This document shows, in pieces, positions 1 through 64,000 of a stretch of DNA of 64,000 nt. Where the stretch lies: assembly GCA_965246835.1 (NCBI GenBank), contig CBDFFQ010000001.1, positions 2,558,451-2,622,450 of the forward strand, written 5' to 3'. This DNA is from Acetobacteraceae bacterium (GTDB taxonomy: Bacteria; Pseudomonadota; Alphaproteobacteria; Acetobacterales; Acetobacteraceae). The first letter of the stretch is position 1; the number at the start of each line of letters is the position of its first letter. The notes under the pieces were generated by a model. It saw only the letters and a list, made by a program, of their open reading frames with translations. It did not search any database and was not told where the DNA came from. A program made the translations under genes and the position numbers.

Positions 1-735
1 GCCATGCGCCTGGTGATGCGCCGCCTCGGCCAGCGCCAAAGCCTCGGCGTCGCGACCCTGGCTGAACAGGATCCGAGCCACCTCCGCGCGGAGCAGCGCG
101 CCATACAGGACATCGATGCCCTTGGTGCGGGCAATCAGGCGCACGGCCTGGTCCGCCCGCCCGGCGCGGGCCGGCTCGTGGACCGACCTATCCAGCCTGG
201 GATTGCGCGGCAGGACGCGGATCACGGGATCCACGTCATCCGCAGGGACCGCCGCGGGAGCGATCGGGCGAGGCAAGGGCAGAGGTGGTAGCACCGCGCC
301 CTTGGGCAGAGCCGCAGTCAATAACGCATGGATACCCGGCGCATCCGGCAAATCCGCATACCGGCCCAGCCACTGGCGAAGCGGTTCCTCGCCGGGTTGC
401 TCGGCGAAAGCGGAGGCGCCGAGGTAGCGATCGGCCAGCACATGGCCGAGCAAAAGCGGGTCCGATACCTGCTCGGCCTCGGTTCGGGCGATCTGAAGGT
501 CGCCCTTGGCCTGCGCCGCGAAGATACGCCGCAGCCGCAGCGCATCGCTTGCTGATAGCGGGTGCGGTAATCCGATGGTGCCGGAACCCGGTGACATGCG
601 CGGAATGGCCAGAGCCACGTCGTCATACACATCTGCCGCTGCCGCCGAGGCCGAGGCCCCTGCGAGAAACGCGGCCCCGGCGATCAACGCCCGGGCGGCG
701 GGTATCCGGGAAAGCGCGAGGCCGATCCCATTCAT
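1..735 (-). CDS. exported protein, N-terminal part only (lytic-transglycosylase-like periplasmic protein suspected); C-terminus lies outside window
   Basis: Absent from the ORF track because it has no stop in the window. My minus-strand translation from ATG (733..735) gives MNGIGLALSRIPAARALIAGAAFLAGASASAAAADVYDD...DPLLLGHVLADRYL...LRQWLGRYADLPDAPGIHALL and stays open to position 1. The N-terminus is signal-peptide-like. Confidence 0.45.
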   Translation of the reverse strand, partial: MNGIGLALSRIPAARALIAGAAFLAGASASAAAADVYDDVALAIPRMSPGSGTIGLPHPLSASDALRLRRIFAAQAKGDLQIARTEAEQVSDPLLLGHVLADRYLGASAFAEQPGEEPLRQWLGRYADLPDAPGIHALLTAALPKGAVLPPLPLPRPIAPAAVPADDVDPVIRVLPRNPRLDRSVHEPARAGRADQAVRLIARTKGIDVLYGALLRAEVARILFSQGRDAEALALAEAAHHQAHG

Positions 736-822
736 TCGCAGTCGCCTACACGTCGCACGTGACCGGCGCAATGGTTAGGGACGGTCACATCCGTTGAACA
801 ATCCGCGACTGTTCATAACAGA

Positions 823-1614
823 CTACCGACTCAACGCCTCCGCCACGGTCAAAAGATCAGCCCAGATCTCACGTTTGGCGGCAGCCGAGCGCAGCCACTG
901 GTCGGCCGGCGCCGTGACCAGCGCAACCGCGCCGTCCACCCCGTCGATCGAATGGGGCTTGCCTCGAAGTCGGCGAACGGTCTCCGCTGTGCCCAGCACC
1001 GTACGCGCCGGGCCCTGTCCGAGCAGCAGCACGACGCGCGGCCGGACAATCTGCAGCAGCCGCATGACATACGGACGGCACAGCTTGGTTTCCGCCTCGG
1101 TCGGCGCCCGGCCGCCCGGTGGTCGCCAGGGCACCATGCTGGTCAGCAGAACCTGCGTACGATTGAGCCCGATGCTGCCGAGCATCCGGTCGAGCAGCAC
1201 GCCCACCGCCCCGGCGCCAGATTGGCCGGACCGGTCCTCCTCCGCCCCCGGCGCCTCGGCGATCAACATCAGCGCGGCCGCCGTAGTGCCGGAGGGACGC
1301 ACGGTGGTGGTGGCGGTGGCCCGGAGCGGACACTCCGTCAGCGCGGACAGGGCCGCGTAGACCGCCTCCGGTGTCAGCAGCCCATCCAGCGCCACCCCAG
1401 GATCGGGCAGCGACCGTGGCCGCATGCTTTTTGAGGGCGGGGACGGGGGTGGCACGGGCGCCGAAACGTGCAGGGACGCGGACGCCAACCGGAAGCGGCT
1501 GCACGGCTCTCCAGCCAGCGCCTCGTCGGCGCCCCACTCGACCATGAGCCTGAGCGCCGCGAGATCATCCATCCCGCGAAAATGTGGCGGCCCCGGGTTT
1601 TGCGCAACCGCCAA
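823..1614 (-). CDS. uracil-DNA glycosylase family 4-like protein
   Basis: 263-aa ORF. LMLIAEAPGAEEDRSGQ...LLTSMVPWRPPGGRAPT...VVLLLGQGPA matches family-4 UDG (phage SPO1 polymerase-related) motifs. Confidence 0.7.
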   Translation of the reverse strand: MAVAQNPGPPHFRGMDDLAALRLMVEWGADEALAGEPCSRFRLASASLHVSAPVPPPSPPSKSMRPRSLPDPGVALDGLLTPEAVYAALSALTECPLRATATTTVRPSGTTAAALMLIAEAPGAEEDRSGQSGAGAVGVLLDRMLGSIGLNRTQVLLTSMVPWRPPGGRAPTEAETKLCRPYVMRLLQIVRPRVVLLLGQGPARTVLGTAETVRRLRGKPHSIDGVDGAVALVTAPADQWLRSAAAKREIWADLLTVAEALSR

Positions 1615-1649
1615 CTCGCCCTACCTTAGGAGGGAAGACGGAGAGCGAG

Positions 1650-3323
1650 ATGTCGGAACAGGTGAGCGCCCCGCAGACGGGCCAGGACGGCCAGGCCCGG
1701 ACCGACCGCGAGGCGATGGAGTTTGACGTGGTGATCGTGGGCGCTGGGCCGGCTGGCTTGGCCGCGGCGATCCGCCTGAAGCAACTCGCGCCCGACGCCG
1801 GCATCTGCGTCGTGGAGAAGGCAAGCGAAGTGGGCGCGCACATCCTCTCGGGCGCCGTGATCGAGCCGCGCGCGCTGGAGGAACTCCTGCCGGATTGGCG
1901 GGAGCAGGGCGCGCCCTTGCACACGAAGGCGACCGATGACCGCTTCCTGTTCCTCACCGAAACCCGCGCCTTCAAGCTGCCCACCCCGCCGCAGATGCAT
2001 AACGAGGGCAATTACATCGTGAGCCTCGGCGATGTCTGCCGCTGGCTCGGCACGCAGGCGGAGGCGCTGGGCGTCGAGATCTATCCCGGCTTCTCCGCCG
2101 CGGAGGTGCTGATCGAAGGCGGCCAGGTGCGCGGCGTCGCGACCGGGGACATGGGCATCACCAAATCCGGCGAGCACGGCTCCGCCTACCAGCCCGGCAT
2201 GGAGCTGCGCGCCGCCTACACCCTGTTCGCCGAGGGCTGCCGGGGTTCGCTCACCAAGCAAGTCATGCAGCGCTTCGGCCTGCGGGAGGGGCGGGACCCG
2301 CAGACCTACGCGCTGGGCATCAAGGAGCTGTGGGAGGTGCCGGCCGCGCAGCACAAGCCGGGCCTGGTGGAACACGCGGTGGGCTGGCCGCTGGACCGGA
2401 ACACGTATGGCGGCTCCTGGCTCTATCATTTCGGCCACAATCTTGTTTCGTATGGGTTCGTCGTCGGGCTGGACTACGCCAACCCCTGGCTGTCCCCGTT
2501 CGACGAGATGCAGCGCTTCAAGACGCACCCCGCCATCCGCGGCCATTTCGAGGGCGGCCGGCGCATCAGCTACGGCGCCCGGGCCCTCAGCGAAGGCGGG
2601 CTGCAATCCATCCCGAAGCTGACTTTCCCGGGCGGCGCGCTGATCGGGGACACCGCCGGGTTCCTGAACGTGCCGAAGATCAAGGGCACCCATGCCGCCA
2701 TGAAATCCGGCATGCTGGCGGCCGAGGCGGTGGCGGAGGCGCTGGCGCAGAACCGCCCGGCGGAGCCCGAGAGCTACACCGCCCGCTTCGAACAGAGCTG
2801 GCTCCACACCGAGTTGCACGGCGCCCGCAACATCCGCCCGGCCTTCGCCAAGCTCGGTTTGCTGGGCGGCATCGCCTATTCCGCGGTGGATACCTTCGTA
2901 TTCCGCGGCCGCGCACCCTGGACCTTCCACCACGCCCATGCCGACCACGAGAGCCTGCGCCTCGCCAGCGCCGCGCCGAAACCGGCCTACCCGAAGCCGG
3001 ATGGCAAGTTGACCTTCGACCGCCTCAGCTCCGTATTCATCAGCAACACCAACCATGCCGAAGACCAGCCGCCGCATCTGCAATTGCGCGATCCCGCACG
3101 CTGGCGTGGGGTGAATTGGGACGAGTATGCCAGCCCCGAAAGCCGCTATTGCCCGGCGGGCGTCTATGAGGCCGTGGGCGTCGAGCAAGGCGAGCCGCGG
3201 CTGCAGATCAACGCGCAGAACTGCGTCCACTGCAAAACCTGCGACATCAAGGACCCCACGCAGAACATCGACTGGGTGGCCCCCGAGGGCAGCGGCGGTC
3301 CTAACTATCCGAGCGGCATGTAG
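1650..3323 (+). CDS. electron-transfer flavoprotein:ubiquinone oxidoreductase
   Basis: FAD motif FDVVIVGAGPAGLAAA. C-terminal 4Fe-4S motif CVHCKTCDIKDPTQNIDW. Start moved to ATG 1650 (MSEQV), which is preceded by GGAGAG. Confidence 0.9.
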   Translation: MSEQVSAPQTGQDGQARTDREAMEFDVVIVGAGPAGLAAAIRLKQLAPDAGICVVEKASEVGAHILSGAVIEPRALEELLPDWREQGAPLHTKATDDRFLFLTETRAFKLPTPPQMHNEGNYIVSLGDVCRWLGTQAEALGVEIYPGFSAAEVLIEGGQVRGVATGDMGITKSGEHGSAYQPGMELRAAYTLFAEGCRGSLTKQVMQRFGLREGRDPQTYALGIKELWEVPAAQHKPGLVEHAVGWPLDRNTYGGSWLYHFGHNLVSYGFVVGLDYANPWLSPFDEMQRFKTHPAIRGHFEGGRRISYGARALSEGGLQSIPKLTFPGGALIGDTAGFLNVPKIKGTHAAMKSGMLAAEAVAEALAQNRPAEPESYTARFEQSWLHTELHGARNIRPAFAKLGLLGGIAYSAVDTFVFRGRAPWTFHHAHADHESLRLASAAPKPAYPKPDGKLTFDRLSSVFISNTNHAEDQPPHLQLRDPARWRGVNWDEYASPESRYCPAGVYEAVGVEQGEPRLQINAQNCVHCKTCDIKDPTQNIDWVAPEGSGGPNYPSGM

Positions 3324-3340
3324 CGGCCTACACTCCGCCG

Positions 3341-5053
3341 ATGCACCCGATCCGCCGCTCCGCGCTCCTGTTCCTGGCGATGATCGCCGGGGGCGCCGCC
3401 AATGATTACGGGTTCGAGACCGCCAGCGGGGTCTCGGTCTTCCAGCCCAATGGCGCGTTCGGCGCCTACCTGACCGGCCGCTTCGCCGCGCAGCGGACGG
3501 ACATGGCGATGGCGGCGGACCAGCTCGATCGGGCATTGACCCAGGATGCCGGCGTGCCGGAGGTGGCGCAGCAGGCCTTCATCGCCGCCACCATGGCCGG
3601 GCGCCCCGATGCCGCGCGGCTGGCGGCGGCCTTGCCGGACAATCCGGTGGCGCAGCTGGTGCTCGCCAACCGGGACGCGCTGGCGGGGGACTGGGCCTCC
3701 GCCGAAGCGCGCTTCGCGACCTTGCCCAACACCGGCATCACCCAGGTGCTGCGCCCCTTGCTGGTCGCCTGGGCGCAGCAAGGGCAGGGGCGGACGGAAG
3801 CGGCACTCGCGACGTTGCAACCCTATTTCGACGGCAACCGGTTTCGCGGCGTCATGGCGCTGCACGCCGCGCTGATCGCCGATCTGGGCGGTCAGGCCGG
3901 GAACGCCACGCGCCTCTATGATCTGGCGCAGGCCGAATATGGCGGCACCAATCTTCGCCTCGGGCAAATGCTCGCGAGCTGGCGCGCACGGTCTGGCGCC
4001 GCCTCCGAAGGGCTGCGCACCTTGCAAGATATGCTGGGCGCCAGCGGGGACCTCGCGATGGCGCGCCCGGCGCTTGAGGCAGCGATGGCCCGGCCCGTGG
4101 TCCGCACCCCCGCCGACGGCATCGCCGAAGCCTATCTGGCACTCGCGGGCGCGCTGCGGGCGCAGGTCGGGCAACCGGCCTCCGCAGGCGGCGGGCAGCT
4201 CACGGCCGACACGGCGCAGGTATTGCTGCGCCTGGCGCTTGCGATGCGGGACGACAACGCTGCCGCCCGGCTGGTGCTGGCGGAGGCGCAGGAGAGCGGA
4301 CGACACTACGCCGCCGCCGCCGAGCTGCTGGCCGCCGTGCCGGCCGACGACCCGCTGATCGCCGTCGTGCGCCTACGGCAGGCCGTGCTGCTCGAAGAGG
4401 CCGGAACGCCGGACGAGGCGGCCGCGGCGCTCGAACGGCTGGCCGCGGAGTATCCCGTGAGCCCGGAGCCGCTGACCCAGCTCGGCGATAATTACCGCCG
4501 GGCCAAGCGGTTCGCGGCCGCGGCGCAGGCCTATGATCGCGCGCTGGCGCGGGTTGGCACGCCGAGCCGGGCCAACTGGCCGCTGTTCTACCAGCGCGGC
4601 ATCGCCTACGAACGGTCCGGCGAGTGGCCGAAGGCGGAAGCCGATTTCCAGTATGCGCTGCGCCTGTCGCCCGACCAGCCCAACGTGTTGAACTATCTGG
4701 GGTACGCCTGGGCGGATCAGGGTGTGAACCTCCCCGAGGCCCGCGGCATGATCGAGCGTGCGGTGGCACAGCGCCCCACCGACGGCTCGATCATCGACAG
4801 CCTGGGCTGGGTCATGCTGAAGCAGAAGGAGCCCGCCGCGGCGCTCACGCAGCTGGAACGGGCGGCCGAGCTGATGCCGGAGGACCCCGTCATCAACGCG
4901 CATCTGGGCGACGCGCTGGATGCCGTGGGCCGCGCGCGGGAGGCCGAGTTCCAATGGCTGCGCGCGCTCAACCTGAAACCCGATCCCGAAGACCGCGAGC
5001 GGATCGAGGCGAAGCTGCGCGCCCGGGGCATCGTGCCGCTCCCGGCGCAGTAA
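3341..5053 (+). CDS. tetratricopeptide-repeat protein with signal peptide
   Basis: 570-aa ORF. Repeated TPR-like A/L/Y-rich helices (AEADFQYALRLSPDQPNVLNYLGYAW, REAEFQWLRALNLKPD). Lies upstream of ispE, as is common in alphaproteobacteria. Confidence 0.7.
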   Translation: MHPIRRSALLFLAMIAGGAANDYGFETASGVSVFQPNGAFGAYLTGRFAAQRTDMAMAADQLDRALTQDAGVPEVAQQAFIAATMAGRPDAARLAAALPDNPVAQLVLANRDALAGDWASAEARFATLPNTGITQVLRPLLVAWAQQGQGRTEAALATLQPYFDGNRFRGVMALHAALIADLGGQAGNATRLYDLAQAEYGGTNLRLGQMLASWRARSGAASEGLRTLQDMLGASGDLAMARPALEAAMARPVVRTPADGIAEAYLALAGALRAQVGQPASAGGGQLTADTAQVLLRLALAMRDDNAAARLVLAEAQESGRHYAAAAELLAAVPADDPLIAVVRLRQAVLLEEAGTPDEAAAALERLAAEYPVSPEPLTQLGDNYRRAKRFAAAAQAYDRALARVGTPSRANWPLFYQRGIAYERSGEWPKAEADFQYALRLSPDQPNVLNYLGYAWADQGVNLPEARGMIERAVAQRPTDGSIIDSLGWVMLKQKEPAAALTQLERAAELMPEDPVINAHLGDALDAVGRAREAEFQWLRALNLKPDPEDRERIEAKLRARGIVPLPAQ

Positions 5054-5062
5054 CAGGGCGCC

Positions 5063-5938
5063 ATGCTGACGGAGTTCGCGCCGGCCAAGGTCAATTTGTT
5101 CCTGCACGTCCTGGGCCGGCGGCCGGATGGCTATCACGAGCTGGACAGCCTGGCGGTGTTCGCCGGGGCGGCGGATGCGCTGCGGGCCGGGCCGTCGACG
5201 GGTCTGAGCCTCGCCATAGAGGGGCCGGCGGGCGCCGCACTGGCGGCCGAGACGGACAATCTGGTGCTGCGGGCGGCCCGTGCGCTGGCGGCTTCTGCCG
5301 GCATCGAGCCGCGCGCATCATTGATCCTGGACAAGCATCTTCCGGTCGCGAGCGGGATCGGCGGCGGCTCCGCAGATGCGGCGGCGGCCCTGCGGGTGCT
5401 ATCCCGCGCTTGGGGCCTCGGGTCGTCGGCGGAGTTCTTGCGCGGTGTCGCGGCGTCGTTGGGGGCGGACGTGCCGGTGTGCGTCGAGAGCCGGGCCGTG
5501 GTGATGCGGGGCGTGGGCGAGGTCCTTGCACCGGCCCCGGTTTTACCGCCGTTCGCGATGGTGCTGGTCAATCCGGGCGTGGGTGTCGCGACACCGGATG
5601 TGTTCCGGGCCCGGGCAGGGGCGTTTTCCACCGAAGCCGTCTTGCCACCTCGCTGGGACGACGTGGCGTCCATGGCAGACGGGCTGCGGCCGCTTCGCAA
5701 CGAACTGCAGCAGGCCGCGATCCGGCTCTGCCCCCCCATCGCCGACGCGCTGGCGTGGTTGGAACGGCAGCCCAAGTGCCTGCTGGCGCGCATGAGCGGC
5801 TCGGGCGCCACGTGCTTCGGCCTGTTTGCCGAGGGGGAAGCGGCGGCGGTGGCGGCGCAATCGGCGCCGGCGGGCTGGTGGGCGTGGGGCGGGGCGTGTC
5901 CCACACGGGGCTTTACGCCGGGGCTGCTACCCGCCTAA
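5063..5938 (+). CDS. ispE: 4-diphosphocytidyl-2-C-methyl-D-erythritol kinase
   Basis: N-terminus APAKVNLFLHVLGRRPDGYHELDS. GHMP kinase motif PVASGIGGGSADAAAAL. Confidence 0.9.
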   Translation: MLTEFAPAKVNLFLHVLGRRPDGYHELDSLAVFAGAADALRAGPSTGLSLAIEGPAGAALAAETDNLVLRAARALAASAGIEPRASLILDKHLPVASGIGGGSADAAAALRVLSRAWGLGSSAEFLRGVAASLGADVPVCVESRAVVMRGVGEVLAPAPVLPPFAMVLVNPGVGVATPDVFRARAGAFSTEAVLPPRWDDVASMADGLRPLRNELQQAAIRLCPPIADALAWLERQPKCLLARMSGSGATCFGLFAEGEAAAVAAQSAPAGWWAWGGACPTRGFTPGLLPA

Positions 5939-5950
5939 TCAGGGGGGCGC

Positions 5951-6025
5951 TGGGGCGTCGCCAAGCGGTAAGGCAGCGGACTTTGAATCCGCCATTCGAA
6001 GGTTCGAATCCTTCCGCCCCAACCA
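5951..6025 (+). tRNA. tRNA-Gln (anticodon TTG)
   Basis: TGGGGCG acceptor stem pairs with CGCCCCA. Anticodon loop CTTTGAA. T-arm GGTTCGAATCC. Encoded CCA end. Confidence 0.9.
6009..6025. repeat. attL: 17-bp direct repeat (tRNA-Gln 3' end)
   Basis: TCCTTCCGCCCCAACCA is identical to 52162..52178. Confidence 0.85.
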
Positions 6026-6302
6026 ACATGTTTTCGTCCTTTAAATCAATAACTTGCCGGAATTCGCTCTGTAACACACGTGGCCCCAATGTGTTACACA
6101 GGAGCACCCTCTGGCCGCCCCCTATCTCCTCCGCCGCGGAGCCGCGTACAGCCTGCGCGCCCGCGTCCCCTCGGATTTAAGATTTCGTATCGGCCGACCC
6201 GAGATTATCCGTGCTCTCGGGACAAACTGCCCGCGTCTGGCTCGCGTCCGCGGGGCAGGAGCGTATGCCCGTCTGCTGGAGGCGTGGTATCGGATCCGGG
6301 CA

Positions 6303-7838
6303 ATGAGCGACGAAGAAGCAACCCCCGAAAAAATCATCGAGGTTCTGGAAGCGGCTCTTGCGGTGAGTGAAGCCGTAGCGGTCGCGGCTGCGCGCCGCGA
6401 CGACGTCGCCGCACAGGTGACTGCGTTGAAAAATGCGGTGACGCTGGTGCGGCAGGCTGAGGCAAACAGCACGATTATCGCGGGCATGCAGGAGAGGGCC
6501 GCGGAACTGGTGCCGGAACTGGAGCGTGTGGGACGGTCGGTTGGTCAGCAGCGGGACGCGGCAGCCCTGTCTCCCGCCGCCCTGAAGTCACTCCGCAGCA
6601 TCATGTCCACCGCGGGGATGGTGATGCGGGATACGCCGTCTCCTACCGTCCTGACCTACCTCGAAAAGACCTACCTTTTGGAGCGTCGGCTGAAGGACGA
6701 CGGCCGTCGTCACATGCAGGGGTATGTGAGGTTGTTTGCGAAAATCCTCGGTGACCGGCCGCTGAACACGTTCGAACGCAGCGACGTCCTGAAATGGGTG
6801 AAGACGCTGGAGCGGGTGCCGACGAGCTACGGCAAGGGCGGGAAGGATGCTCATAAGACCATCGCCGTCATTCTACGGGAGGCGAACAAAGGCAAGAAGC
6901 CTCGCCTTGGGGAGACCACCATCAGGAAGCACGTCACCCACCTTCAGGCATTCTTCCTGTCGGCCATCACGCACCACAAGTTTGCCACCGGCGATGATGT
7001 GCGCGGATGGTTCGGCAACATCGTCCTGAGCGAGGCTGTGCCTGTGGCGAAGGAGCGCATCATCTGGTCGACGGTAAAGCTCCGGCAGCTGCTCACAGGC
7101 CCTGTCTGGACAGGCACTCACAGCCTGAAAGCCGTGTTCTCGTCCCGCTCGAAGCCCGGTCCCTGGATACACCTTGATGCATGCTGGTGGTTGCCCGTCA
7201 TTGCCCTGCACACGGGCGCACGGCTTGAGGAAATTGCTCAGCTGTATCACCACGACCTGCTCTACGACTCAGGCGGCTTGCCTTTCCTTGACCTGACGGA
7301 CGAAGGCGACCGCGAGTTGAAGAACGAGCACAGCAAACGTGCCGTGCCCATTCACCCGTTCCTGCGGGAAATCGGCTTCCTGGACCTGTTCAAGGCGGGG
7401 AAGAAAGGGCGGGTCTTCAGCGAACTTCGCCTGAAAGGGACCGAGGGGAAGCTGAGTGCAGGATACAGCCAGCACTTCACCAAATACCGTCGGGAGCTGG
7501 GTATGTACATCCACCTGTTGGATTTTCATGCGCTTCGGCACACGTTCATCACGGCCATGCGCGAGAAGGCGAAGGCCGATGTAGGCATGGTGGCGACGAT
7601 GGTGGGACACACCCGCGACCAGGCGCTCAAGGACTTCAAGCAGACCGAGGGCTACACCCATTTTTCGGTGGCGGCCCGCCTTGAAGCGTTGGAACGGCTG
7701 GATTGGGAAGCCCAGGGCATCGACCTGTCACACCTTCGCCGGACAGTGCTGGCCGCAGGTGGTCCACGTGGTCGTGTCAGGGCGGCGGACATCGGCTTGC
7801 CTCTCGAAAAGCAGGAGCCGTCAATGGAAGATAGCTGA
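6303..7838 (+). CDS. tyrosine-type site-specific integrase
   Basis: 511 aa. Catalytic-type motifs ALHTGARLEE, HALRHTFIT, GHT...GYTHF. First gene after the tRNA. Confidence 0.85.
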   Translation: MSDEEATPEKIIEVLEAALAVSEAVAVAAARRDDVAAQVTALKNAVTLVRQAEANSTIIAGMQERAAELVPELERVGRSVGQQRDAAALSPAALKSLRSIMSTAGMVMRDTPSPTVLTYLEKTYLLERRLKDDGRRHMQGYVRLFAKILGDRPLNTFERSDVLKWVKTLERVPTSYGKGGKDAHKTIAVILREANKGKKPRLGETTIRKHVTHLQAFFLSAITHHKFATGDDVRGWFGNIVLSEAVPVAKERIIWSTVKLRQLLTGPVWTGTHSLKAVFSSRSKPGPWIHLDACWWLPVIALHTGARLEEIAQLYHHDLLYDSGGLPFLDLTDEGDRELKNEHSKRAVPIHPFLREIGFLDLFKAGKKGRVFSELRLKGTEGKLSAGYSQHFTKYRRELGMYIHLLDFHALRHTFITAMREKAKADVGMVATMVGHTRDQALKDFKQTEGYTHFSVAARLEALERLDWEAQGIDLSHLRRTVLAAGGPRGRVRAADIGLPLEKQEPSMEDS

Positions 7839-7961
7839 CAAACTCCTGTCAGCCCGGTATGCACCTCAGTTATGAGCCGCTTCCGGAACGACATAGGACG
7901 CTGACGCAAGGCCCTCCCGGGCCTGACCTCACCCGTCGCGTCGTCCGTTCCGAGGCATCTC

Positions 7962-8630
7962 ATGCCTTCCAAATCCGGCATCCTTTTTTACGGCGACCCG
8001 CACGGACGTTGGCAGCCGCTGCTCGACGAATATGCCCGCCATCCTGCCAAAGCCGTGGTCCTCCTCGGCGATTGCGAGTTGTCGGCTCCTCTCGCAGAGA
8101 CGCTGAAACCCATCAGCACTGATGGGTGTCCCATTCATTGGATTTACGGGAATCATGACAACCACACTGAAAACCAATGGGACAACCTCACAAGCGCCCC
8201 GAGCGGTTTGCATGGCCGAGTGACCGATGTGGCGGGCCTGCGGCTGGCCGGGCTGGGCGGCAATTACGCCGCTAAAATCTGGTATCCTAAGGTCGGCAAC
8301 GAGGAACCCCGTCTCCGCACACGGCGGGAATTCCTGAAGAGCTTGCCGCGCTCTGGTCGTCCCGGGACGGAATTGCCCCTTGAGCGCCGTGCTTTGATTT
8401 TCTCGGAGGACCACGACGCGCTGAAGCGGCTGCGGGCTGATGTGCTCGTGTGCCATGAAGCACCCACCAGCCATCCGCATGGGTTTGGCGGGATTGATGA
8501 GCTGGCGAAGGCGATGCGGGTGAGGCTAGTCGTGCACGGCCATCATCACGTCGGTTATCGCGGTGCGTCCCAAGACGGAATTGAGGTCCGGGGGCTCGGC
8601 ATCGCGGAGTGCTGGCGGCACGAAGTGTAG
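7962..8630 (+). CDS. calcineurin-like metallophosphoesterase
   Basis: Motifs GDPHG, LLGDCE, GNHDNH, VCHEAP, VHGHHH. Confidence 0.8.
   Translation: MPSKSGILFYGDPHGRWQPLLDEYARHPAKAVVLLGDCELSAPLAETLKPISTDGCPIHWIYGNHDNHTENQWDNLTSAPSGLHGRVTDVAGLRLAGLGGNYAAKIWYPKVGNEEPRLRTRREFLKSLPRSGRPGTELPLERRALIFSEDHDALKRLRADVLVCHEAPTSHPHGFGGIDELAKAMRVRLVVHGHHHVGYRGASQDGIEVRGLGIAECWRHEV
8109..8126. repeat. motif B copy 1 (CCCATC-N6-GATGGG)
   Basis: CCCATCAGCACTGATGGG, inside the phosphoesterase CDS. Confidence 0.7.
8356..8371. repeat. motif A copy 1 (core GTCCCGGGAC)
   Basis: gtcGTCCCGGGACgga. In a CDS, read as R-P-G-T. Confidence 0.8.
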
Positions 8631-8896
8631 CTTCACGCAACGCTGTGTGGGAGGCGTGCCATTGTCCGCCGGGATGATAAGCTCTGCTTGCTCCCTGCTT
8701 TTCAAGCTGGCACGGTCCCGCCCGAATGAGCAGGTATCGAGTCGGTGGACCAAATCAAGAGCGGGAGATATGGCGTTGTTCCGGGACAGTTCTCCGGCCT
8801 TTTAGCGCGCTTGCCATCCGGCTGTGAGGGTCCAGCCTGTGTTCGCGGCATAGGGGCGGAATTGCCGCTGGTTAACCTTCGGCTGAAGGCATTCTA

Positions 8897-9952
8897 ATGG
8901 CGTTAGCGGAAGCGGTGCCAACACCAGATGCAGTAGAGCACCTGAAGGGAACACCTCAGCGGAAGGCATCCAGAATCGCCTATTCGACCGATTCCGGCTC
9001 CATGTATCACGGGTTTATAGAAGATGTCCTGAAGCGGCCCGACGTCAGGCAATCTCGCGGCAAGGTGGACCTGATATTCACGTCTCCGCCGTTCCCACTT
9101 GTCACCAAAAAGCGCTACGGCAACGAGACGGGCGAGGCATATCTGAACTGGCTTACGTCGCTGGCCGAGCCACTGGCAGAGATGCTGGCACCGAACGGCT
9201 CTATAGTGATGGAGGTTGGAAATGCGTGGGAGAAGGGTTCGCCCACGATGTCCACGTTGCCGCTGGAGTCGCTACTGGCCTTTAAGAAGGCAGGAAACCT
9301 GCATCTCTGCCAGCATGTGATTTGTCACAATCCTGCCCGTCTTCCGAGCCCGGCAGCTTGGGTAACCATCAAGCGCCTTCGCCTGAAAGACACCTACACA
9401 CATGTCTGGTGGATGTCGAAAAGCGAATATCCGAAAGCAGACACCCGCAAAGTGCTGACTCCCTACAGCAAAGAAATGCTGAAGCTGCTCGCTCGCCAGT
9501 CCTATAACTCCGGCCAGCGCCCCTCGGGGCATAAGATTTCAGAGCGGGGCTTCATGACCGACCAGGGAGGAGCCATTCCAGCGAACGTTCTCGACTTTCA
9601 GGACGGCGACGACCGCCTTCCTCCAGCGTTGATGAAGTTCGCCGGCACCGGGTGGGACACGAAATACAGGGATTACTGCAAGGAGATGGGAGTGGATGCC
9701 CACCCGGCTCGCATGCAGATGAGTCTGGCCGCGTTCTTCATAAGCTACCTGACTGACGCAGGGGACCTGGTGCTCGATCCATTCGCGGGTTCCAACACGA
9801 CCGGTGCCTCTGCCGAGCAGTTAGGCCGGAGATGGCTAGGGGTCGAAGCCGAGGAACAATATGTAATCGGGTCAAAAGGCCGCTTCAGCGGCTTCTTCGG
9901 TGCCGGGTCGAAAGGGCAGCCCTCCTCTTCGCAGGATATCGAACATGAATGA
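8897..9952 (+). CDS. DNA methyltransferase, beta-class (N4-cytosine or N6-adenine)
   Basis: Motif IV FTSPPF precedes motif I LDPFAGSNTTG, which is the permuted order typical of the beta class. The stop overlaps the next gene's start. Confidence 0.8.
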   Translation: MALAEAVPTPDAVEHLKGTPQRKASRIAYSTDSGSMYHGFIEDVLKRPDVRQSRGKVDLIFTSPPFPLVTKKRYGNETGEAYLNWLTSLAEPLAEMLAPNGSIVMEVGNAWEKGSPTMSTLPLESLLAFKKAGNLHLCQHVICHNPARLPSPAAWVTIKRLRLKDTYTHVWWMSKSEYPKADTRKVLTPYSKEMLKLLARQSYNSGQRPSGHKISERGFMTDQGGAIPANVLDFQDGDDRLPPALMKFAGTGWDTKYRDYCKEMGVDAHPARMQMSLAAFFISYLTDAGDLVLDPFAGSNTTGASAEQLGRRWLGVEAEEQYVIGSKGRFSGFFGAGSKGQPSSSQDIEHE

Positions 9953-11534
9953 CGTGATAGCCACGGATAGTTTCGAGACCGACTTCTCCGTCGGCCCACA
10001 GGCAATCGCCAACTACAGTCGCCTGAGCTACACGATGTGGCACGCGCTGGCGGAATTCATCGACAACTCCACCCAGTCCCGCCTAAACTACGGCTCCATC
10101 ATAGATGATGTCCTGAACCAGGAGGGTACGCCCCTGGTGGTGGATATCACCCACAATCGCGTCGCCAAAACGATCACAATCTCCGACAACTCGATTGGCA
10201 TGACCAAGGACGACTTGGTTGACGCATTGAAGATTGCAATGCCGACGAAAGACAGCCGCGGTAGGTCGAAGTACGGGATGGGCATGAAGACAGCTGCCTG
10301 CTGGATAGGAGCTGTCTGGGAAATAAGCACGGTCGAGTGGCTGAGCGGAACTCGCTACTCAGCCGTCATCGACGTCGATTCTGTGAGCAAAGGCGGCAGG
10401 ATAACTATTCTGAGTAGCCCGGTCGGAGAAAACGAACACGGCACTTCGATAACCATCTCAAAGCTTCATCGGAATGTTCAGAAACGAACAGAGGGGACAA
10501 TTCGCGACTATCTTGGCTCGATGTATCGCTTTGACCTTGCGCGTGGCGCGACAAAGCTTCTCTATAACGGTACCGAAATAAAGCCCATCGATGAGTATGA
10601 CGTGGACACGGACCCCGCTGGGAACTTAATGCGGATGGACCTCCCAGGTCTGACCATCAACGGTAAAGCCGTGACGGGATGGGTAGCCATCCTGAAGAAG
10701 GGCGGCAGGAAATTCGGTGGGTTTTCGCTGTTTCAGAATGAACGCCAGATTCAGGGCTTTCCGAACGCCTGGAAGCCAAAGGTCATATTCGGCGGGGAAG
10801 ACGACGAAGGGGCCAACAATCTTGTGGCTCAGAGACTGACCGGAGTGCTCAATCTGGACGGGTTCGAGGTGTCACACACCAAGGATGCCATACTCTTTCA
10901 GGGGGATGAGGAAGAGGAGCTGGAGACGTTCCTCAAAGGTTTCACGAAGGACTATCGCGACTACGCAAAGAATAGACGGGGCCCTAAGAAGACCACCTGG
11001 ACGCGGGAGAAAGTGCGCGACCTGATGGTCGACCTGAAAAAGGAGTTTAGCAGTCCGGAATTCAAAGATACCGTAACGAACTCGGTTCTTCCGCCTATCG
11101 AGGTTATTCTGGCCGGCAACCAGAAGCAGCTCGAAAGCATCGAGCCAGCCGACCATATTGGCACGTTCGACATTCCGCCGGACCTGAAGGTGGTTGTCTC
11201 CTTCCTGGAGAAGAGTGTCTACGAGCCCTACGTGACGCTCGTCGCGGGTGCGAACCCTGGCACGATCCATGTCATTATAAACGGATTGCACCCCTATTAC
11301 TCATCGCTGGAAACCGGCGAGGCGATCCACGAGTGCATGAAGCAGTTTGTTTATGATGCGATAGCCGAATACCGAGTACGCAAGCTGTCCAGCAAGATAA
11401 GCTGGGAAAGCGTGCGGCTATTGAAAGATGACCTTCTGAAGGCGAAACTCGTTCAGATTGAGAACCGGGCGGCAGCAGAGCAGGACGGGGACGAGGTCGA
11501 TACCGGCAAGGTTGATCCAGACACGGACGAGTAA
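9945..11534 (+). CDS. GHKL-superfamily (MORC/HSP90-like) ATPase
   Basis: N-box AEFIDNS, G1 ISDNSIGM, G2 YGMGMKTAACW. Start set at ATG 9945 (MNDVIATD), which overlaps the MTase stop. Confidence 0.75.
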   Translation: MNDVIATDSFETDFSVGPQAIANYSRLSYTMWHALAEFIDNSTQSRLNYGSIIDDVLNQEGTPLVVDITHNRVAKTITISDNSIGMTKDDLVDALKIAMPTKDSRGRSKYGMGMKTAACWIGAVWEISTVEWLSGTRYSAVIDVDSVSKGGRITILSSPVGENEHGTSITISKLHRNVQKRTEGTIRDYLGSMYRFDLARGATKLLYNGTEIKPIDEYDVDTDPAGNLMRMDLPGLTINGKAVTGWVAILKKGGRKFGGFSLFQNERQIQGFPNAWKPKVIFGGEDDEGANNLVAQRLTGVLNLDGFEVSHTKDAILFQGDEEEELETFLKGFTKDYRDYAKNRRGPKKTTWTREKVRDLMVDLKKEFSSPEFKDTVTNSVLPPIEVILAGNQKQLESIEPADHIGTFDIPPDLKVVVSFLEKSVYEPYVTLVAGANPGTIHVIINGLHPYYSSLETGEAIHECMKQFVYDAIAEYRVRKLSSKISWESVRLLKDDLLKAKLVQIENRAAAEQDGDEVDTGKVDPDTDE

Positions 11535-12688
11535 TGTCACCGCTGGCACTTCGAGCGTGGCAAGAGCAGGCGTTGCCTCGATGGCGTGCACAAGGTCATC
11601 GGGGAATTGTCGAGGTGGTCACCGGGGGCGGAAAGACTGTCTTTGCGCTTGCGTGCATTGCCGACCTTAAGGCGGAAACGGTGCTCATCGTCGTTCCGAC
11701 CGTCGCTCTCCTGGAGCAGTGGTGGGCGGAGGCAGCCTCGTTCTTCGGTCTGGATCTGGATGAGATAAACATCATCTCCGGCAACCGTTCGGTCGTGAGC
11801 GGCACCATCAACATCGCCGTTCTAAATACGGCGGCGAAGCTCGCAGGCAGACGCGGTATCAAGGACTGCTTCCTTATCGTAGACGAGTGCCACAAGGCGG
11901 CGACCCCGCAGTTCAGAGCCGTTCTCGAAATTCCGAAATTTGCGGCACTGGGCCTGTCGGCTACCCCGGAGCGCCAGTATGATGACGGTCTGGCGCAAAT
12001 TCTAATTCCGGCGCTCGGCCCGGTCATTTACCAATACAGCTACCGCGAAGCCATTCTGGACGGCGTGATCGTCCGCTTCGAGCTTAGGAACATCGTCTTC
12101 GAACTGGAGGCTGACCGAGCAGCGGAATACGAGAAGCTGTCCAAATCCATTGCCCGGTCGGTTGATCGATTCGGGATTGAGTCCGAGCAGGCAATTGCCC
12201 TCCTGCTCCGACGGACAAGGCTGGTAAACCTCAGCCTGGAACGCATTCGTATCACTATCAGGCTCATAAACCGGCACAAGGGTGCGCGCATCCTCGTTTT
12301 CCACGAGGACATCGAAGCGTGCGATCTGATCCTGCAATTCCTCAGGGAGGCGGAGTTCCGGGCGGGGGCCTACCACTCCAGACTTCCGGCCCGGCAACGT
12401 GTCGAGTCACTTGCGGCCTTCCGCCGGGGTGACCTCGACATCCTGATTACGTGTCGTGCGCTTGACGAGGGTTTCAATGTTCCTGAAGCGCAGGTGGGCA
12501 TCATCGCGGCCAGTACGGCAACGCGCCGTCAGCGCATTCAGCGACTGGGCCGCGTCCTCCGACCTGCGGCAGGTAAGAGCGAAGCGGTTGTGTATACCTT
12601 GGTTGCCACGGGACCCGAGGTAGGCAGGCTGAAGGAAGAGGAAGATGGATTGGCGGACCTGGCGACAGTCACCTGGGTCCATGCATGA
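11534..12688 (+). CDS. SF2 DEAD/DEAH-box helicase (type III restriction res-like)
   Basis: Walker A TGGGKT, DECHK, SATP, QRLGRVLR. TAATG overlap with the upstream gene. Confidence 0.8.
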   Translation: MSPLALRAWQEQALPRWRAQGHRGIVEVVTGGGKTVFALACIADLKAETVLIVVPTVALLEQWWAEAASFFGLDLDEINIISGNRSVVSGTINIAVLNTAAKLAGRRGIKDCFLIVDECHKAATPQFRAVLEIPKFAALGLSATPERQYDDGLAQILIPALGPVIYQYSYREAILDGVIVRFELRNIVFELEADRAAEYEKLSKSIARSVDRFGIESEQAIALLLRRTRLVNLSLERIRITIRLINRHKGARILVFHEDIEACDLILQFLREAEFRAGAYHSRLPARQRVESLAAFRRGDLDILITCRALDEGFNVPEAQVGIIAASTATRRQRIQRLGRVLRPAAGKSEAVVYTLVATGPEVGRLKEEEDGLADLATVTWVHA

Positions 12689-13458
12689 AAAAGATGTTTG
12701 TCGGCAACTGTTCGCCGGAGACGCTCTTCGAAATGACGGACCCCGACAGCGTGTCGGAGACAGCCTTTGAGGCGTGGGTCGTCCGGGCACTGGCCTGCGC
12801 GTTCCCGAGCTACCGCTGCGTTATCTTCACGGGCTCGTTTCAATACGAAGGCCGTACATTCCGGCCGGACCTGGCCTTGCTGTCGCGTGACCTGTCTCAC
12901 TGGTTCATCATTGAGGTCGAGCTGACGACGCACTCGCTTTACCAGCACGTTCTGCCCCAGGTGCGCGCATTCAGATACGGCGAGCCACAAGCTGATTGCG
13001 CGCCCGGTCTGGCTACGGCGCTGGGTCTGCCGCTTGGGCAGGCGGAGACGCTGGTCCGGCGCATCCCGTATGGCATTGCAGTTGTAGCTAATCGAGATAA
13101 TCGAGACTGGTGGGTAGCGCTCAACGCGCACGAGATACAGATGCTCACCGTTTCAGCGTATACGTGCCCAAAGGGGATTGAGGCTTTGGAGGTTGATGGC
13201 TCCCTGGAAGTCGTGAAGGACAGTCTGGGGTTCGGGATTTATTCCGCAGCGGTTCGGTCACTTCGGTTCAGCCCGCTGCTCAGGGTTGTCGGACCGCGCG
13301 TTTTGATACGGGACTATTTCGGAGGCCTGTCCTGGTGGCTCGTTCATCGTGACGTAGATGCAACCTGGCTGACCAAGGAGCTCGGGACACCTGACATCGA
13401 CGATAGCAAACACGTGCAGCTTGTGGCGACCCGCGACGGCGGATTATCCCTAAGATGA
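12685..13458 (+). CDS. hypothetical protein, possible PD-(D/E)xK-fold nuclease
   Basis: ATGA overlap with the helicase. FRPDLALLSRDLSHWFIIEVELTTH resembles a restriction-endonuclease-like core, but the lysine is not obvious. Confidence 0.5.
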   Translation: MKKMFVGNCSPETLFEMTDPDSVSETAFEAWVVRALACAFPSYRCVIFTGSFQYEGRTFRPDLALLSRDLSHWFIIEVELTTHSLYQHVLPQVRAFRYGEPQADCAPGLATALGLPLGQAETLVRRIPYGIAVVANRDNRDWWVALNAHEIQMLTVSAYTCPKGIEALEVDGSLEVVKDSLGFGIYSAAVRSLRFSPLLRVVGPRVLIRDYFGGLSWWLVHRDVDATWLTKELGTPDIDDSKHVQLVATRDGGLSLR

Positions 13459-13981
13459 CCGGGGCGGCAGGCTGGGTAACGCGTCTGAAACCATCGTCAA
13501 ATTCCGGCCGGGGGCACGCTCAGTTTAGAACACCACTGAGGCTGCCAATGGGTCAGGGCGGTCTAGAGGAGGCACCGCTCCGACTCAATGACGAACAGCA
13601 CGACTATTTGGGACCGCTGCTAAGCCGCCTTCAATCCTTGGTCACGGGAGACGTACTGGGCATCCGGGAACTCGGCACGGAGTGCGGCGACGACCGCTGC
13701 ATCGGCCCCCCACAGGACGAGAGCTGACCCTTTGCCGGATCCAGAATTCCGCCCTTGCCCAGAGCCGTCAATAAATTTCACCCGACGCTTCAGCAGCAGC
13801 ACGTCAGCGACACCGTAAACACTTGCTGACCACCACCGGGTATCAAAGCTTCCGGGGACAAGCCCCACGACCAGCGAGGCCTCACCAGTATCGACCGCTC
13901 GGGCGCAACGTTCGACGCAGGCGACGATTTCGCGTCCGTACGGGGGATTCGCGTACACAACACCCTCCCACCGCGCCACTA

Positions 13982-15033
13982 GAGCGGTTTCCATTCATTC
14001 TGGCTCATACCCGGCGGCAGTGAAGTAGCTGGCGCAGTCCTGCGCGGTAAAGCAGGGAAGCGCGTTGCGGATCACGTCCCATAGGTCGTCGATCGTGCGT
14101 GCTGCTGCCTTGCGCAGGTAGGCTTTGAGCTTGGAGAAGGCATTCTCGATTGGGTTGAAGTCGGGGGAGTAGGGCGGCAGGTAGCGTAGCGTGGCCCCAA
14201 CTGCCTCGATCGCCCGCCGCACGTCTGCGCCTTTATGCGCGGGCAGATTATCCATGATGACGGTGTCGCCTCGGTGGAGCGTGGGCACCAGCACCTGCTC
14301 GATGTAGGCCTGGAAGGCGATGCGGTTCATCGGGCCGTCGAGGACCATGGGCGCGGTCATGCCGCTGACCCGAAGCGCGCCGGTGAAGGTGGTCGTCTTC
14401 CAGTGACCATGCGGCACGGCGGCGCGGCAGCGCTCGCCTTTGCGGGCGCGGCCGCGGATCCGGGCCATCTTGGTCGATGCGCCGGTCTCGTCGATGAAGA
14501 CCAGGCGCTTGGGGTCGAGGTCAGGCTGGCCTGCGAACCAGGCTCGCCGTCGGGCTGCGACGTCGGGCCGCTCCTGCTCGGCTGCGTGCGCTGTTTTTTT
14601 TGAAGGTGAGGCCGTGGCGGTCGAGGCAGCGCCAGATGGTGCTGGGGCCGAACGAGGCGCCGTGGTGGTCGCGCAGCAGGTCCGACAGCTCAGCCAAGCT
14701 GATGTCCTTCTGGGCCGCGACCGCTGTCAGGATCACGCCGCTGAAGGCCTCGATCCGACGCGAGCGGGTGTCGCCGCCCTGCGGCTTGGGCGCGACGGAC
14801 CCGGTCGTATTGACTGCCTGCACCCACCGGACGGCGCTCGCAGCTGAAACACCAAACCGCTCCGCCGCAGCGCGCCGAGACATGCCGTCTGCAACCGCCG
14901 CAACAAGCCGGGACCGTAGATCGACGGAAAGAATCTTCCCCATGCACGCTGGCCTCCTAACCAGCCTGCATGGTGAATCACATCACGCCCGCGTCGGGGA
15001 ATCCCTTTGATTCAGACCGGACGAGAACCGCTC
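13982..15033 (-). mobile_element. IS630-family insertion sequence, copy 1 (1052 bp)
   Basis: Terminal inverted repeats GAGCGGTT(C/T)C. Flanked by TA/TA within CTAG. All six-frame ORFs are identical to copies 2 and 3. Confidence 0.9.
13995..14943 (-). CDS. IS630-family DDE transposase (two frames joined at a T8/A8 run)
   Basis: orfA is an HTH part (14521..14943). orfB is the DDE part ([28 protein letters not shown]). The A8 run lies at 14594..14601. Confidence 0.85.
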
Positions 15034-15553
15034 TAGTGCATCCTCCTCGCGGGTGATGTAGCGGATTGCGGGCACAGGGCTTCGCTCCATCCCCGGCGAG
15101 AACGCATCTACATCGAACTGCTCGCGGCCCAGGGCCTTGAGAATACGGGCGAGCAATGGCTTGGGCGTGTACCATTCGACATGGGTACTGGGTCCGCGCC
15201 CGAAAAAGGGTTTCACCTCATCTTCGCCGGTCACTGCAAGCCGTTCGAAGGCACGATGTGTGTCCTGGGACGCACCGACATCATTGGCAGCCGTCGGCCG
15301 CTGCTTTCCGCGCTTCGAGACATGCCGCCGCAGCGGCTGCTCTCCCCGTCGCGCAAGGCAACCATCCAACTGACGAAGAACCCACTCATGGAGTGGCGCG
15401 CCGTCATTGGCTGCATGCCGGTGAAGGCGGTCCAGGTCCTCGCGATAGAGATAAAGCGAAGTGGCCGAGGTCTCGCGCTTGATGCCGGTCCGGGTATCAT
15501 CCTTTTCGTCGCGGCGGTTTCGCGTCGGCGGGGTTGTCACCGCCGCTTTCGTC

Positions 15554-15569
15554 TCCGTCCCGGGACGGA
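15554..15569. repeat. motif A copy 2 (perfect 16-bp palindrome)
   Basis: TCCGTCCCGGGACGGA, inside the MTase CDS. Confidence 0.8.
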
Positions 15570-15822
15570 CGACCGCGACCTCTCGCGCGGCTTTCACCAG
15601 CGGAGCCAGGACGTGCTTGCCCAGCCACGCGACGACCGGAATGGACAGGCCGTCACCGATGCACTTCACAGCCGACGACAGGGCATCCGGAAGGACGAAA
15701 TCATCCGGCAGACCCGACAACCGCGCCAACTCCCGACCGGAGAAATCTCGGATGCGGACACCGGTCGGGTCGGCACGAAGCACCAGCTGGCGCGCACGCC
15801 CCGCGGTGAAACACCGGGCAAT

Positions 15823-15840
15823 CCCATCGGTGTAGATGGG
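15823..15840. repeat. motif B copy 6
   Basis: CCCATCGGTGTAGATGGG, inside the MTase CDS. Confidence 0.65.
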
Positions 15841-16847
15841 AAGTGCAGGAGTGCATCCTTCACGCCGGTCGGTACGCTGGGCGGCAATGATGCCGAGCAC
15901 GGAGCTATCGGCCCGCATGCGCTCCACATCAGCCACGTCGGCTGCTCGGCAACCGGCAAGGATGCGCTCCACACGGTCCGGCTTGAACCAGGCGTGACCA
16001 TCGTCATCGTCCAGCAATTCTGCCAGAGACGGCACCGGAGCGTCCGGTTGCGGCATCGTCAGCCACAACCATTCCCGTCGCGCAGCCAGAGGAAGGCGGG
16101 CGACGGCCTGCACGAGTGGCGCGGGGTGCCATGCGGGGTCCGGCTTCTTCAGCAGCATGTTCGAAGGGACGACCACATCGCGCCGGATGGCTACGATGAA
16201 CAGGCGCTTACGCAGAACCGGACGGAACCGGTCGGCATCGATGACCACAGCGCCGACCCGGTAGCCGAGGTTCAGAAAGGTCTGAACAAGGGCCGCAAAG
16301 TCTCGGCTCTCAGCATGAGAGGCGAACCGGGTCACATTCTCGCAGCAGACTACCGGTGGCATCGTGCCGAGCAGACTGTGTTCACCCAGGATTCGGGACA
16401 CATCGAACACGAGGCTGGCCCGCATACCCTTGAGGCCTGCGCCGTCTCCGAGCGCTGAGTGGTTCACACAGGGAAAGCTGACCCAGAACAGGTCAGCGAC
16501 AGTCATTCCGACAGCGCGGACTTCTTTGATGCTCCGTTCATCGAAAGGGACATCGGGATGATTCTGCCGGAAAACGGCAGCTTTGAGCGGGCTGTTGTCG
16601 TTGGCGAGAGCAGTCTTGAAAGCGGGGGCGAGAGCAATGCCTGCGCCGCCGATACCGGCGAAAAACTCAATGAGAGTGTAGGTTTCCTGCTGATTGTCGT
16701 CCATTTTGAAATTCCGAACACGCGCGCACGTTCGGACCGGCTGACCGGCGTAGGGTCAGGGGTCCCGTCGGGGGCGGGCCGCGCGCCGGATGGCACGGGC
16801 CGGAGCGCGTTATCATTTCGAAACAGTCGGTTCGGAGGTTCATCGCT

Positions 16848-17414
16848 TTAAGTCCAGTCGGGCGTTGTGAGGTCCACACGGAACAGGCCGTCGGCAATCT
16901 CGCCTTCGACGACGTTGATGATCATGGTTCGGCGCGCGTGCTGAATGACGTTGTTGCGGTCATCGTCGTTGGACCAGTCCATGCTCCGGGGAGTCCACAT
17001 CAGCGGCCGGCGAACAAGGCGCTGCTTCACGAGAAGCGCCGGGCCGCAGATGAGCATCGGCTCGGCGTTACCCGTGACAGGGTTCAGCGTCAGCGACTGC
17101 TGGAGTCCGTCGATGTGGCCGGTTTCGTTTACAACCAAGCGATAGGGCCATTTCGGGCGGGCGGAGTTGCCGGCCACATGCCATCCACCAACGAGCGAAC
17201 GGCAGATGACGGCAGTGGCGGCCGCCATACCGGCATTCGAAAGCGGCCTTCCGTCAAGGAACAGGCGAGTGTGCTGCCAGGCCGTATCCGGTCGTTTAAT
17301 CAACAGGTGGAAACCCGGTCCGTGAGACACGGGCACCGGCTCGCTGACATCGAGCAGTTCCGGCCGGTCGAGGACGCGTCCGTAGACCGGGTGTTCAGGA
17401 TCGAAGTACTTCAT
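16848..17414 (-). CDS. hypothetical protein
   Basis: 188-aa ORF with coding-like composition. Same strand as the MTase and just upstream of it. No motif recognised. Confidence 0.55.
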   Translation of the reverse strand: MKYFDPEHPVYGRVLDRPELLDVSEPVPVSHGPGFHLLIKRPDTAWQHTRLFLDGRPLSNAGMAAATAVICRSLVGGWHVAGNSARPKWPYRLVVNETGHIDGLQQSLTLNPVTGNAEPMLICGPALLVKQRLVRRPLMWTPRSMDWSNDDDRNNVIQHARRTMIINVVEGEIADGLFRVDLTTPDWT

Positions 17415-17801
17415 GTTTGTGGTTCCTCATTTCGGAACCCACACGATGAACAGTCAGACACCCTTACCGCGGAGTGCGGAAAGGCAAACTGGCCGACGCA
17501 TGGGAAAGAGACCCGCCGCGTGCGCGGAAGGTCAGCACGTGACCGCCCCTTCGGATGGTCAGACGGCTATGAGGGAGGTGCCCGAGATGCCTGCGACGCA
17601 AACCGAAAACAGCATCGCCACGCCACCCTTTACTCGGGTAGACGCGGCTGATACTGTGCTGTTGCGGCGGGAGTTGCTTGGCATGGGGGCGCTCTACTGA
17701 CAGCCAGTCACTCGTTTGTCAATATACTTATTTTTCGGCCAGTAGCTTGACCAAGCTATGGTATGCTGTTCGGTAGTTCGCCACCAAAGCTTGTACGAAC
17801 G

Positions 17802-18356
17802 TCAGGTCTGCGGCAGAACGCCCATCCTCACCAGAGCCGCCCCTGCCACTGCGCGTTGCATCTCCGTCGGCCGTTCCGGCGGCAGCAACTCCGACATCGG
17901 CCCGCCAAGGCTTGCCGTTCCCTCCTCTCCGGGCAGACCGAGCGCACGCAAGCCGGTCGGCTGCCCATCTTTGCCACGCAGGATTTCTCTTACGGACGAA
18001 AGGCTGACCACCTCATTGTCGACCCTGCCTTGGACGACAACAGCGACAGCTTCGACGCGGCGCTCTGATTCTGAAGGAGCGACACCGGGTGTCGGCTGGC
18101 CGACTACCATCCAGACTTCCGAAAAGTGACTCGCGAGGACGGCATCCTCGGCGATGGCGAGAAGCCGTACGGCCGTCATGGACGCGGCTTTCATGTCGGC
18201 GCTGCTGAAGTCCGGGACGACCGGAATCAGGGTGCCGTCGGCGGTGGTCAGGGCGACGAAAGGCGCGAGAGAGCCGTCACGAAGCAGGACGGCCTCGGAG
18301 TGCTGAGCATCGTGGTCAAGGCGGGCGTGCAGGTCGGTAAGGGTGAGGTCGGCCAT
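17802..18356 (-). CDS. hypothetical protein
   Basis: 184-aa ORF. A motif A copy lies 47 nt upstream of its start. No motif recognised. Confidence 0.55.
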   Translation of the reverse strand: MADLTLTDLHARLDHDAQHSEAVLLRDGSLAPFVALTTADGTLIPVVPDFSSADMKAASMTAVRLLAIAEDAVLASHFSEVWMVVGQPTPGVAPSESERRVEAVAVVVQGRVDNEVVSLSSVREILRGKDGQPTGLRALGLPGEEGTASLGGPMSELLPPERPTEMQRAVAGAALVRMGVLPQT

Positions 18357-18399
18357 ACCAAGGTGGTCGCACGGGGGGCCGGGATTGTCAGCTATGCTG

Positions 18400-18415
18400 T
18401 CCGTCCCGGGACGAG
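18400..18415. repeat. motif A copy 3
   Basis: tccGTCCCGGGACgag, intergenic. Confidence 0.8.
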
Positions 18416-18838
18416 GGGCGAATGGTTAATGCACAAAACCCAAGGCCCACTGGTAGGTTTCTTCGATGCGGGCCGCGATCTCTGCCTCAGTCAACTCGTG
18501 AAGCCCGTCCGCAAGTTCATCGCAATCGTTTAAGTATATGAAGGCCGCGACTTCAGCCGGCTCAAACCGGGTCGCCAACTCAATGAATCTTCGAGCCGTG
18601 TCATTCTCAAAATTTGGCACCTCATGGCCGTCCTCGTCTTCATCGGGATAGTAAGTTTCGCCGTCCTCTTCGATTCCGTCCCGACTCAGGCGGAGCAAGT
18701 CAGATGCTTTTGACAGGGATACCCTCCCGTCAAGCGCTACAAGCATAGTCAGAAGCTCGAAATCCGATTCGGCCATCGGGTCAGGGATCCCGACTTCCAA
18801 AGCAATGCATTCTCCCAGAGCCGTTTGATAACGAACTA

Positions 18839-19890
18839 GAGCGGTTCTCGTCCGGTCTGAATCAAAGGGATTCCCCGACGCGGGCGTGATGTGATTCACC
18901 ATGCAGGCTGGTTAGGAGGCCAGCGTGCATGGGGAAGATTCTTTCCGTCGATCTACGGTCCCGGCTTGTTGCGGCGGTTGCAGACGGCATGTCTCGGCGC
19001 GCTGCGGCGGAGCGGTTTGGTGTTTCAGCTGCGAGCGCCGTCCGGTGGGTGCAGGCAGTCAATACGACCGGGTCCGTCGCGCCCAAGCCGCAGGGCGGCG
19101 ACACCCGCTCGCGTCGGATCGAGGCCTTCAGCGGCGTGATCCTGACAGCGGTCGCGGCCCAGAAGGACATCAGCTTGGCTGAGCTGTCGGACCTGCTGCG
19201 CGACCACCACGGCGCCTCGTTCGGCCCCAGCACCATCTGGCGCTGCCTCGACCGCCACGGCCTCACCTTCAAAAAAAACAGCGCACGCAGCCGAGCAGGA
19301 GCGGCCCGACGTCGCAGCCCGACGGCGAGCCTGGTTCGCAGGCCAGCCTGACCTCGACCCCAAGCGCCTGGTCTTCATCGACGAGACCGGCGCATCGACC
19401 AAGATGGCCCGGATCCGCGGCCGCGCCCGCAAAGGCGAGCGCTGCCGCGCCGCCGTGCCGCATGGTCACTGGAAGACGACCACCTTCACCGGCGCGCTTC
19501 GGGTCAGCGGCATGACCGCGCCCATGGTCCTCGACGGCCCGATGAACCGCATCGCCTTCCAGGCCTACATCGAGCAGGTGCTGGTGCCCACGCTCCACCG
19601 AGGCGACACCGTCATCATGGATAATCTGCCCGCGCATAAAGGCGCAGACGTGCGGCGGGCGATCGAGGCAGTTGGGGCCACGCTACGCTACCTGCCGCCC
19701 TACTCCCCCGACTTCAACCCAATCGAGAATGCCTTCTCCAAGCTCAAAGCCTACCTGCGCAAGGCAGCAGCACGCACGATCGACGACCTATGGGACGTGA
19801 TCCGCAACGCGCTTCCCTGCTTTACCGCGCAGGACTGCGCCAGCTACTTCACTGCCGCCGGGTATGAGCCAGAATGAATGGAAACCGCTC
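18839..19890 (+). mobile_element. IS630-family insertion sequence, copy 2
   Basis: Same ends and the same ORFs as copies 1 and 3. TA duplication in CTAG. Confidence 0.9.
18929..19877 (+). CDS. IS630-family DDE transposase (frames joined at A8 19271..19278)
   Basis: Identical to the copy 1 protein parts. Confidence 0.85.
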
Positions 19891-20488
19891 TAGACATGAA
19901 ATCATAATGGATGCGCGCTTGTCCGAAATGGTCGGTATTCCAGCCGTTTTGACATTCAGCCTGGAGTGCTGGCCCCCCCAAATTTGAAACGGTTTCGGAT
20001 TGGCAGTCGAGTTCACAACTGGAGCCGGCCGGTTCTCTGACGACGCGGATGCGTTGGGATCTGCCGCAGCCTTCAATGGCCAGAGATAGCTCAGGAACTG
20101 CCTCATGAGTGACGCTCTATCAAAGGATCCCACTGCTGGCACAGACCTAAATCGCTGTCACTCTTTCCACGGTCGCCGTCCCCTGATGCACGCCAGCACC
20201 TCTGCCGAAAGGACTTCCTTCTGAAGGCAAACAGCTTACACCGGGATTGCTGGCCGAGCACACTGTCGGAAGGTGGTGTTGGAATAGGCCGCATGAGTTA
20301 TGCCGTTCACACGCGGACGTCCGCGTCCGATCCAAGGTTTATCGTCCTGCCTCATTGATTTGCTAAAAAATACGTTGGCGGCAGCCCAACTGTCAGTCGC
20401 CCAGCACTCTCAGCAAGATCTACCAGTACGCCAGACCTCGAAAAATTGAGACATCGGATCACCTATTGCCCCTGGCCGAGAAATCGGC

Positions 20489-21571
20489 TCAATCGCTTCG
20501 GCTGCTGCGCACGGCCAAAACACCCATGAGAATGCGATCGATAGCGTCTGGCCCGTCGGCCAAAGCGGGCGGGCCATCAACAAATTCCAAGCCAGCATCG
20601 ACCGGGTAAACGCTCATCTTGCCTATCCCGGCTGTTACCGCGTCCTGAACGAACGCCTGAAATTCGGCATTTGGGGCCGCGTTCGCGCGAAAGACGAAGC
20701 CGGCGATCAGGTCGCATAGCTGCAGCGACGAGCACTCGTGGCTACGGGCGCTGGTCGTCGACGTTACAGATATTGGTAACGTGAGCGTCTTCTTGTTGCC
20801 CACTTGGATGACTTGAGCGGGATGGGTCGCATCGGTCATCTCCGACCAGCGCCGACTACGCGCGAAGAAATGCTTGCTCTCATCGTGGAAGACCGCGAAC
20901 GGCCCTGTGTGACGGCTCTGCCAGTGAGCCATGCTCGACACTAAGCTTGTAACATGGATATCGTTCGAATCCTTGAGTAGTGACAGATTAGTACCTTGGA
21001 GGCGATTGACTCCCTCCACCATCAAGCTCAGGAAGGGGGTTGTTTCCTCAGGCGCACTGAGTGTTACATTCTTGAGGGCCGCCTGAAGACGGCTAAGCGT
21101 GTTGGCATCCGGCGCGCGTCCAAACGCGTTGTAAGCCGCAAAAAGAACTGTCAGAGCATCTTTGTTCAGGAAATTGTCAAACGCGAAATAAGCCATATTA
21201 GCATAGCGTGCAGCATAGTCATCTTTGTAGAAATCATAACCATTTGCACGCACCACTGGCTCTGTAAGATAGTCAACCATCTTGCAGAGCACTGCAAAGT
21301 GCTTATTTATTTTGGTCGCAACAAAGCGTTCGGGCTGTAAGCCTACCTCCTGTGCAAATGAAAGAAATGCACGACGACCCTGAGATCGCTTAAATATTTC
21401 CTTCGACTTAATTTCCGGCCCTTTTTGAAGCGGGAAGCAGCGCCTTATTATGTCGGTAGCCTCATCCTCCTGGATGTCCGTGCTGCCAATTGTGAAGTAG
21501 GGCTGCTCAGAGTCGAGTAACTCAGTGCCAGTATTGCCACTTTCGTCAAAGTAAATTCTCGTAACGTCCAT
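20489..21571 (-). CDS. DUF3800-like protein
   Basis: Start set at MDVTRIYFDESGNTG, the characteristic DUF3800 N-terminus. Lies in an AT-richer block. Confidence 0.65.
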   Translation of the reverse strand: MDVTRIYFDESGNTGTELLDSEQPYFTIGSTDIQEDEATDIIRRCFPLQKGPEIKSKEIFKRSQGRRAFLSFAQEVGLQPERFVATKINKHFAVLCKMVDYLTEPVVRANGYDFYKDDYAARYANMAYFAFDNFLNKDALTVLFAAYNAFGRAPDANTLSRLQAALKNVTLSAPEETTPFLSLMVEGVNRLQGTNLSLLKDSNDIHVTSLVSSMAHWQSRHTGPFAVFHDESKHFFARSRRWSEMTDATHPAQVIQVGNKKTLTLPISVTSTTSARSHECSSLQLCDLIAGFVFRANAAPNAEFQAFVQDAVTAGIGKMSVYPVDAGLEFVDGPPALADGPDAIDRILMGVLAVRSSRSD

Positions 21572-21866
21572 CCTGCCCTCTTGTAGCGCAAAGCTGGTCC
21601 AGGCACTAAGTCTGACCTGCCGCACGCCCCCCCAAAACACCCCAGAAGGGGATAATTTAGCCTACTGCGGCAAGACCGCAAATGGCCGCTTTCCGTCACA
21701 AGGGCTCACCCGTCCACATGGGTGCTCCCTCCCGAGACACCCACGCCGAACATTCGTCCTGGGACGAACCCGTCTCGTCAGGGTTAGCTTGCCGATATCC
21801 GAGACAAACAGCTGACTTTCCGGACCGGGGTCTAGGATAATCCGAGACACAGCAACGGAGTTTTGG

Positions 21867-22487
21867 ATGGCAAAATACGGATATGCACGGGTAAGTTCAG
21901 ACGACCAGAGCCTGGACGTACAGCAGGAGCAGCTGCGGGCGGCGGGGTGCGACGTGGTGCGCGGGGAACACGCATCGGGAGCGTCCCGGGACGGACGCGG
22001 CGAACTCGCGCTCCTGCTCCAGTTCCTCCGCGCCGGTGACAGGCTGGTCGTCACCCGGGTGGACCGGCTGGCGAGGAGCCTTGCCGACCTTCAGGACCTG
22101 ATGCGCGAACTGAAAGCAAAGGGCGTGACGCTGGAAGCCACCGAACAGCGCATTGACACCGGCACGTCCGGCGGCAAGGCGTTTCTGGACATGTTGGGCG
22201 TGTTCGCGGAGTTTGAAACGAACCTGCGGCGCGAGCGTCAGATGGAAGGCATCGCCAAAGCCAAAGCCCGCGGGGTCTACAAGGGCAGACCGGCGAAGAT
22301 AAGGGCCGACCGCATCAGCGAATTACTCGACGGCGGTATGACCCCGACTGAGGTGGCCCGCGAGATGGGGATTGGGAGGGCGAGCGTATATCGAGTTCTG
22401 AGCAGAAGCACGCCGCTGACGAGTTGCACAACACGCCACCATTCCGTCGATGAACCGGCAGTTACTACGCAGGAAGCGGGTATTTAG
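21867..22487 (+). CDS. serine recombinase (resolvase/invertase family)
   Basis: MAKYGYARVSSDDQSLDVQ catalytic-Ser motif. C-terminal HTH (TPTEVAREMGIGRASVYRVL). Confidence 0.9.
   Translation: MAKYGYARVSSDDQSLDVQQEQLRAAGCDVVRGEHASGASRDGRGELALLLQFLRAGDRLVVTRVDRLARSLADLQDLMRELKAKGVTLEATEQRIDTGTSGGKAFLDMLGVFAEFETNLRRERQMEGIAKAKARGVYKGRPAKIRADRISELLDGGMTPTEVAREMGIGRASVYRVLSRSTPLTSCTTRHHSVDEPAVTTQEAGI
21980..21995. repeat. motif A copy 4
   Basis: agcGTCCCGGGACgga. In the recombinase CDS, read as S-R-D-G. Confidence 0.8.
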
Positions 22488-22567
22488 CGGCCCACGAGGA
22501 CGCAACGGTATCCGTCAGTGACAGGCAGAGCTTCCTCCGAGTCGGGCGCGTCGGGTAAGCCTGAAGT

Positions 22568-23998
22568 ATGGCAAACCGCCGATTCGTTTTCCTCGGTCAC
22601 GCGAACCCGCATGACAACGCATTTACCCTGTGGCTGGGTGCTCGACTGAGCGCCGCAGGGTTTGAGGTTTGGTCAGACCTGCGCCAGCTCCACGGAGGCG
22701 AGACGTTCTGGAACGACATCGAGGACGGACTTCGGCAACACACCGCAGTCTACGTTCCGATCCTGTCAAATTCCTCAGTGAACCGCGAGCGACGCGGCTT
22801 CCACGATGAAATCGCCATGGCCGTCCAGATTATGAGAACCCCGAACATGGAGCGGTTCATACAGCCGGTCATGATCGAGCGGGTTCATCCGGTCCCTCCT
22901 CCGCTTATTCAGCTCAACTACATCGACTTCACCGGAGGCTGGGCGAACGGCCTTCTGAGGCTCATCACTGCACTGGAAAAGTCCGGCGTTCCCAGAACGG
23001 ACAACCCGCCGACACAGGCGGTTTCGGCTTGGCGTGGCTATCAGGCAAGCGCCGCCGGGGCTGCGCAAGAGGCGGACGATCCCGAGCGTCTCTCGACCAC
23101 ATGGTTCGGCATCGACGGTCTGCCGCCCCGCATTCGTCTGGTTAAATCGCCTGTGGCATTCGACACCTGGACCAGGCTGCTGACGAATCATGGTGTGCCG
23201 CATGCCATCCATGGGGATGAGGTGCTTACTTTTGCCTCCGCGAAGCACATCGAGGAGCGACTGGGCGCGGACATCCCTGTCAGGCAATCGGCAGAGCACC
23301 GCACGGAACGTTTCCTCGTGGGTGACACGGGAAAAAACGGACTGCGTATTCGACCCGGGGAAGCGCAACGGCTCGTCGCCGGCATGATCAACCGGAGCTG
23401 GGACATTTTTGCTGCCTCTCGTGGGCTGCACCGTCATGAACTCTCGAAATCGACCGCATGGTTTTTCCCGCTCGACCTTCTTGGCGGAAAAACCCGGTTC
23501 GAGAAGGAAGTCGGCGGAATCGGTGAAAGAGCGTTGATCGGTCGAAAGGGGAAGTTGGGAGTGCGATGGCATTTTGCCCTGTCGGCAAGGTTCGAGTTGC
23601 GTGAGCCAAGCCGCCTGATCGTCCGCTCGCATGTGCTGTTCAGCCAAGGCGGGACGGCGATGTTGGACAGCAAGAAAGCCCAGCGGCTGCGCAAATCGCT
23701 CTGCAAAGGTTGGTGGAACGACGAATGGCGGGACCGGCTTCAACTTGCCATGGCATACTTGAGCCAACGCGAGGGAGCGCTCCGTCTGCCGCTTCGGCAC
23801 AGCCCGACCCTGCGGCTTACCTTGGGTGACGCATGGGTCGATGTGGCAGCCCGTTCCATGCTCTTCGAGAGCGTGTCTTCGTTCCAGCGCCCACGCACGG
23901 AGGCAGAGCGGGAAGAGCCGAACGACAAGGCATTCGACGAGGAGGTTCGCGCGCCGGAGCTACCGGACGGTGACGATGACGACGAGGACGAGAAGTGA
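22568..23998 (+). CDS. TIR-APAZ protein (SPARTA-type effector partner of a short pAgo)
   Basis: N-terminal TIR-like FVFLGHANPHDNAFTLWLGARLSAAGFEVWSDLRQLHGGETFWNDIEDGL...HDEIAMAV, followed by about 330 aa. The stop overlaps the pAgo start. Confidence 0.8.
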   Translation: MANRRFVFLGHANPHDNAFTLWLGARLSAAGFEVWSDLRQLHGGETFWNDIEDGLRQHTAVYVPILSNSSVNRERRGFHDEIAMAVQIMRTPNMERFIQPVMIERVHPVPPPLIQLNYIDFTGGWANGLLRLITALEKSGVPRTDNPPTQAVSAWRGYQASAAGAAQEADDPERLSTTWFGIDGLPPRIRLVKSPVAFDTWTRLLTNHGVPHAIHGDEVLTFASAKHIEERLGADIPVRQSAEHRTERFLVGDTGKNGLRIRPGEAQRLVAGMINRSWDIFAASRGLHRHELSKSTAWFFPLDLLGGKTRFEKEVGGIGERALIGRKGKLGVRWHFALSARFELREPSRLIVRSHVLFSQGGTAMLDSKKAQRLRKSLCKGWWNDEWRDRLQLAMAYLSQREGALRLPLRHSPTLRLTLGDAWVDVAARSMLFESVSSFQRPRTEAEREEPNDKAFDEEVRAPELPDGDDDDEDEK

Positions 23999-25467
23999 CC
24001 GTGCGAAAGCTCCTGAAGCTGCCGGAGCCACTTCTTCGCGTTGGACATGCACAGCTGACGGATAATCCGAAAGACGGTCTGTTTCTCTTCGGGCCGGTTA
24101 TCGATGCAGAGCACCCACGCCAACTCCGGCTCGGGATCATCGGAACCACGGAGGGCTTACTTCGGTATCAGCGTTGGGCAAAGCGCATGCGGGGGTTCAT
24201 TCCCGCGCCTGAGAAGGCCCGTGCCTTTCACATGGCGTGGCCCGGCTTCGAAGCCGCTTTCAGCTGCGAATGGCCGGAAGAGCCTGTTGCCACCCTGGTT
24301 GTTGACGGCACCGAAATATTCAATGCGATCCATATCCGGGACCGCCATGAGGCAATTTACAAAACTGTCGACCTGTTCCTTCAGCCTATGCTGGCCCACA
24401 CACGCAAGGAGGAAAGCAGGCCTACTCTGTGGTTCGTCGTCATCCCGGAGGACATATACAAGTTCGGCAGGGAGAAATCGCTGATACCGCCCCACCTCAG
24501 ACAGCCCTCATCAAGCCGGGCCGGTGACAAGGTGGTAAGGGCCAGCCTGAAGCTTGGTCAGGGGCTTCTGTTAACCGACGACGCTGAAGGTGCGCGGCTT
24601 CACCGGTTTTCCAGGGATTTCCACAATCAGCTGAAGGCCCGGCTGCTGCGAGAGCGCATTGCCATTCAGATCGTCCGGGAGACGACGCTTGCGCCCGAGG
24701 ACTTCCTGACGAACTTCGGCAAGCCTGCGCGGGTCATGGAGGATGAGGCGACACGGGCGTGGAATCTCGGTGTCGGAACCTTCTTCAAAGGTGAGGGGAA
24801 GCCGTGGAGCCTGGCCGCCGCTCGGCCGGGGGTGTGCTACATAGGCCTTGTCTTCAAGAAGGTTCCGGGGGGACCGGTAGGGTATTCTGCCTGCGGAGCC
24901 CAGATGTTTCTGGACTCCGGCGTGGGCACGGTGTTTCGAGGGGCCATGGGTCCCTGGCGTAGCCCTGAGGACAAATCATATCACCTCTCGGAAGACGCTG
25001 CCGCCGACCTCGCGAGGGTCGTCATCGCCGAGTTTGAGCGGAAGCATCACGGCGCACGGCCGACCGAGTTGTTCATCCACGGACGCATTGCCTTCTCCGA
25101 TGCTGAGTGGCGTGGCTTTTCAGCCGCTGTCGATTACCGAACGAATCTCGTCGGGGTTCGCATCCGTCAGACCGATGAACTGAAGGCATTCACACCGGGT
25201 GAGATGCCATTGCTCCGGGGTCATGCCCTAATCCTGACACCGACAAAGGCTTTCTTGTGGAGCAACGGCTTTGTGCCACGCCTGGACACGTATCCCGGCT
25301 GGGAGGTCCCGCGCCCGCTGGCGATTGACGTCGTCCGGGGCGAGGCGGGCATGGAAACGGTGCTCGGTGACGTGTTGGCGTTGACCAAGCTCAACTACAA
25401 TTCCGCAGGTTACGGGTCCGGCCTTCCGGTCACTCTCGGCTTTGCCGATGCTGTCGGAGAGATTCTA

Positions 25468-26519
25468 GAGCGGTTCTCGTCCGGTCTGAATCAAAGGGAT
25501 TCCCCGACGCGGGCGTGATGTGATTCACCATGCAGGCTGGTTAGGAGGCCAGCGTGCATGGGGAAGATTCTTTCCGTCGATCTACGGTCCCGGCTTGTTG
25601 CGGCGGTTGCAGACGGCATGTCTCGGCGCGCTGCGGCGGAGCGGTTTGGTGTTTCAGCTGCGAGCGCCGTCCGGTGGGTGCAGGCAGTCAATACGACCGG
25701 GTCCGTCGCGCCCAAGCCGCAGGGCGGCGACACCCGCTCGCGTCGGATCGAGGCCTTCAGCGGCGTGATCCTGACAGCGGTCGCGGCCCAGAAGGACATC
25801 AGCTTGGCTGAGCTGTCGGACCTGCTGCGCGACCACCACGGCGCCTCGTTCGGCCCCAGCACCATCTGGCGCTGCCTCGACCGCCACGGCCTCACCTTCA
25901 AAAAAAACAGCGCACGCAGCCGAGCAGGAGCGGCCCGACGTCGCAGCCCGACGGCGAGCCTGGTTCGCAGGCCAGCCTGACCTCGACCCCAAGCGCCTGG
26001 TCTTCATCGACGAGACCGGCGCATCGACCAAGATGGCCCGGATCCGCGGCCGCGCCCGCAAAGGCGAGCGCTGCCGCGCCGCCGTGCCGCATGGTCACTG
26101 GAAGACGACCACCTTCACCGGCGCGCTTCGGGTCAGCGGCATGACCGCGCCCATGGTCCTCGACGGCCCGATGAACCGCATCGCCTTCCAGGCCTACATC
26201 GAGCAGGTGCTGGTGCCCACGCTCCACCGAGGCGACACCGTCATCATGGATAATCTGCCCGCGCATAAAGGCGCAGACGTGCGGCGGGCGATCGAGGCAG
26301 TTGGGGCCACGCTACGCTACCTGCCGCCCTACTCCCCCGACTTCAACCCAATCGAGAATGCCTTCTCCAAGCTCAAAGCCTACCTGCGCAAGGCAGCAGC
26401 ACGCACGATCGACGACCTATGGGACGTGATCCGCAACGCGCTTCCCTGCTTTACCGCGCAGGACTGCGCCAGCTACTTCACTGCCGCCGGGTATGAGCCA
26501 GAATGAATGGAAACCGCTC
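25468..26519 (+). mobile_element. IS630-family insertion sequence, copy 3
   Basis: Same ends and ORFs as the other copies. TA duplication in CTAG. Confidence 0.9.
25558..26506 (+). CDS. IS630-family DDE transposase (frames joined at A8 25900..25907)
   Basis: Identical to copies 1 and 2. Confidence 0.85.
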
Positions 26520-26652
26520 TAGTCGCTGCACCTATCGAAGATACGCCGCCCCTCCCATTCCGCTTCTACATGTAGCCCGCTCCGGGCCTGAGCGCTGGCT
26601 CAGCCGTTGGAGGACCTTTGCAGGCGTTGCACGTCTCCCCGGTTCGCTCGTC

Positions 26653-27198
26653 TCAGTGGCCGCCGTAAAGCGCGTTGTAGTCTGACTTGGCAACAAAAGC
26701 TCCGATGAGTCTGCACAACGGCTCACCGGCGGCAATCAACAACGCTCCCAGCAGGTTCTTCCTGGATAGATCGCCTCGACGTGCGGCAATTTCATCAACA
26801 CGAGCCATTGCCAGAAAAGCCATCAAGGCAGACACGTGCCGGGAATTGCGCATGGCTTTCACAACCGGTATCGCCCAAACATGATATCCGCGATAAGTCT
26901 GTTCGGAAATCCGTGAAGAAGCATCTTCGGAGCACAACCGGTAATCGTCTTGTGACATCCTGCCCTGTGAGTAGAGTTCGGTGCAGATCACTTTCTTTTT
27001 TTCAGCCGGTTCGCTGGTCCAAGGCGTTTGCCCCGACCAGAGCAAGTTGTCCCTTGCCGTTTCGCTTCCGTGAGCCGAGGCGATCTGCCATGAATCAATC
27101 TGGCTCTGCTGAGCGAGGGCGTGGTTTTGTTCTCGCCGAGCCGCTTTTTGGTCGGCGGCCCACTGCATCTGCCTTGAGAACTCGTCATCGGAAGCCAT
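26653..27198 (-). CDS. hypothetical protein
   Basis: Start set at MASDDEFSRQMQW. Coding-like. Divergent from the next gene. No domain recognised. Confidence 0.5.
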   Translation of the reverse strand: MASDDEFSRQMQWAADQKAARREQNHALAQQSQIDSWQIASAHGSETARDNLLWSGQTPWTSEPAEKKKVICTELYSQGRMSQDDYRLCSEDASSRISEQTYRGYHVWAIPVVKAMRNSRHVSALMAFLAMARVDEIAARRGDLSRKNLLGALLIAAGEPLCRLIGAFVAKSDYNALYGGH

Positions 27199-27456
27199 CG
27201 GTTGCACTCCCAGATCAAAGGCCGGCACTACGTTTACCAGCCTGACCCACATACAGTGCGCCGCCTCTCTTTCGAATAGGTATGCAGAAATTGCATCTGC
27301 GCCATCGGCACGGAGTGAGCAAATAACCAAACTTAGAGGGGAACGTTGTTGGACGGCGAGCCCCGGGGAAAAGCTGCTGGCTGGCGGCCGGTCCATAAAC
27401 GACCGGTTGCGGGACACGTGCATATCTGCAGGTTCGCGTCGTGCTATCCTGCTCCC

Positions 27457-28725
27457 ATGCCTCCGCCGACGCTTTACATGGACAGCAGCGATTACTCGAA
27501 CCTTGCAGCTGCTGTGGGAGACGGACCCTTTGCTGCCCGTCAGCGATGGTTGGATCTGCGGACACGAATTCTGGCGGCAAAAGCGAACGGTAGAGCCGTT
27601 TTCAGGTTTTCATACCCCATCGTGATGGAGGCTTACCCGACATCACCGGACCATCTTGCCCACGCCGTGGGGCGAGCTGCCGTTATCGGCGAAGTGTGCG
27701 GGAAAGATTGCATTCTTGATTTTCTCACGCTTGTTACCGAAGAGAGCAAAGCACTTGTGCTTCGGGGCGAGCAGTTCGAGAGGGCCGCCGCTTGGCGAAA
27801 CGATGGCGCGTGGCACCCAAATCCTGATGGTCTGCTCAGCGAATCAATCGCAGGTTTCAGGACCGGGTTGCCCAGCCAGCTTCGTGAACAACTCAAGGAG
27901 TCCAGGCTGCTGAACCGGAAGGCCCGGAGAAAACTTGAACTCTCGATGTTTTCCCGAGACGGTACTCCCACCCGACAGATGGCTTCGCTGTTCACGCTGG
28001 AACAGCGTCAGGAACTCAGTGCGGCGATCGGCCAGCGTTTTCATCTTCCTGGTTCAGCCCTCACCACGGACATCCCGGCCAAAGTCATACTGGGAGAGCT
28101 GCCCATTTCAGCTATGAGTGCACTGCTCGGTGCTATTCTCCGCGACTTGCCAACGCTGTTTCAACAGGAAGCCGTCCGGAAACACGAAGGCGCGCTTTTC
28201 CACTGGATCCGAAGCACAGGGCAGTCAGTTTCCGCCCCGCTCCGAGAGGCCCGCGCAAACCTTCTCGACATGATTGGCCGCCTGGGCTTGGACCGGGTTC
28301 GCTCCTTACATGCTCAGAGTGAGCTGGAATCCATCTCACAGACTTGGCTCGTCAAGCTGCGTACTCAGTTACTGGAAGCTCTCTGGAAAGCGGAACATCT
28401 GGCCCTCACGTCCTCAGGCGTAACCGCTCGCGACTGGGACGGCATCGTCAAAGGCTCGGGCTCGGGCCGAATGCCGGCTCTGGATGCACTCGTCACGGCT
28501 TGCGTCTTGCACATCGTCGCAGCTCTCCGGCCTTCGGCTCAACCCCGTCAACCCCGGGATAGCGACGGCGGCGATATGATCCATATGATGTATCTCCCAT
28601 ACGTCGATGTATTCCGGTGTGACGGTTACGCGGCAACGATTGCGGACCAGGTAGTCAGCGAGTTCGGTTTGTCTGCGGAGATTGTGACAAGCATGGAGCA
28701 GGCGCTAGAGGTTGTTGGTTGCTGA
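27457..28725 (+). CDS. hypothetical protein (422 aa) with PIN-like N- and C-terminal acidic motifs
   Basis: Start set at ATG 27457 (MPPPTLYMDSSDYSNL). The C-terminus GDMIHMMYLPYVDVFRCDGYAATIADQV is reminiscent of a split PIN/PIN-like fold. This assignment is weak. Confidence 0.5.
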   Translation: MPPPTLYMDSSDYSNLAAAVGDGPFAARQRWLDLRTRILAAKANGRAVFRFSYPIVMEAYPTSPDHLAHAVGRAAVIGEVCGKDCILDFLTLVTEESKALVLRGEQFERAAAWRNDGAWHPNPDGLLSESIAGFRTGLPSQLREQLKESRLLNRKARRKLELSMFSRDGTPTRQMASLFTLEQRQELSAAIGQRFHLPGSALTTDIPAKVILGELPISAMSALLGAILRDLPTLFQQEAVRKHEGALFHWIRSTGQSVSAPLREARANLLDMIGRLGLDRVRSLHAQSELESISQTWLVKLRTQLLEALWKAEHLALTSSGVTARDWDGIVKGSGSGRMPALDALVTACVLHIVAALRPSAQPRQPRDSDGGDMIHMMYLPYVDVFRCDGYAATIADQVVSEFGLSAEIVTSMEQALEVVGC

Positions 28726-29197
28726 GCAAGGTGGCGCAGGTGACGATCCGCTTTCCCGTCGTGACAGGAGGCGCGGACCAACACCTGTCCGGTACGTGTA
28801 AGTCTCCTGGGTTTTTTTGCCGACTTTGTAACTGACGTCCACGGGACCTACCCTGCTGTTCACCATCATCAACTTCTTTGTTTGGATTGTAGACTGGCTG
28901 AGGGCAGACTCGAATACGGCAGGCCATTTTGACAATTCGGGCTTTCTCGAACGATCTGCCGTCCATACGTCCTGCTTGATTCTGGCCCTTGCTGGTGCTT
29001 ATCTTCTGAGCGGAAAGTTACAAGACGAGCCCGGGTCCAATCAAATTGGTTTTGTGGGGACTTTTGCAGGTCTTTCGCTATTACTCTTAAGCGACGGGTT
29101 CAATATCAAAAAGGAACTCATCTCTTTAGTTCGAAAGTTTCTGACACTTGCATTGGTGGTAGTCGCATTCCTACTACATCAATGCAGTCATTCGCAA

Positions 29198-29611
29198 TTA
29201 TGAGCGGAAAAGTGCAAGCCCAATAAAAAATCCGAGGACAAGGCAGACCCTTATTTCTCGCATTCTCTCCTCTTTCGGTAATCTCCAGAAGCCATCGTTA
29301 GCAGGAGTCGAGGTATCTTCGGTTCTGATGTCGGCTGCCCAGTGTAGTCCCCAGATAAACCCCGCAGCCCAGCTCCAAACCGTCGGCCCGCCGCCCGCCT
29401 CCAGCTTCCAGCCGACCGCGAATGCGACCATCCCCAGCCCCCACAGACCAACTGCCTGCACGCGTCCCAGATTGGCCTCACGATGACGGCCGGCCTTCCA
29501 GTGTACGTTCGCCGCTGCCCTGAACCGCAACGCCACCCACCCCAGCCACGAGCCGATAACAACGCCGTCCGTCACGGTGTAGCGGCCAACGAGTTCCGAC
29601 ACGGCACTCAC
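29198..29611 (-). CDS. small integral membrane protein
   Basis: 137 aa with about 4 hydrophobic, Trp/Gly-rich segments. Overlaps the upstream gene's stop. Confidence 0.55.
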   Translation of the reverse strand: MSAVSELVGRYTVTDGVVIGSWLGWVALRFRAAANVHWKAGRHREANLGRVQAVGLWGLGMVAFAVGWKLEAGGGPTVWSWAAGFIWGLHWAADIRTEDTSTPANDGFWRLPKEERMREIRVCLVLGFFIGLALFRS

Positions 29612-29988
29612 GCCGCAGCTCCACCAGCGGCATCAGCCCGGGCACGTCGCCCCCTCCGTCCCGGGACAGACAGCATCAGCGTCCTGATGAGTTCTTCGAC
29701 ACTGGCAGCAGCGTGCTCAGCCGCTCCCTCGTCACCGTCCTCCATCGCGCTCTCAAGCTCGACAACAGCAGTCCTGAGTTCCTCGGCGGCAGACCAGCGC
29801 ACGGCAGCGGCGGCGTAAGCCCTCGTGCCGCGCAGGCACTCATCGAAGCGCTCACCAGCCTGCCAGCGGGCGTAATAACGGCGGTATGCTCTGGCCGTGT
29901 CGGTGCGCGCGGGCGGGCCGGAGGGAGCCGCAGCAACCACTCCGGCAGCATAACCGACCAATCTTGAATACTGTTCCCGGTTCTCCAT
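29608..29988 (-). CDS. hypothetical protein
   Basis: 126-aa ORF, 4-nt overlap with the downstream gene. Helical and Ala-rich. Confidence 0.5.
   Translation of the reverse strand: MENREQYSRLVGYAAGVVAAAPSGPPARTDTARAYRRYYARWQAGERFDECLRGTRAYAAAAVRWSAAEELRTAVVELESAMEDGDEGAAEHAAASVEELIRTLMLSVPGRRGRRARADAAGGAAA
29655..29670. repeat. motif A copy 5
   Basis: tccGTCCCGGGACaga. In a CDS, read as V-P-G-R on the minus strand. Confidence 0.8.
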
Positions 29989-30004
29989 TCGGCCCTCGCC
30001 TGGA

Positions 30005-30060
30005 TATATTCACAATACTAGCTGCGGTCACTTGCATGAGTCAGCTATATTGTAAGTATA
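30005..30060. promoter_or_regulatory. long imperfect inverted repeat in a divergent promoter region
   Basis: TATATTCACAATACTAGCTG -17 nt- CAGCTATATTGTAAGTATA, with 17 of 20 arm positions pairing. Lies between the minus-strand and plus-strand membrane-protein operons. Confidence 0.5.
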
Positions 30061-30089
30061 GGCCGCAGCAGGCCTTACCGGAGGCCGGC

Positions 30090-30458
30090 ATGAGCGAAAC
30101 AAAGACACAATTGAGTAAAGCGGAAGGCGGCCTGCGCTGGCTCGGCAAGCAATCTCTGCTCGGCGCACGTGACGGCTGCATAGCTCTCGCTGCGATGACG
30201 GCGATGACCTACAGCGCCACGGACAGCCTGACCCCGGACATGCTCAGGCCCCTCGCCGCTGCCTGGGATATTACCCTTGCTGACCATGAGGCGCTTCTCC
30301 GGGTCGCCTTCTTCGGAGGAGCAATCATCTCGGCAGCCCAGACCGCAGTGGGGTTCGCCGGCCTGTCGCTGGTCGCCCGCCTCCTCATCGCTGCGGGCAA
30401 AATCCTGTTCCGAGCGCACGTCCGTCCAGTGATGGAGGCGCGCGATGGCGGACGGTAA
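30090..30458 (+). CDS. small membrane protein
   Basis: Start set at ATG 30090 (MSETKTQL). Two hydrophobic helices. The stop overlaps the start of the 1002-aa gene. Confidence 0.5.
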   Translation: MSETKTQLSKAEGGLRWLGKQSLLGARDGCIALAAMTAMTYSATDSLTPDMLRPLAAAWDITLADHEALLRVAFFGGAIISAAQTAVGFAGLSLVARLLIAAGKILFRAHVRPVMEARDGGR

Positions 30459-33453
30459 TCACAGCGCGTTCCGGCGTGCCCGCAGTCTGCTGTTTCCGGC
30501 CATCGTGCCCGCCTTCAAAGACATGCACAGCACCATTGCCGAAGAGGCACGCGGCACTCGCAGCGTGGTCGCGGGTGCATTCTCCCCTTACCGACCCGAC
30601 CCGCGCGTTGCTGCCGTTTCAGACCCGAAGGAGCGCTTCAAGGTGGCCCTGTTCGTGGCAGGCCGCGGAGAGCGTGACCTGCCAGCCATCGAGCAGCAGG
30701 CCGGTCGCACGTTTGAGCTCTACGCCGTGCTGACCCTGATAGCCGTCCTGTGGCTGTTCGTCGCCCCCGCGCTCGGCCTCGGCGGCGCAAGCGGCTGGCG
30801 GCTCGCCGACCTGATGCTGCCCGTTGGTGTCGTCCTGTTAATCGGCTCCAAGGCGTTCGCGACCAGTGTCGCGCTGTACCGTATACAAAGGCGCAGCCTC
30901 GTCCCTGTTCGTGAGTTCCTGCGCGACCCGAATGCGTGGCTGGGCGGGAAACCGCACCTCGGCACGACCCTTACCGCACTCGCCATCGGCCTCGGCCTTG
31001 GTCATTTCCTGAACGCGCCCGCGCTGGCACAGGGGGCCGCCGTGACGGCCGCCGCAGGAATTCAGGGAGCCGGTGCTTCCTTGCAGACGCTGGCAACGTA
31101 TGCGGGCGCGGAAGACCTATCACTGGAATGGCTGCGCAGGCTGTTCCCCGGAATGGCGAACCTTGCCTGTCCGTCCAATCCCGTCACGGCAGCGGCGAAC
31201 TCCTGCGCCGCTTCGAACGCGGATGTTCTCGGCGCGATGATGGGCGCGCTGAACAGCATTCTTTGCGGGTTCGGCAGCATCATTCTCGCATGGCACACGA
31301 TTGCCGGCACCGTAGCCACCGCGCACGAGGGCAAGGTTATGGGCCAGCGCTGGCATACGATGTGGGCACCCGTACGGGTGTGTCTCGGCTTCGGTATGCT
31401 GGTGCCCGTCAAGGGCTACTGCGGCGCTCAGTTCGCCGTCCTGCTCGTCATCGTCGGCGGCTACAACATGGCGAACGGGCTGTGGTCCGCATACATCGAC
31501 AAGGCCTTGTCAGGTGAAATGGCATCTGTCGCCGCGAGCACCGCCCCCAGCATGGGGCTGGACCTCGCGCACTCGGTGCTCGGCTCCGAAACCTGCGTGG
31601 CCGTTCTCGACAACTACCGTCGCGGCGTGGACTCCCAGAACCGCGGCGCGCTCGCCCGCCTGAGCATCCGCATGGGCCTGTACGACACGGGAGTGCCTGC
31701 GACGAACCTGCCCAGCCCGGCCGGAACGGCAGGCACTGCCGACGTGAATGCCGGCCACATTGCAAACCTGCGCCTTGCCTCGGCTCTCACCCCCACGAAG
31801 ATATGGGACTACGGCACCGTCTGCGGCCTCATCCGCACAAGCGCCAACGATAACCCCGGCAACGAAATAGCCAGCGCTCTCGGCGGGGTCGTGAATACAG
31901 GACTGGGAGCGGTCGGCAGCGGTGTTAACACCGGGGTCAATCTTACCTTCGCGAACGCCTCGAACCAGGCTTACAGCGCCTTCATCACCACACGGGATGC
32001 GGCGGTGACGACTCTCATCACGTCTGTCAGGGCCGCAGGCCTGCACACAGCTGTCGCGAATGCCGTGTCGGCAGGACAGAACGTGGTCGTCGCCGGCAAC
32101 CCTGTCTCGGGTCCGGATATGGTTACAAAGTACAATGCGGTGCGCGCTGCCGCCGTCGCATTCGACGCGTCGGTGGATGATGCGGCCAAGGAGCTCGTCA
32201 CGGTTCTGAACAGCAGCGGCGGGGCCACGTTCAAGGCTCGCGCGCAGGCGCTCGGCTGGGCTTCGGCGGGTGGACTGAACAGCACGATGGTGCGGGCTGC
32301 CGCAAGGGCGCAGGAGTTGGTGACGAACGCAGCCCCGCGCGCCACGGGACCGAACCTGACCGAGCTGAGGACGGTAGCCGAGAGGGCACCCGCCGAGTAC
32401 CGCACGCAGCTGGAAGCGGGCCTCGGCTACCTCGGAAACATCGTCCGCGACATGGAAGCGCGCGGCGAGACCAACCCCCGCAGCACGACGCTTGGTGACG
32501 ACATGCAGGGCCGCAATCTGCTGGCCCAAATCGTCAAGCCCATCACCGACAGCATCATGCGCGGTCTCACCGACAAGGTGGCCTATATCGACCCTGTGCA
32601 TCCCATCGCCGACATCCAGAACCTCGGCAATCTGATGCTGGCGGGCGGATGGAGCGGCGTGGCCGTGCTGATAGCCGCGAAGAGCGGAGGGGGCTTCATC
32701 AACGGCATCCCCATCGTTGGCGGTATGGCCGGAGGTGCGATTCAGGGCGCGCTGGAAGCGCTGGGGCCGATTATCTGGACGCTGCTCGGGGCGCTGTTCA
32801 TCTGCGGAACCATGCACGCCTACATCCTGCCGATGCTGCCGTTCCTGCTGTGGTTTTATGCCATCATCGCCGTGGTTTCTCTGGCGGCCGAGCTGGTCAT
32901 CGCGGCTCCGCTTGCTGCGTTCATGCACATCCGTGCGGATGGTCAGGAACTCATCAACGCCGAGCAGCGGACCATTTACATGATGAGCTTCAACGCGCTG
33001 CTGCGGCCGAGCCTGCTGCTGTGCGGTCTGGTCGTCAGCAACCTGGTGCTGAGCGTTTCGGCCAACTTCCTGAACAAGCTTTACGGTGTGGCCGTGACCA
33101 CGACGAACGGCGACAGCGTGGTGGGCGTGATGGGGTTCATCTCGCTGACCGTGCTCGCCTTCTACATGCACTATCAGATGGTCGTGCGCAGCATGCACCT
33201 GATAACGGCGGTGCCTGCGATGGTCAGTAGCCTGCTTCAGGTGGGCGACCAGGAACGGGGTGAGAAGCACGAGGGCAACCAGGTGTTCGCTGCCATCGGC
33301 AACGTTACCCGGAGCGGTGTGAGCGCCACCAGCCAGGGACTGATGCGTGGGTTGGCACCTAAGCCCGGGCAGGAGCTTGAAAACCCGAAACCCCGCCCGC
33401 CGACAGAGAACAAGGTCACAGCCGCAGGAACCGGCGGGGGAGGTCAAACATGA
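30445..33453 (+). CDS. large polytopic membrane protein, DotA/TraY-like (tentative)
   Basis: 1002 aa. N-terminal TM hairpins. A WHTMWAPVRVCLGFGMLVPVKGYCGAQF segment recalls the DotA/TraY family. About 370 aa form an Ala/Gly/Asn-rich exported region. Ends in a C-terminal multi-TM bundle. Confidence 0.45.
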   Translation: MADGNHSAFRRARSLLFPAIVPAFKDMHSTIAEEARGTRSVVAGAFSPYRPDPRVAAVSDPKERFKVALFVAGRGERDLPAIEQQAGRTFELYAVLTLIAVLWLFVAPALGLGGASGWRLADLMLPVGVVLLIGSKAFATSVALYRIQRRSLVPVREFLRDPNAWLGGKPHLGTTLTALAIGLGLGHFLNAPALAQGAAVTAAAGIQGAGASLQTLATYAGAEDLSLEWLRRLFPGMANLACPSNPVTAAANSCAASNADVLGAMMGALNSILCGFGSIILAWHTIAGTVATAHEGKVMGQRWHTMWAPVRVCLGFGMLVPVKGYCGAQFAVLLVIVGGYNMANGLWSAYIDKALSGEMASVAASTAPSMGLDLAHSVLGSETCVAVLDNYRRGVDSQNRGALARLSIRMGLYDTGVPATNLPSPAGTAGTADVNAGHIANLRLASALTPTKIWDYGTVCGLIRTSANDNPGNEIASALGGVVNTGLGAVGSGVNTGVNLTFANASNQAYSAFITTRDAAVTTLITSVRAAGLHTAVANAVSAGQNVVVAGNPVSGPDMVTKYNAVRAAAVAFDASVDDAAKELVTVLNSSGGATFKARAQALGWASAGGLNSTMVRAAARAQELVTNAAPRATGPNLTELRTVAERAPAEYRTQLEAGLGYLGNIVRDMEARGETNPRSTTLGDDMQGRNLLAQIVKPITDSIMRGLTDKVAYIDPVHPIADIQNLGNLMLAGGWSGVAVLIAAKSGGGFINGIPIVGGMAGGAIQGALEALGPIIWTLLGALFICGTMHAYILPMLPFLLWFYAIIAVVSLAAELVIAAPLAAFMHIRADGQELINAEQRTIYMMSFNALLRPSLLLCGLVVSNLVLSVSANFLNKLYGVAVTTTNGDSVVGVMGFISLTVLAFYMHYQMVVRSMHLITAVPAMVSSLLQVGDQERGEKHEGNQVFAAIGNVTRSGVSATSQGLMRGLAPKPGQELENPKPRPPTENKVTAAGTGGGGQT

Positions 33454-33934
33454 CGGAAGGTATGAACGGCAACCGAGTAAGCAGCCCTGCGGAGAAGACC
33501 GCCACGGCTACGGGCGAACTGGAAGCAACTCGGGGAAGAGTGCGCCGCGTGGCTCCCTCAAGCGGAGCGCTACGAGAAACTGAACGGAGAGGGCTCGCTT
33601 CTGGACCGCACCCATCCCGCAGTGCAGAGAGTGGCTGAGGTGATGGCACGAGGACCAAACTTGAAGCGTAGGAATGATAGTTTGCCATATGTTCCCAATG
33701 ATGAGGGTGGGTGTAAATCTCCCGTCGAGAAGGCCACTAACTGTATACGGTGCGGGGCGCGCAACTCGCGGCCGACTTGGAATGAATATCTGGACATCTA
33801 TCTGGGCGCACTTGGCAGAATGCGCGACAGTGCCGAATGGACAGCGATACTCTTTGCCACCGACCGACCAAGAAAGCTTCGTGGTGACATCGTCAAACAC
33901 GCAACGCCACATCAACTTCAGCATTTTGCAGAGT

Positions 33935-34396
33935 TCAGGTATCGTTCCCGGTGCGCCTTAGGGAAAGTTGCCTCAACCGCTCCAGAATGACTGTCAGCTG
34001 CGTTACGTCCGTGACCCGACCCCGCCAGGCCTGTTCAAGCTCCACTCCTCCAACCGGCAGAATGACGTATTTCGCCTCGTCATCAGGGCGCACGCTCTGC
34101 CATATTTCGAAATCCTCGTCCGCGGGTTCGTCCTCCGGTGACAGGGAGTGAGGAACCATACCGACCCGCCCTGCCTCCAATACCAGGGTCAACTCCAGCG
34201 TCAAACGAACATGAAGCTGTTGCTGGTCTAAGATGCTGTCATCCCAAAGTCTTTGGAGCAGTTCCCACTTGTCATCGAGTCGATGGAGTTCGTAATTCGC
34301 CTCGGCCTCGTTGGCGCAAACTCGGGTCAGGAAGCCACTTCGCTCGGACCGGAACTGGTAGCATTCCTTGCCGCGCCAGATGAAGGGTAGGGCCAC
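33935..34396 (-). CDS. hypothetical acidic protein
   Basis: Coding-like frame (..YELHRLDDKWELLQRLWDD..EDEPADEDFEIW..). Probable GTG start at 34396. The longer track ORF runs into the IS256 end. Confidence 0.4.
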   Translation of the reverse strand: MALPFIWRGKECYQFRSERSGFLTRVCANEAEANYELHRLDDKWELLQRLWDDSILDQQQLHVRLTLELTLVLEAGRVGMVPHSLSPEDEPADEDFEIWQSVRPDDEAKYVILPVGGVELEQAWRGRVTDVTQLTVILERLRQLSLRRTGNDT

Positions 34397-34435
34397 TGTC
34401 AACCGCCTTGTCTGCTGAGGCCGCCACCATGAAGG

Positions 34436-35847
34436 GATCGTGTCCCGAGTCGTGGTGTAGCAACGGCGTTGCTGAGCAGGGCTGGCTGCTCGATCAGGCT
34501 GCCAAGGACGGCAGGCTGACGGCGATATCATCGCTGAGTGGGGCGATGGTTTCCAGGCTCATGTATCGGGCGCGCTGAACGGCCCATTCGTCGTGCTGTT
34601 CCAGCAGCAGCGCGCCGATCAGACGGGTGACGGCGGCCTCGTTGGGGAAGATGCCGACGACCTCGCTGCGGCGCTTAATCTCGCCGTTGAGGCGCTCGAG
34701 TGGGTTTGTGCTGTGCAGCTTGGCCCGATGCTGGACGGGAAAACCCATGTAGGCGAGCACGTCGGCCTCGGCGTCATCCATGAGGGCGGCGAGCTTTGGC
34801 ACGCGGGGCCGGGCCTGGTCGGCGACCTCGCGCCATTGCTTGCGTGCGGCAGCCGCGTCGTCTTGGGCGAACGCCGTGCCGACCCAGGCCGAGACGATGC
34901 GGCGCTGCGTCTTGCCCGCGTAGGCCAGTGCGTTGCGCATGAAATGCACCCGGCACCGCTGCCAGGTCGCGCCGAGCACCTTGATGATGGCGGCCTTGAG
35001 CCCGGGATGGGCGTCCGAGACGACCAGCTTGGCGCCGCGCAGGCCGCGCCTGGCCAGCGATCGCAGGAACTCGACCCAGAACGGCTCGGCCTCGCTGTGG
35101 CCCGTGGTCATGCCCAGCACCTCGCGCCTGCCATCTGTGTTGACGCCGACGGCGACGATGACGGCGACCGAGACGATGTGATGGTCGCGGCGGACTTTGA
35201 CGTAGGTGGCGTCAAGCCAGAGATACGGCCAATCCCCCTCAATCGGCCGGGCCAGGAAGGCGTTGACGCGCTCGTCGATCTCGCCGCACAGGCGGGAAAC
35301 CTGGCTCTTGCTGATGCCGTCCATGCCCATGGATCGCACCAGGTCGTCGACGGAGCGGGTGGAGATCCCCTGGATGTAGGCTTCCTGGATCACGGCCGTT
35401 AGCGCCTTCTCGGCCATGCGGCGGGGTTCGAGGAAGCCGGGGAAGTAGCTGCCCCGGCGCAGCTTCGGGATGCGCAGCTCGACGGTGCCGGCCCGGGTCT
35501 GCCAGTCGCGGTCGCGGTAGCCGTTGCGCTGGTTGGTCCGCTCGGCGCTGCGCTCGCCCGGTGCGGCGCCGCAGAGGCCGTCGGTTTCGAGTGCCATGAG
35601 GCGTTCGGCGGCGAAGCCGATCATCTCGCGCAGGAACGTCGTATCGGAGCCCTTCTCCAGAAGCGCGCGAAGGGCGATCTTGTCATCGGTCATCGTGGTG
35701 GTCCTCGGGTCAGAGTTGCGTCTCGCAACCCAACCCTACCCAGCAACATCGCGATGACCACTGATCGGCTCGTCTCCGCAGCCGCCTACGGCGACCGCTC
35801 CGACAAGCCGATCAGTGGCGTCCTACACCACTACCGGGGACACGACC
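34436..35847 (-). mobile_element. IS256-family insertion sequence (1412 bp)
   Basis: Imperfect terminal IRs G(A/G)TCGTGTCCC.. Flanked by the 8-bp direct repeat CATGAAGG (34428..34435 and 35848..35855). Confidence 0.85.
34494..35693 (-). CDS. IS256-family (mutator-type) transposase
   Basis: 399 aa. ..[37 protein letters not shown].. is characteristic. Confidence 0.9.
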
Positions 35848-35870
35848 CATGAAGGTCGCGTTCCAAAACA

Positions 35871-35894
35871 GAAAGGGGCCTCGCGGCCCCTTTC
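35871..35894 (-). terminator. Rho-independent terminator
   Basis: Perfect 10-bp stem GAAAGGGGCC/GGCCCCTTTC with a 4-nt loop, followed on the minus strand by TGTTTTGG. Lies 32 nt after the stop of 35926..36426. Confidence 0.7.
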
Positions 35895-35925
35895 CAAACC
35901 ATCCCGTTCCTGCTCCCCGAAGCCC

Positions 35926-36426
35926 TCAGGATATTCGATGGGCCTCGGGGTTCGTTATGCCAAGCCTCCGGGCCGCAGCATCGAACTCGGCTGCCCAGAC
36001 TCTGTAATTCCTCTTCAACGGCCTGCCATCCCTTAACTTCCCCACAACATCGTGGAGTGGACTGACCGGGTGAGCACCGCGCCATGCCGTCGTCACTGCG
36101 CCGTTCGCTTGGTCGGTGGCCTTTGCCAGCAAATCTCGCAGGTTCAAAGCCGCTTCCAGTTCGGCCACTCTGCGCTCCAGCCCGTGAGCATACTCTTTCC
36201 ATTCCAGAGCCGACTGGAGATTGATATCCGCCTGCCTGGCATTCCTGCCGGCGATGAACTGGTTGGTTCGAGCCGTGTTCAGCAGCCCAATATTCGTATC
36301 ACCTTCAAACACGATTTCTGCCCTCCTCTCGGGCACCCTTTCAAATCTCTCCGGCTCAACCCCTCCTTCGGTCGCTGCGGCCGGAGAGCCGCCTATCCAG
36401 CACCACGCAGGATATCTAAACAGCAA
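35926..36426 (-). CDS. hypothetical protein (coiled-coil segment)
   Basis: 166-aa ORF followed by a terminator. Divergent from the XRE gene. The start is uncertain. Confidence 0.5.
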   Translation of the reverse strand: MLFRYPAWCWIGGSPAAATEGGVEPERFERVPERRAEIVFEGDTNIGLLNTARTNQFIAGRNARQADINLQSALEWKEYAHGLERRVAELEAALNLRDLLAKATDQANGAVTTAWRGAHPVSPLHDVVGKLRDGRPLKRNYRVWAAEFDAAARRLGITNPEAHRIS

Positions 36427-36503
36427 TAATATAGCTCATAATGAACCACGCGTCAGCTCTATAAGCTGTTAGCCCGAAACGAGCCGTTTTGACACGGTTC
36501 GAT

Positions 36504-36875
36504 ATGGCCGAATCAGGAACATGGGGTGAGCGCTTGCGTGCCCGCGCGCAGGAACTGGGACTGTCAGATTCCGAGGTTGCTCGCCGTATCGGCATGACGC
36601 AGCGGAGATATTCGAGCTACGTGAATATGAGCCGCGAGCCGAACTTCGCAGACCTGCTGAGGGTTTGCGCGGGCCTGAGCACCACGCCGGATTACGTTCT
36701 CGGTGTGAGGCCAGCGGAGCCGCGGGACGATGCGGCCAGGCGCGCACTGTCGGCGCTCGACAACATGCCTGCCGAATACCTCCTCCCGGCAGTCGCAGCC
36801 GTTGAGGGTATGGCAGCTTGTCCGCCACCGGTCACTGCCGCAGATCGGCTGAAGCCGAAGCGCCTAAAAACCTGA
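36504..36875 (+). CDS. XRE-family helix-turn-helix transcriptional regulator
   Basis: WGERLRARAQELGLSDSEVARRIGMTQRRYSSYVNMSREPNFADLLRVCAGL. ATG 36504 is preferred over the TTG at 36489. Confidence 0.75.
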   Translation: MAESGTWGERLRARAQELGLSDSEVARRIGMTQRRYSSYVNMSREPNFADLLRVCAGLSTTPDYVLGVRPAEPRDDAARRALSALDNMPAEYLLPAVAAVEGMAACPPPVTAADRLKPKRLKT

Positions 36876-36971
36876 CCCGGTATCCTTCGGGGCGACCTGA
36901 AACAGCCTTCCGGCCCACTTACCAATGAGCCATAGTCCGAAACGTGCTTCGGAGTAGCTCATTTGCGTCAT

Positions 36972-37415
36972 ATGTCTATATTCCTCCCTGTGCTGCTGGC
37001 CTCCTGTGTCGCAGCACCGCAGCCCTACTACGGGGCACAGCAACAGCCCGCCGTCTACACTGCCCCTCCTCAGCCCGTCCCACAGCGAGGTGCGTCCGTT
37101 CGTCCCGGGACGGTGACAAACTTCGCGGGAAGCGGCGACGGCAGCAAAATCACGGTCAAGCTCACGACCATAAGCAACGGGAATGTCCGCGCTGAGGGCG
37201 GGGTGTCGGGTGTTGGCGGAGGCTTCTGCGCCGGCTCATTTTCGGGGAGTGGTCCGCTTCGTGGGCAGTCGCTGGTTGTTCGTGACGAGACGGTCCCCGA
37301 GTGCAGTTTCACTCTGACCCGAAACGGTCGGCGGCTGACGGTTGAGGAAGCACCGCAATGCCTGCCGACTCACGGGCCGTCCTGTGGCTTCTCCGGAGTG
37401 CTAACGCAGCGGTAG
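36972..37415 (+). CDS. lipoprotein
   Basis: MSIFLPVLLASC lipobox signal. Confidence 0.6.
   Translation: MSIFLPVLLASCVAAPQPYYGAQQQPAVYTAPPQPVPQRGASVRPGTVTNFAGSGDGSKITVKLTTISNGNVRAEGGVSGVGGGFCAGSFSGSGPLRGQSLVVRDETVPECSFTLTRNGRRLTVEEAPQCLPTHGPSCGFSGVLTQR
37099..37114. repeat. motif A copy 6
   Basis: ttcGTCCCGGGACggt. In the lipoprotein CDS, read as R-P-G-T. Confidence 0.8.
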
Positions 37416-37456
37416 CGGCTTCCCCGGCACGAATTTCCTACAATGATGAGGTTTGC

Positions 37457-37936
37457 ATGGCGACGTTCTGGAACGCGACGGGCACGGTTGAGGCGCTGGG
37501 TAATTCGACGTTCAACAAGGCCGCGACCGAGTATTCCGTGGTCAAGATGCGGGACGGGGCAGGTCATCTTTTCACCGGCCATAAGGTCGTCTGCGCCACC
37601 AACACGCACGCCGACATGGGGGTCGGTGCGCACCTGACCCTGCTCGGTTTCGAGGCCGAGGGGAAGCACTGGGTGTTCGCAGCGATATCCGGAAAGGATG
37701 TCTCGGAAGACATCTCGGAAATGGCCGCCGGAAAGGGAACGCTCATCCGCATGGGCACGATGTTTTGCCTGTTTGGAGCTCTGATTGCAGTTACCATCAT
37801 CGGTATCATCGTCACGATTGCGCTCGTCCCACACGGCATTCGCATGCTGAAGACCGGCGGTGAGTTCCCCGACAGGGCTCAGATGGACGCTTACCTTCGC
37901 CAGCATCTCGCGTTGTCGGAGACCGGTGCAGTGTGA
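37457..37936 (+). CDS. membrane-anchored hypothetical protein
   Basis: Start set at ATG 37457 (MATFWNATG). C-terminal TM helix FCLFGALIAVTIIGIIVTIALV. Confidence 0.5.
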   Translation: MATFWNATGTVEALGNSTFNKAATEYSVVKMRDGAGHLFTGHKVVCATNTHADMGVGAHLTLLGFEAEGKHWVFAAISGKDVSEDISEMAAGKGTLIRMGTMFCLFGALIAVTIIGIIVTIALVPHGIRMLKTGGEFPDRAQMDAYLRQHLALSETGAV

Positions 37937-37957
37937 GCGGGCTGTTGGGTCCGTCCA

Positions 37958-38650
37958 TCAGGAGGGAGTTGCCACCTCCGGGAGCGGCTCACGTCGTGGT
38001 CTCCCCGGTCCACGACGTGGTGCAAGAGCCGCAGAGCTTTCCTCAACATCGACCTGTGACGGTAAACGCCGGACCAACTCGCCCAGCGTACCTTGCAGGT
38101 GCTCCACCGTTCGTCGGGTTGCCTGCTCTTCTCCCCGCGCCGTTGCCTCTGCCTGCCTCGCTGCAGCAACAGCCGCCGCAGCAGCCTGCGTGTCATTCGC
38201 ACGGTCGCCGCGCTCCTGTTCAAGGTCTCTGGAAAGCGCTGCATACCGCTCGTCAGCTATCTCCAGCAGTCGGGTCGCCTCGGCGCTGTCATCCTCCAGC
38301 TCAGCAACCCGTGCGCGCGCCGCGCCAATTTCCGCCTGGACACGCTGGCCGGAAAGTTCGGACGCTGCCCTCCACGCAGCGGAGAACGCCGCCCTCAACT
38401 CGGATGTCAGACGTTCCTCGGCCGTTGCGAGGCTGTCGGCCACAGCAGGCGGCAATGCCACCGTAAGCTCAGTGGCCGGCGCTGCATGAGCGCTGACGTT
38501 CAGACTGTCCCAGATTGCGGCCAAGCGGTCGGCTCGTCCCGAGCCGATAATCGTCCGAAGCGTCCAGCCGGTTATGGTTTTCCCTTTTGTGGTAAGCTCC
38601 TCCGCAGCCGCACGCACTTGCTCTTCTGTAATAACTGAAATTGCTGGCAT
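37958..38650 (-). CDS. kfrA: KfrA-like DNA-binding coiled-coil protein
   Basis: N-terminus ITEEQVRAAAEELTTKGKTITGWTLRTIIGSGRADRLAAIW (KfrA_N-like), followed by a long Ala/Glu/Arg coiled coil. Confidence 0.65.
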   Translation of the reverse strand: MPAISVITEEQVRAAAEELTTKGKTITGWTLRTIIGSGRADRLAAIWDSLNVSAHAAPATELTVALPPAVADSLATAEERLTSELRAAFSAAWRAASELSGQRVQAEIGAARARVAELEDDSAEATRLLEIADERYAALSRDLEQERGDRANDTQAAAAAVAAARQAEATARGEEQATRRTVEHLQGTLGELVRRLPSQVDVEESSAALAPRRGPGRPRREPLPEVATPS

Positions 38651-38662
38651 CCTGGTCCTCCT

Positions 38663-38692
38663 CTAACGTTAGCGAACGTTCGTTAACGTTAG
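38663..38692. promoter_or_regulatory. near-perfect 30-bp palindrome with three AACGTT hexamers at 10-bp spacing (candidate operator)
   Basis: CTAACGTTAGCGAACGTTCGTTAACGTTAG, lying between the predicted -10 and the RBS of the kfrA-like gene. Confidence 0.6.
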
Positions 38693-38721
38693 TATATCGT
38701 CATGGGCTGGTGCCTCGTCAA
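38693..38721 (-). promoter_or_regulatory. sigma70-like promoter of the kfrA-like gene
   Basis: On the minus strand: TTGACG (38716..38721), 17 nt, GATATA (38693..38698). Confidence 0.45.
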
Positions 38722-38769
38722 CAGTATTAAGAATTATTATTCATAGCCCTAATTTACTCTTATTCATTC

Positions 38770-38785
38770 TCATCGGTGCTGATGG
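38770..38785. repeat. motif B copy 2
   Basis: TCATCGGTGCTGATGG, intergenic, 18 bp from motif A copy 7. Confidence 0.65.
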
Positions 38786-38800
38786 TTTACTGTCCGCGCT

Positions 38801-38816
38801 ATGGTCCCGGGACGGA
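38801..38816. repeat. motif A copy 7
   Basis: atgGTCCCGGGACgga, intergenic. Confidence 0.8.
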
Positions 38817-38828
38817 CACACATTCCTC

Positions 38829-39575
38829 CTACCCGTCGGGCAGATGTTCCAGCAGCAGAACCGCCCCCGGCAACGCCTTCCGCTTCTGCCGCAAAAGCTT
38901 CAGCCCGCCCGCCGCAAGGACAGCCAGAGCCTCCAGAAGCTCCCGTAATCTGTCCACGCTGCCCGCTTCAAAAGGCAGAACACAGCCGCCTGACGCGTCA
39001 GCAATCGCATCAAATGCCGACCGATGCTCACGGGCAGAACTGTCTGCCGTGTCGTGGAGGACGATGACCCGGCAGCCTTTCAAACGCAGAGCCTTGGCTG
39101 CTGCAACCGCCTCGGGCAGGGCCTCTTCGAATACGTCACCGATGTACACGGCCACCTTCAGCCGCTCGACCAACCGCGCTCTGTCCAGAACTTCGACCAA
39201 GCGCGTTACACCTCCCTTGCAGCGCACGGATGCCGCCCTGTCCCTGAGGTGAGCGGCATCAGCAGAGAAGTCCGTCCAGGTGTGAACCTCTGAGCCGCCA
39301 TGAACGGCGAGACCGACATCCAGCCCGTCAGGCACGGCAGAGAACAGGCTGTCCGTGACCTGCTTGGCCGTCACCCAAGCCGGTTCCCGACTGGCCGTGG
39401 CATCCACCGCCAGCAACAGGCGCGGTCGGCCTGCGTCCAGCGCTGCTCGTCGGAGGTCGGCTGACGTTGGTTGAACGAGAGCGGGCGGCTTAGCTGCACG
39501 TATCCGGTCCAGGGCAGCCGAAGACTTGCCGATAACGGGGAGGCCGCGGCGAGGAGGTACGACGAGATTGCCCAT
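38829..39575 (-). CDS. von Willebrand factor A (vWA) domain protein
   Basis: LLLAVDATASREPAW (MIDAS-like D-x-T-x-S) ... VYIGDVFEE ... VIVLHD. The ATG overlaps the stop of the J-domain gene (TGATG). Confidence 0.65.
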   Translation of the reverse strand: MGNLVVPPRRGLPVIGKSSAALDRIRAAKPPALVQPTSADLRRAALDAGRPRLLLAVDATASREPAWVTAKQVTDSLFSAVPDGLDVGLAVHGGSEVHTWTDFSADAAHLRDRAASVRCKGGVTRLVEVLDRARLVERLKVAVYIGDVFEEALPEAVAAAKALRLKGCRVIVLHDTADSSAREHRSAFDAIADASGGCVLPFEAGSVDRLRELLEALAVLAAGGLKLLRQKRKALPGAVLLLEHLPDG

Positions 39576-40771
39576 CACGCGGCCTCCCTGACGTTCCTGT
39601 ATGCGTCAGCAACGGCGCGGCTGACCCATGGCGGCAATCCTGATACGTCGGGATGCACTTTCTTCATGATGGTCCGATATGCGGCTGTCACTTCGTCCCG
39701 GGACGCTCCGCGTGTCAGGCCGAGCACCTCCCACGGATCGGATGCTGTCGTCGCGTCAGCAGGTTCCTCGGCTGCAACGTCGCGCCATGCGGGATGAGCC
39801 GCATCTAGGTAGGCTTCGAGGAGGTCAGCGTCCATCCCGTGCTTCTCCGTTCGAAGCAGACCGAGCAGTTCGACAAGGCGCGGCACTGTTATGTCAGTGA
39901 AGGTCGTTTCAGCGGGCCAGCCGCCGAACCCACGACGAAGGTGCCCGTGAACACGACCATCGGCATCAACGTCCACGACGATGATATCGCCGTCGTCCCC
40001 GGCCTTTTTACGTCGGCCAGAGGTCCGCTTCAGTTGCTCGGTGGGGTCTACGCCCAGCCAAACAAGTGCTTCGTCAAGAACCAGCTTTTCCACTTCCTGG
40101 GAAACCGATGAAGCGGGTCGCAACATCTGAACCTCCTCTGTCTCCAGGAGACCATCGGCTGCCTCGGCCACAACACTGTTCAATTCAATGCAGCGCTGAA
40201 GGTCACGCTCCCATGCTTCCGCTGCCAGCGCGCCGATTCGCTTTGCCCCCGCGTCAGCAGAGCCGTGCATTGCAGCGGCAAGTCTGAATGCCCCATCGGA
40301 CACCCAAACCGTGCTGCTCTTCTTCACGGCTTGCCATCCTGTCGGTCCGTTTCCGCCCGTGGGCGTGCCGCCCGTGACAAGCTCCCGCTTGAATGGATGC
40401 TCCGGTTCTCTGTCGTCCGCTGCTACCGACGGCTCCCGAGGCGGTGGCGGCTCGTCCGTGCGCCACAGGTGTGCCGTATCGAGAAGCGTCCACAGAGCTA
40501 CGTACGCGGGCTGAACGCCACCGTTGGCCGTTTTTGCCGTCGCCCTGCGGTGCTCGGGAAGGCCATCCGTAGGAACGACGCGCCTGACCAGCGTGTGGGA
40601 GATTGCAGGACCGATAAGCGCGTTCTCCCCTCTGACCGGCAACTCGAAAATTTCACCCGTCTCGGGATGAACAGCCTCACCTTCGAGCAACAAATCCTGC
40701 CGGATGAAGGACACCTGCCGCCGAATAGGCTGACCGAGTCCGGTTGAGAATGAAAGTATGTGACGGCTCAT
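39575..40771 (-). CDS. protein with C-terminal J-domain (DnaJ-like)
   Basis: C-terminus DPWEVLGLTRGASRDEVTAAYRTIMKKVHPD carries the HPD motif. The N-terminal ~330 aa are unassigned. Confidence 0.7.
   Translation of the reverse strand: MSRHILSFSTGLGQPIRRQVSFIRQDLLLEGEAVHPETGEIFELPVRGENALIGPAISHTLVRRVVPTDGLPEHRRATAKTANGGVQPAYVALWTLLDTAHLWRTDEPPPPREPSVAADDREPEHPFKRELVTGGTPTGGNGPTGWQAVKKSSTVWVSDGAFRLAAAMHGSADAGAKRIGALAAEAWERDLQRCIELNSVVAEAADGLLETEEVQMLRPASSVSQEVEKLVLDEALVWLGVDPTEQLKRTSGRRKKAGDDGDIIVVDVDADGRVHGHLRRGFGGWPAETTFTDITVPRLVELLGLLRTEKHGMDADLLEAYLDAAHPAWRDVAAEEPADATTASDPWEVLGLTRGASRDEVTAAYRTIMKKVHPDVSGLPPWVSRAVADAYRNVREAA
39692..39707. repeat. motif A copy 8
   Basis: ttcGTCCCGGGACgct. 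In the J-domain CDS, read as S-R-D on the minus strand. Confidence 0.8.
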
Positions 40772-40799
40772 GATGGTTCTCCCGGATTGCGGAAGAGAA

Positions 40800-40815
40800 C
40801 CATCGGTGGCGATGG
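40800..40815. repeat. motif B copy 5
   Basis: CCATCGGTGGCGATGG, in the divergent promoter region 40772..40934. Confidence 0.6.
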
Positions 40816-40934
40816 ATTAACTGCTTCCAGTCCAGAATGTCATGGATGAACGGCGTGTGTCAGCTGTTCTGTTCACCTAGCGCAATATATGTTGCTAGCT
40901 GCATTTGTTACCGGGCGCTGATACGCTGTTGTCG

Positions 40935-41624
40935 ATGACAAACGCGAGCAAAGATACTGTTCTGCTTTCAACGACCGAGGCTGCGGAGCTTGCCGGTGTG
41001 AGTCAGCAGGCACTCAATCTGTGGATCCACCGCGGTCTTCCCGGTGCCCGTCGGCTGGGTGGGTCGTGGGGCATTGAGCGGGAGCAGTTCGAGGCGTTCC
41101 TGCGCCATCGCGCCGCCCACTGCGCAAAGAACTGGTATCGCAGCTTCGGGAAAGCCGCGGTCGAGGCCCCGGGGTCAGACCCCTCCGTCTCTCAGGACTT
41201 CATCACCATTGCCGATGCAGTCCGGCACAGCGGGTTTACGAAGAGTGCCGTTGAGGGGTGGGTCAAGAGGGGCGTGGTGTCTGCCGTGCATGTCGGAACC
41301 AGGCGCTGGCTGCTCAGCCGGGCATCACTGGATGCGTGGCTGCTGCGGCGGACCGAAGAGCCGAACCTGCCCGGGCACATCACGGTCGGGAAGGCAGCGG
41401 AGCAGGCGGGCACCGACAGGGACACCATACGGAAGTGGCTGAAGCGAGGGCAGGTAGCGGGGACAACCGTTGACGGGAACAAAATGGTGGAGAGTGCGTC
41501 GCTGGAAGCGTGGCTGGTCAGGCGGGCACATCATTACAGGCGACGTCCCGAGTGGATAGGCGGCAAAGGCAGGAAGCGGGTCAGCGCCTCAGTCCAGCAC
41601 CGAACTGAAGTCCGGCCGCAGTAG
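40935..41624 (+). CDS. DNA-binding protein with three tandem excisionase/MerR-type HTH (HTH_17-like) modules
   Basis: Three repeats: LLSTTEAAELAGVSQQALNLWIHRG, FITIADAVRHSGFTKSAVEGWVKRG and HITVGKAAEQAGTDRDTIRKWLKRG. Each is followed by ..SLDAWL / SLEAWL / QFEAFL. Confidence 0.65.
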   Translation: MTNASKDTVLLSTTEAAELAGVSQQALNLWIHRGLPGARRLGGSWGIEREQFEAFLRHRAAHCAKNWYRSFGKAAVEAPGSDPSVSQDFITIADAVRHSGFTKSAVEGWVKRGVVSAVHVGTRRWLLSRASLDAWLLRRTEEPNLPGHITVGKAAEQAGTDRDTIRKWLKRGQVAGTTVDGNKMVESASLEAWLVRRAHHYRRRPEWIGGKGRKRVSASVQHRTEVRPQ

Positions 41625-42347
41625 ATAGCGCTGAGGTGCAAACCGCAGATGCCTGACTACAGGGAGCTGCGGGTCGCGGGAGATGGGCAGCGTGACCGAG
41701 AAGTTCCGCACCACGACGTGGCAAACATCACCCCGGACTTCGAAACGGAACGGGTCGCTCCAGAACGGCATGTTTTCAGCGGACGGTGCGGGTGCGTCAC
41801 CCCCGAGGACCATCTGGGACATCGCAGGTATATCCCGCAGGAATCTGTCGGGTGCGAAGAACTGCCTCCGCGCCAGAATGCCGGCAGGCGTGAAAGCGAC
41901 CTTGTAGCCAAACCTTGCGACCATCGCGAGATAGCCCACCGAAAACGCAGCAACGCTCACACGCTCCGTTAGCTTACCTTTGCCTCTGAAAACCGAACGG
42001 TTCATCAGCGCTCGCAATGACGCGTCGTAGAAGCTGCCCTTCCACCCGTTGCAGCCGTTGCCCTGCGTTCGCCGCCCTTTCACGGTCAGCGGCGCGCTGC
42101 ACAGCAGGATGTGGCCGCTGCGCATGCTGGCCGAAAGGCTTGCCTTCACGAACTGAGGGTCATCGGCCAGGGCTTGCCGCGGAACGATGTGCTCAAGGCT
42201 GAATGCACTGCGTTGAAGGAGGCGGCCACAAACACAACAGCGCAGGCGGTCGGCCTCTACGGGCCCGCTGACCGCTTCCAGGTCTGCCCGCATCTCATGC
42301 CAGAGCTTGTCCGTTCGGGCCGCGGTAAGCAGGTTCATCTCGCCCAT
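41589..42347 (-). CDS. HNH-type endonuclease domain protein
   Basis: CCVCGRLLQRSAFSLEHIVPRQAL ... NGCNGWKG. The start overlaps the relaxase stop. Confidence 0.6.
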   Translation of the reverse strand: MGEMNLLTAARTDKLWHEMRADLEAVSGPVEADRLRCCVCGRLLQRSAFSLEHIVPRQALADDPQFVKASLSASMRSGHILLCSAPLTVKGRRTQGNGCNGWKGSFYDASLRALMNRSVFRGKGKLTERVSVAAFSVGYLAMVARFGYKVAFTPAGILARRQFFAPDRFLRDIPAMSQMVLGGDAPAPSAENMPFWSDPFRFEVRGDVCHVVVRNFSVTLPISRDPQLPVVRHLRFAPQRYLLRPDFSSVLD

Positions 42348-44260
42348 GGCGGCACCGGAACATATGCGGGAGCCTCATCGAGCACTGCCCAATCAAAACC
42401 GAGGCCGGCTGCTTCCTCCCGCAACTCAGCCTGCTCCTCATCGCTGAGGGGACAATCCAACACCTTAATACCTTGCCTGAGCAGTTCCCGCGCCGCAGCA
42501 ACCCTGAACTCCGGGTCGCCATCCACCTCGACTGCTTGCCAGCCACGCCGGGCGACGCAGGCGACCAACTCGGCAACGGCGACGTCGTCCGCCGGACCTT
42601 TGACGGTTATCTTGTCGCCTGTATCCAGAATTTGCGTGCCGCTCCACAGGGTCAGCATCACGTATTTGCCGTCCTCCTCAACGTCCACACGCCTGAGCGC
42701 CAGCACGGCCTCCACGGGCAGGTAATCAACCAGTTTGTATGTACGTTTCACGACCAGCGCGAGAAAGCGCAGCCGGCGTTCCCTGACGGTCTTGGGGTCC
42801 TCGGCACAGCGCAGCGACACCTTGGGGCTACCTTCAGGCGCAGGACGGATGTCAAAGCGGTCGATGCTGCGGAGTGCCGCACCAAGCCACTCATCGCGCT
42901 GATGCCGTCGAAAATGCTGTTCGAGTGATGCGGCCTCAAGAAGCTTCTTCAGGCGCGCTGCTCGCCTGTTCTCTGCTTCCTCGGCTTCGGCACCGCCCGC
43001 TCCACTTCTATCTTCTCGGCCAGCGTTGCCTCGTCCGCCTGCCGTGCTGCTCTGGGCGAGGCGATACGCAGCAGTGCGTTCAGCAGCTGCTTCACTTCCC
43101 GCAGTTCCTGCACTTGCTCCGTCAGTAACGCCTCTATCCTGTCGAGTGACGTTGCTCCGTCCGTCGCCTCGGCTCTGTCCAGCAGCGACATCAATCTGCT
43201 CACCCCGCTTCCCGCGTCGAGCGCTGCCGCGACCGGCGGGGTCATCCCGCGCCTGTCCAACTCTCTGAGCTGTGCCGGCTCGCCAATACCTGCGAGAAAC
43301 TCGTCGTACTCGCCCGTTCCCCAAATCCTGTTCTGCGATTTGCCCTGTATCATCGTGTTCCTCCCCTTGGAGCGGTTTCCAGCCGCCCATCCATGTTTCG
43401 GCTTCTCCGAGCTTCACCTTCAGCAGCCTGTGCAGCGCGCCGGCATACGACCAGTTGCCCGCGCGGCTTTGAACCTCGATTATCCAGCGGCTGTCTTTCC
43501 GTCCCGGGACGGTCCGCAGGCCGTATTCGGCAAGCGATGCTGCGAATGCCTCAGGTCCGTCGCTGAGCATGCGGCATTCCCGCACCTGGTCAGCAATCTC
43601 CGGCAACGTCCGTTCTGCGAGTTTTTGCGTTTCCTTGTCGTCTTCGTCCTTGCAACGGCTCGCCCGACGCTTCACCGCCTGCACTTGGTGAGTTGTGTAG
43701 GCGGCCTGCGGTTCTGCCTTCACGTTTAGGCCGTCGCCAATCAACAAGTCTGCATCGTCCTCCCGCCCTTCAGCACGCAGGCGCTCGATGATGATGCGGT
43801 TGAACGCGCCCTGAACAATGCTGTGGCCCCAGCGAGCTTCGAGGACGCGGCTAACCTTCTCCTGCCGCGCGTAACTCCAGCGGCTACTGAGCACGCGACC
43901 GTTTGTTGGGTTCACCTCCGGCACCAGCACGTGCAGGTGGAATTCTGAAGCCGCATCGTGCAGCCGCCGTTTCTGATGGCCCACGACTACGGCATCATCT
44001 TCGCTAAAGCCGAATTCCAGCGCGAGGTCCGTCACCGCTTCCGCCATTTGCGCACGGGTGGGTGTCTCGCGCGGAGCTATCTTGAAATGCCGAATCCCGT
44101 ATGTCCGCCGCCAATGGCGCGCGTCATCAACGGCATCATACAGGGCCTGTTCGCTCCCTTGCAGAACGACAATCCGCTCGTTCGCCGTGCCATGGAATAC
44201 GTGGTCAGCCGTGGCTTTCGCACCCTTCGAAGCCAGCAGGCGGGCGCTCTGGACAATCAC
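42335..44260 (-). CDS. relaxase/mobilization nuclease with C-terminal LPD7-like domain
   Basis: The N-terminal 150 aa carry a histidine triad-like FHLHVLVPEVNP. Ala/Arg/Gly-rich linker. C-terminal ITVKGPADDVAVAELVACVARRGWQAVEVDGDPEF. Confidence 0.7.
   Translation of the reverse strand: MIVQSARLLASKGAKATADHVFHGTANERIVVLQGSEQALYDAVDDARHWRRTYGIRHFKIAPRETPTRAQMAEAVTDLALEFGFSEDDAVVVGHQKRRLHDAASEFHLHVLVPEVNPTNGRVLSSRWSYARQEKVSRVLEARWGHSIVQGAFNRIIIERLRAEGREDDADLLIGDGLNVKAEPQAAYTTHQVQAVKRRASRCKDEDDKETQKLAERTLPEIADQVRECRMLSDGPEAFAASLAEYGLRTVPGRKDSRWIIEVQSRAGNWSYAGALHRLLKVKLGEAETWMGGWKPLQGEEHDDTGQIAEQDLGNGRVRRVSRRYWRAGTAQRVGQARDDPAGRGSARRGKRGEQIDVAAGQSRGDGRSNVTRQDRGVTDGASAGTAGSEAAAERTAAYRLAQSSTAGGRGNAGREDRSGAGGAEAEEAENRRAARLKKLLEAASLEQHFRRHQRDEWLGAALRSIDRFDIRPAPEGSPKVSLRCAEDPKTVRERRLRFLALVVKRTYKLVDYLPVEAVLALRRVDVEEDGKYVMLTLWSGTQILDTGDKITVKGPADDVAVAELVACVARRGWQAVEVDGDPEFRVAAARELLRQGIKVLDCPLSDEEQAELREEAAGLGFDWAVLDEAPAYVPVPPWAR
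43498..43513. repeat. motif A copy 9
   Basis: tccGTCCCGGGACggt. In the relaxase CDS, read as V-P-G-R on the minus strand. Confidence 0.8.
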
Positions 44261-44742
44261 CGCAGCCCCCTTGGCCGTAACAGCGCGGTAAGCTCACCCC
44301 GCAGCCCGTCCAGAGCCGTGTGTGCATCCCGCACTGCCTTAGACAGCGCCTCGGCATCCACGGCTTGCCCGGCCTTGGCAGCCGCATTTGCGTGCGCCAT
44401 GGCCTGGTTGAGATTGCTGCCCACGCCGCTCCCGATATCCCGCCGAAGCCGCGCAATCTCGGCAAGCACCTCATCCGACAGCCGTGGCGTACTCTCCCCC
44501 TCAGCAGCCGAAAGCAGAAGCCCTCGCGACCATGATGAGAGGTCAGGATATCCCGCCCGCCTGGATGCTGCGGTCAGCCGGATCTTCTCACTCGGTAGAA
44601 CCCTGAAGCGAACAAACCCGCTTCGGAAAGCCCTGACTGACGGCGGACGGCCACCACGATCACGCTTCGTCGCGGGCTTCCCATCCGGTAACGCGAAGGG
44701 GTCGGACAGCCAATCTGCCATGTCAGGGAGCCGGGCTTTCAT
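44257..44742 (-). CDS. mobC: MobC-family relaxosome accessory protein
   Basis: Start set at MKARLPDMADW. GSNLNQAMAHANAAAK is the MobC signature. The stop overlaps the relaxase start. Confidence 0.75.
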   Translation of the reverse strand: MKARLPDMADWLSDPFALPDGKPATKRDRGGRPPSVRAFRSGFVRFRVLPSEKIRLTAASRRAGYPDLSSWSRGLLLSAAEGESTPRLSDEVLAEIARLRRDIGSGVGSNLNQAMAHANAAAKAGQAVDAEALSKAVRDAHTALDGLRGELTALLRPRGLR

Positions 44743-45154
44743 GACCGCCGGTTCCGTGGTCACCTGAGTTACTGAGCACCTCCACAGGCGGCGTGACACC
44801 ATAGGTGCGGGCGTGCGTGAGGTAGCCGTAAAGCGCACACTCCACAGCGTAGCCCCAGTTAACCGCTGTCTGGAGGTTTTCAGCGTAATGATTGAAAACA
44901 CGGACCGCGGGCGACATTGTTTCCTCGTCAACGTGGGCCTGGCATAGCGTGACTGCCCCAGCGTCAGCTGGCTCCTCAGTGCCTGCAACCCGCCCCATGT
45001 CGGCGAAGACGGGCCGAAGAAGTTCAAGCAAAGGCTCGGGCGTATTCTCGTCCATCCAGCGGGGTAGGTTTTCGGCGATGTACCTGACCGTCTCCGGCGG
45101 AACCGCTGGCACGCTGCCGTCAACCGTTTCATTGCTGCTTATTCCTGTCGTCAT
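44723..45154 (-). CDS. hypothetical protein
   Basis: Start set at MTTGISSNETV (ATG 45154). Coding-like. Overlaps the mobC start. Confidence 0.5.
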   Translation of the reverse strand: MTTGISSNETVDGSVPAVPPETVRYIAENLPRWMDENTPEPLLELLRPVFADMGRVAGTEEPADAGAVTLCQAHVDEETMSPAVRVFNHYAENLQTAVNWGYAVECALYGYLTHARTYGVTPPVEVLSNSGDHGTGGHESPAP

Positions 45155-45187
45155 AGCCCACTCTCCTTCATGCGGAGCGGCATCAGT

Positions 45188-45203
45188 GCCGTCCCGGGAC
45201 GGA
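45188..45203. repeat. motif A copy 10
   Basis: gccGTCCCGGGACgga, 37 nt upstream of the 45154 start. Confidence 0.8.
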
Positions 45204-45400
45204 TGAGAAGACCGATACCTGCTTGACCGCTCAGGGCCGCTCAGGCGGGGGTTCCACAGGGGCGCAGCCCTTTGGCGAGTTGTTCTGTGGCACACGGAAC
45301 ATGCCTCGCAATCCCTGATAGTCTTCACCATCCGTGTTACTGAGGATAGTCGGCCCGTACGCAAATTACCGGTGAAATCGTATTATGGAAGTAATTGGGT

Positions 45401-45416
45401 TCCGTCCCGGGACAGA
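45401..45416. repeat. motif A copy 11
   Basis: tccGTCCCGGGACaga, intergenic. Confidence 0.8.
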
Positions 45417-45523
45417 AGAGGCTGACTGTGTTTAACTGAGGCTTGCGGTCTTCCATGCCGTACGGTGTGTCACCCACGCGGTATTTTACGATGGCCGAGG
45501 GTGCGGTGTCGGGACGTTGAAAG

Positions 45524-45539
45524 CCATCGGTGCTGATGG
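45524..45539. repeat. motif B copy 3
   Basis: CCATCGGTGCTGATGG, intergenic. Confidence 0.7.
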
Positions 45540-45545
45540 GGATAG

Positions 45546-45845
45546 TCAACCATCGCCGTGGAGAAGGAGTGCCCATCCCGGAACGAGGGAGCCGACTAGA
45601 GGGCCGGGGCCGTGGGCATCTTCGCAGAGGTAGATGGAGACCTGCCGTCCTCGGCAGCCGTTGCACCGCAATCGTATCATCGTATCGGCCACGGTCTGGC
45701 CGTTCAGCTCAGGGTTGGTGTCCAGCATCAGGCGCACGGGATGAGGAGTGGAATGGCCGCAGCCGCAGCGCACGTATAACCAGCGAGCACGGATGCTGCC
45801 CAGCGTGCAGGCAAGGGCGACAGAGCGGTCGAAGGGTGGTGACAT
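45546..45845 (-). CDS. small Cys-rich (zinc-ribbon-like) protein
   Basis: MSPPFDRSV..YVRCGCGHS..LRCNGCRGRQV. CxC...CxxC pattern. Confidence 0.45.
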   Translation of the reverse strand: MSPPFDRSVALACTLGSIRARWLYVRCGCGHSTPHPVRLMLDTNPELNGQTVADTMIRLRCNGCRGRQVSIYLCEDAHGPGPLVGSLVPGWALLLHGDG

Positions 45846-45929
45846 AGACAAGAACGTATCAGGAACTGCTAAGATTGCCACCTTCGAGGAAGCTGCACAG
45901 GCTCAAGCCTCCGGGGCCTGCTTGCTGAA

Positions 45930-45946
45930 CCCATCGGCACTGATGG
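45930..45946. repeat. motif B copy 4
   Basis: CCCATCGGCACTGATGG, in the divergent region between 45845 and 45982. Confidence 0.7.
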
Positions 45947-45981
45947 ATTATGTGGGAGCGTGCAGGACCGGAGATGATTGC

Positions 45982-46233
45982 ATGGCCGATGAAACGGATT
46001 TCATCCGGGAGTTGATGGCCCGTGAAGGGCTGACCGAGTATGCCGCGCTGGCACGGGTCGAGCACAACCGCACGCGGATTGCAGAGACGCGCACGGCCAT
46101 TCGGGAGCGGATTGCAGAGAGCGACATGGAGATTGCCGAGCACCTACGTGGCAGCTTCGGAAATGTGCTTCCCGGCCATGTGAGCGCCGAGGAATTCCTT
46201 GCAGAGGACGGAACCGAAGAGCCGCCACGTTAG
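45982..46233 (+). CDS. small hypothetical protein
   Basis: MADETDFIRELMAREGLTEYAALARVEHNRTRIAE.. The start is uncertain; ATG 45943 is an alternative. Confidence 0.4.
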   Translation: MADETDFIRELMAREGLTEYAALARVEHNRTRIAETRTAIRERIAESDMEIAEHLRGSFGNVLPGHVSAEEFLAEDGTEEPPR

Positions 46234-46241
46234 AACACCAC

Positions 46242-46727
46242 CTAACTGTGCAATCCTGCCAGTCTCTTAATGGCAACCACGGCCGGCCCGGATATCTCAA
46301 TGCGGACGTCCGTGCCCCAGCGCTCCGACACTACCGCCTGAGCAGACAGGCCAGCGTCAAGGTGTGGCGCGAGGTCAGCCGCCACAGCACGGGGCAGGTA
46401 TCCGCAGCGTATGCCGTAAGCGGAATGCACGGCCAATGCATTCCCATCAACGCGGTTGTCCGGTTCGCGCCTCAGTTGAAGCTGGTCGCCCTCGGAGAGG
46501 CTAACCGACGGTGGATCACCGAGCGCGTAGAAAAGCCCTGCAATCCTAGATTTAAGTGGTCGGTTTAGATCCACCACACCCCGCAAACCGTCGAGGGCAG
46601 CCTCAACTTGGTCAGCGAACGTCTCGGCCGTCCTGTGCGTGACCGGGGCCGCACGGACGGCCAGCACTGCGGTGCGGATGTGGTCAATTGCGGTGTTGAC
46701 GGACTCTGAGAGCGGCAGCGTGTTCAT
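46242..46727 (-). CDS. HIRAN domain protein
   Basis: GDQLQLRREPDNRVDGNALAVHSAYGIRCGYLPRAVAADLAPHLDAG matches the HIRAN signature. Start set at MNTLPLSE. Confidence 0.65.
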   Translation of the reverse strand: MNTLPLSESVNTAIDHIRTAVLAVRAAPVTHRTAETFADQVEAALDGLRGVVDLNRPLKSRIAGLFYALGDPPSVSLSEGDQLQLRREPDNRVDGNALAVHSAYGIRCGYLPRAVAADLAPHLDAGLSAQAVVSERWGTDVRIEISGPAVVAIKRLAGLHS

Positions 46728-46811
46728 CTGCCAGAATACCGGAGCGCGGTGCGGAACACAGCTATTATTGTTCCGCTTGCGTATGAACATCGATGTTCGT
46801 CAAAATCGTAG

Positions 46812-47813
46812 ATGCCCCGCCAAACCGCCCCAGCTCACCTCCTTCCCTATGGTCTCGACAAAACCGGAGAACTCCGATGCGTTGATGACGTCGCGCAAGG
46901 CCTCGCCTGCGGCTGCACATGTCCGGGCTGCGGCGACACGCTCGTCGCACGGAAGGGCAAGATTGTTGTCCACCACTTCGCCCATGTCGGGCCCGAATGC
47001 GGAGCGCTGGGCGGGGAGTCAGCCCTGCACCTGCTTGCCAAGCACGCCCTTGCTGAACACCGCCGCATCCTGCTCCCCGCGGCCACTGCAGCGACGGACA
47101 TTTTTAAGGTAACCGTCGAGGCGGCCCATGTCGCTGTAGCCGACGAGGTCGCGGTCGAGGTGTCGATGAACGGCTTTCGCCCGGACGCGGTTATCAGCGT
47201 CGAGGACCGCGAGGTGCTTGTCGAGTTCCGCGTCTCTCACCCCGTCGATGAGGATAAGGCAAGGCGCGTTCGTGAAGCAGGACGCTTCTGCGTTGAAATC
47301 GACCTGCGGGGCTTCGACTGGTCGGGCAGCCGCGCCGACCACGAGCGGCGCATCCTCGGACTGGAAAGCGCTTCGGACGGCCACGGCTTCTCCCCGGTGC
47401 GACAGTGGATCCACCATCCTGCGGCGGAGAGACGCGGGGCGGAGCTGGCGGACGAAGCACGACGTGAAGCTGCCGCCAGAAAGGAACGGCTGCGCAGGCG
47501 ACTGCGGGAGAACCCGCCTGCGGACGACAGGCCGTACAGCAAACCCGAAACCGTCGCATTGAAGCCTGACACGGATGCTGACTGGGTCAGGTATGTCCGC
47601 AGCTGTCACGGGCGGGCTGTCGCCGAAGCGAAGGAGTGGGCAGCGCGCGAACTCGGACAGGAGTGTGACGACCAGGTTGAACGCTTCGTCGCCCGCATCA
47701 TCGCTCGTCAGGACGAAGCCGCCATGACGGCACTCGGCATCCTCAGCACCTACGAGTCCGAGTTTCTCCTCAGCAATCTCAGCGCCGCTGTCCGCGCAAC
47801 AACTCGGGCCTGA
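46812..47813 (+). CDS. CoiA-like competence/nuclease family protein
   Basis: CGCTCPGCGDTLVARKGKIVVHHFAH..ESALHLLAK ... FRPDAVI..VLVEFRVSH resembles CoiA (Zn-finger plus a PD-(D/E)xK-like core). Confidence 0.55.
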   Translation: MPRQTAPAHLLPYGLDKTGELRCVDDVAQGLACGCTCPGCGDTLVARKGKIVVHHFAHVGPECGALGGESALHLLAKHALAEHRRILLPAATAATDIFKVTVEAAHVAVADEVAVEVSMNGFRPDAVISVEDREVLVEFRVSHPVDEDKARRVREAGRFCVEIDLRGFDWSGSRADHERRILGLESASDGHGFSPVRQWIHHPAAERRGAELADEARREAAARKERLRRRLRENPPADDRPYSKPETVALKPDTDADWVRYVRSCHGRAVAEAKEWAARELGQECDDQVERFVARIIARQDEAAMTALGILSTYESEFLLSNLSAAVRATTRA

Positions 47814-48043
47814 ACGGGAAAATCGCCTCACAAGGCTCTCAGGTGGGTGTTTTTCGTCCGTCTGCTGTCTGCATACATCCCGAAGCCATTTCATGCGCCT
47901 GCGCGTCTCTGACGGCATCCGCGGGGCATGCGTGCATCTGTCCCTCATGCTCCGACGGCACCGGTCCCACGTCCTTCGGGGTTGTGCTTTTCTTCGAGGG
48001 CCGAAGACGACGCGCCAAGAGCGCGGCGGCGAGGGCCGCACTC

Positions 48044-48067
48044 CTAGGATATCTTAGTATATCCTAG
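48044..48067. repeat. inverted repeat CTAGGATAT-N6-ATATCCTAG next to oriV
   Basis: 9-bp perfect arms. The related AGGATATCCT occurs at 51347..51356, upstream of the primase-helicase gene. Confidence 0.6.
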
Positions 48068-48110
48068 TATACGCGCCAGACGCTCAACGATTCCAATGGG
48101 TTAGACCCCC

Positions 48111-48176
48111 ATCACGACGGCAAAACGACAATACCACGACGGTAAAACGACAATACCACGACGGTAAAACGACAAC
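48111..48176. repeat. oriV iterons: three tandem 22-bp direct repeats
   Basis: atCACGACGGcAAAACGACAAT / ACCACGACGGTAAAACGACAAT / ACCACGACGGTAAAACGACAAc. Followed by the GACAAC-att-GTTGTC hairpin and an AT-rich stretch (48181..48300). Directly beside repC. Confidence 0.8.
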
Positions 48177-48329
48177 ATTGTTGTCACTGTTGATAAAGAC
48201 AGAACGGCGCATATCTTTGCGCAATCTTCTAGATACAGCACCTGCGACCACCCGAAAATTTTGTCTTTTTATTTTAATTGCTTAGGTTGAACTTGGGGGC
48301 TAAAGAACAACAGGATGCGCGGCGTGCAT

Positions 48330-49265
48330 TCAAGCCGACACTCCGATTACGAATTGGTCGGAGTTTCTTTGTCGTGATAAAGTTTGTTTCTCCGCATGGC
48401 TCTCCCTTTTTACCGTGACGAGCAATCGCCGCCGGTTCTCCGACAAACACCAGCCGTCGAGAGCACTTAGGTCTTCAAGACCGTGACGAACCTCCTCTCG
48501 ACGGCGAACTCGTTCCCGCATAGAGGATGCTGCCAAGCCGTATATCCAGTCACCCAGCTGATCAGTGCTGACAGTGAGGGACCGACCCTGACGTACGGTC
48601 AGGGTTAGCCGAAGATGCAAAAGTCTCGCCATCTCGCCGAGCTGACGCGACTCAGTCAGGTTGACGCGGACAAAATGCGCTCCCAGAATTACGGCTGCAA
48701 AGCGCGCGTTTATGACCACAACAACTTCCCCGGTCGCCTCATCCATGCTGAAGGACAAAAGTCTCTGGGAGCCGCCGGTTCTGTGCGAACGGGCATTTGC
48801 ACTCACCGGCCCGAGGTCAGTGTAAGCAACCATCGACATACGTTCCAGCGAGGAGGCAACCCGGTCGTAACTGTCTCCGTTCGCTTGAAGACCGGCTTCT
48901 CGGCATGTTGCATAAAGCGTCGTCCGAATACGGATATGTTTTGACTCGGCGACTTCACCCTTCGTCTCCAGGCCATCAACTATCGCCACTCGCGAGGCTT
49001 CAGAGCCCGCGGCCGTAATAGTGCTGCCCAGAAACCCCGCAAGAGCCATTATGGATAAGAGAACCGACAGGTCGTCGGCTCCTAGAGTGTAGGGGCCAAC
49101 GACCTTGAGTTTTCGCCCGTCATGAACTGCCTCAACTTCGAACATTCTCTTCCGGGCCAACGCTCTCCCCTTCCGCGGCAACGGCCTGAAAAGATTTTGC
49201 CCCATCAACCCGGGGTCAACCATGGCGAAATCCGTGAGTTCTCTGGCTACAGCGAGCCTAGTCAT
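48330..49265 (-). CDS. repC: IncQ-type replication initiator RepC
   Basis: NLFRPLPRKGRA..KLKVVGPYTLGADDLSVLLSIMALAG and EMARLLHLRL resemble RSF1010 RepC as I recall it. Adjacent to the iterons. Start set at ATG 49265 (MTRLAVA). Confidence 0.7.
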   Translation of the reverse strand: MTRLAVARELTDFAMVDPGLMGQNLFRPLPRKGRALARKRMFEVEAVHDGRKLKVVGPYTLGADDLSVLLSIMALAGFLGSTITAAGSEASRVAIVDGLETKGEVAESKHIRIRTTLYATCREAGLQANGDSYDRVASSLERMSMVAYTDLGPVSANARSHRTGGSQRLLSFSMDEATGEVVVVINARFAAVILGAHFVRVNLTESRQLGEMARLLHLRLTLTVRQGRSLTVSTDQLGDWIYGLAASSMRERVRRREEVRHGLEDLSALDGWCLSENRRRLLVTVKRESHAEKQTLSRQRNSDQFVIGVSA

Positions 49266-51288
49266 CGGAACGGCGTACAATCCGGCCTCTCCCTTCAGGA
49301 CTGACAGTTGCCGGCAGGTCACACGCTCTCAGAACGCCGCCCGCTTCACGGAACAGCCACCGCTCCGGCGGTGGCGCGGCATAGTTGCTCTTGCTGACCA
49401 CCCAGCGAATCCACCTTCGACGCTCCTCATCAGCGATGCCGTGGGCCAGCGCCTCATCCTTGCTCAACCCTACCAAATTGCTCTGCCAGCGGGCGTTATC
49501 GGTTATGGCTCCGGCACCTCGTGCGGCCTGCTGTTCATCTCCCTGGCCTTCTCGTGCGGCACCTTTGCTGACGTGGTGCAGCACGAGGCACGCAGCGCCG
49601 ACAGGGGCGACCATGGCCTCCAACTCCGACACGATTCGGCCCTGAGCCGCATTGTCGTTTTCGGGGATGCCGGCAAGACAGCGGTTCAGCGTATCGAGAA
49701 CTACGAGCCGCGGCCTTAACTCCAGCACTTCCCTGCGAAGCACCTCGAATGCCGCTGAAGGCTGGAATCCCGCTGGCGACCACGTGCCGAAACCGAAATT
49801 TGTGCCCTGCACCGCCTTGACTCTGAAGTTGCGCCGGAAGAGCTCATCATTTCCAAGGGAGATATTCGCACCCGGCACGTTCACCAGCGCGTGCAGCCGA
49901 TGCGCCAGTATCGCCTTTGGGTCCTCCGCAGACAGCAGAAGCACCGGTCCCGCTTCGGGGTCGTGAGGCAGCAGCCCCCACATGCTGCGGCCTGCCGCGA
50001 CACATGCGGCCAGCCCGAGCGCCAGCATTGACTTACCCGCACCCCCCGGACTCACGAGCACGGCCATCGTACCCGCGAGGATGCCCGGCAACACGAAGTC
50101 GAGCGGCGGAGGCGGCTCCGACAGGATGGCCTCCAGATTCAGGTAATCCTGCCAGAGCGCGCCTACCGGAACGTTTGTCGTCTGAGGGGCGACGGCCGCG
50201 GCACTGTGCATCTCGCCGGTCAGAAGTTTCTCGACGGCACTCCGGACCTTCACGGTGGCCTCAGCCTGAAGGCTGTTCAGCCATCGTCCTGACACCTCGC
50301 AGCCGTCGGAAAATTCCTGAACAACCTGCGCGACGATGCGAGCGGTAACGTTCGAGATGTCCCCGTCAGCGTGAGCGGATTTCAACGATGCGCTGTTCGA
50401 GCGCACGACGTTCCACGCCAAATCGCGGAGGTGGCCCTCACGCCCGTCCGTAAGCACGCCCGTCCGTCCCGGGACGGATGCTGTGTGTAGTTGTGTGCCG
50501 ACTTGACCCCGTGCCGACAGAGCGAACGGATATTCGGCCGCGACGGTAGACATGAATGTGTCGACCAATGCCGCAGGCACTGCGGGCGCTTCATCGGGGC
50601 AGGAGGTCAATGGACTGAGTTCAGGCCAGTGGAAAAATCGGCCCGTGATGTAGTGGATGCCGTGCAGCGTCAGAGCTTTGCCTGCTCCGAGAATCTCAAC
50701 CGCACATTCATCGCGTCCTTCGAGTTTAACCATCCGACTGGCAGGCGAGCCACCACCATCGTATCGGTAAATCAGGGCGACCTTCGGCGCGCGTCCGATG
50801 CGGATGAACGGTGTCTGGCCCAGGACTTCGGCGGCAATGGCCTGGATGCGGCGGCTTACAGCCTCGTCCATGCAGTCGACGTCCACGCAGAATGTGTTTC
50901 CGCTGGCCGTCCCGAGCGCACACGCTACGTTGGCCCGCGGTGCATGCCGCACAAACCGCTTCATCTCGGCCTCGGACGGCGGACGTTCCTGAAAAGGCTT
51001 CCAGGCGACCACAGCGTCCTCGATACGGGACGGCATTCTTTTCCCATCCCGGTCCTGCGGCCATACGCTCCAGCCATTGCCCAGCATCATCGGTCCGGCG
51101 ATGGCGAATATGTCGTCACCCGGCGCGTAAAGGATGTCGGTCGTGTTTTCGACCCGCTGAAACCGACCTGTGCCAGGCACAAATGGTCGGCTGACGGGTT
51201 CGGAAGCGGCGCTCACCTGAGGAGGTGCGCGGGGATTCTTTTGTAATGGGCTGAAATGCGCATTATGCTGTCCTCGTGCGTTCAACAA
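49258..51288 (-). CDS. bifunctional primase-polymerase (PrimPol-like) / RepA-type (AAA_25) replicative helicase
   Basis: N-terminal part GWSVWPQDRDGKRMP..VAWKPFQERPP..FCVDVDCMD. C-terminal Walker A SPGGAGKSMLAL, Walker B LVVLDTL, then VLHHVSKG. The true start is uncertain (TTG 51288, with later GTG/ATG candidates). Confidence 0.7.
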   Translation of the reverse strand: MLNARGQHNAHFSPLQKNPRAPPQVSAASEPVSRPFVPGTGRFQRVENTTDILYAPGDDIFAIAGPMMLGNGWSVWPQDRDGKRMPSRIEDAVVAWKPFQERPPSEAEMKRFVRHAPRANVACALGTASGNTFCVDVDCMDEAVSRRIQAIAAEVLGQTPFIRIGRAPKVALIYRYDGGGSPASRMVKLEGRDECAVEILGAGKALTLHGIHYITGRFFHWPELSPLTSCPDEAPAVPAALVDTFMSTVAAEYPFALSARGQVGTQLHTASVPGRTGVLTDGREGHLRDLAWNVVRSNSASLKSAHADGDISNVTARIVAQVVQEFSDGCEVSGRWLNSLQAEATVKVRSAVEKLLTGEMHSAAAVAPQTTNVPVGALWQDYLNLEAILSEPPPPLDFVLPGILAGTMAVLVSPGGAGKSMLALGLAACVAAGRSMWGLLPHDPEAGPVLLLSAEDPKAILAHRLHALVNVPGANISLGNDELFRRNFRVKAVQGTNFGFGTWSPAGFQPSAAFEVLRREVLELRPRLVVLDTLNRCLAGIPENDNAAQGRIVSELEAMVAPVGAACLVLHHVSKGAAREGQGDEQQAARGAGAITDNARWQSNLVGLSKDEALAHGIADEERRRWIRWVVSKSNYAAPPPERWLFREAGGVLRACDLPATVSPEGRGRIVRRSDD
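50463..50478. repeat. motif A copy 12 (perfect 16-bp palindrome)
   Basis: TCCGTCCCGGGACGGA. In the primase-helicase CDS, read as V-P-G-R on the minus strand. Confidence 0.8.
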
Positions 51289-51633
51289 CGCCGTCTGTAG
51301 TTTGCCTCAGGGTTCTCAGGTCCTGCTGCACGCGGCGTAATACTATAGGATATCCTTGGTTGTAGGCGCAATGCAAGGAGTTTACTTGGGGGGCCGCGGA
51401 TAACGTCCGCGGCCTTCTTTGGTCATGCCCTCCGGAATGCTCTGCCACTTGTTTCAGAATGAGCATCCTGTTGTGCTCGGCGGCAGCGGACAGGAGCCCA
51501 GAATGTTCGATGACCCGGCCGACTATTCTGTGCAGGACGTTCTGTTAAGCCAGCAACCAAGACGAGGCCAAAGGTGATGGCTGTTGGTGCGCAGGCAGGC
51601 CATTCAATTGAATGCCGGGCGATGGCGGCCTGA

Positions 51634-51993
51634 ATGGCAAATCGAAACCTCACCGCAGAGGAACTCATACATGCTACGGCCCTGCTCGCGAGCATCAAGG
51701 CCGAGATAGCGTCCCTCGCGGGCTCCGATTCGGAACTCCTGTTCGCCTACACCCGAAAGATTGGCAAGGAGCTGACCTACTTCGAGCGGGGCAAGCCCAT
51801 GATGCGGCGAAAGCTCAAGAGGGACAAAATGGCGGAGCAGGGTGGCTTGTGCGCTGTGTGCGGGACGGCGCTGCCGCCCACGTACAACGTTCTCGACCGT
51901 ATGACCGCTTCCGGCGGTTACACGGCTGCGAACACCAGACTGATATGCGCGGCTTGTGACACTGCGGTCCAGCAGGACAGGGGCTATCGATGA
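51634..51993 (+). CDS. hypothetical protein with CxxC...CxxC motif
   Basis: 119 aa. ..GGLCAVCGTALPPTYNVLDR..NTRLICAACD. Last gene before attR. Confidence 0.5.
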   Translation: MANRNLTAEELIHATALLASIKAEIASLAGSDSELLFAYTRKIGKELTYFERGKPMMRRKLKRDKMAEQGGLCAVCGTALPPTYNVLDRMTASGGYTAANTRLICAACDTAVQQDRGYR

Positions 51994-52161
51994 CGGAAAT
52001 GGTCGCTTGCTACCGCGAACTCCTGTCTCCCATTCCCTCGAAAGTTGACAATTCCCGTGCACGCTGTGTTACATCCACATGGTCATCTGTAACACAGCGT
52101 GGTTTCCGGCCCCTGATTTGATGAGCGGATACAATGGGTTGCGGCGGAAACGGGGATAGGG

Positions 52162-52178
52162 TCCTTCCGCCCCAACCA
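52162..52178. repeat. attR: 17-bp direct repeat
   Basis: TCCTTCCGCCCCAACCA, identical to 6009..6025. Confidence 0.85.
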
Positions 52179-52246
52179 TTGCTCGAGGGCTTAGCACCGC
52201 CGGAATGGCCCAGCACCGTCGGGACGAAGGACACCAGGGAAGCGCC

Positions 52247-52669
52247 ATGCTGATCGCCATCGCCCCCGGCATCGCCTTCGACCCCCGCGAGATCCAGGAA
52301 AGCTTCATCCGCAGCTCCGGTCCGGGCGGACAGAACGTCAACAAGGTCTCGTCCGCCGTGCAGGTCAGGCTCGATCTCCGGCGAGAGGGCAGCTTGCCCG
52401 CCAGTCTGCGGGAGCGGGCGGAGGCGCTGGGCGGCCGCCGGGTCACCGCCGAGGGCGTGCTGGTGATCACGGCCCAAACCCATCGCTCCCAGGACCGCAA
52501 CCGGCTGGATGCGCAGGAGCGTATCGTGGCGCTGCTCCGCGCCGCCGCGATCCGGCCCGTGCTGCGGCGGGACACCAAGCCCAGTTTCTCGGCGCGGAAA
52601 AAGCGCGTTGAGGCGAAGGTGCAGCGGGGCGAGACGAAACGGTTGCGGGCGCCGCCGCGGCCGGAGTGA
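52247..52669 (+). CDS. arfB: alternative ribosome-rescue factor ArfB (peptidyl-tRNA hydrolase)
   Basis: SGPGGQNVNKVSSAVQ GGQ motif with a basic C-terminal tail. Start set at ATG 52247. Confidence 0.85.
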   Translation: MLIAIAPGIAFDPREIQESFIRSSGPGGQNVNKVSSAVQVRLDLRREGSLPASLRERAEALGGRRVTAEGVLVITAQTHRSQDRNRLDAQERIVALLRAAAIRPVLRRDTKPSFSARKKRVEAKVQRGETKRLRAPPRPE

Positions 52670-52683
52670 CGCCCCGGGCAGGC

Positions 52684-54570
52684 TCAGCTCGAAACGGGGT
52701 GCGACGGGTCCGGCGTCGCCCGCGGGCGCAAGGTGCGGCGCAGCAGCCGGGCCAGCTTGCGACGGCGGAGGCCATCGGTTTCGTCGCCCTCCCCCTCGGC
52801 CTGGTGACGGCGCAAGGCCAGCTTGCGGGTGTGATATTGCTCGAGCTCCGGGCGGTGCCCCACGCTGATCACCGTCGTATCCGCGAGCTCGTGCTGGAAC
52901 AGCTCCATCATCGAGGCCTGGCTGTGCACATCGAGCGCGGCCGTCGCCTCGTCCATGATGACGATGTCGGGCTTTTGGATCAGCAACCGGGCGAAACCGA
53001 TCCGCTGCTGCTCGCCACCGCTGAGCTGCTTGTCCCAGCGGTCTTCTTCATCGAGCCGCGGCGTGAGGCGCTGCAGGCCGCAGCGTTCCAGCGCGTCCGC
53101 CAGCGCCTGATCCGTCGCGTCTTCCTTCGCCACCGGGTATTGCAGCACCTGGCGCAAGGTCCCGTTCGGGATGTAGGCCCGCTGCGGCAGGAAGGCGAGC
53201 TGCGCGCCGGCGGGGATCAGCACCCGGCCGGAGCCCCACGGCCATAGCCCGGCGATCGCGCGGATCAGCGTGCTTTTGCCGGTGCCGCTTTCCCCGGTCA
53301 GCAGCACCTTGTCCCCCCGCTCGATCGCGGTATCGGCCTCGTCGATCATCACGCGGCCGTTGAACTGCGCGACCGAGAGGCCCACCAGGCGCAATGCCTG
53401 GTCCGGGCTGTCCCCGATCACGATCCGGTCCGTGGCATCCGTGCCGACCGACGCGTCCAGCTGCGTGAACGCCGTCCACAATCCCGTGACGCGCCCGGCG
53501 GAGGCCAGCCATTCCGCGATCCGGGGATAATTGTCGAACAGCCAGTTCAGCGCGACCTGCACCTGCACGAACGCCGCCGCCGTCTGCATCAAAGAGCCGA
53601 GCGTCATGGTCCCGGCCAGGTAGTTCGGCGCCTCCAGCAACAAGGGAAAAATCGGCGCCACCGCCCAGTTGCTGCCCATCAGCCATGTCATGCGCGCCAG
53701 CTGCTGGATCTGCCGCATCCAGGTATCGACCAGGTGCTGCAGCGTCGCCTTGATGCCGGTATTTTCGTCGGCCTCGCCGCCGATGAGGGCGATGCTCTCG
53801 GCATTTTCGCGCACCCGGCCCATCTCGGTGCGCAATCGGGCTTCGGCGCTGTTCTTGGCCTCGATCCGGGCGATCAGCGGGCGGCCGAACAGCACCATGG
53901 AGCCGGACATGATGCCGGAATAGGCGATGGCGGCGAACACCATGAATCCGGGAATATGGATGCCAAACACATCCGCGTCCCCGCCCACGGTCCACAGGAC
54001 GCCGAAGAACACCACGGCCGTCAGCACGGCATTCAGGATGCCGGAGCCGAAATCCACCACGGGTTCGGTCGCGATCCGCGCGTCGTCGGCGATGCGGAAC
54101 TCCGGCGCATCGAGGTCGGGTGCGGCGATGCTGAGCCGGTAGAAGCGCTGGTCGCCCAGCCAACGTGCCGCCAGCCGCTCCGTCAGCCATTGCCGCCACA
54201 GCACCTGGAGCTTCATGCGGGCGATGAGCTGGAATACCGCCACCGCAGAGGAGGCCACGGCCAGCACGGCGAACAGCCCGATCGCGCTCAGCACCACGTT
54301 CTGCTGCTTCGCCTCGAGCGCGTTGAAGAAGAACTTGTTCCAGCGGTTCACGCCATACTGCACGGCGATATTGGCGATCACGAGACCGATCGTGGCGATC
54401 GTCAGCACCCAGGCCATGCGGGCGGTGGGCCCGCGCCAGTATCCGCCGGCCAGCTTCCAGTATTGCCGGACGGTGCCGGGCGTGCGCGGCCGCTTGTCCC
54501 GCGGCAGGCCCGGGGAGGGTTCGTCCGCCGGGCTATCGGTGAGCGGAGGCTCGGCCTCAGCGTCCGGCAT
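52684..54570 (-). CDS. ABC transporter permease/ATP-binding fusion (YddA/SbmA-BacA-like)
   Basis: RQYWKLAGGYWRG N-terminus. Walker A GESGTGKST, signature LSGGEQQR, Walker B IVIMDEA. Start trimmed to ATG 54570. Confidence 0.85.
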   Translation of the reverse strand: MPDAEAEPPLTDSPADEPSPGLPRDKRPRTPGTVRQYWKLAGGYWRGPTARMAWVLTIATIGLVIANIAVQYGVNRWNKFFFNALEAKQQNVVLSAIGLFAVLAVASSAVAVFQLIARMKLQVLWRQWLTERLAARWLGDQRFYRLSIAAPDLDAPEFRIADDARIATEPVVDFGSGILNAVLTAVVFFGVLWTVGGDADVFGIHIPGFMVFAAIAYSGIMSGSMVLFGRPLIARIEAKNSAEARLRTEMGRVRENAESIALIGGEADENTGIKATLQHLVDTWMRQIQQLARMTWLMGSNWAVAPIFPLLLEAPNYLAGTMTLGSLMQTAAAFVQVQVALNWLFDNYPRIAEWLASAGRVTGLWTAFTQLDASVGTDATDRIVIGDSPDQALRLVGLSVAQFNGRVMIDEADTAIERGDKVLLTGESGTGKSTLIRAIAGLWPWGSGRVLIPAGAQLAFLPQRAYIPNGTLRQVLQYPVAKEDATDQALADALERCGLQRLTPRLDEEDRWDKQLSGGEQQRIGFARLLIQKPDIVIMDEATAALDVHSQASMMELFQHELADTTVISVGHRPELEQYHTRKLALRRHQAEGEGDETDGLRRRKLARLLRRTLRPRATPDPSHPVSS

Positions 54571-55180
54571 CGAAGCCCAGGAACCCGGCCTGCGGCACCG
54601 GTGCGCCGCCATTGCCCGCGAACAGACGCGCGGTCTGCGGCGTGCTGGCGGCCGAGGGCCGGGCGGCAACGGCGGTGGTGCGGCGCGCGGCCCGGGCTTC
54701 TGCCTGTTCGGCGCGGGCGGCGGCCAGCTTCTCGGCGCGGGTCTGCGGGCGGCTCGCCACCGGACCGGTCGAGGTGCTGTAGCCGCTGCCGCCCCGCAAC
54801 GACAGCAGCAGGAACGAGATCTCGTTACGGCCAAGATCGACCGCAAGCTCCAGCGGCGTCAGGCCCAGCACATTCACGCCGTTCAGGTCCGCGCCGCGAT
54901 TAACGCTGTCCCGTGCGGTCGCGAGGTCCCCGCGGTTGATGGCATCAAACAAGGCCTCCGTCGGTGGCAGGTCGGAGGCGGCGCGCTCAGCCGGTGTGAC
55001 GGCATTCGGTTCGGCGCGGGAGCCCGGCAGCGCGGGGGGCGCGGGCTGCCGGGGGGCCCCCTTGGCGTTGGGGTTTGCCGGCAGGCCCTGCGGCTGCACG
55101 TTGCTCGGGGTTTGCGCGCCGGCAGGCAGCGCCGCCATTGCCAGGGCGGTGAGAAGAACGGCTTGCTTCATGCGGTTCAT
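54557..55180 (-). CDS. secreted ankyrin-repeat protein
   Basis: Signal peptide MNRMKQAVLLTALAMAALPAGAQ. Ankyrin-like NRGADLNGVNVLGLTPLELAVDLGRNEISFLLL. Confidence 0.7.
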   Translation of the reverse strand: MNRMKQAVLLTALAMAALPAGAQTPSNVQPQGLPANPNAKGAPRQPAPPALPGSRAEPNAVTPAERAASDLPPTEALFDAINRGDLATARDSVNRGADLNGVNVLGLTPLELAVDLGRNEISFLLLSLRGGSGYSTSTGPVASRPQTRAEKLAAARAEQAEARAARRTTAVAARPSAASTPQTARLFAGNGGAPVPQAGFLGFDAGR

Positions 55181-55269
55181 GAATGTCCTCAGCCCGATCG
55201 GGGCGCCTGGCGATACGATAGGGGAGGCAGGTTACGACAGTCTTAAGATGCGCGCCAATTTGCGCCCTG

Positions 55270-57342
55270 CTAAGCGCTGCCCTCGCGCCGCCACGCCACC
55301 AGCACGAGGCCCAGCAGCAGCGGCAGCGCAGCCCAGGCCGGCAGCAAGGGAACGGCATCGAGGCCGGTGACGATGTGGTCGTGCCGCCGCGGCAGACCGA
55401 TCCAGCCGGCGCCGCTCGCATCCCGCCCCGGCTCTGTCCGCCGCAGCTCGGGCAGCTTCAGGTCTGGGAGGGTGCCGCCGACGAACCGCACGCTGCCGCC
55501 CGAGGCGCGGGCGAGCGGCCCCAGCACGCCAGCCGTGGCACGAAGGTCCGCGATCTCCCGCGGGTTCCCGCTGCTGGCGGCGGCATAGGCGGTATGCACG
55601 CCATCCGAGACCTGCCAAAGGCCGGGCGCCTCGGCCGCCATCACCGCGGTGCTGCGCCCGGCGCCCGCTGGCGCCAGCACAGGCGCCACGGCTTCCCCTT
55701 CCGGCGGCGTCACCTTGAGAGCCGGCAGCGGCGCATCCAGCACGCTGCGGCGCTCAATCTGTAGGCGCCCCTCGGTGATCTCCGCCCGCAGCGCTTCCTC
55801 CTCCAAAGCCGGTTCCTTCATCAGCCAGTGCGCGATCCGGCGCAGCAGCTCCGCCTGCGGCCCGGCTTCGGCGCCCCGCGACCACAGCCAGATCTGGTCG
55901 GACAGCAGCAGCGCCGTCCGCCCCTCATCCACCCGGTCCAGCAACAACAACGGCCCGCCATCCGGCGCGCTCAGCAGCGGCGTGGACGGCGACGCACCGA
56001 CCGCGATCCGGCGATACCAGGGGCCCCACGCCGGCTCCCCCTCCGGCCGCCAGCCCGGCAGGCCGGAGGTCACAGGGTGCCGCGTGCCGGTGGGCGTGAC
56101 TTCAGGGCGGAACGCGCCCTCGATCACGCCGGACCCACCCAGGCTGGGCCGGGCGGCCAGGATGGCGCCGAGCGGGGTGGCGGACAGGCTGGCCGCACTC
56201 GCGAATTCCGGCCCGGCGCTCAACAGCAATCCGCCGCCCGCCCGCACGTAATCGGCAATGTTGCGCAGATACAAAGGCGGCAGGATGTTGCGGTTCTGGA
56301 ACCGGTCCAGGATGATCAGGTCGAAGTCCCGGATCTTGACCTGGAACAGCTCGCGCACCGGAAAGGCGATCAGCGCCAGCTCGTTCAAGGGCGTCATGTC
56401 ATCCCGCTCCGGCGGGCGCAGGATGGTGAAGTGCACGAGGTCGACCGCCGGGTCCGCCTTCAACAGGCGGCGCCAGGTGCGCTCCCCCTGATGCGGCTCG
56501 CCCGATACCAGCAGCACGCGGAGCCGGTCCCGCACGCCGTTGATGGTCACCACGGCCCGGTTGTTCAGCTGGCTGGCTTCGCCCGGCAGAGCCTCGGCCT
56601 GCAGCTCGATCAAGGTCGGCCCGGCGCGGGTGATCGGGATGTCGATCGACTGCTCCGGCCCGATCGGCACCGCCTGCGTCTCCGGCGCCTCGCCATCCCG
56701 CCGGATCGTGAGCCGGGCGGCGGCGGCGGGCCGTGTCACACCGAGGTCCTCGATCGCGAACCGGATCGGCACGCTGCGCCCCACCACCCCGAAGGACGGC
56801 GCTTCGATCAAACGGATCCGGCGGTCGGTCTCCTCGCCCCGGGCAGGGATCAGCGCATGCAGCGGCGCGGGCGCGGCTTGTGGCACATCGTGCACCTGGC
56901 CATCCGTCAGTGCCACGATCGCCGATAGCCGGCTGCGCGGGATGTCGGCCAGCGCACGGTCGATGGCGGCGAATAGCTGCGTGCCCTCCCGCCCCTGTTC
57001 CGGCACCACGATTGTCCGCAGCTCGAGGTCCGGCAGGCGCAGCGCCTGGTCCTGCAAGTTGGCGCGGGCGGCGTCCCGCAACGCCGCGCGATCCCCGACC
57101 TGCATCGACCGGCTTTCATCCACCACCAGCAGCGCGATGTCGGGCAACGCATCCCGGCTCTCCCGCACCAGCCGCGGCCCCGTGAGCCAGGCCAGCAGCA
57201 CGGCGAAGGCGAGCCCCCGCCACAGCGCGCCGCGGGCCCGGCGGATCAGGGCGGGGGCCAGCGCCAGCAGGCACAGCCCGGCCAGCAAGCCGAGCGCCCA
57301 CCACGGCGCCGCCGGGTCGAAGCGCAACGCGGCGGCGGTCAT
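55270..57342 (-). CDS. membrane protein of the MoxR/DUF58/DUF4159 (Bat-like) operon
   Basis: 690 aa with N- and C-terminal TM helices. Operon context. Confidence 0.65.
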   Translation of the reverse strand: MTAAALRFDPAAPWWALGLLAGLCLLALAPALIRRARGALWRGLAFAVLLAWLTGPRLVRESRDALPDIALLVVDESRSMQVGDRAALRDAARANLQDQALRLPDLELRTIVVPEQGREGTQLFAAIDRALADIPRSRLSAIVALTDGQVHDVPQAAPAPLHALIPARGEETDRRIRLIEAPSFGVVGRSVPIRFAIEDLGVTRPAAAARLTIRRDGEAPETQAVPIGPEQSIDIPITRAGPTLIELQAEALPGEASQLNNRAVVTINGVRDRLRVLLVSGEPHQGERTWRRLLKADPAVDLVHFTILRPPERDDMTPLNELALIAFPVRELFQVKIRDFDLIILDRFQNRNILPPLYLRNIADYVRAGGGLLLSAGPEFASAASLSATPLGAILAARPSLGGSGVIEGAFRPEVTPTGTRHPVTSGLPGWRPEGEPAWGPWYRRIAVGASPSTPLLSAPDGGPLLLLDRVDEGRTALLLSDQIWLWSRGAEAGPQAELLRRIAHWLMKEPALEEEALRAEITEGRLQIERRSVLDAPLPALKVTPPEGEAVAPVLAPAGAGRSTAVMAAEAPGLWQVSDGVHTAYAAASSGNPREIADLRATAGVLGPLARASGGSVRFVGGTLPDLKLPELRRTEPGRDASGAGWIGLPRRHDHIVTGLDAVPLLPAWAALPLLLGLVLVAWRREGSA

Positions 57343-57366
57343 TGCCCCCGCCTCATTGCCCCGGCC

Positions 57367-60027
57367 TCATTGCCCCAGCCGCTCCAGGATCGCCGGCACG
57401 TGCACCTGGTCCCCCTTATAGTTGCCCGTCAGCGCATACATCACGAGATTCACCCCGAACCGGTAGGCCAGCACGCGCTGCCGCGCCCCGCCCGGCACGG
57501 TCGCATACGGGTTGCGCCCCTGCGCATCCACCGCCCACGCCGCCGCCCAGTCATGCCCGCCGATGATCACCGGGCTCACGCTGTCATTGCTGCGGTCCTG
57601 GTCCCGCTGCACCCACACCGTGTCCCCAGTGAAGCGGCCCGGAAAGTCCTGCAGCAGGTAGAACGACCGCGCCAGCACATGCTCGCCCCCGAGTGGCGCC
57701 AGCGGCGGCACCGCCAGCCCCTGCGTGACCCGGCGCAACGCCTGGTCCGCCCCCGGTGCGAACCCCTCGCCGCTCCCCCCGCTTCCCATGGCGCCTCCGC
57801 GGGTATCGATCAGGATGATGCCGCCATGGCTGGTGTAATCGTTGAGCGCCGCGATCGCCGCGGGATCGAGCTGCGCGCCGGGAATGATGGGCCAGTAGAG
57901 CAGGGGGTAGAACCCGAGTGCGTCGACGCCGGGCCGGAGGGCCGCGGGATCACCTAGGCTCGCGGCCGTGCGGCGGTTCACATAGGTCGAAAGCCCCGCG
58001 AGCCCGGCCCGGGAGATGCCGTCCACCGTGGCGTCCCCGGTCTGCACATAGGCGAGCCGGGTCATCAGCGCCGGCAGGTCTTCAGCGTGCGCGGGTAGCG
58101 CGATCAGCAGCAATCCGGCGACGGCGGCCCGGCTCAGCAGCCCGCGCAACCACAATGACAGCAGCAAATCCGCCGCGAGCAGCACGACGGCGACGGTCAG
58201 GAGCGTTGGTCCCAGCACCCGCTCCCGCGGCAGCGCCCCCAAGGGCTGCACCTCGCCCATCACAGCCGCAGCAGTCAGCGAAGGGATCGCCCGCGCCAGG
58301 TTCATCGAGCGCCGCCCGGTATCCGACCCATAGAAACCCGGCGGATGCCGCGGCGACACGGCCGCCGCCTCCAGCTCCGCCCCCGTGATCCCGGTCGCGG
58401 CCCGGGGCGGCGTCGACAGGGCGCCGAACCCATCCAACGTCTCCGCCGGCGCCAGCACCGCGTCCTCCGCCACCGCCGCCACACCCGCCGACAGCTCCAC
58501 CACCCGGCGCAGCATGTCGACAAACAGGCCCGACAGCGGCAAATTGGACCAGTCCGCATTGGCGGTGACGTGGAACAGCACCACCCGCCCGGCCCCGCGC
58601 GGCGCCGCCGTCACCAAGGGCGTCCCGTCCTGCAACGAGGCCCAGGTGCGCGCGGCCAGTTGCGCCGAGGGTTCCGCCAGCACCTGCCGGTTCACCAGCA
58701 CCTCCGCCGGCACGGCCAAACCCACGAACGGCGAGCCCGCCGCGAACGGGGCCAGCGGCGCCGGCTGGCTCCACGACAGCGCGCCGCCCAACTGCCGATC
58801 GCCGGCCAGCAGACGCACCGGCAGCAGATCGTCCCGAAACCCCGGCTCGTTCGAAGCCTCTGCCAAACGCGGCCCGGCGAAGCGGATCAACACGCCGCCC
58901 TGCTCGACCCAGCGTGTAAGCCGCGCCGCCTCCTCCGCCGTCGGCAGCACGTCCGCCAGCACCAAAACGGAAATGTCCCGCGACAGCACGGTGTCGAGGT
59001 TGCCCTCCCGCAGCTCCGACGTGGGTGCCAGCGCGCGCCGGGCATAGAATAAAGGCCCGATCAGCGGCGTATCGGCCCCGGACTCCGCCGAGAGCAGCCC
59101 CACGGGCCGCCGCCGCCACCGCTCATCCAACAGCACGACCGACCCGGCGCCTGCGGAACCATCCAGCACCAGCCGGGCCAGCTGGTTGCGCAGCTCCGGC
59201 AGCAGATTGAGGGCGATCTCGGCAGAGTCCGCCCCGGCCGCCACCACTCCCTCCGCCCGCGCCAAAGTGCGCCCATCGCCGGTCTGCGCCAGCACCGCGA
59301 GCGGGGTGGGCGCCGGCTGCGGCAACAACGACACCCGGGCGATCAGCCGGCCGGGCTCGGCGCGGGGCGGGCGCATCAGTCGCACGGGCGACGGGTCCGG
59401 CCGGATTTCTACGACCGTCCCGACAGCTGCGAGCGCGGTGGCGAAGGCCTCGTCGGCCGGCGTGGCGATCCCATCCGCCACATACACGACGGAGCCGGCG
59501 CGCAATGTTCGCAGTGCCTGCGCGGCCGCCGCGCGATCCGTTAGCCAGGGCTTGGGCCGCAGCGCCGCGAGCCGGGTGCGCAGCTCCGGCGCCGGCATCG
59601 CGGGGGTGGGCGTGGGCGGCTGGTCGGTCTCGGTGCGGGCGGTGGTCAGCAGCATCGCGGCGCGGCCGGCGCGGGCGGCGCGGTCCAGCACCGATGTCGC
59701 GGCCTGTTGCCGGGCGGCCCAGCCCGGGGCGGCGGCCCAGTCATCGTCGATCACCAGCAGCACCGGCCCCTGACCCGGCAGCCCGCCCGCCGCGTCCAGC
59801 ACCGGTCCGGCCAGCCCCACGATCAGCAGCCCGGCCGCCACCACCCGCAGCGCCAGCAGCCACCAGGGCGTGCGCGCCGAACTACGCTCCTCCGCCTGCA
59901 ATCCCAGCAACAGCGAGATCGCCGGAAACCGCTGGGTGCGCGGGGAGGGCGGCGTGACGCGCAGCAGCCACCACAGCAACGGCAAAGCGGCGAGCGCCAG
60001 CAACAGCCAGGGCGCGGCAAAGATCAC
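57367..60027 (-). CDS. DUF4159 / N-terminal double-transmembrane domain protein (BatA/B-like)
   Basis: GTG 60027 gives (M)IFAAPWLLLALAALPLLWWLLRV. The C-terminus LTGNYKGDQVHVPAILERLGQ is typical of DUF4159. The longer track ORF overlaps DUF58. Confidence 0.7.
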   Translation of the reverse strand: MIFAAPWLLLALAALPLLWWLLRVTPPSPRTQRFPAISLLLGLQAEERSSARTPWWLLALRVVAAGLLIVGLAGPVLDAAGGLPGQGPVLLVIDDDWAAAPGWAARQQAATSVLDRAARAGRAAMLLTTARTETDQPPTPTPAMPAPELRTRLAALRPKPWLTDRAAAAQALRTLRAGSVVYVADGIATPADEAFATALAAVGTVVEIRPDPSPVRLMRPPRAEPGRLIARVSLLPQPAPTPLAVLAQTGDGRTLARAEGVVAAGADSAEIALNLLPELRNQLARLVLDGSAGAGSVVLLDERWRRRPVGLLSAESGADTPLIGPLFYARRALAPTSELREGNLDTVLSRDISVLVLADVLPTAEEAARLTRWVEQGGVLIRFAGPRLAEASNEPGFRDDLLPVRLLAGDRQLGGALSWSQPAPLAPFAAGSPFVGLAVPAEVLVNRQVLAEPSAQLAARTWASLQDGTPLVTAAPRGAGRVVLFHVTANADWSNLPLSGLFVDMLRRVVELSAGVAAVAEDAVLAPAETLDGFGALSTPPRAATGITGAELEAAAVSPRHPPGFYGSDTGRRSMNLARAIPSLTAAAVMGEVQPLGALPRERVLGPTLLTVAVVLLAADLLLSLWLRGLLSRAAVAGLLLIALPAHAEDLPALMTRLAYVQTGDATVDGISRAGLAGLSTYVNRRTAASLGDPAALRPGVDALGFYPLLYWPIIPGAQLDPAAIAALNDYTSHGGIILIDTRGGAMGSGGSGEGFAPGADQALRRVTQGLAVPPLAPLGGEHVLARSFYLLQDFPGRFTGDTVWVQRDQDRSNDSVSPVIIGGHDWAAAWAVDAQGRNPYATVPGGARQRVLAYRFGVNLVMYALTGNYKGDQVHVPAILERLGQ

Positions 60028-60031
60028 CCGC

Positions 60032-60904
60032 TCAGCCAGGCGCCAAGGCGGTGAACAGGCCCAGCAGCGCGGCCTCCGGCGGATGATCCGTGCGATGGGT
60101 CGCAAAGCTCCATCCGGCGGCGGCGCAGAGCGTGGCGAGGCCGTCCTGCTGCCGGGCCAGGGCGGCGGTGTAGGCGTCCCGGATGCCTTCCACGCGCGGC
60201 ACCAGGTGGTCGGCCTCCTGCTCGGTGCCCTGGAACCGGATGCGCCCGGCATAGGGCAGCAGCGCCTCCGCGGGGTCCAGCACCTGCAGCAGATGACCGG
60301 TCACCGGGATGGCGCCCAGCGCGCCCAGCGTGGCGGCGATGTCGGACAAGGGCGACAGGAAATCGCCCATCAGCACCACATGGGCATGGCGGGGCAGGGG
60401 CGCCGCCGCGGGCACGCCGCCGCCCGCGGGCAGTTCGGTCAGCGCCTCCGCCAGCCCGTCCAAGGCACGCCGGCCCGCCGCGAGCCGGGTGGGGCCGCCC
60501 AGCAGCCGCACCCGCTCGCCCCCGCGCAGCAACAGCGCCGCCAGCGCCAGCAGCAGCAGCTCCGCCCGGTCCCGCTTTTCCGGCAGATCGGGGCCGGAGC
60601 GCCAGGCCATGCTGGGGGAGCCGTCGCGCCACAGGAACACGGTCTGCGCCGCCTCCCACTCGGTCTCACGCACGAAGAAGCGGTCGGATTTGGCGCTGGC
60701 GCGGCCATCGATGCGGGTGGGCGCGTCCCCCTGCACGAAGGGCCGGTATTGCCAGAAGCTATCCCCCTGGCCGACCCGCCGCCGCCCATGCACCCCCTGC
60801 GCCACCGTCGCCGCCACCCGCTGCGCATGCACCAGCAGCGGCGGGAGCGTGGCGCCAAGCGCCTCCGCCCGTCGTGCAACCGGGGCGGCGACGGTCGCCG
60901 TCAC
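60032..60904 (-). CDS. DUF58 domain protein
   Basis: ..GDSFWQYRPFVQGDAPTRIDGRASAK.. Sits directly downstream of moxR. Confidence 0.75.
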   Translation of the reverse strand: MTATVAAPVARRAEALGATLPPLLVHAQRVAATVAQGVHGRRRVGQGDSFWQYRPFVQGDAPTRIDGRASAKSDRFFVRETEWEAAQTVFLWRDGSPSMAWRSGPDLPEKRDRAELLLLALAALLLRGGERVRLLGGPTRLAAGRRALDGLAEALTELPAGGGVPAAAPLPRHAHVVLMGDFLSPLSDIAATLGALGAIPVTGHLLQVLDPAEALLPYAGRIRFQGTEQEADHLVPRVEGIRDAYTAALARQQDGLATLCAAAGWSFATHRTDHPPEAALLGLFTALAPG

Positions 60905-61926
60905 CCGATATGCCTCGTGAGGCCGTCGATCACGCCCGTGAGGTCCACGCCCTCCGCCCGCGCCGAGAAATTGAGCGCCATGCGGTGCCGCAGGATGGGC
61001 TGCGCCAACGACGCCACGTCATCGAGGCTGGGGGACAGCCGGCCATCCAGCACCGCCCGCGCCCGGCACGCCAGCATCAACGCCTGCGCCGCACGGGGGC
61101 CGGGGCCCCAGGCCACGTGCCGGCGCACGCCCTCATGCGGGCTGGTTTCCGGCCGGCCGCCGCGGACCAGGGCCAGGATCGCCTCCACCACGCTCTCACC
61201 GACCGGCACCCGGCGGATCAGCCGCTGCGCCGCCATCAACTCCGCGCCGTCCAGCACCGGGCGGGCGCGGGCGGCCTCCGACCCGGTGGTGGCCAGCAGC
61301 ATCGTGCGCTCCGCCTCCAGGGACGGATACCCGACCTCGACCTGCAGCAGGAACCGGTCGAGCTGCGCCTCCGGCAATGGATACGTCCCCTCCTGCTCGA
61401 TCGGGTTCTGCGTCGCCAGCACATGGAACGGCCGCGGCAGGCTGTGCAGCACGCCCCCGACCGCGACCTGCCCTTCCTGCATGGCTTGCAGCAGCGCGGA
61501 TTGGGTGCGGGGGCTGGCGCGGTTGATTTCGTCCGCCATCAGCAGCTGGCAGAACACGGGCCCCGGGATGAAGCGGAATCCCCGCCGTGCATCATCCCCC
61601 ACGGAATCAAGCACCTCGCTCCCGGTGATGTCGGCAGGCATGAGGTCCGGTGTGAACTGCACCCGCTTGGGATCGAGGCCCAGCACCGTGCCGAGCGTCT
61701 CCACCAGCAACGTCTTGCCCAGGCCCGGCACCCCCACCAGCAGCGCGTGACCGCCCGAGAGCAACGTGACCAGCACCTGCTCCACCACCTCGTCCTGCCC
61801 GAAGATCACCCGGCCGATCTCCGCCCGGGCGGCGGCGGCGCGGTGGCCCAATGCCTCGATCGCTGCGGCGAGCGCGCCGGGGGCAAAGTCGGCAGTGTCT
61901 TCCGGTACTCTGTCGCTTCTCGGCAA
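60901..61926 (-). CDS. MoxR-family AAA+ ATPase
   Basis: Walker A GVPGLGKT, Walker B LLMADEINRASPRTQSALLQAMQE. Confidence 0.9.
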   Translation of the reverse strand: MPRSDRVPEDTADFAPGALAAAIEALGHRAAAARAEIGRVIFGQDEVVEQVLVTLLSGGHALLVGVPGLGKTLLVETLGTVLGLDPKRVQFTPDLMPADITGSEVLDSVGDDARRGFRFIPGPVFCQLLMADEINRASPRTQSALLQAMQEGQVAVGGVLHSLPRPFHVLATQNPIEQEGTYPLPEAQLDRFLLQVEVGYPSLEAERTMLLATTGSEAARARPVLDGAELMAAQRLIRRVPVGESVVEAILALVRGGRPETSPHEGVRRHVAWGPGPRAAQALMLACRARAVLDGRLSPSLDDVASLAQPILRHRMALNFSARAEGVDLTGVIDGLTRHIG

Positions 61927-62066
61927 CGTCTTGATCCCCCATCGAAGCGCTTCGTGATGATCTGCCTACTCCAGGCCTTTCATCAACCGGGTCAGGCTAC
62001 CTATATCGAGTCTGGACGCGAAGCACGGCTTCGACGGGGACTTCGATTTTATGATGATGCACGACC

Positions 62067-62663
62067 GTGAGTGATCTGTCGCTGAACAGCCCCGCGAGCC
62101 CGGTTGCCCTGCCGCAGGCCCGGTCCAAGTCCGCGCCGCGCCGCGCGCCGGTAGAGTGCGGGGACTTGCCGTTCCTCATCAAGCGGGACGGCACCTGGCT
62201 GTATAAAGGCAGTCCGATCGGGCGGAAGGAGCTGGTCTGCCTGTTCAGCAGCGTGCTGACCCGCACGGCGGACGGCGCTTATTGGCTGGAAACCCCCGCC
62301 GAGCGCGGCCGGATCGAGGTGGAGGACACGCCATGGGTCGCGGTCGAGCTGGATTGGCGCGGCGTCGATCGCGGGCAGACGCTGTCGTTCCGCACCAACG
62401 TGGACCAGGTCGTGACGGCCGGGCCGGACAACCCGATCCGCGTGCGCCATGACGTGCTGACCTGCGAGCCCACCCCGTACATCACGGTTCGTCAGCCGGA
62501 CGGCGCGCCCCCGATCGAGGCGCGGATCGGGCGGGCGGTTTATTATGAGCTCGTGGCCCTGGCCGTGCCGGGCATCCTGAACTGCCGCAAGGTGCTGGGC
62601 GTCTGGAGCCAGCATCGCTTCTTCTCCTTGGGCGACCTGCCGTCCGGCGCCTTCGAGGACTGA
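62067..62663 (+). CDS. DUF1285 domain protein
   Basis: FLIKRDGTWLYKGSPIGRKELVCLFSSVL is typical of DUF1285. Sits upstream of the NUDIX gene, as in many alphaproteobacteria. Confidence 0.7.
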   Translation: MSDLSLNSPASPVALPQARSKSAPRRAPVECGDLPFLIKRDGTWLYKGSPIGRKELVCLFSSVLTRTADGAYWLETPAERGRIEVEDTPWVAVELDWRGVDRGQTLSFRTNVDQVVTAGPDNPIRVRHDVLTCEPTPYITVRQPDGAPPIEARIGRAVYYELVALAVPGILNCRKVLGVWSQHRFFSLGDLPSGAFED

Positions 62664-62665
62664 GC

Positions 62666-63268
62666 TTGGACCTGGAGGCGCTGCGGGAACGGCTGGGCGT
62701 GGCACCGGCGGAAGCCATGGGCATGCCGGCCCGATCGGATGACGCGCTGGATTTGGTGCCGGGCCCGCTGGTGCCGGCGGCCGTCCTGGTCGGCATCCTG
62801 CACGGCCGCCACCCCGGCGTCTTGCTGACCAAGCGCACCGCGCACCTCGCCAAGCACCCCGGCCAGGTCGCGTTTCCGGGCGGCCGGATCGAACCCAGCG
62901 ACACATCCGTCGAGGATGCCGCGTTGCGTGAGGCGGAGGAGGAGGTCGGGCTCCCGCGCGAGGCGGCCGAGATCGTGGGGCGGCTGCCCGATTACGTGAC
63001 CGGCACCGGCTTCAAGATATCCCCCGTGCTGGCCCTGCTGCCGGACGGGCTCACGTTGCGCCCCTGCGCGGATGAGGTCGCAGAGATCTTCACCCTGCCA
63101 CTGGACGTGCTGCTCGACCCGCGCGCGCCGCAGCGGCAGCGCCGGGAGTTCCGCGGCCGCAATCGCGAGTTCTGGGTCTGGCCGCATCCCGATCACTACA
63201 TCTGGGGCGCCACCGCTGCGATCCTCGTGCATTTGGCGCACCGGTTGCGCGTGCAGGAAGCGGCCTGA
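62666..63268 (+). CDS. NUDIX hydrolase (CoA pyrophosphatase type)
   Basis: Nudix box GGRIEPSDTSVEDAALREAEEEVGL. Confidence 0.85.
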   Translation: MDLEALRERLGVAPAEAMGMPARSDDALDLVPGPLVPAAVLVGILHGRHPGVLLTKRTAHLAKHPGQVAFPGGRIEPSDTSVEDAALREAEEEVGLPREAAEIVGRLPDYVTGTGFKISPVLALLPDGLTLRPCADEVAEIFTLPLDVLLDPRAPQRQRREFRGRNREFWVWPHPDHYIWGATAAILVHLAHRLRVQEAA

Positions 63269-63507
63269 TGCGGTTTGCGGAGTTGGCAGTCTTTCTCATG
63301 CCGCTGGCCCTCTATGTAGTGTGGCACCGGACCGCTTCGCGCGGTGCGGCGCCGTCCCGCCCCACGATGGTGGCGATCGCGGCGGGATTGCTGGCGTTCG
63401 GCGCCGGGCTGGCGTGGTTCGGCGTGCACGAACGGCTCCCGGCCGGCGCGCAGTATGTGCCGGCGCGGCTGGATCACGGGCAGGTGGTGCCTGGTCATGC
63501 GGGGTGA
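63268..63507 (+). CDS. small two-TM membrane protein
   Basis: 79 aa with two hydrophobic helices. ATGA-type overlap with the NUDIX stop. Confidence 0.45.
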   Translation: MRFAELAVFLMPLALYVVWHRTASRGAAPSRPTMVAIAAGLLAFGAGLAWFGVHERLPAGAQYVPARLDHGQVVPGHAG

Positions 63508-63558
63508 ATGCAACTTCCCCCTCTCCCGCTGGCGGGAGAGGGTGCCTCGGTTCTGCCC

Positions 63559-64000
63559 GTGCCTCTAACGCCTGCCTTCCTTTCCGACCCCGCCCTGATC
63601 GCCGTCCTCGACGCGCTTCCCTCCGCCCGCCTGGTCGGCGGCTGCGTGCGGGATGCGATCGCGGGGGTGCCGTCATCGGACATCGACCTCGCGACGCCGG
63701 AGCCGCCGGAGCAGGTCGTGCGTGCCCTGGCGGCGGCCGGGCTGAAATCGGCGCCGACCGGCCTCGCCCATGGCACCGTCACCGCCATCAGCGACCATCG
63801 CGGGTTCGAGGTCACGACCTTGCGCCGGGACGTCGCGACCGATGGCCGCCATGCCGAAGTGGCCTGGACCGATGACTGGCAGGAAGACGCGGCCCGGCGC
63901 GACTTCACCATGAACGCCATGTCCATGACCCGGGACGGCACGATCTATGATTATTTCGACGGCGCGCGCGATCTCGCGGCCGGGCAGGTCCGCTTCGTGG
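63559..64000 (+). CDS. cca: CCA tRNA nucleotidyltransferase, N-terminal part (continues beyond the window)
   Basis: Absent from the track because it has no stop. My translation from GTG 63559 reads ..ARLVGGCVRDAIAGVPSSDIDLATPEPPEQV..GLAHGTVTAI..RRDFTMNAM. Confidence 0.8.
   Translation, partial: MPLTPAFLSDPALIAVLDALPSARLVGGCVRDAIAGVPSSDIDLATPEPPEQVVRALAAAGLKSAPTGLAHGTVTAISDHRGFEVTTLRRDVATDGRHAEVAWTDDWQEDAARRDFTMNAMSMTRDGTIYDYFDGARDLAAGQVRFV

Follow-up and report, generated by a model that had tools for sequence, protein, structure and literature searches.

A clade-S2A SPARTA operon on an integrated mobilizable island, with a short Argonaute gene probably knocked out by a recent IS630 insertion

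The locus described here, part of a 64-kb stretch of DNA (the window), carries a short-Argonaute defence operon in which an insertion sequence (IS) has replaced the very end of the Argonaute, and it raises the question of whether the system still works and why the insertion is found where it is. In intact SPARTA systems, which act against plasmids and phages, TIR-APAZ and a short prokaryotic Argonaute (pAgo) form a heterodimer that holds a 5'-phosphorylated guide RNA in its MID pocket. Once the guide has paired with ssDNA of an invader, the acidic, autoinhibitory tail of TIR-APAZ is displaced, Ago-Ago docking and tetramerization follow, and the activated TIR domains hydrolyse NAD(P)+, resulting in the killing or arrest of the invaded cell. 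The locus is probably a clade-S2A SPARTA operon on an island, in which pAgo was knocked out by a recent IS630 insertion, with nothing out of the ordinary about the knock-out. It is a new but broken member of a known system, with no new kind of system or mechanism involved.

The TIR-APAZ and short Argonaute genes

The reference systems CrtSPARTA (Crenotalea thermophila), MapSPARTA (Maribacter polysiphoniae) and BabSPARTA each combine a short pAgo of clade S2A with TIR-APAZ (Koopal et al. 2022, PMC9097488), and SPARTA structures include 8isy, 8fex, 8i87 and 8qlo. In the window, the first gene (22568..23998, plus strand) encodes a 476-aa protein whose N-terminal TIR NADase domain contains the catalytic Glu81 and is followed by an APAZ region; its C-terminal tail is acidic. 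A sequence-only reading of this DNA had described a TIR-like N-terminus with the conserved Glu in HDEIAMAV followed by an APAZ-like region, and had suggested a profile search for TIR as a check. This was borne out, as Pfam TIR_2 matched residues 7-132 (E=3.9e-17), the PADLOC model Aga_TIR-PNTD1-PNTD2 matched residues 4-455 (E=4e-112), and the TIR-APAZ chains of solved SPARTA complexes matched with E values of ~1e-44 in a PDB comparison. Glu81 was aligned with the catalytic Glu77 of CrtTIR-APAZ, located in KELAVA (E77 in Map/Crt). By composition count, Asp and Glu make up 47% of residues 441-476, which end in DGDDDDEDEK; the acidic tail of TIR-APAZ ranges from 21-45% across clades S2A and S2B (PMC10899771).

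The stop codon of the TIR-APAZ gene overlaps the pAgo start by 4 nt (GTGA), which, with TIR-APAZ upstream and the short pAgo downstream, agrees with the earlier claim of two coupled genes in SPARTA-type order. The native part of the pAgo gene (23995..25467, plus strand) has a GTG start and covers codons 1-491 (MID-PIWI), while the ORF as it stands, fused to the IS, runs from 23995 to 25518 and encodes 507 aa. The absence of a Piwi or MID profile match, named beforehand as the result that would speak against an Argonaute, was true for Pfam alone, as the fused ORF had no matches to Pfam's own models at E<=0.01; it did not hold for PADLOC, where pAgo_I matched with E=2.1e-177 (profile positions 3-478 of 493 only), or for the PDB. 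After in-silico excision of the IS, a 508-aa pAgo was obtained, which aligned over its full length with both CrtAgo and MapAgo, up to residue 507/507 of the solved SPARTA Agos (E ~1e-115, PDB). The resemblance to SPARTA can therefore not be explained by chance, and the full-length alignment also corresponded with the earlier description of a MID-PIWI-only Argonaute with no N or PAZ domain.

The mapped functional residues are kept: in addition to TIR E81 and the acidic TIR-APAZ tail, pAgo H210 and K214 align with H207 and K211 of the MID 5'-phosphate pocket in Map/Crt, and N467 and N469 with N466 and N468, Asn468 being a Mg2+ ligand. We infer that the PIWI domain is catalytically dead, with the DEDX tetrad lost, because the close homologues are inactive SPARTA Agos.

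The likeness to the reference systems therefore covers gene order, protein size (TIR-APAZ of 476 aa compared to 450-452 aa; restored pAgo of 508 aa compared to 507 aa), collinearity of both proteins from end to end (for pAgo after restoration), the catalytic TIR Glu, the MID His/Lys pocket, the acidic tail and, in the restored gene, the pAgo C-terminus. However, it is a distant member, as pAgo shares 34-37% identity with the PDB structures (Foldseek), and identity to the closest relatives in the databases is 74% for one on a metagenome contig and 68% for that of Falsiroseomonas sp. CW058. It also differs by its location on an integrated mobilizable island of a high-GC alphaproteobacterium and by a present allele without the last 17 pAgo residues, due to the IS insertion.

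The IS630 insertion and the lost C-terminus

The inserted element belongs to the IS630 family, is 1052 bp long (25468..26519, plus strand) and has imperfect terminal inverted repeats (GAGCGGTT.../...AACCGCTC). CTAG is found on both of its sides (25465-25468 and 26519-26522), with the TA duplicated (25466-25467 and 26520-26521), as expected for IS630, which targets the TA inside 5'-CTAG-3' with a 2-bp duplication (PMC2577343, table 1). The transposase is encoded by an N-terminal HTH part (ORF1, 140 aa; 25558..25980, plus strand; Pfam HTH_23, HTH_28 and related models) and a DDE_3 catalytic part (ORF2; 26033..26506, plus strand; Pfam DDE_3 E=5.8e-32). The combination of HTH and DDE_3 parts, the ~1.05 kb length and the terminal inverted repeats are typical of the family. 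In contrast, the split of the transposase is a difference, IS630 transposases being encoded by one uninterrupted ORF or by one that programmed slippage joins; here the frame of ORF2 is open from about 25900 in +1 relative to ORF1, with an A8 run at 25900-25907 within the overlap of the two frames, and the nearest plasmid-borne relatives of the element are ~75% identical in DNA only.

The element sits after pAgo codon 491. From there, translation continues into 16 IS-encoded codons (ERFSSGLNQRDSPTRA) and a TGA stop (25468..25518, plus strand), and the displaced native 3' end of the gene, 17 codons (VAAPIEDTPPLPFRFYM) and a TAG stop, is found on the other side of the IS (26522..26575, plus strand). 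The fused protein therefore ends ..GEIL-ERFSSGLNQRDSPTRA*, having exchanged residues 492-508, equivalent to Map/Crt 491-507 (TASTEIKTPPLAFKYYI in CrtAgo), for 16 unrelated residues. Both the element boundaries and the excision agree with what the sequence-only reading had proposed, an IS630 in a CTAG located 17 codons before the pAgo stop. As neither the protein database nor metagenome contigs yielded an IS-free allele, the ancestral state is a reconstructed rather than an observed one.

The exchanged segment is short, and its conservation is striking. The tail ..PLPFxxYI/M is present at the protein end, at the exact distance from it, in 118/119 homologues, and there is no variation at P(-9), L(-7), P(-6), F(-5) and Y(-2) among those with the strict motif (n=114). 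The conserved ..PPLPFxxYI-COOH end is missing from the present allele and found in the reconstructed gene only, while the IS-encoded tail was predicted to be disordered in the AF2 model (pLDDT about 30; <50 for residues 497-507). In the published structures, Ile507 coordinates a metal that stabilises the guide 5'-phosphate (PMC10474274), or, as described elsewhere, Mg2+ is bound by the 5'-phosphate, Asn468 and putatively Ile507 (PMC11156904). The Ago dimer interface also includes the C-terminal loop, and mutants of the interface and of the pocket had no NADase activity (PMC10474274). The suggestion that the tail is important for the MID 5'-phosphate pocket is thus supported by these two structural studies as well as by conservation.

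With the tail, the fused pAgo would have lost a share of the Ago-Ago interface and the ligand that the C-terminus contributes at the Mg2+/5'-phosphate site, so that neither proper guide loading nor oligomerization is expected of it. Since the published structures place the tail at both the 5'-phosphate/Mg2+ site and the Ago-Ago docking surface, it is likely that sensing has been lost and that the system would be switched off despite an intact TIR-APAZ. Apart from the tail, the MID-PIWI body is complete, and its fold was predicted with a pTM of 0.81 in the AF2 model, with Crt-SPARTA as the best Foldseek match (TM 0.90). The fused pAgo may keep partial activity or TIR-APAZ binding. That the TIR partner was left intact, as had been noted earlier, is true at the level of sequence; this is not evidence of design.

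None of the SPARTA studies consulted describes an Ago truncated at the C-terminus. If the loss of function holds, the allele would represent a natural one, and a ready-made test of the role of the ..PPLPFxxYI tail in guide 5'-phosphate binding and oligomerization.

The island, its replicon and the other IS copies

The SPARTA operon is carried on a 46-kb integrated mobilizable island at tRNA-Gln (TTG; 5951..6025, plus strand). The 3' end of the tRNA gene (6009-6025) forms the left copy of a 17-nt direct repeat, TCCTTCCGCCCCAACCA, and the right copy (52162..52178, plus strand) marks the island end, where GC climbs from about 57% to >70%. The island encodes a tyrosine integrase (6303..7838, plus strand; Pfam Phage_integrase E=2e-6, 28.1 bits with the cut-off at 27.1), and a MobA/VirD2-type relaxase is found at 42335..44260 (minus strand; Pfam Relaxase E=4.9e-10, LPD7, and a weak NCBIfam TraI_MobP match). 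As assembled, the island is single-copy, and the host replicon is probably the chromosome of a member of the Acetobacteraceae. In public data, the exact fused pAgo has a single occurrence; the contig in question, 3.31 Mb long, contains the high-GC flank gene as well.

An IncQ-like replicon had been proposed for the same element, and at the family level this can be upheld. An IncQ-type RepC-like replication initiator (48330..49322, minus strand; Pfam RepC PF06504 E=1.2e-24) shares 29-33% identity, over at least 80% of the length, with plasmid genes annotated as 'replication protein C, IncQ-type' (tblastn). Candidate oriV iterons (48113..48175; 2.9 copies of a 22-nt unit, 97% match) adjoin repC in an AT-richer stretch. 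A 676-aa protein (49258..51288, minus strand) consists of a Prim-Pol primase fused to an AAA_25 helicase (Pfam AAA_25 E=1e-33, Prim-Pol E=1.1e-6), the helicase being RepA-like as a domain-level match only. Compared to the IncQ reference (RSF1010-like), with its RepA helicase, RepB' primase, RepC initiator and iterated oriV, the island has in common a RepC-family initiator, an AAA_25 helicase, three direct 22-nt iterons by repC and a MOB relaxase nearby. However, identity to IncQ RepC is only ~30%, primase and helicase are fused in one protein, with a primase of the Prim-Pol type (PF09250) and no RepB-type primase among the ORFs scanned, and the module is located in a chromosomal island with a tyrosine integrase instead of a small free plasmid.

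The pAgo insertion is one of three. A second copy of the IS630 (13982..15033, minus strand) lies in a gene for a C5-MTase/N6A-MTase fusion, where it splits the Dam-like domain, and a third (18839..19890, plus strand) interrupts a 225-codon minus-strand ORF with no assigned function, so that three 100% identical copies are found within 12.5 kb, each inside a different gene or ORF. All of them lie between CTAG...CTAG, and when they are taken out, one CTAG remains and the ORFs are whole again. The identity of the copies indicates that the insertion is recent, and argues for recent IS630 activity. CTAG is rare in the window (23 in 64 kb compared to about 210 expected), and the pAgo insertion site is the sole CTAG of the 2.95-kb SPARTA operon, therefore the 3'-terminal position of the insertion can be explained by target availability. 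The pAgo insertion being one out of three strikes by the same IS on island genes, target availability and transposition within the neighbourhood, into foreign DNA that is dispensable and contains CTAG, would suffice as the cause. The cost of an abortive-infection system may also have selected against it.

Lesions were also seen in relatives. In two unrelated ones (L011 and L073), the TIR-APAZ genes carry other IS families, and three others (L060, L064 and L079) have apparent frameshifts early in pAgo; sequencing errors in MAGs may account for some of these lesions. The allele described here and the two TIR-APAZ genes split by IS would add to a picture in which IS often knock out abortive-infection systems on mobile islands.

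Alternative readings of the fused allele

A different explanation, first raised in the sequence-only reading, is self-protection, in which the excised island, replicating through its IncQ-like replicon as a predicted multicopy, transcribed element, triggers its own SPARTA and IS knock-outs are selected. Transcribed plasmids of medium or high copy number trigger SPARTA, and single-copy DNA does not (PMC9097488), and RepC, the helicase-primase, iterons, relaxase, integrase and att repeats all appear to be intact. The recurrence of IS-disrupted SPARTA operons in relatives is compatible with a fitness cost. However, the island is integrated and hence single-copy as assembled, and low-copy plasmids (about 5 copies) left SPARTA untriggered (Koopal et al., PMC9097488). 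The insertion used the only CTAG that the operon offers, and because the same IS also broke the methyltransferase fusion and the nearby ORF, selection specific to SPARTA is not needed. Given the single-copy island, the sole CTAG, the three IS copies and the IS hits in relatives, the proposal was left unsupported, though not refuted, and we regard it as unlikely.

Somewhat less likely still is a 'safe off' allele that separates two functions of pAgo, in which the fused protein folds and clamps TIR-APAZ in an autoinhibited state but cannot sense. Because free TIR-APAZ would be an active NADase, only 3'-terminal lesions of pAgo would be tolerated. This could be supported by the activity of CrtTIR-APAZ without pAgo (PMC9097488) and by the 491/508 residues retained by the fused pAgo, with a confident predicted fold; in the same study, MapTIR-APAZ was unstable without MapAgo. 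However, the single CTAG fully accounts for the 3'-terminal position, and the lesions of relatives are not confined to the pAgo 3' end, given their early pAgo frameshifts and the IS in TIR-APAZ, although some of these may be MAG errors. That the fused pAgo is a tolerated or selected 'guide-blind clamp', holding the otherwise active TIR-APAZ autoinhibited with sensing abolished, is improbable. If true, it would allow an IncQ-like, potentially multicopy island to carry SPARTA without killing its host, and would point to constraints on how Argonaute-based abortive-infection systems can be safely switched off.

Compared with the knock-out that we favour, it is very improbable that pAgo continues to sense in its IS-fused form, as part of an active defence system: all the other mapped functional residues are intact and the Ile507 metal contact was called 'putative' (PMC11156904), but the deleted tail is near-invariant, the residues in its place are unrelated to it, with disorder predicted, and the tail contributes to the Ago-Ago interface needed for activation.

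A SPARTA operon with an exchanged pAgo C-terminus

The two genes proposed in the sequence-only reading to be a short pAgo and its TIR-APAZ partner are SPARTA genes (Koopal et al. 2022), as borne out by their architecture and sequence and by the predicted fold and key residues. The system is a distant member of the family compared with the characterised Crt, Map and Bab systems. The TIR-APAZ gene (22568-23998, + strand, 476 aa) and the short pAgo gene (23995-25518, + strand, 507 aa in the present allele) are co-directional, and the GTG start of the pAgo overlaps the TGA stop of TIR-APAZ as GTGA. In TIR-APAZ, residues 7-132 matched the Pfam family TIR_2 (E=3.9e-17) and residues 4-455 the PADLOC profile Aga_TIR-PNTD1-PNTD2 (E=4e-112), and a sequence search of the PDB returned the SPARTA TIR-APAZ chains 8z92, 8ifk, 8qlo and 8fex (approximately E=1e-44). 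Glu81, within HDEIAMAV, was aligned opposite the catalytic Glu77 of SPARTA TIR-APAZ. Asp and Glu make up 47% of the C-terminal 36 residues, which end in DGDDDDEDEK, consistent with the acidic autoinhibitory tail reported on clade S2A and S2B APAZ proteins (PMC10899771).

The pAgo matched pAgo_I in PADLOC (E=2.1e-177), with the alignment breaking off at position 478 of the 493-position profile, the first hint of an absent C-terminus. E-values were below 1e-100 in both the PADLOC and PDB searches, and Foldseek was likewise decisive for its identity as a short pAgo. No Pfam-A family, Piwi included, was matched by the pAgo at E<=0.01; as the Pfam Piwi model is insensitive to short pAgos, this is not counter-evidence, and short pAgos of this class would escape Pfam-only screens. 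The NCBIfam profile search gave no match for TIR-APAZ, pAgo, RepC or the helicase-primase. The AlphaFold2 model of the fused pAgo, the present ORF with its IS-encoded tail, had a confident MID-PIWI region (pTM 0.81) and Crt-SPARTA as its top PDB match (TM 0.90, Foldseek), and pLDDT was below 50 at residues 497-507. In the 5'-phosphate pocket, H210 and K214 are retained (the counterparts of H207 and K211), as are N467 and N469.

When the IS and one TA were excised in silico, codon 491 (..GEIL) was joined to VAAPIEDTPPLPFRFYM and a stop codon, giving a 508-aa protein. This restored pAgo could be aligned with CrtAgo and MapAgo from residue 3-4 through its last residue, reaching their residue 507 (approximately E=1e-115), with GEILVAAPIEDTPPLPFRFYM opposite GEILTASTEIKTPPLAFKYYI. 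The C-terminal ..PLPFxxY[I/M] was found in 118 of 119 database homologues, and five tail positions were invariant among the 114 homologues with the strict motif. The present ORF terminates instead in ERFSSGLNQRDSPTRA, and the conserved pAgo C-terminus is the only one of the tested SPARTA-defining features that is missing from the present allele.

In MapAgo, the C-terminal residue Ile507 is a ligand of a metal ion by which the guide 5'-phosphate is stabilised, the C-terminal loop is located in the Ago dimer interface, mutation of the residues orienting the 5'-phosphate abolishes NAD+ hydrolysis, and disruption of the Ago dimer blocks oligomerization and NADase activity (PMC10474274). The Mg2+ site has also been described as comprising the 5'-phosphate, Asn468 and, putatively, Ile507 (PMC11156904). 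The IS lesion would therefore take away one ligand of the 5'-phosphate site and one element of the Ago interface and, judging from these published structures and mutants, the SPARTA system here should be unable to sense, or at minimum be badly impaired in sensing. In the absence of pAgo, CrtTIR-APAZ is active and MapTIR-APAZ unstable (PMC9097488); the role of the intact TIR-APAZ here depends on whether it is still bound by the fused pAgo. The locus is of practical value chiefly as a natural allele with a truncated pAgo C-terminus, in which the role of the Argonaute tail can be probed.

The IS630 element and its CTAG target

The element in the pAgo gene (25468-26519, + strand, 1052 bp) lies between CTAG at 25465-25468 and CTAG at 26519-26522. 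It has imperfect terminal inverted repeats beginning GAGCGGTT and encodes an HTH ORF and a DDE_3 ORF (DDE_3 E=5.8e-32). IS630 is known to duplicate TA within CTAG (PMC2577343, table 1, citing Tenzen & Ohtsubo 1991), and the insertion in the pAgo gene follows this pattern. The insertion and tail exchange proposed in the sequence-only reading were confirmed. The element is a standard member of the IS630 family; the sole oddity is that its transposase spans two frames, with an A8 run where they overlap. The frame of the DDE part is shifted by +1 from that of the HTH part. The A8 run (25900-25907) is common to all three copies in the window and may serve for programmed slippage during transcription or translation.

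The three copies are 100% identical over 1058 nt, lie within 12.5 kb and are all flanked by CTAG. Copy 1 (13979-15036, - strand) interrupts a C5-MTase/Dam fusion within its Dam-like N6A-MTase domain, copy 2 (18836-19893, + strand) a 225-codon ORF that matched no family, and the third (25465-26522, + strand) the pAgo. Excision restored the interrupted ORF in every case, which for copy 1 was a 676-aa C5-MTase and Dam-like MTase fusion (PF00145, PF05869). An assembly artefact was rejected as an explanation for the IS on the grounds of clean TA/CTAG duplications at all three copies and the recovery of long ORFs with recognisable domains.

CTAG is approximately 10-fold under-represented in the 64 kb, with 23 observed against approximately 210 expected from base composition. 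All except one of these are in the lower-GC island, the 46-kb tRNA-Gln element (22 in the island, 1 in 18 kb of flanks), so an IS specific for CTAG would, in this genome, be steered into horizontally acquired DNA. The SPARTA operon had a single CTAG, which is the insertion site; the position at the 3' end of the pAgo gene was therefore set by target availability.

An IS-free pAgo allele was not found in the protein database, where the fused 507-aa protein is present once and its next relative is 74% identical, nor in the genome-representative scan, from which the source genome is absent, nor in the plasmid collection, where the sole matches, of approximately 75%, were to the IS itself. In an exact-junction DNA search of metagenome contigs, neither the empty site nor the IS end was found. 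A literature search for IS-disrupted pAgo genes returned nothing specific.

Disruption in related loci and possible causes of the probable knock-out

Among 81 related loci, two carry an IS inside the TIR-APAZ gene, in both cases from families other than IS630 and splitting the gene near residue 191: an IS256-type element in a Rhodothermales MAG (L073, 7232-10004, Transposase_mut E=6e-118) and an IS5-type element in a Latescibacterota MAG (L011, 7713-9989, DUF4096 and DDE_Tnp_1). The pAgo genes of both loci are apparently intact. By tblastn, five more loci have frame changes, in TIR-APAZ (L002, L050) or in pAgo (L060, L064, L079), which could be real pseudogenes or indel errors of long-read or MAG assemblies. 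These IS and frameshift-like lesions indicate that SPARTA disruption is recurrent and extends beyond the pAgo 3' end.

Most likely, a known defence system carried by a mobile island has here undergone an ordinary knock-out by an IS. The pattern of disruption is consistent with an abortive-infection system being lost through general decay or because of its cost. Another possibility, raised in the sequence-only reading, is that self-triggering by a multicopy IncQ-like replicon on the island selected for the knock-out. SPARTA is indeed responsive to copy number and to transcription (PMC9097488); however, the disruption pattern lends this explanation no specific support, and in the assembly the island is integrated.

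The label of an IncQ-like replicon is fair at the family level, based on RepC (48330-49322, - strand; PF06504, E=1.2e-24), three adjoining 22-nt iterons (48113-48175) and an AAA_25 helicase fused to a Prim-Pol primase (49258-51288, - strand). RepC shares 29-33% identity with plasmid genes that carry the annotation 'replication protein C, IncQ-type'. The label does not extend to the primase, which in IncQ-type replicons is of the RepB' type.

The mobile island

The island begins at tRNA-Gln (5951-6025) and has a GC content of approximately 60%, compared with approximately 70% in the flanks. Its ends are marked by a 17-nt direct repeat, TCCTTCCGCCCCAACCA (6009-6025 and 52162-52178), which is a copy of the tRNA-Gln 3' end. 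It carries a tyrosine integrase (6303-7838), KfrA and a MobA/VirD2 relaxase, as well as a DotA/TraY-family type IVB secretion protein (30445-33453, + strand; TIGR04346, 1.4e-85) with no complete T4SS evident in its surroundings, adjoined by an IS256-family transposase gene (Transposase_mut, 34494-35693, - strand). The island is possibly a conjugative element that has decayed.

Immediately upstream of SPARTA are genes for a DUF3800 protein (20489-21640, - strand) and a serine resolvase (21867-22487, + strand). A fixed resolvase-SPARTA cassette was rejected: in L082, the locus of the 74% relative, a nearby resolvase is only 39% identical and oppositely placed, and in the Falsiroseomonas locus L001 tblastn found none. 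Immediately downstream, two ORFs overlap head-to-head (26653-27423, - strand, 256 aa; 27346-28725, + strand, 459 aa) and had no match in Pfam, PADLOC or NCBIfam. Predicted promoters and terminators were no more numerous in the operon than in shuffled controls.

A four-gene cluster (8897-13458, + strand) is a candidate for another defence system of the island, besides SPARTA. It encodes a type II N6/N4 MTase (MTase_II 5e-78, PADLOC), a GHKL ATPase (HATPase_c_3), a PbeA-like helicase (ResIII; PbeA 2.9e-74, PADLOC) and a 257-aa ORF with no matches.

The nearest named relative of the pAgo is from Falsiroseomonas (68% identity), and the named relatives of a flank gene (57367-60252) are Acetobacteraceae MAGs. 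This flank gene and both SPARTA proteins are recorded on one 3.31-Mb contig.
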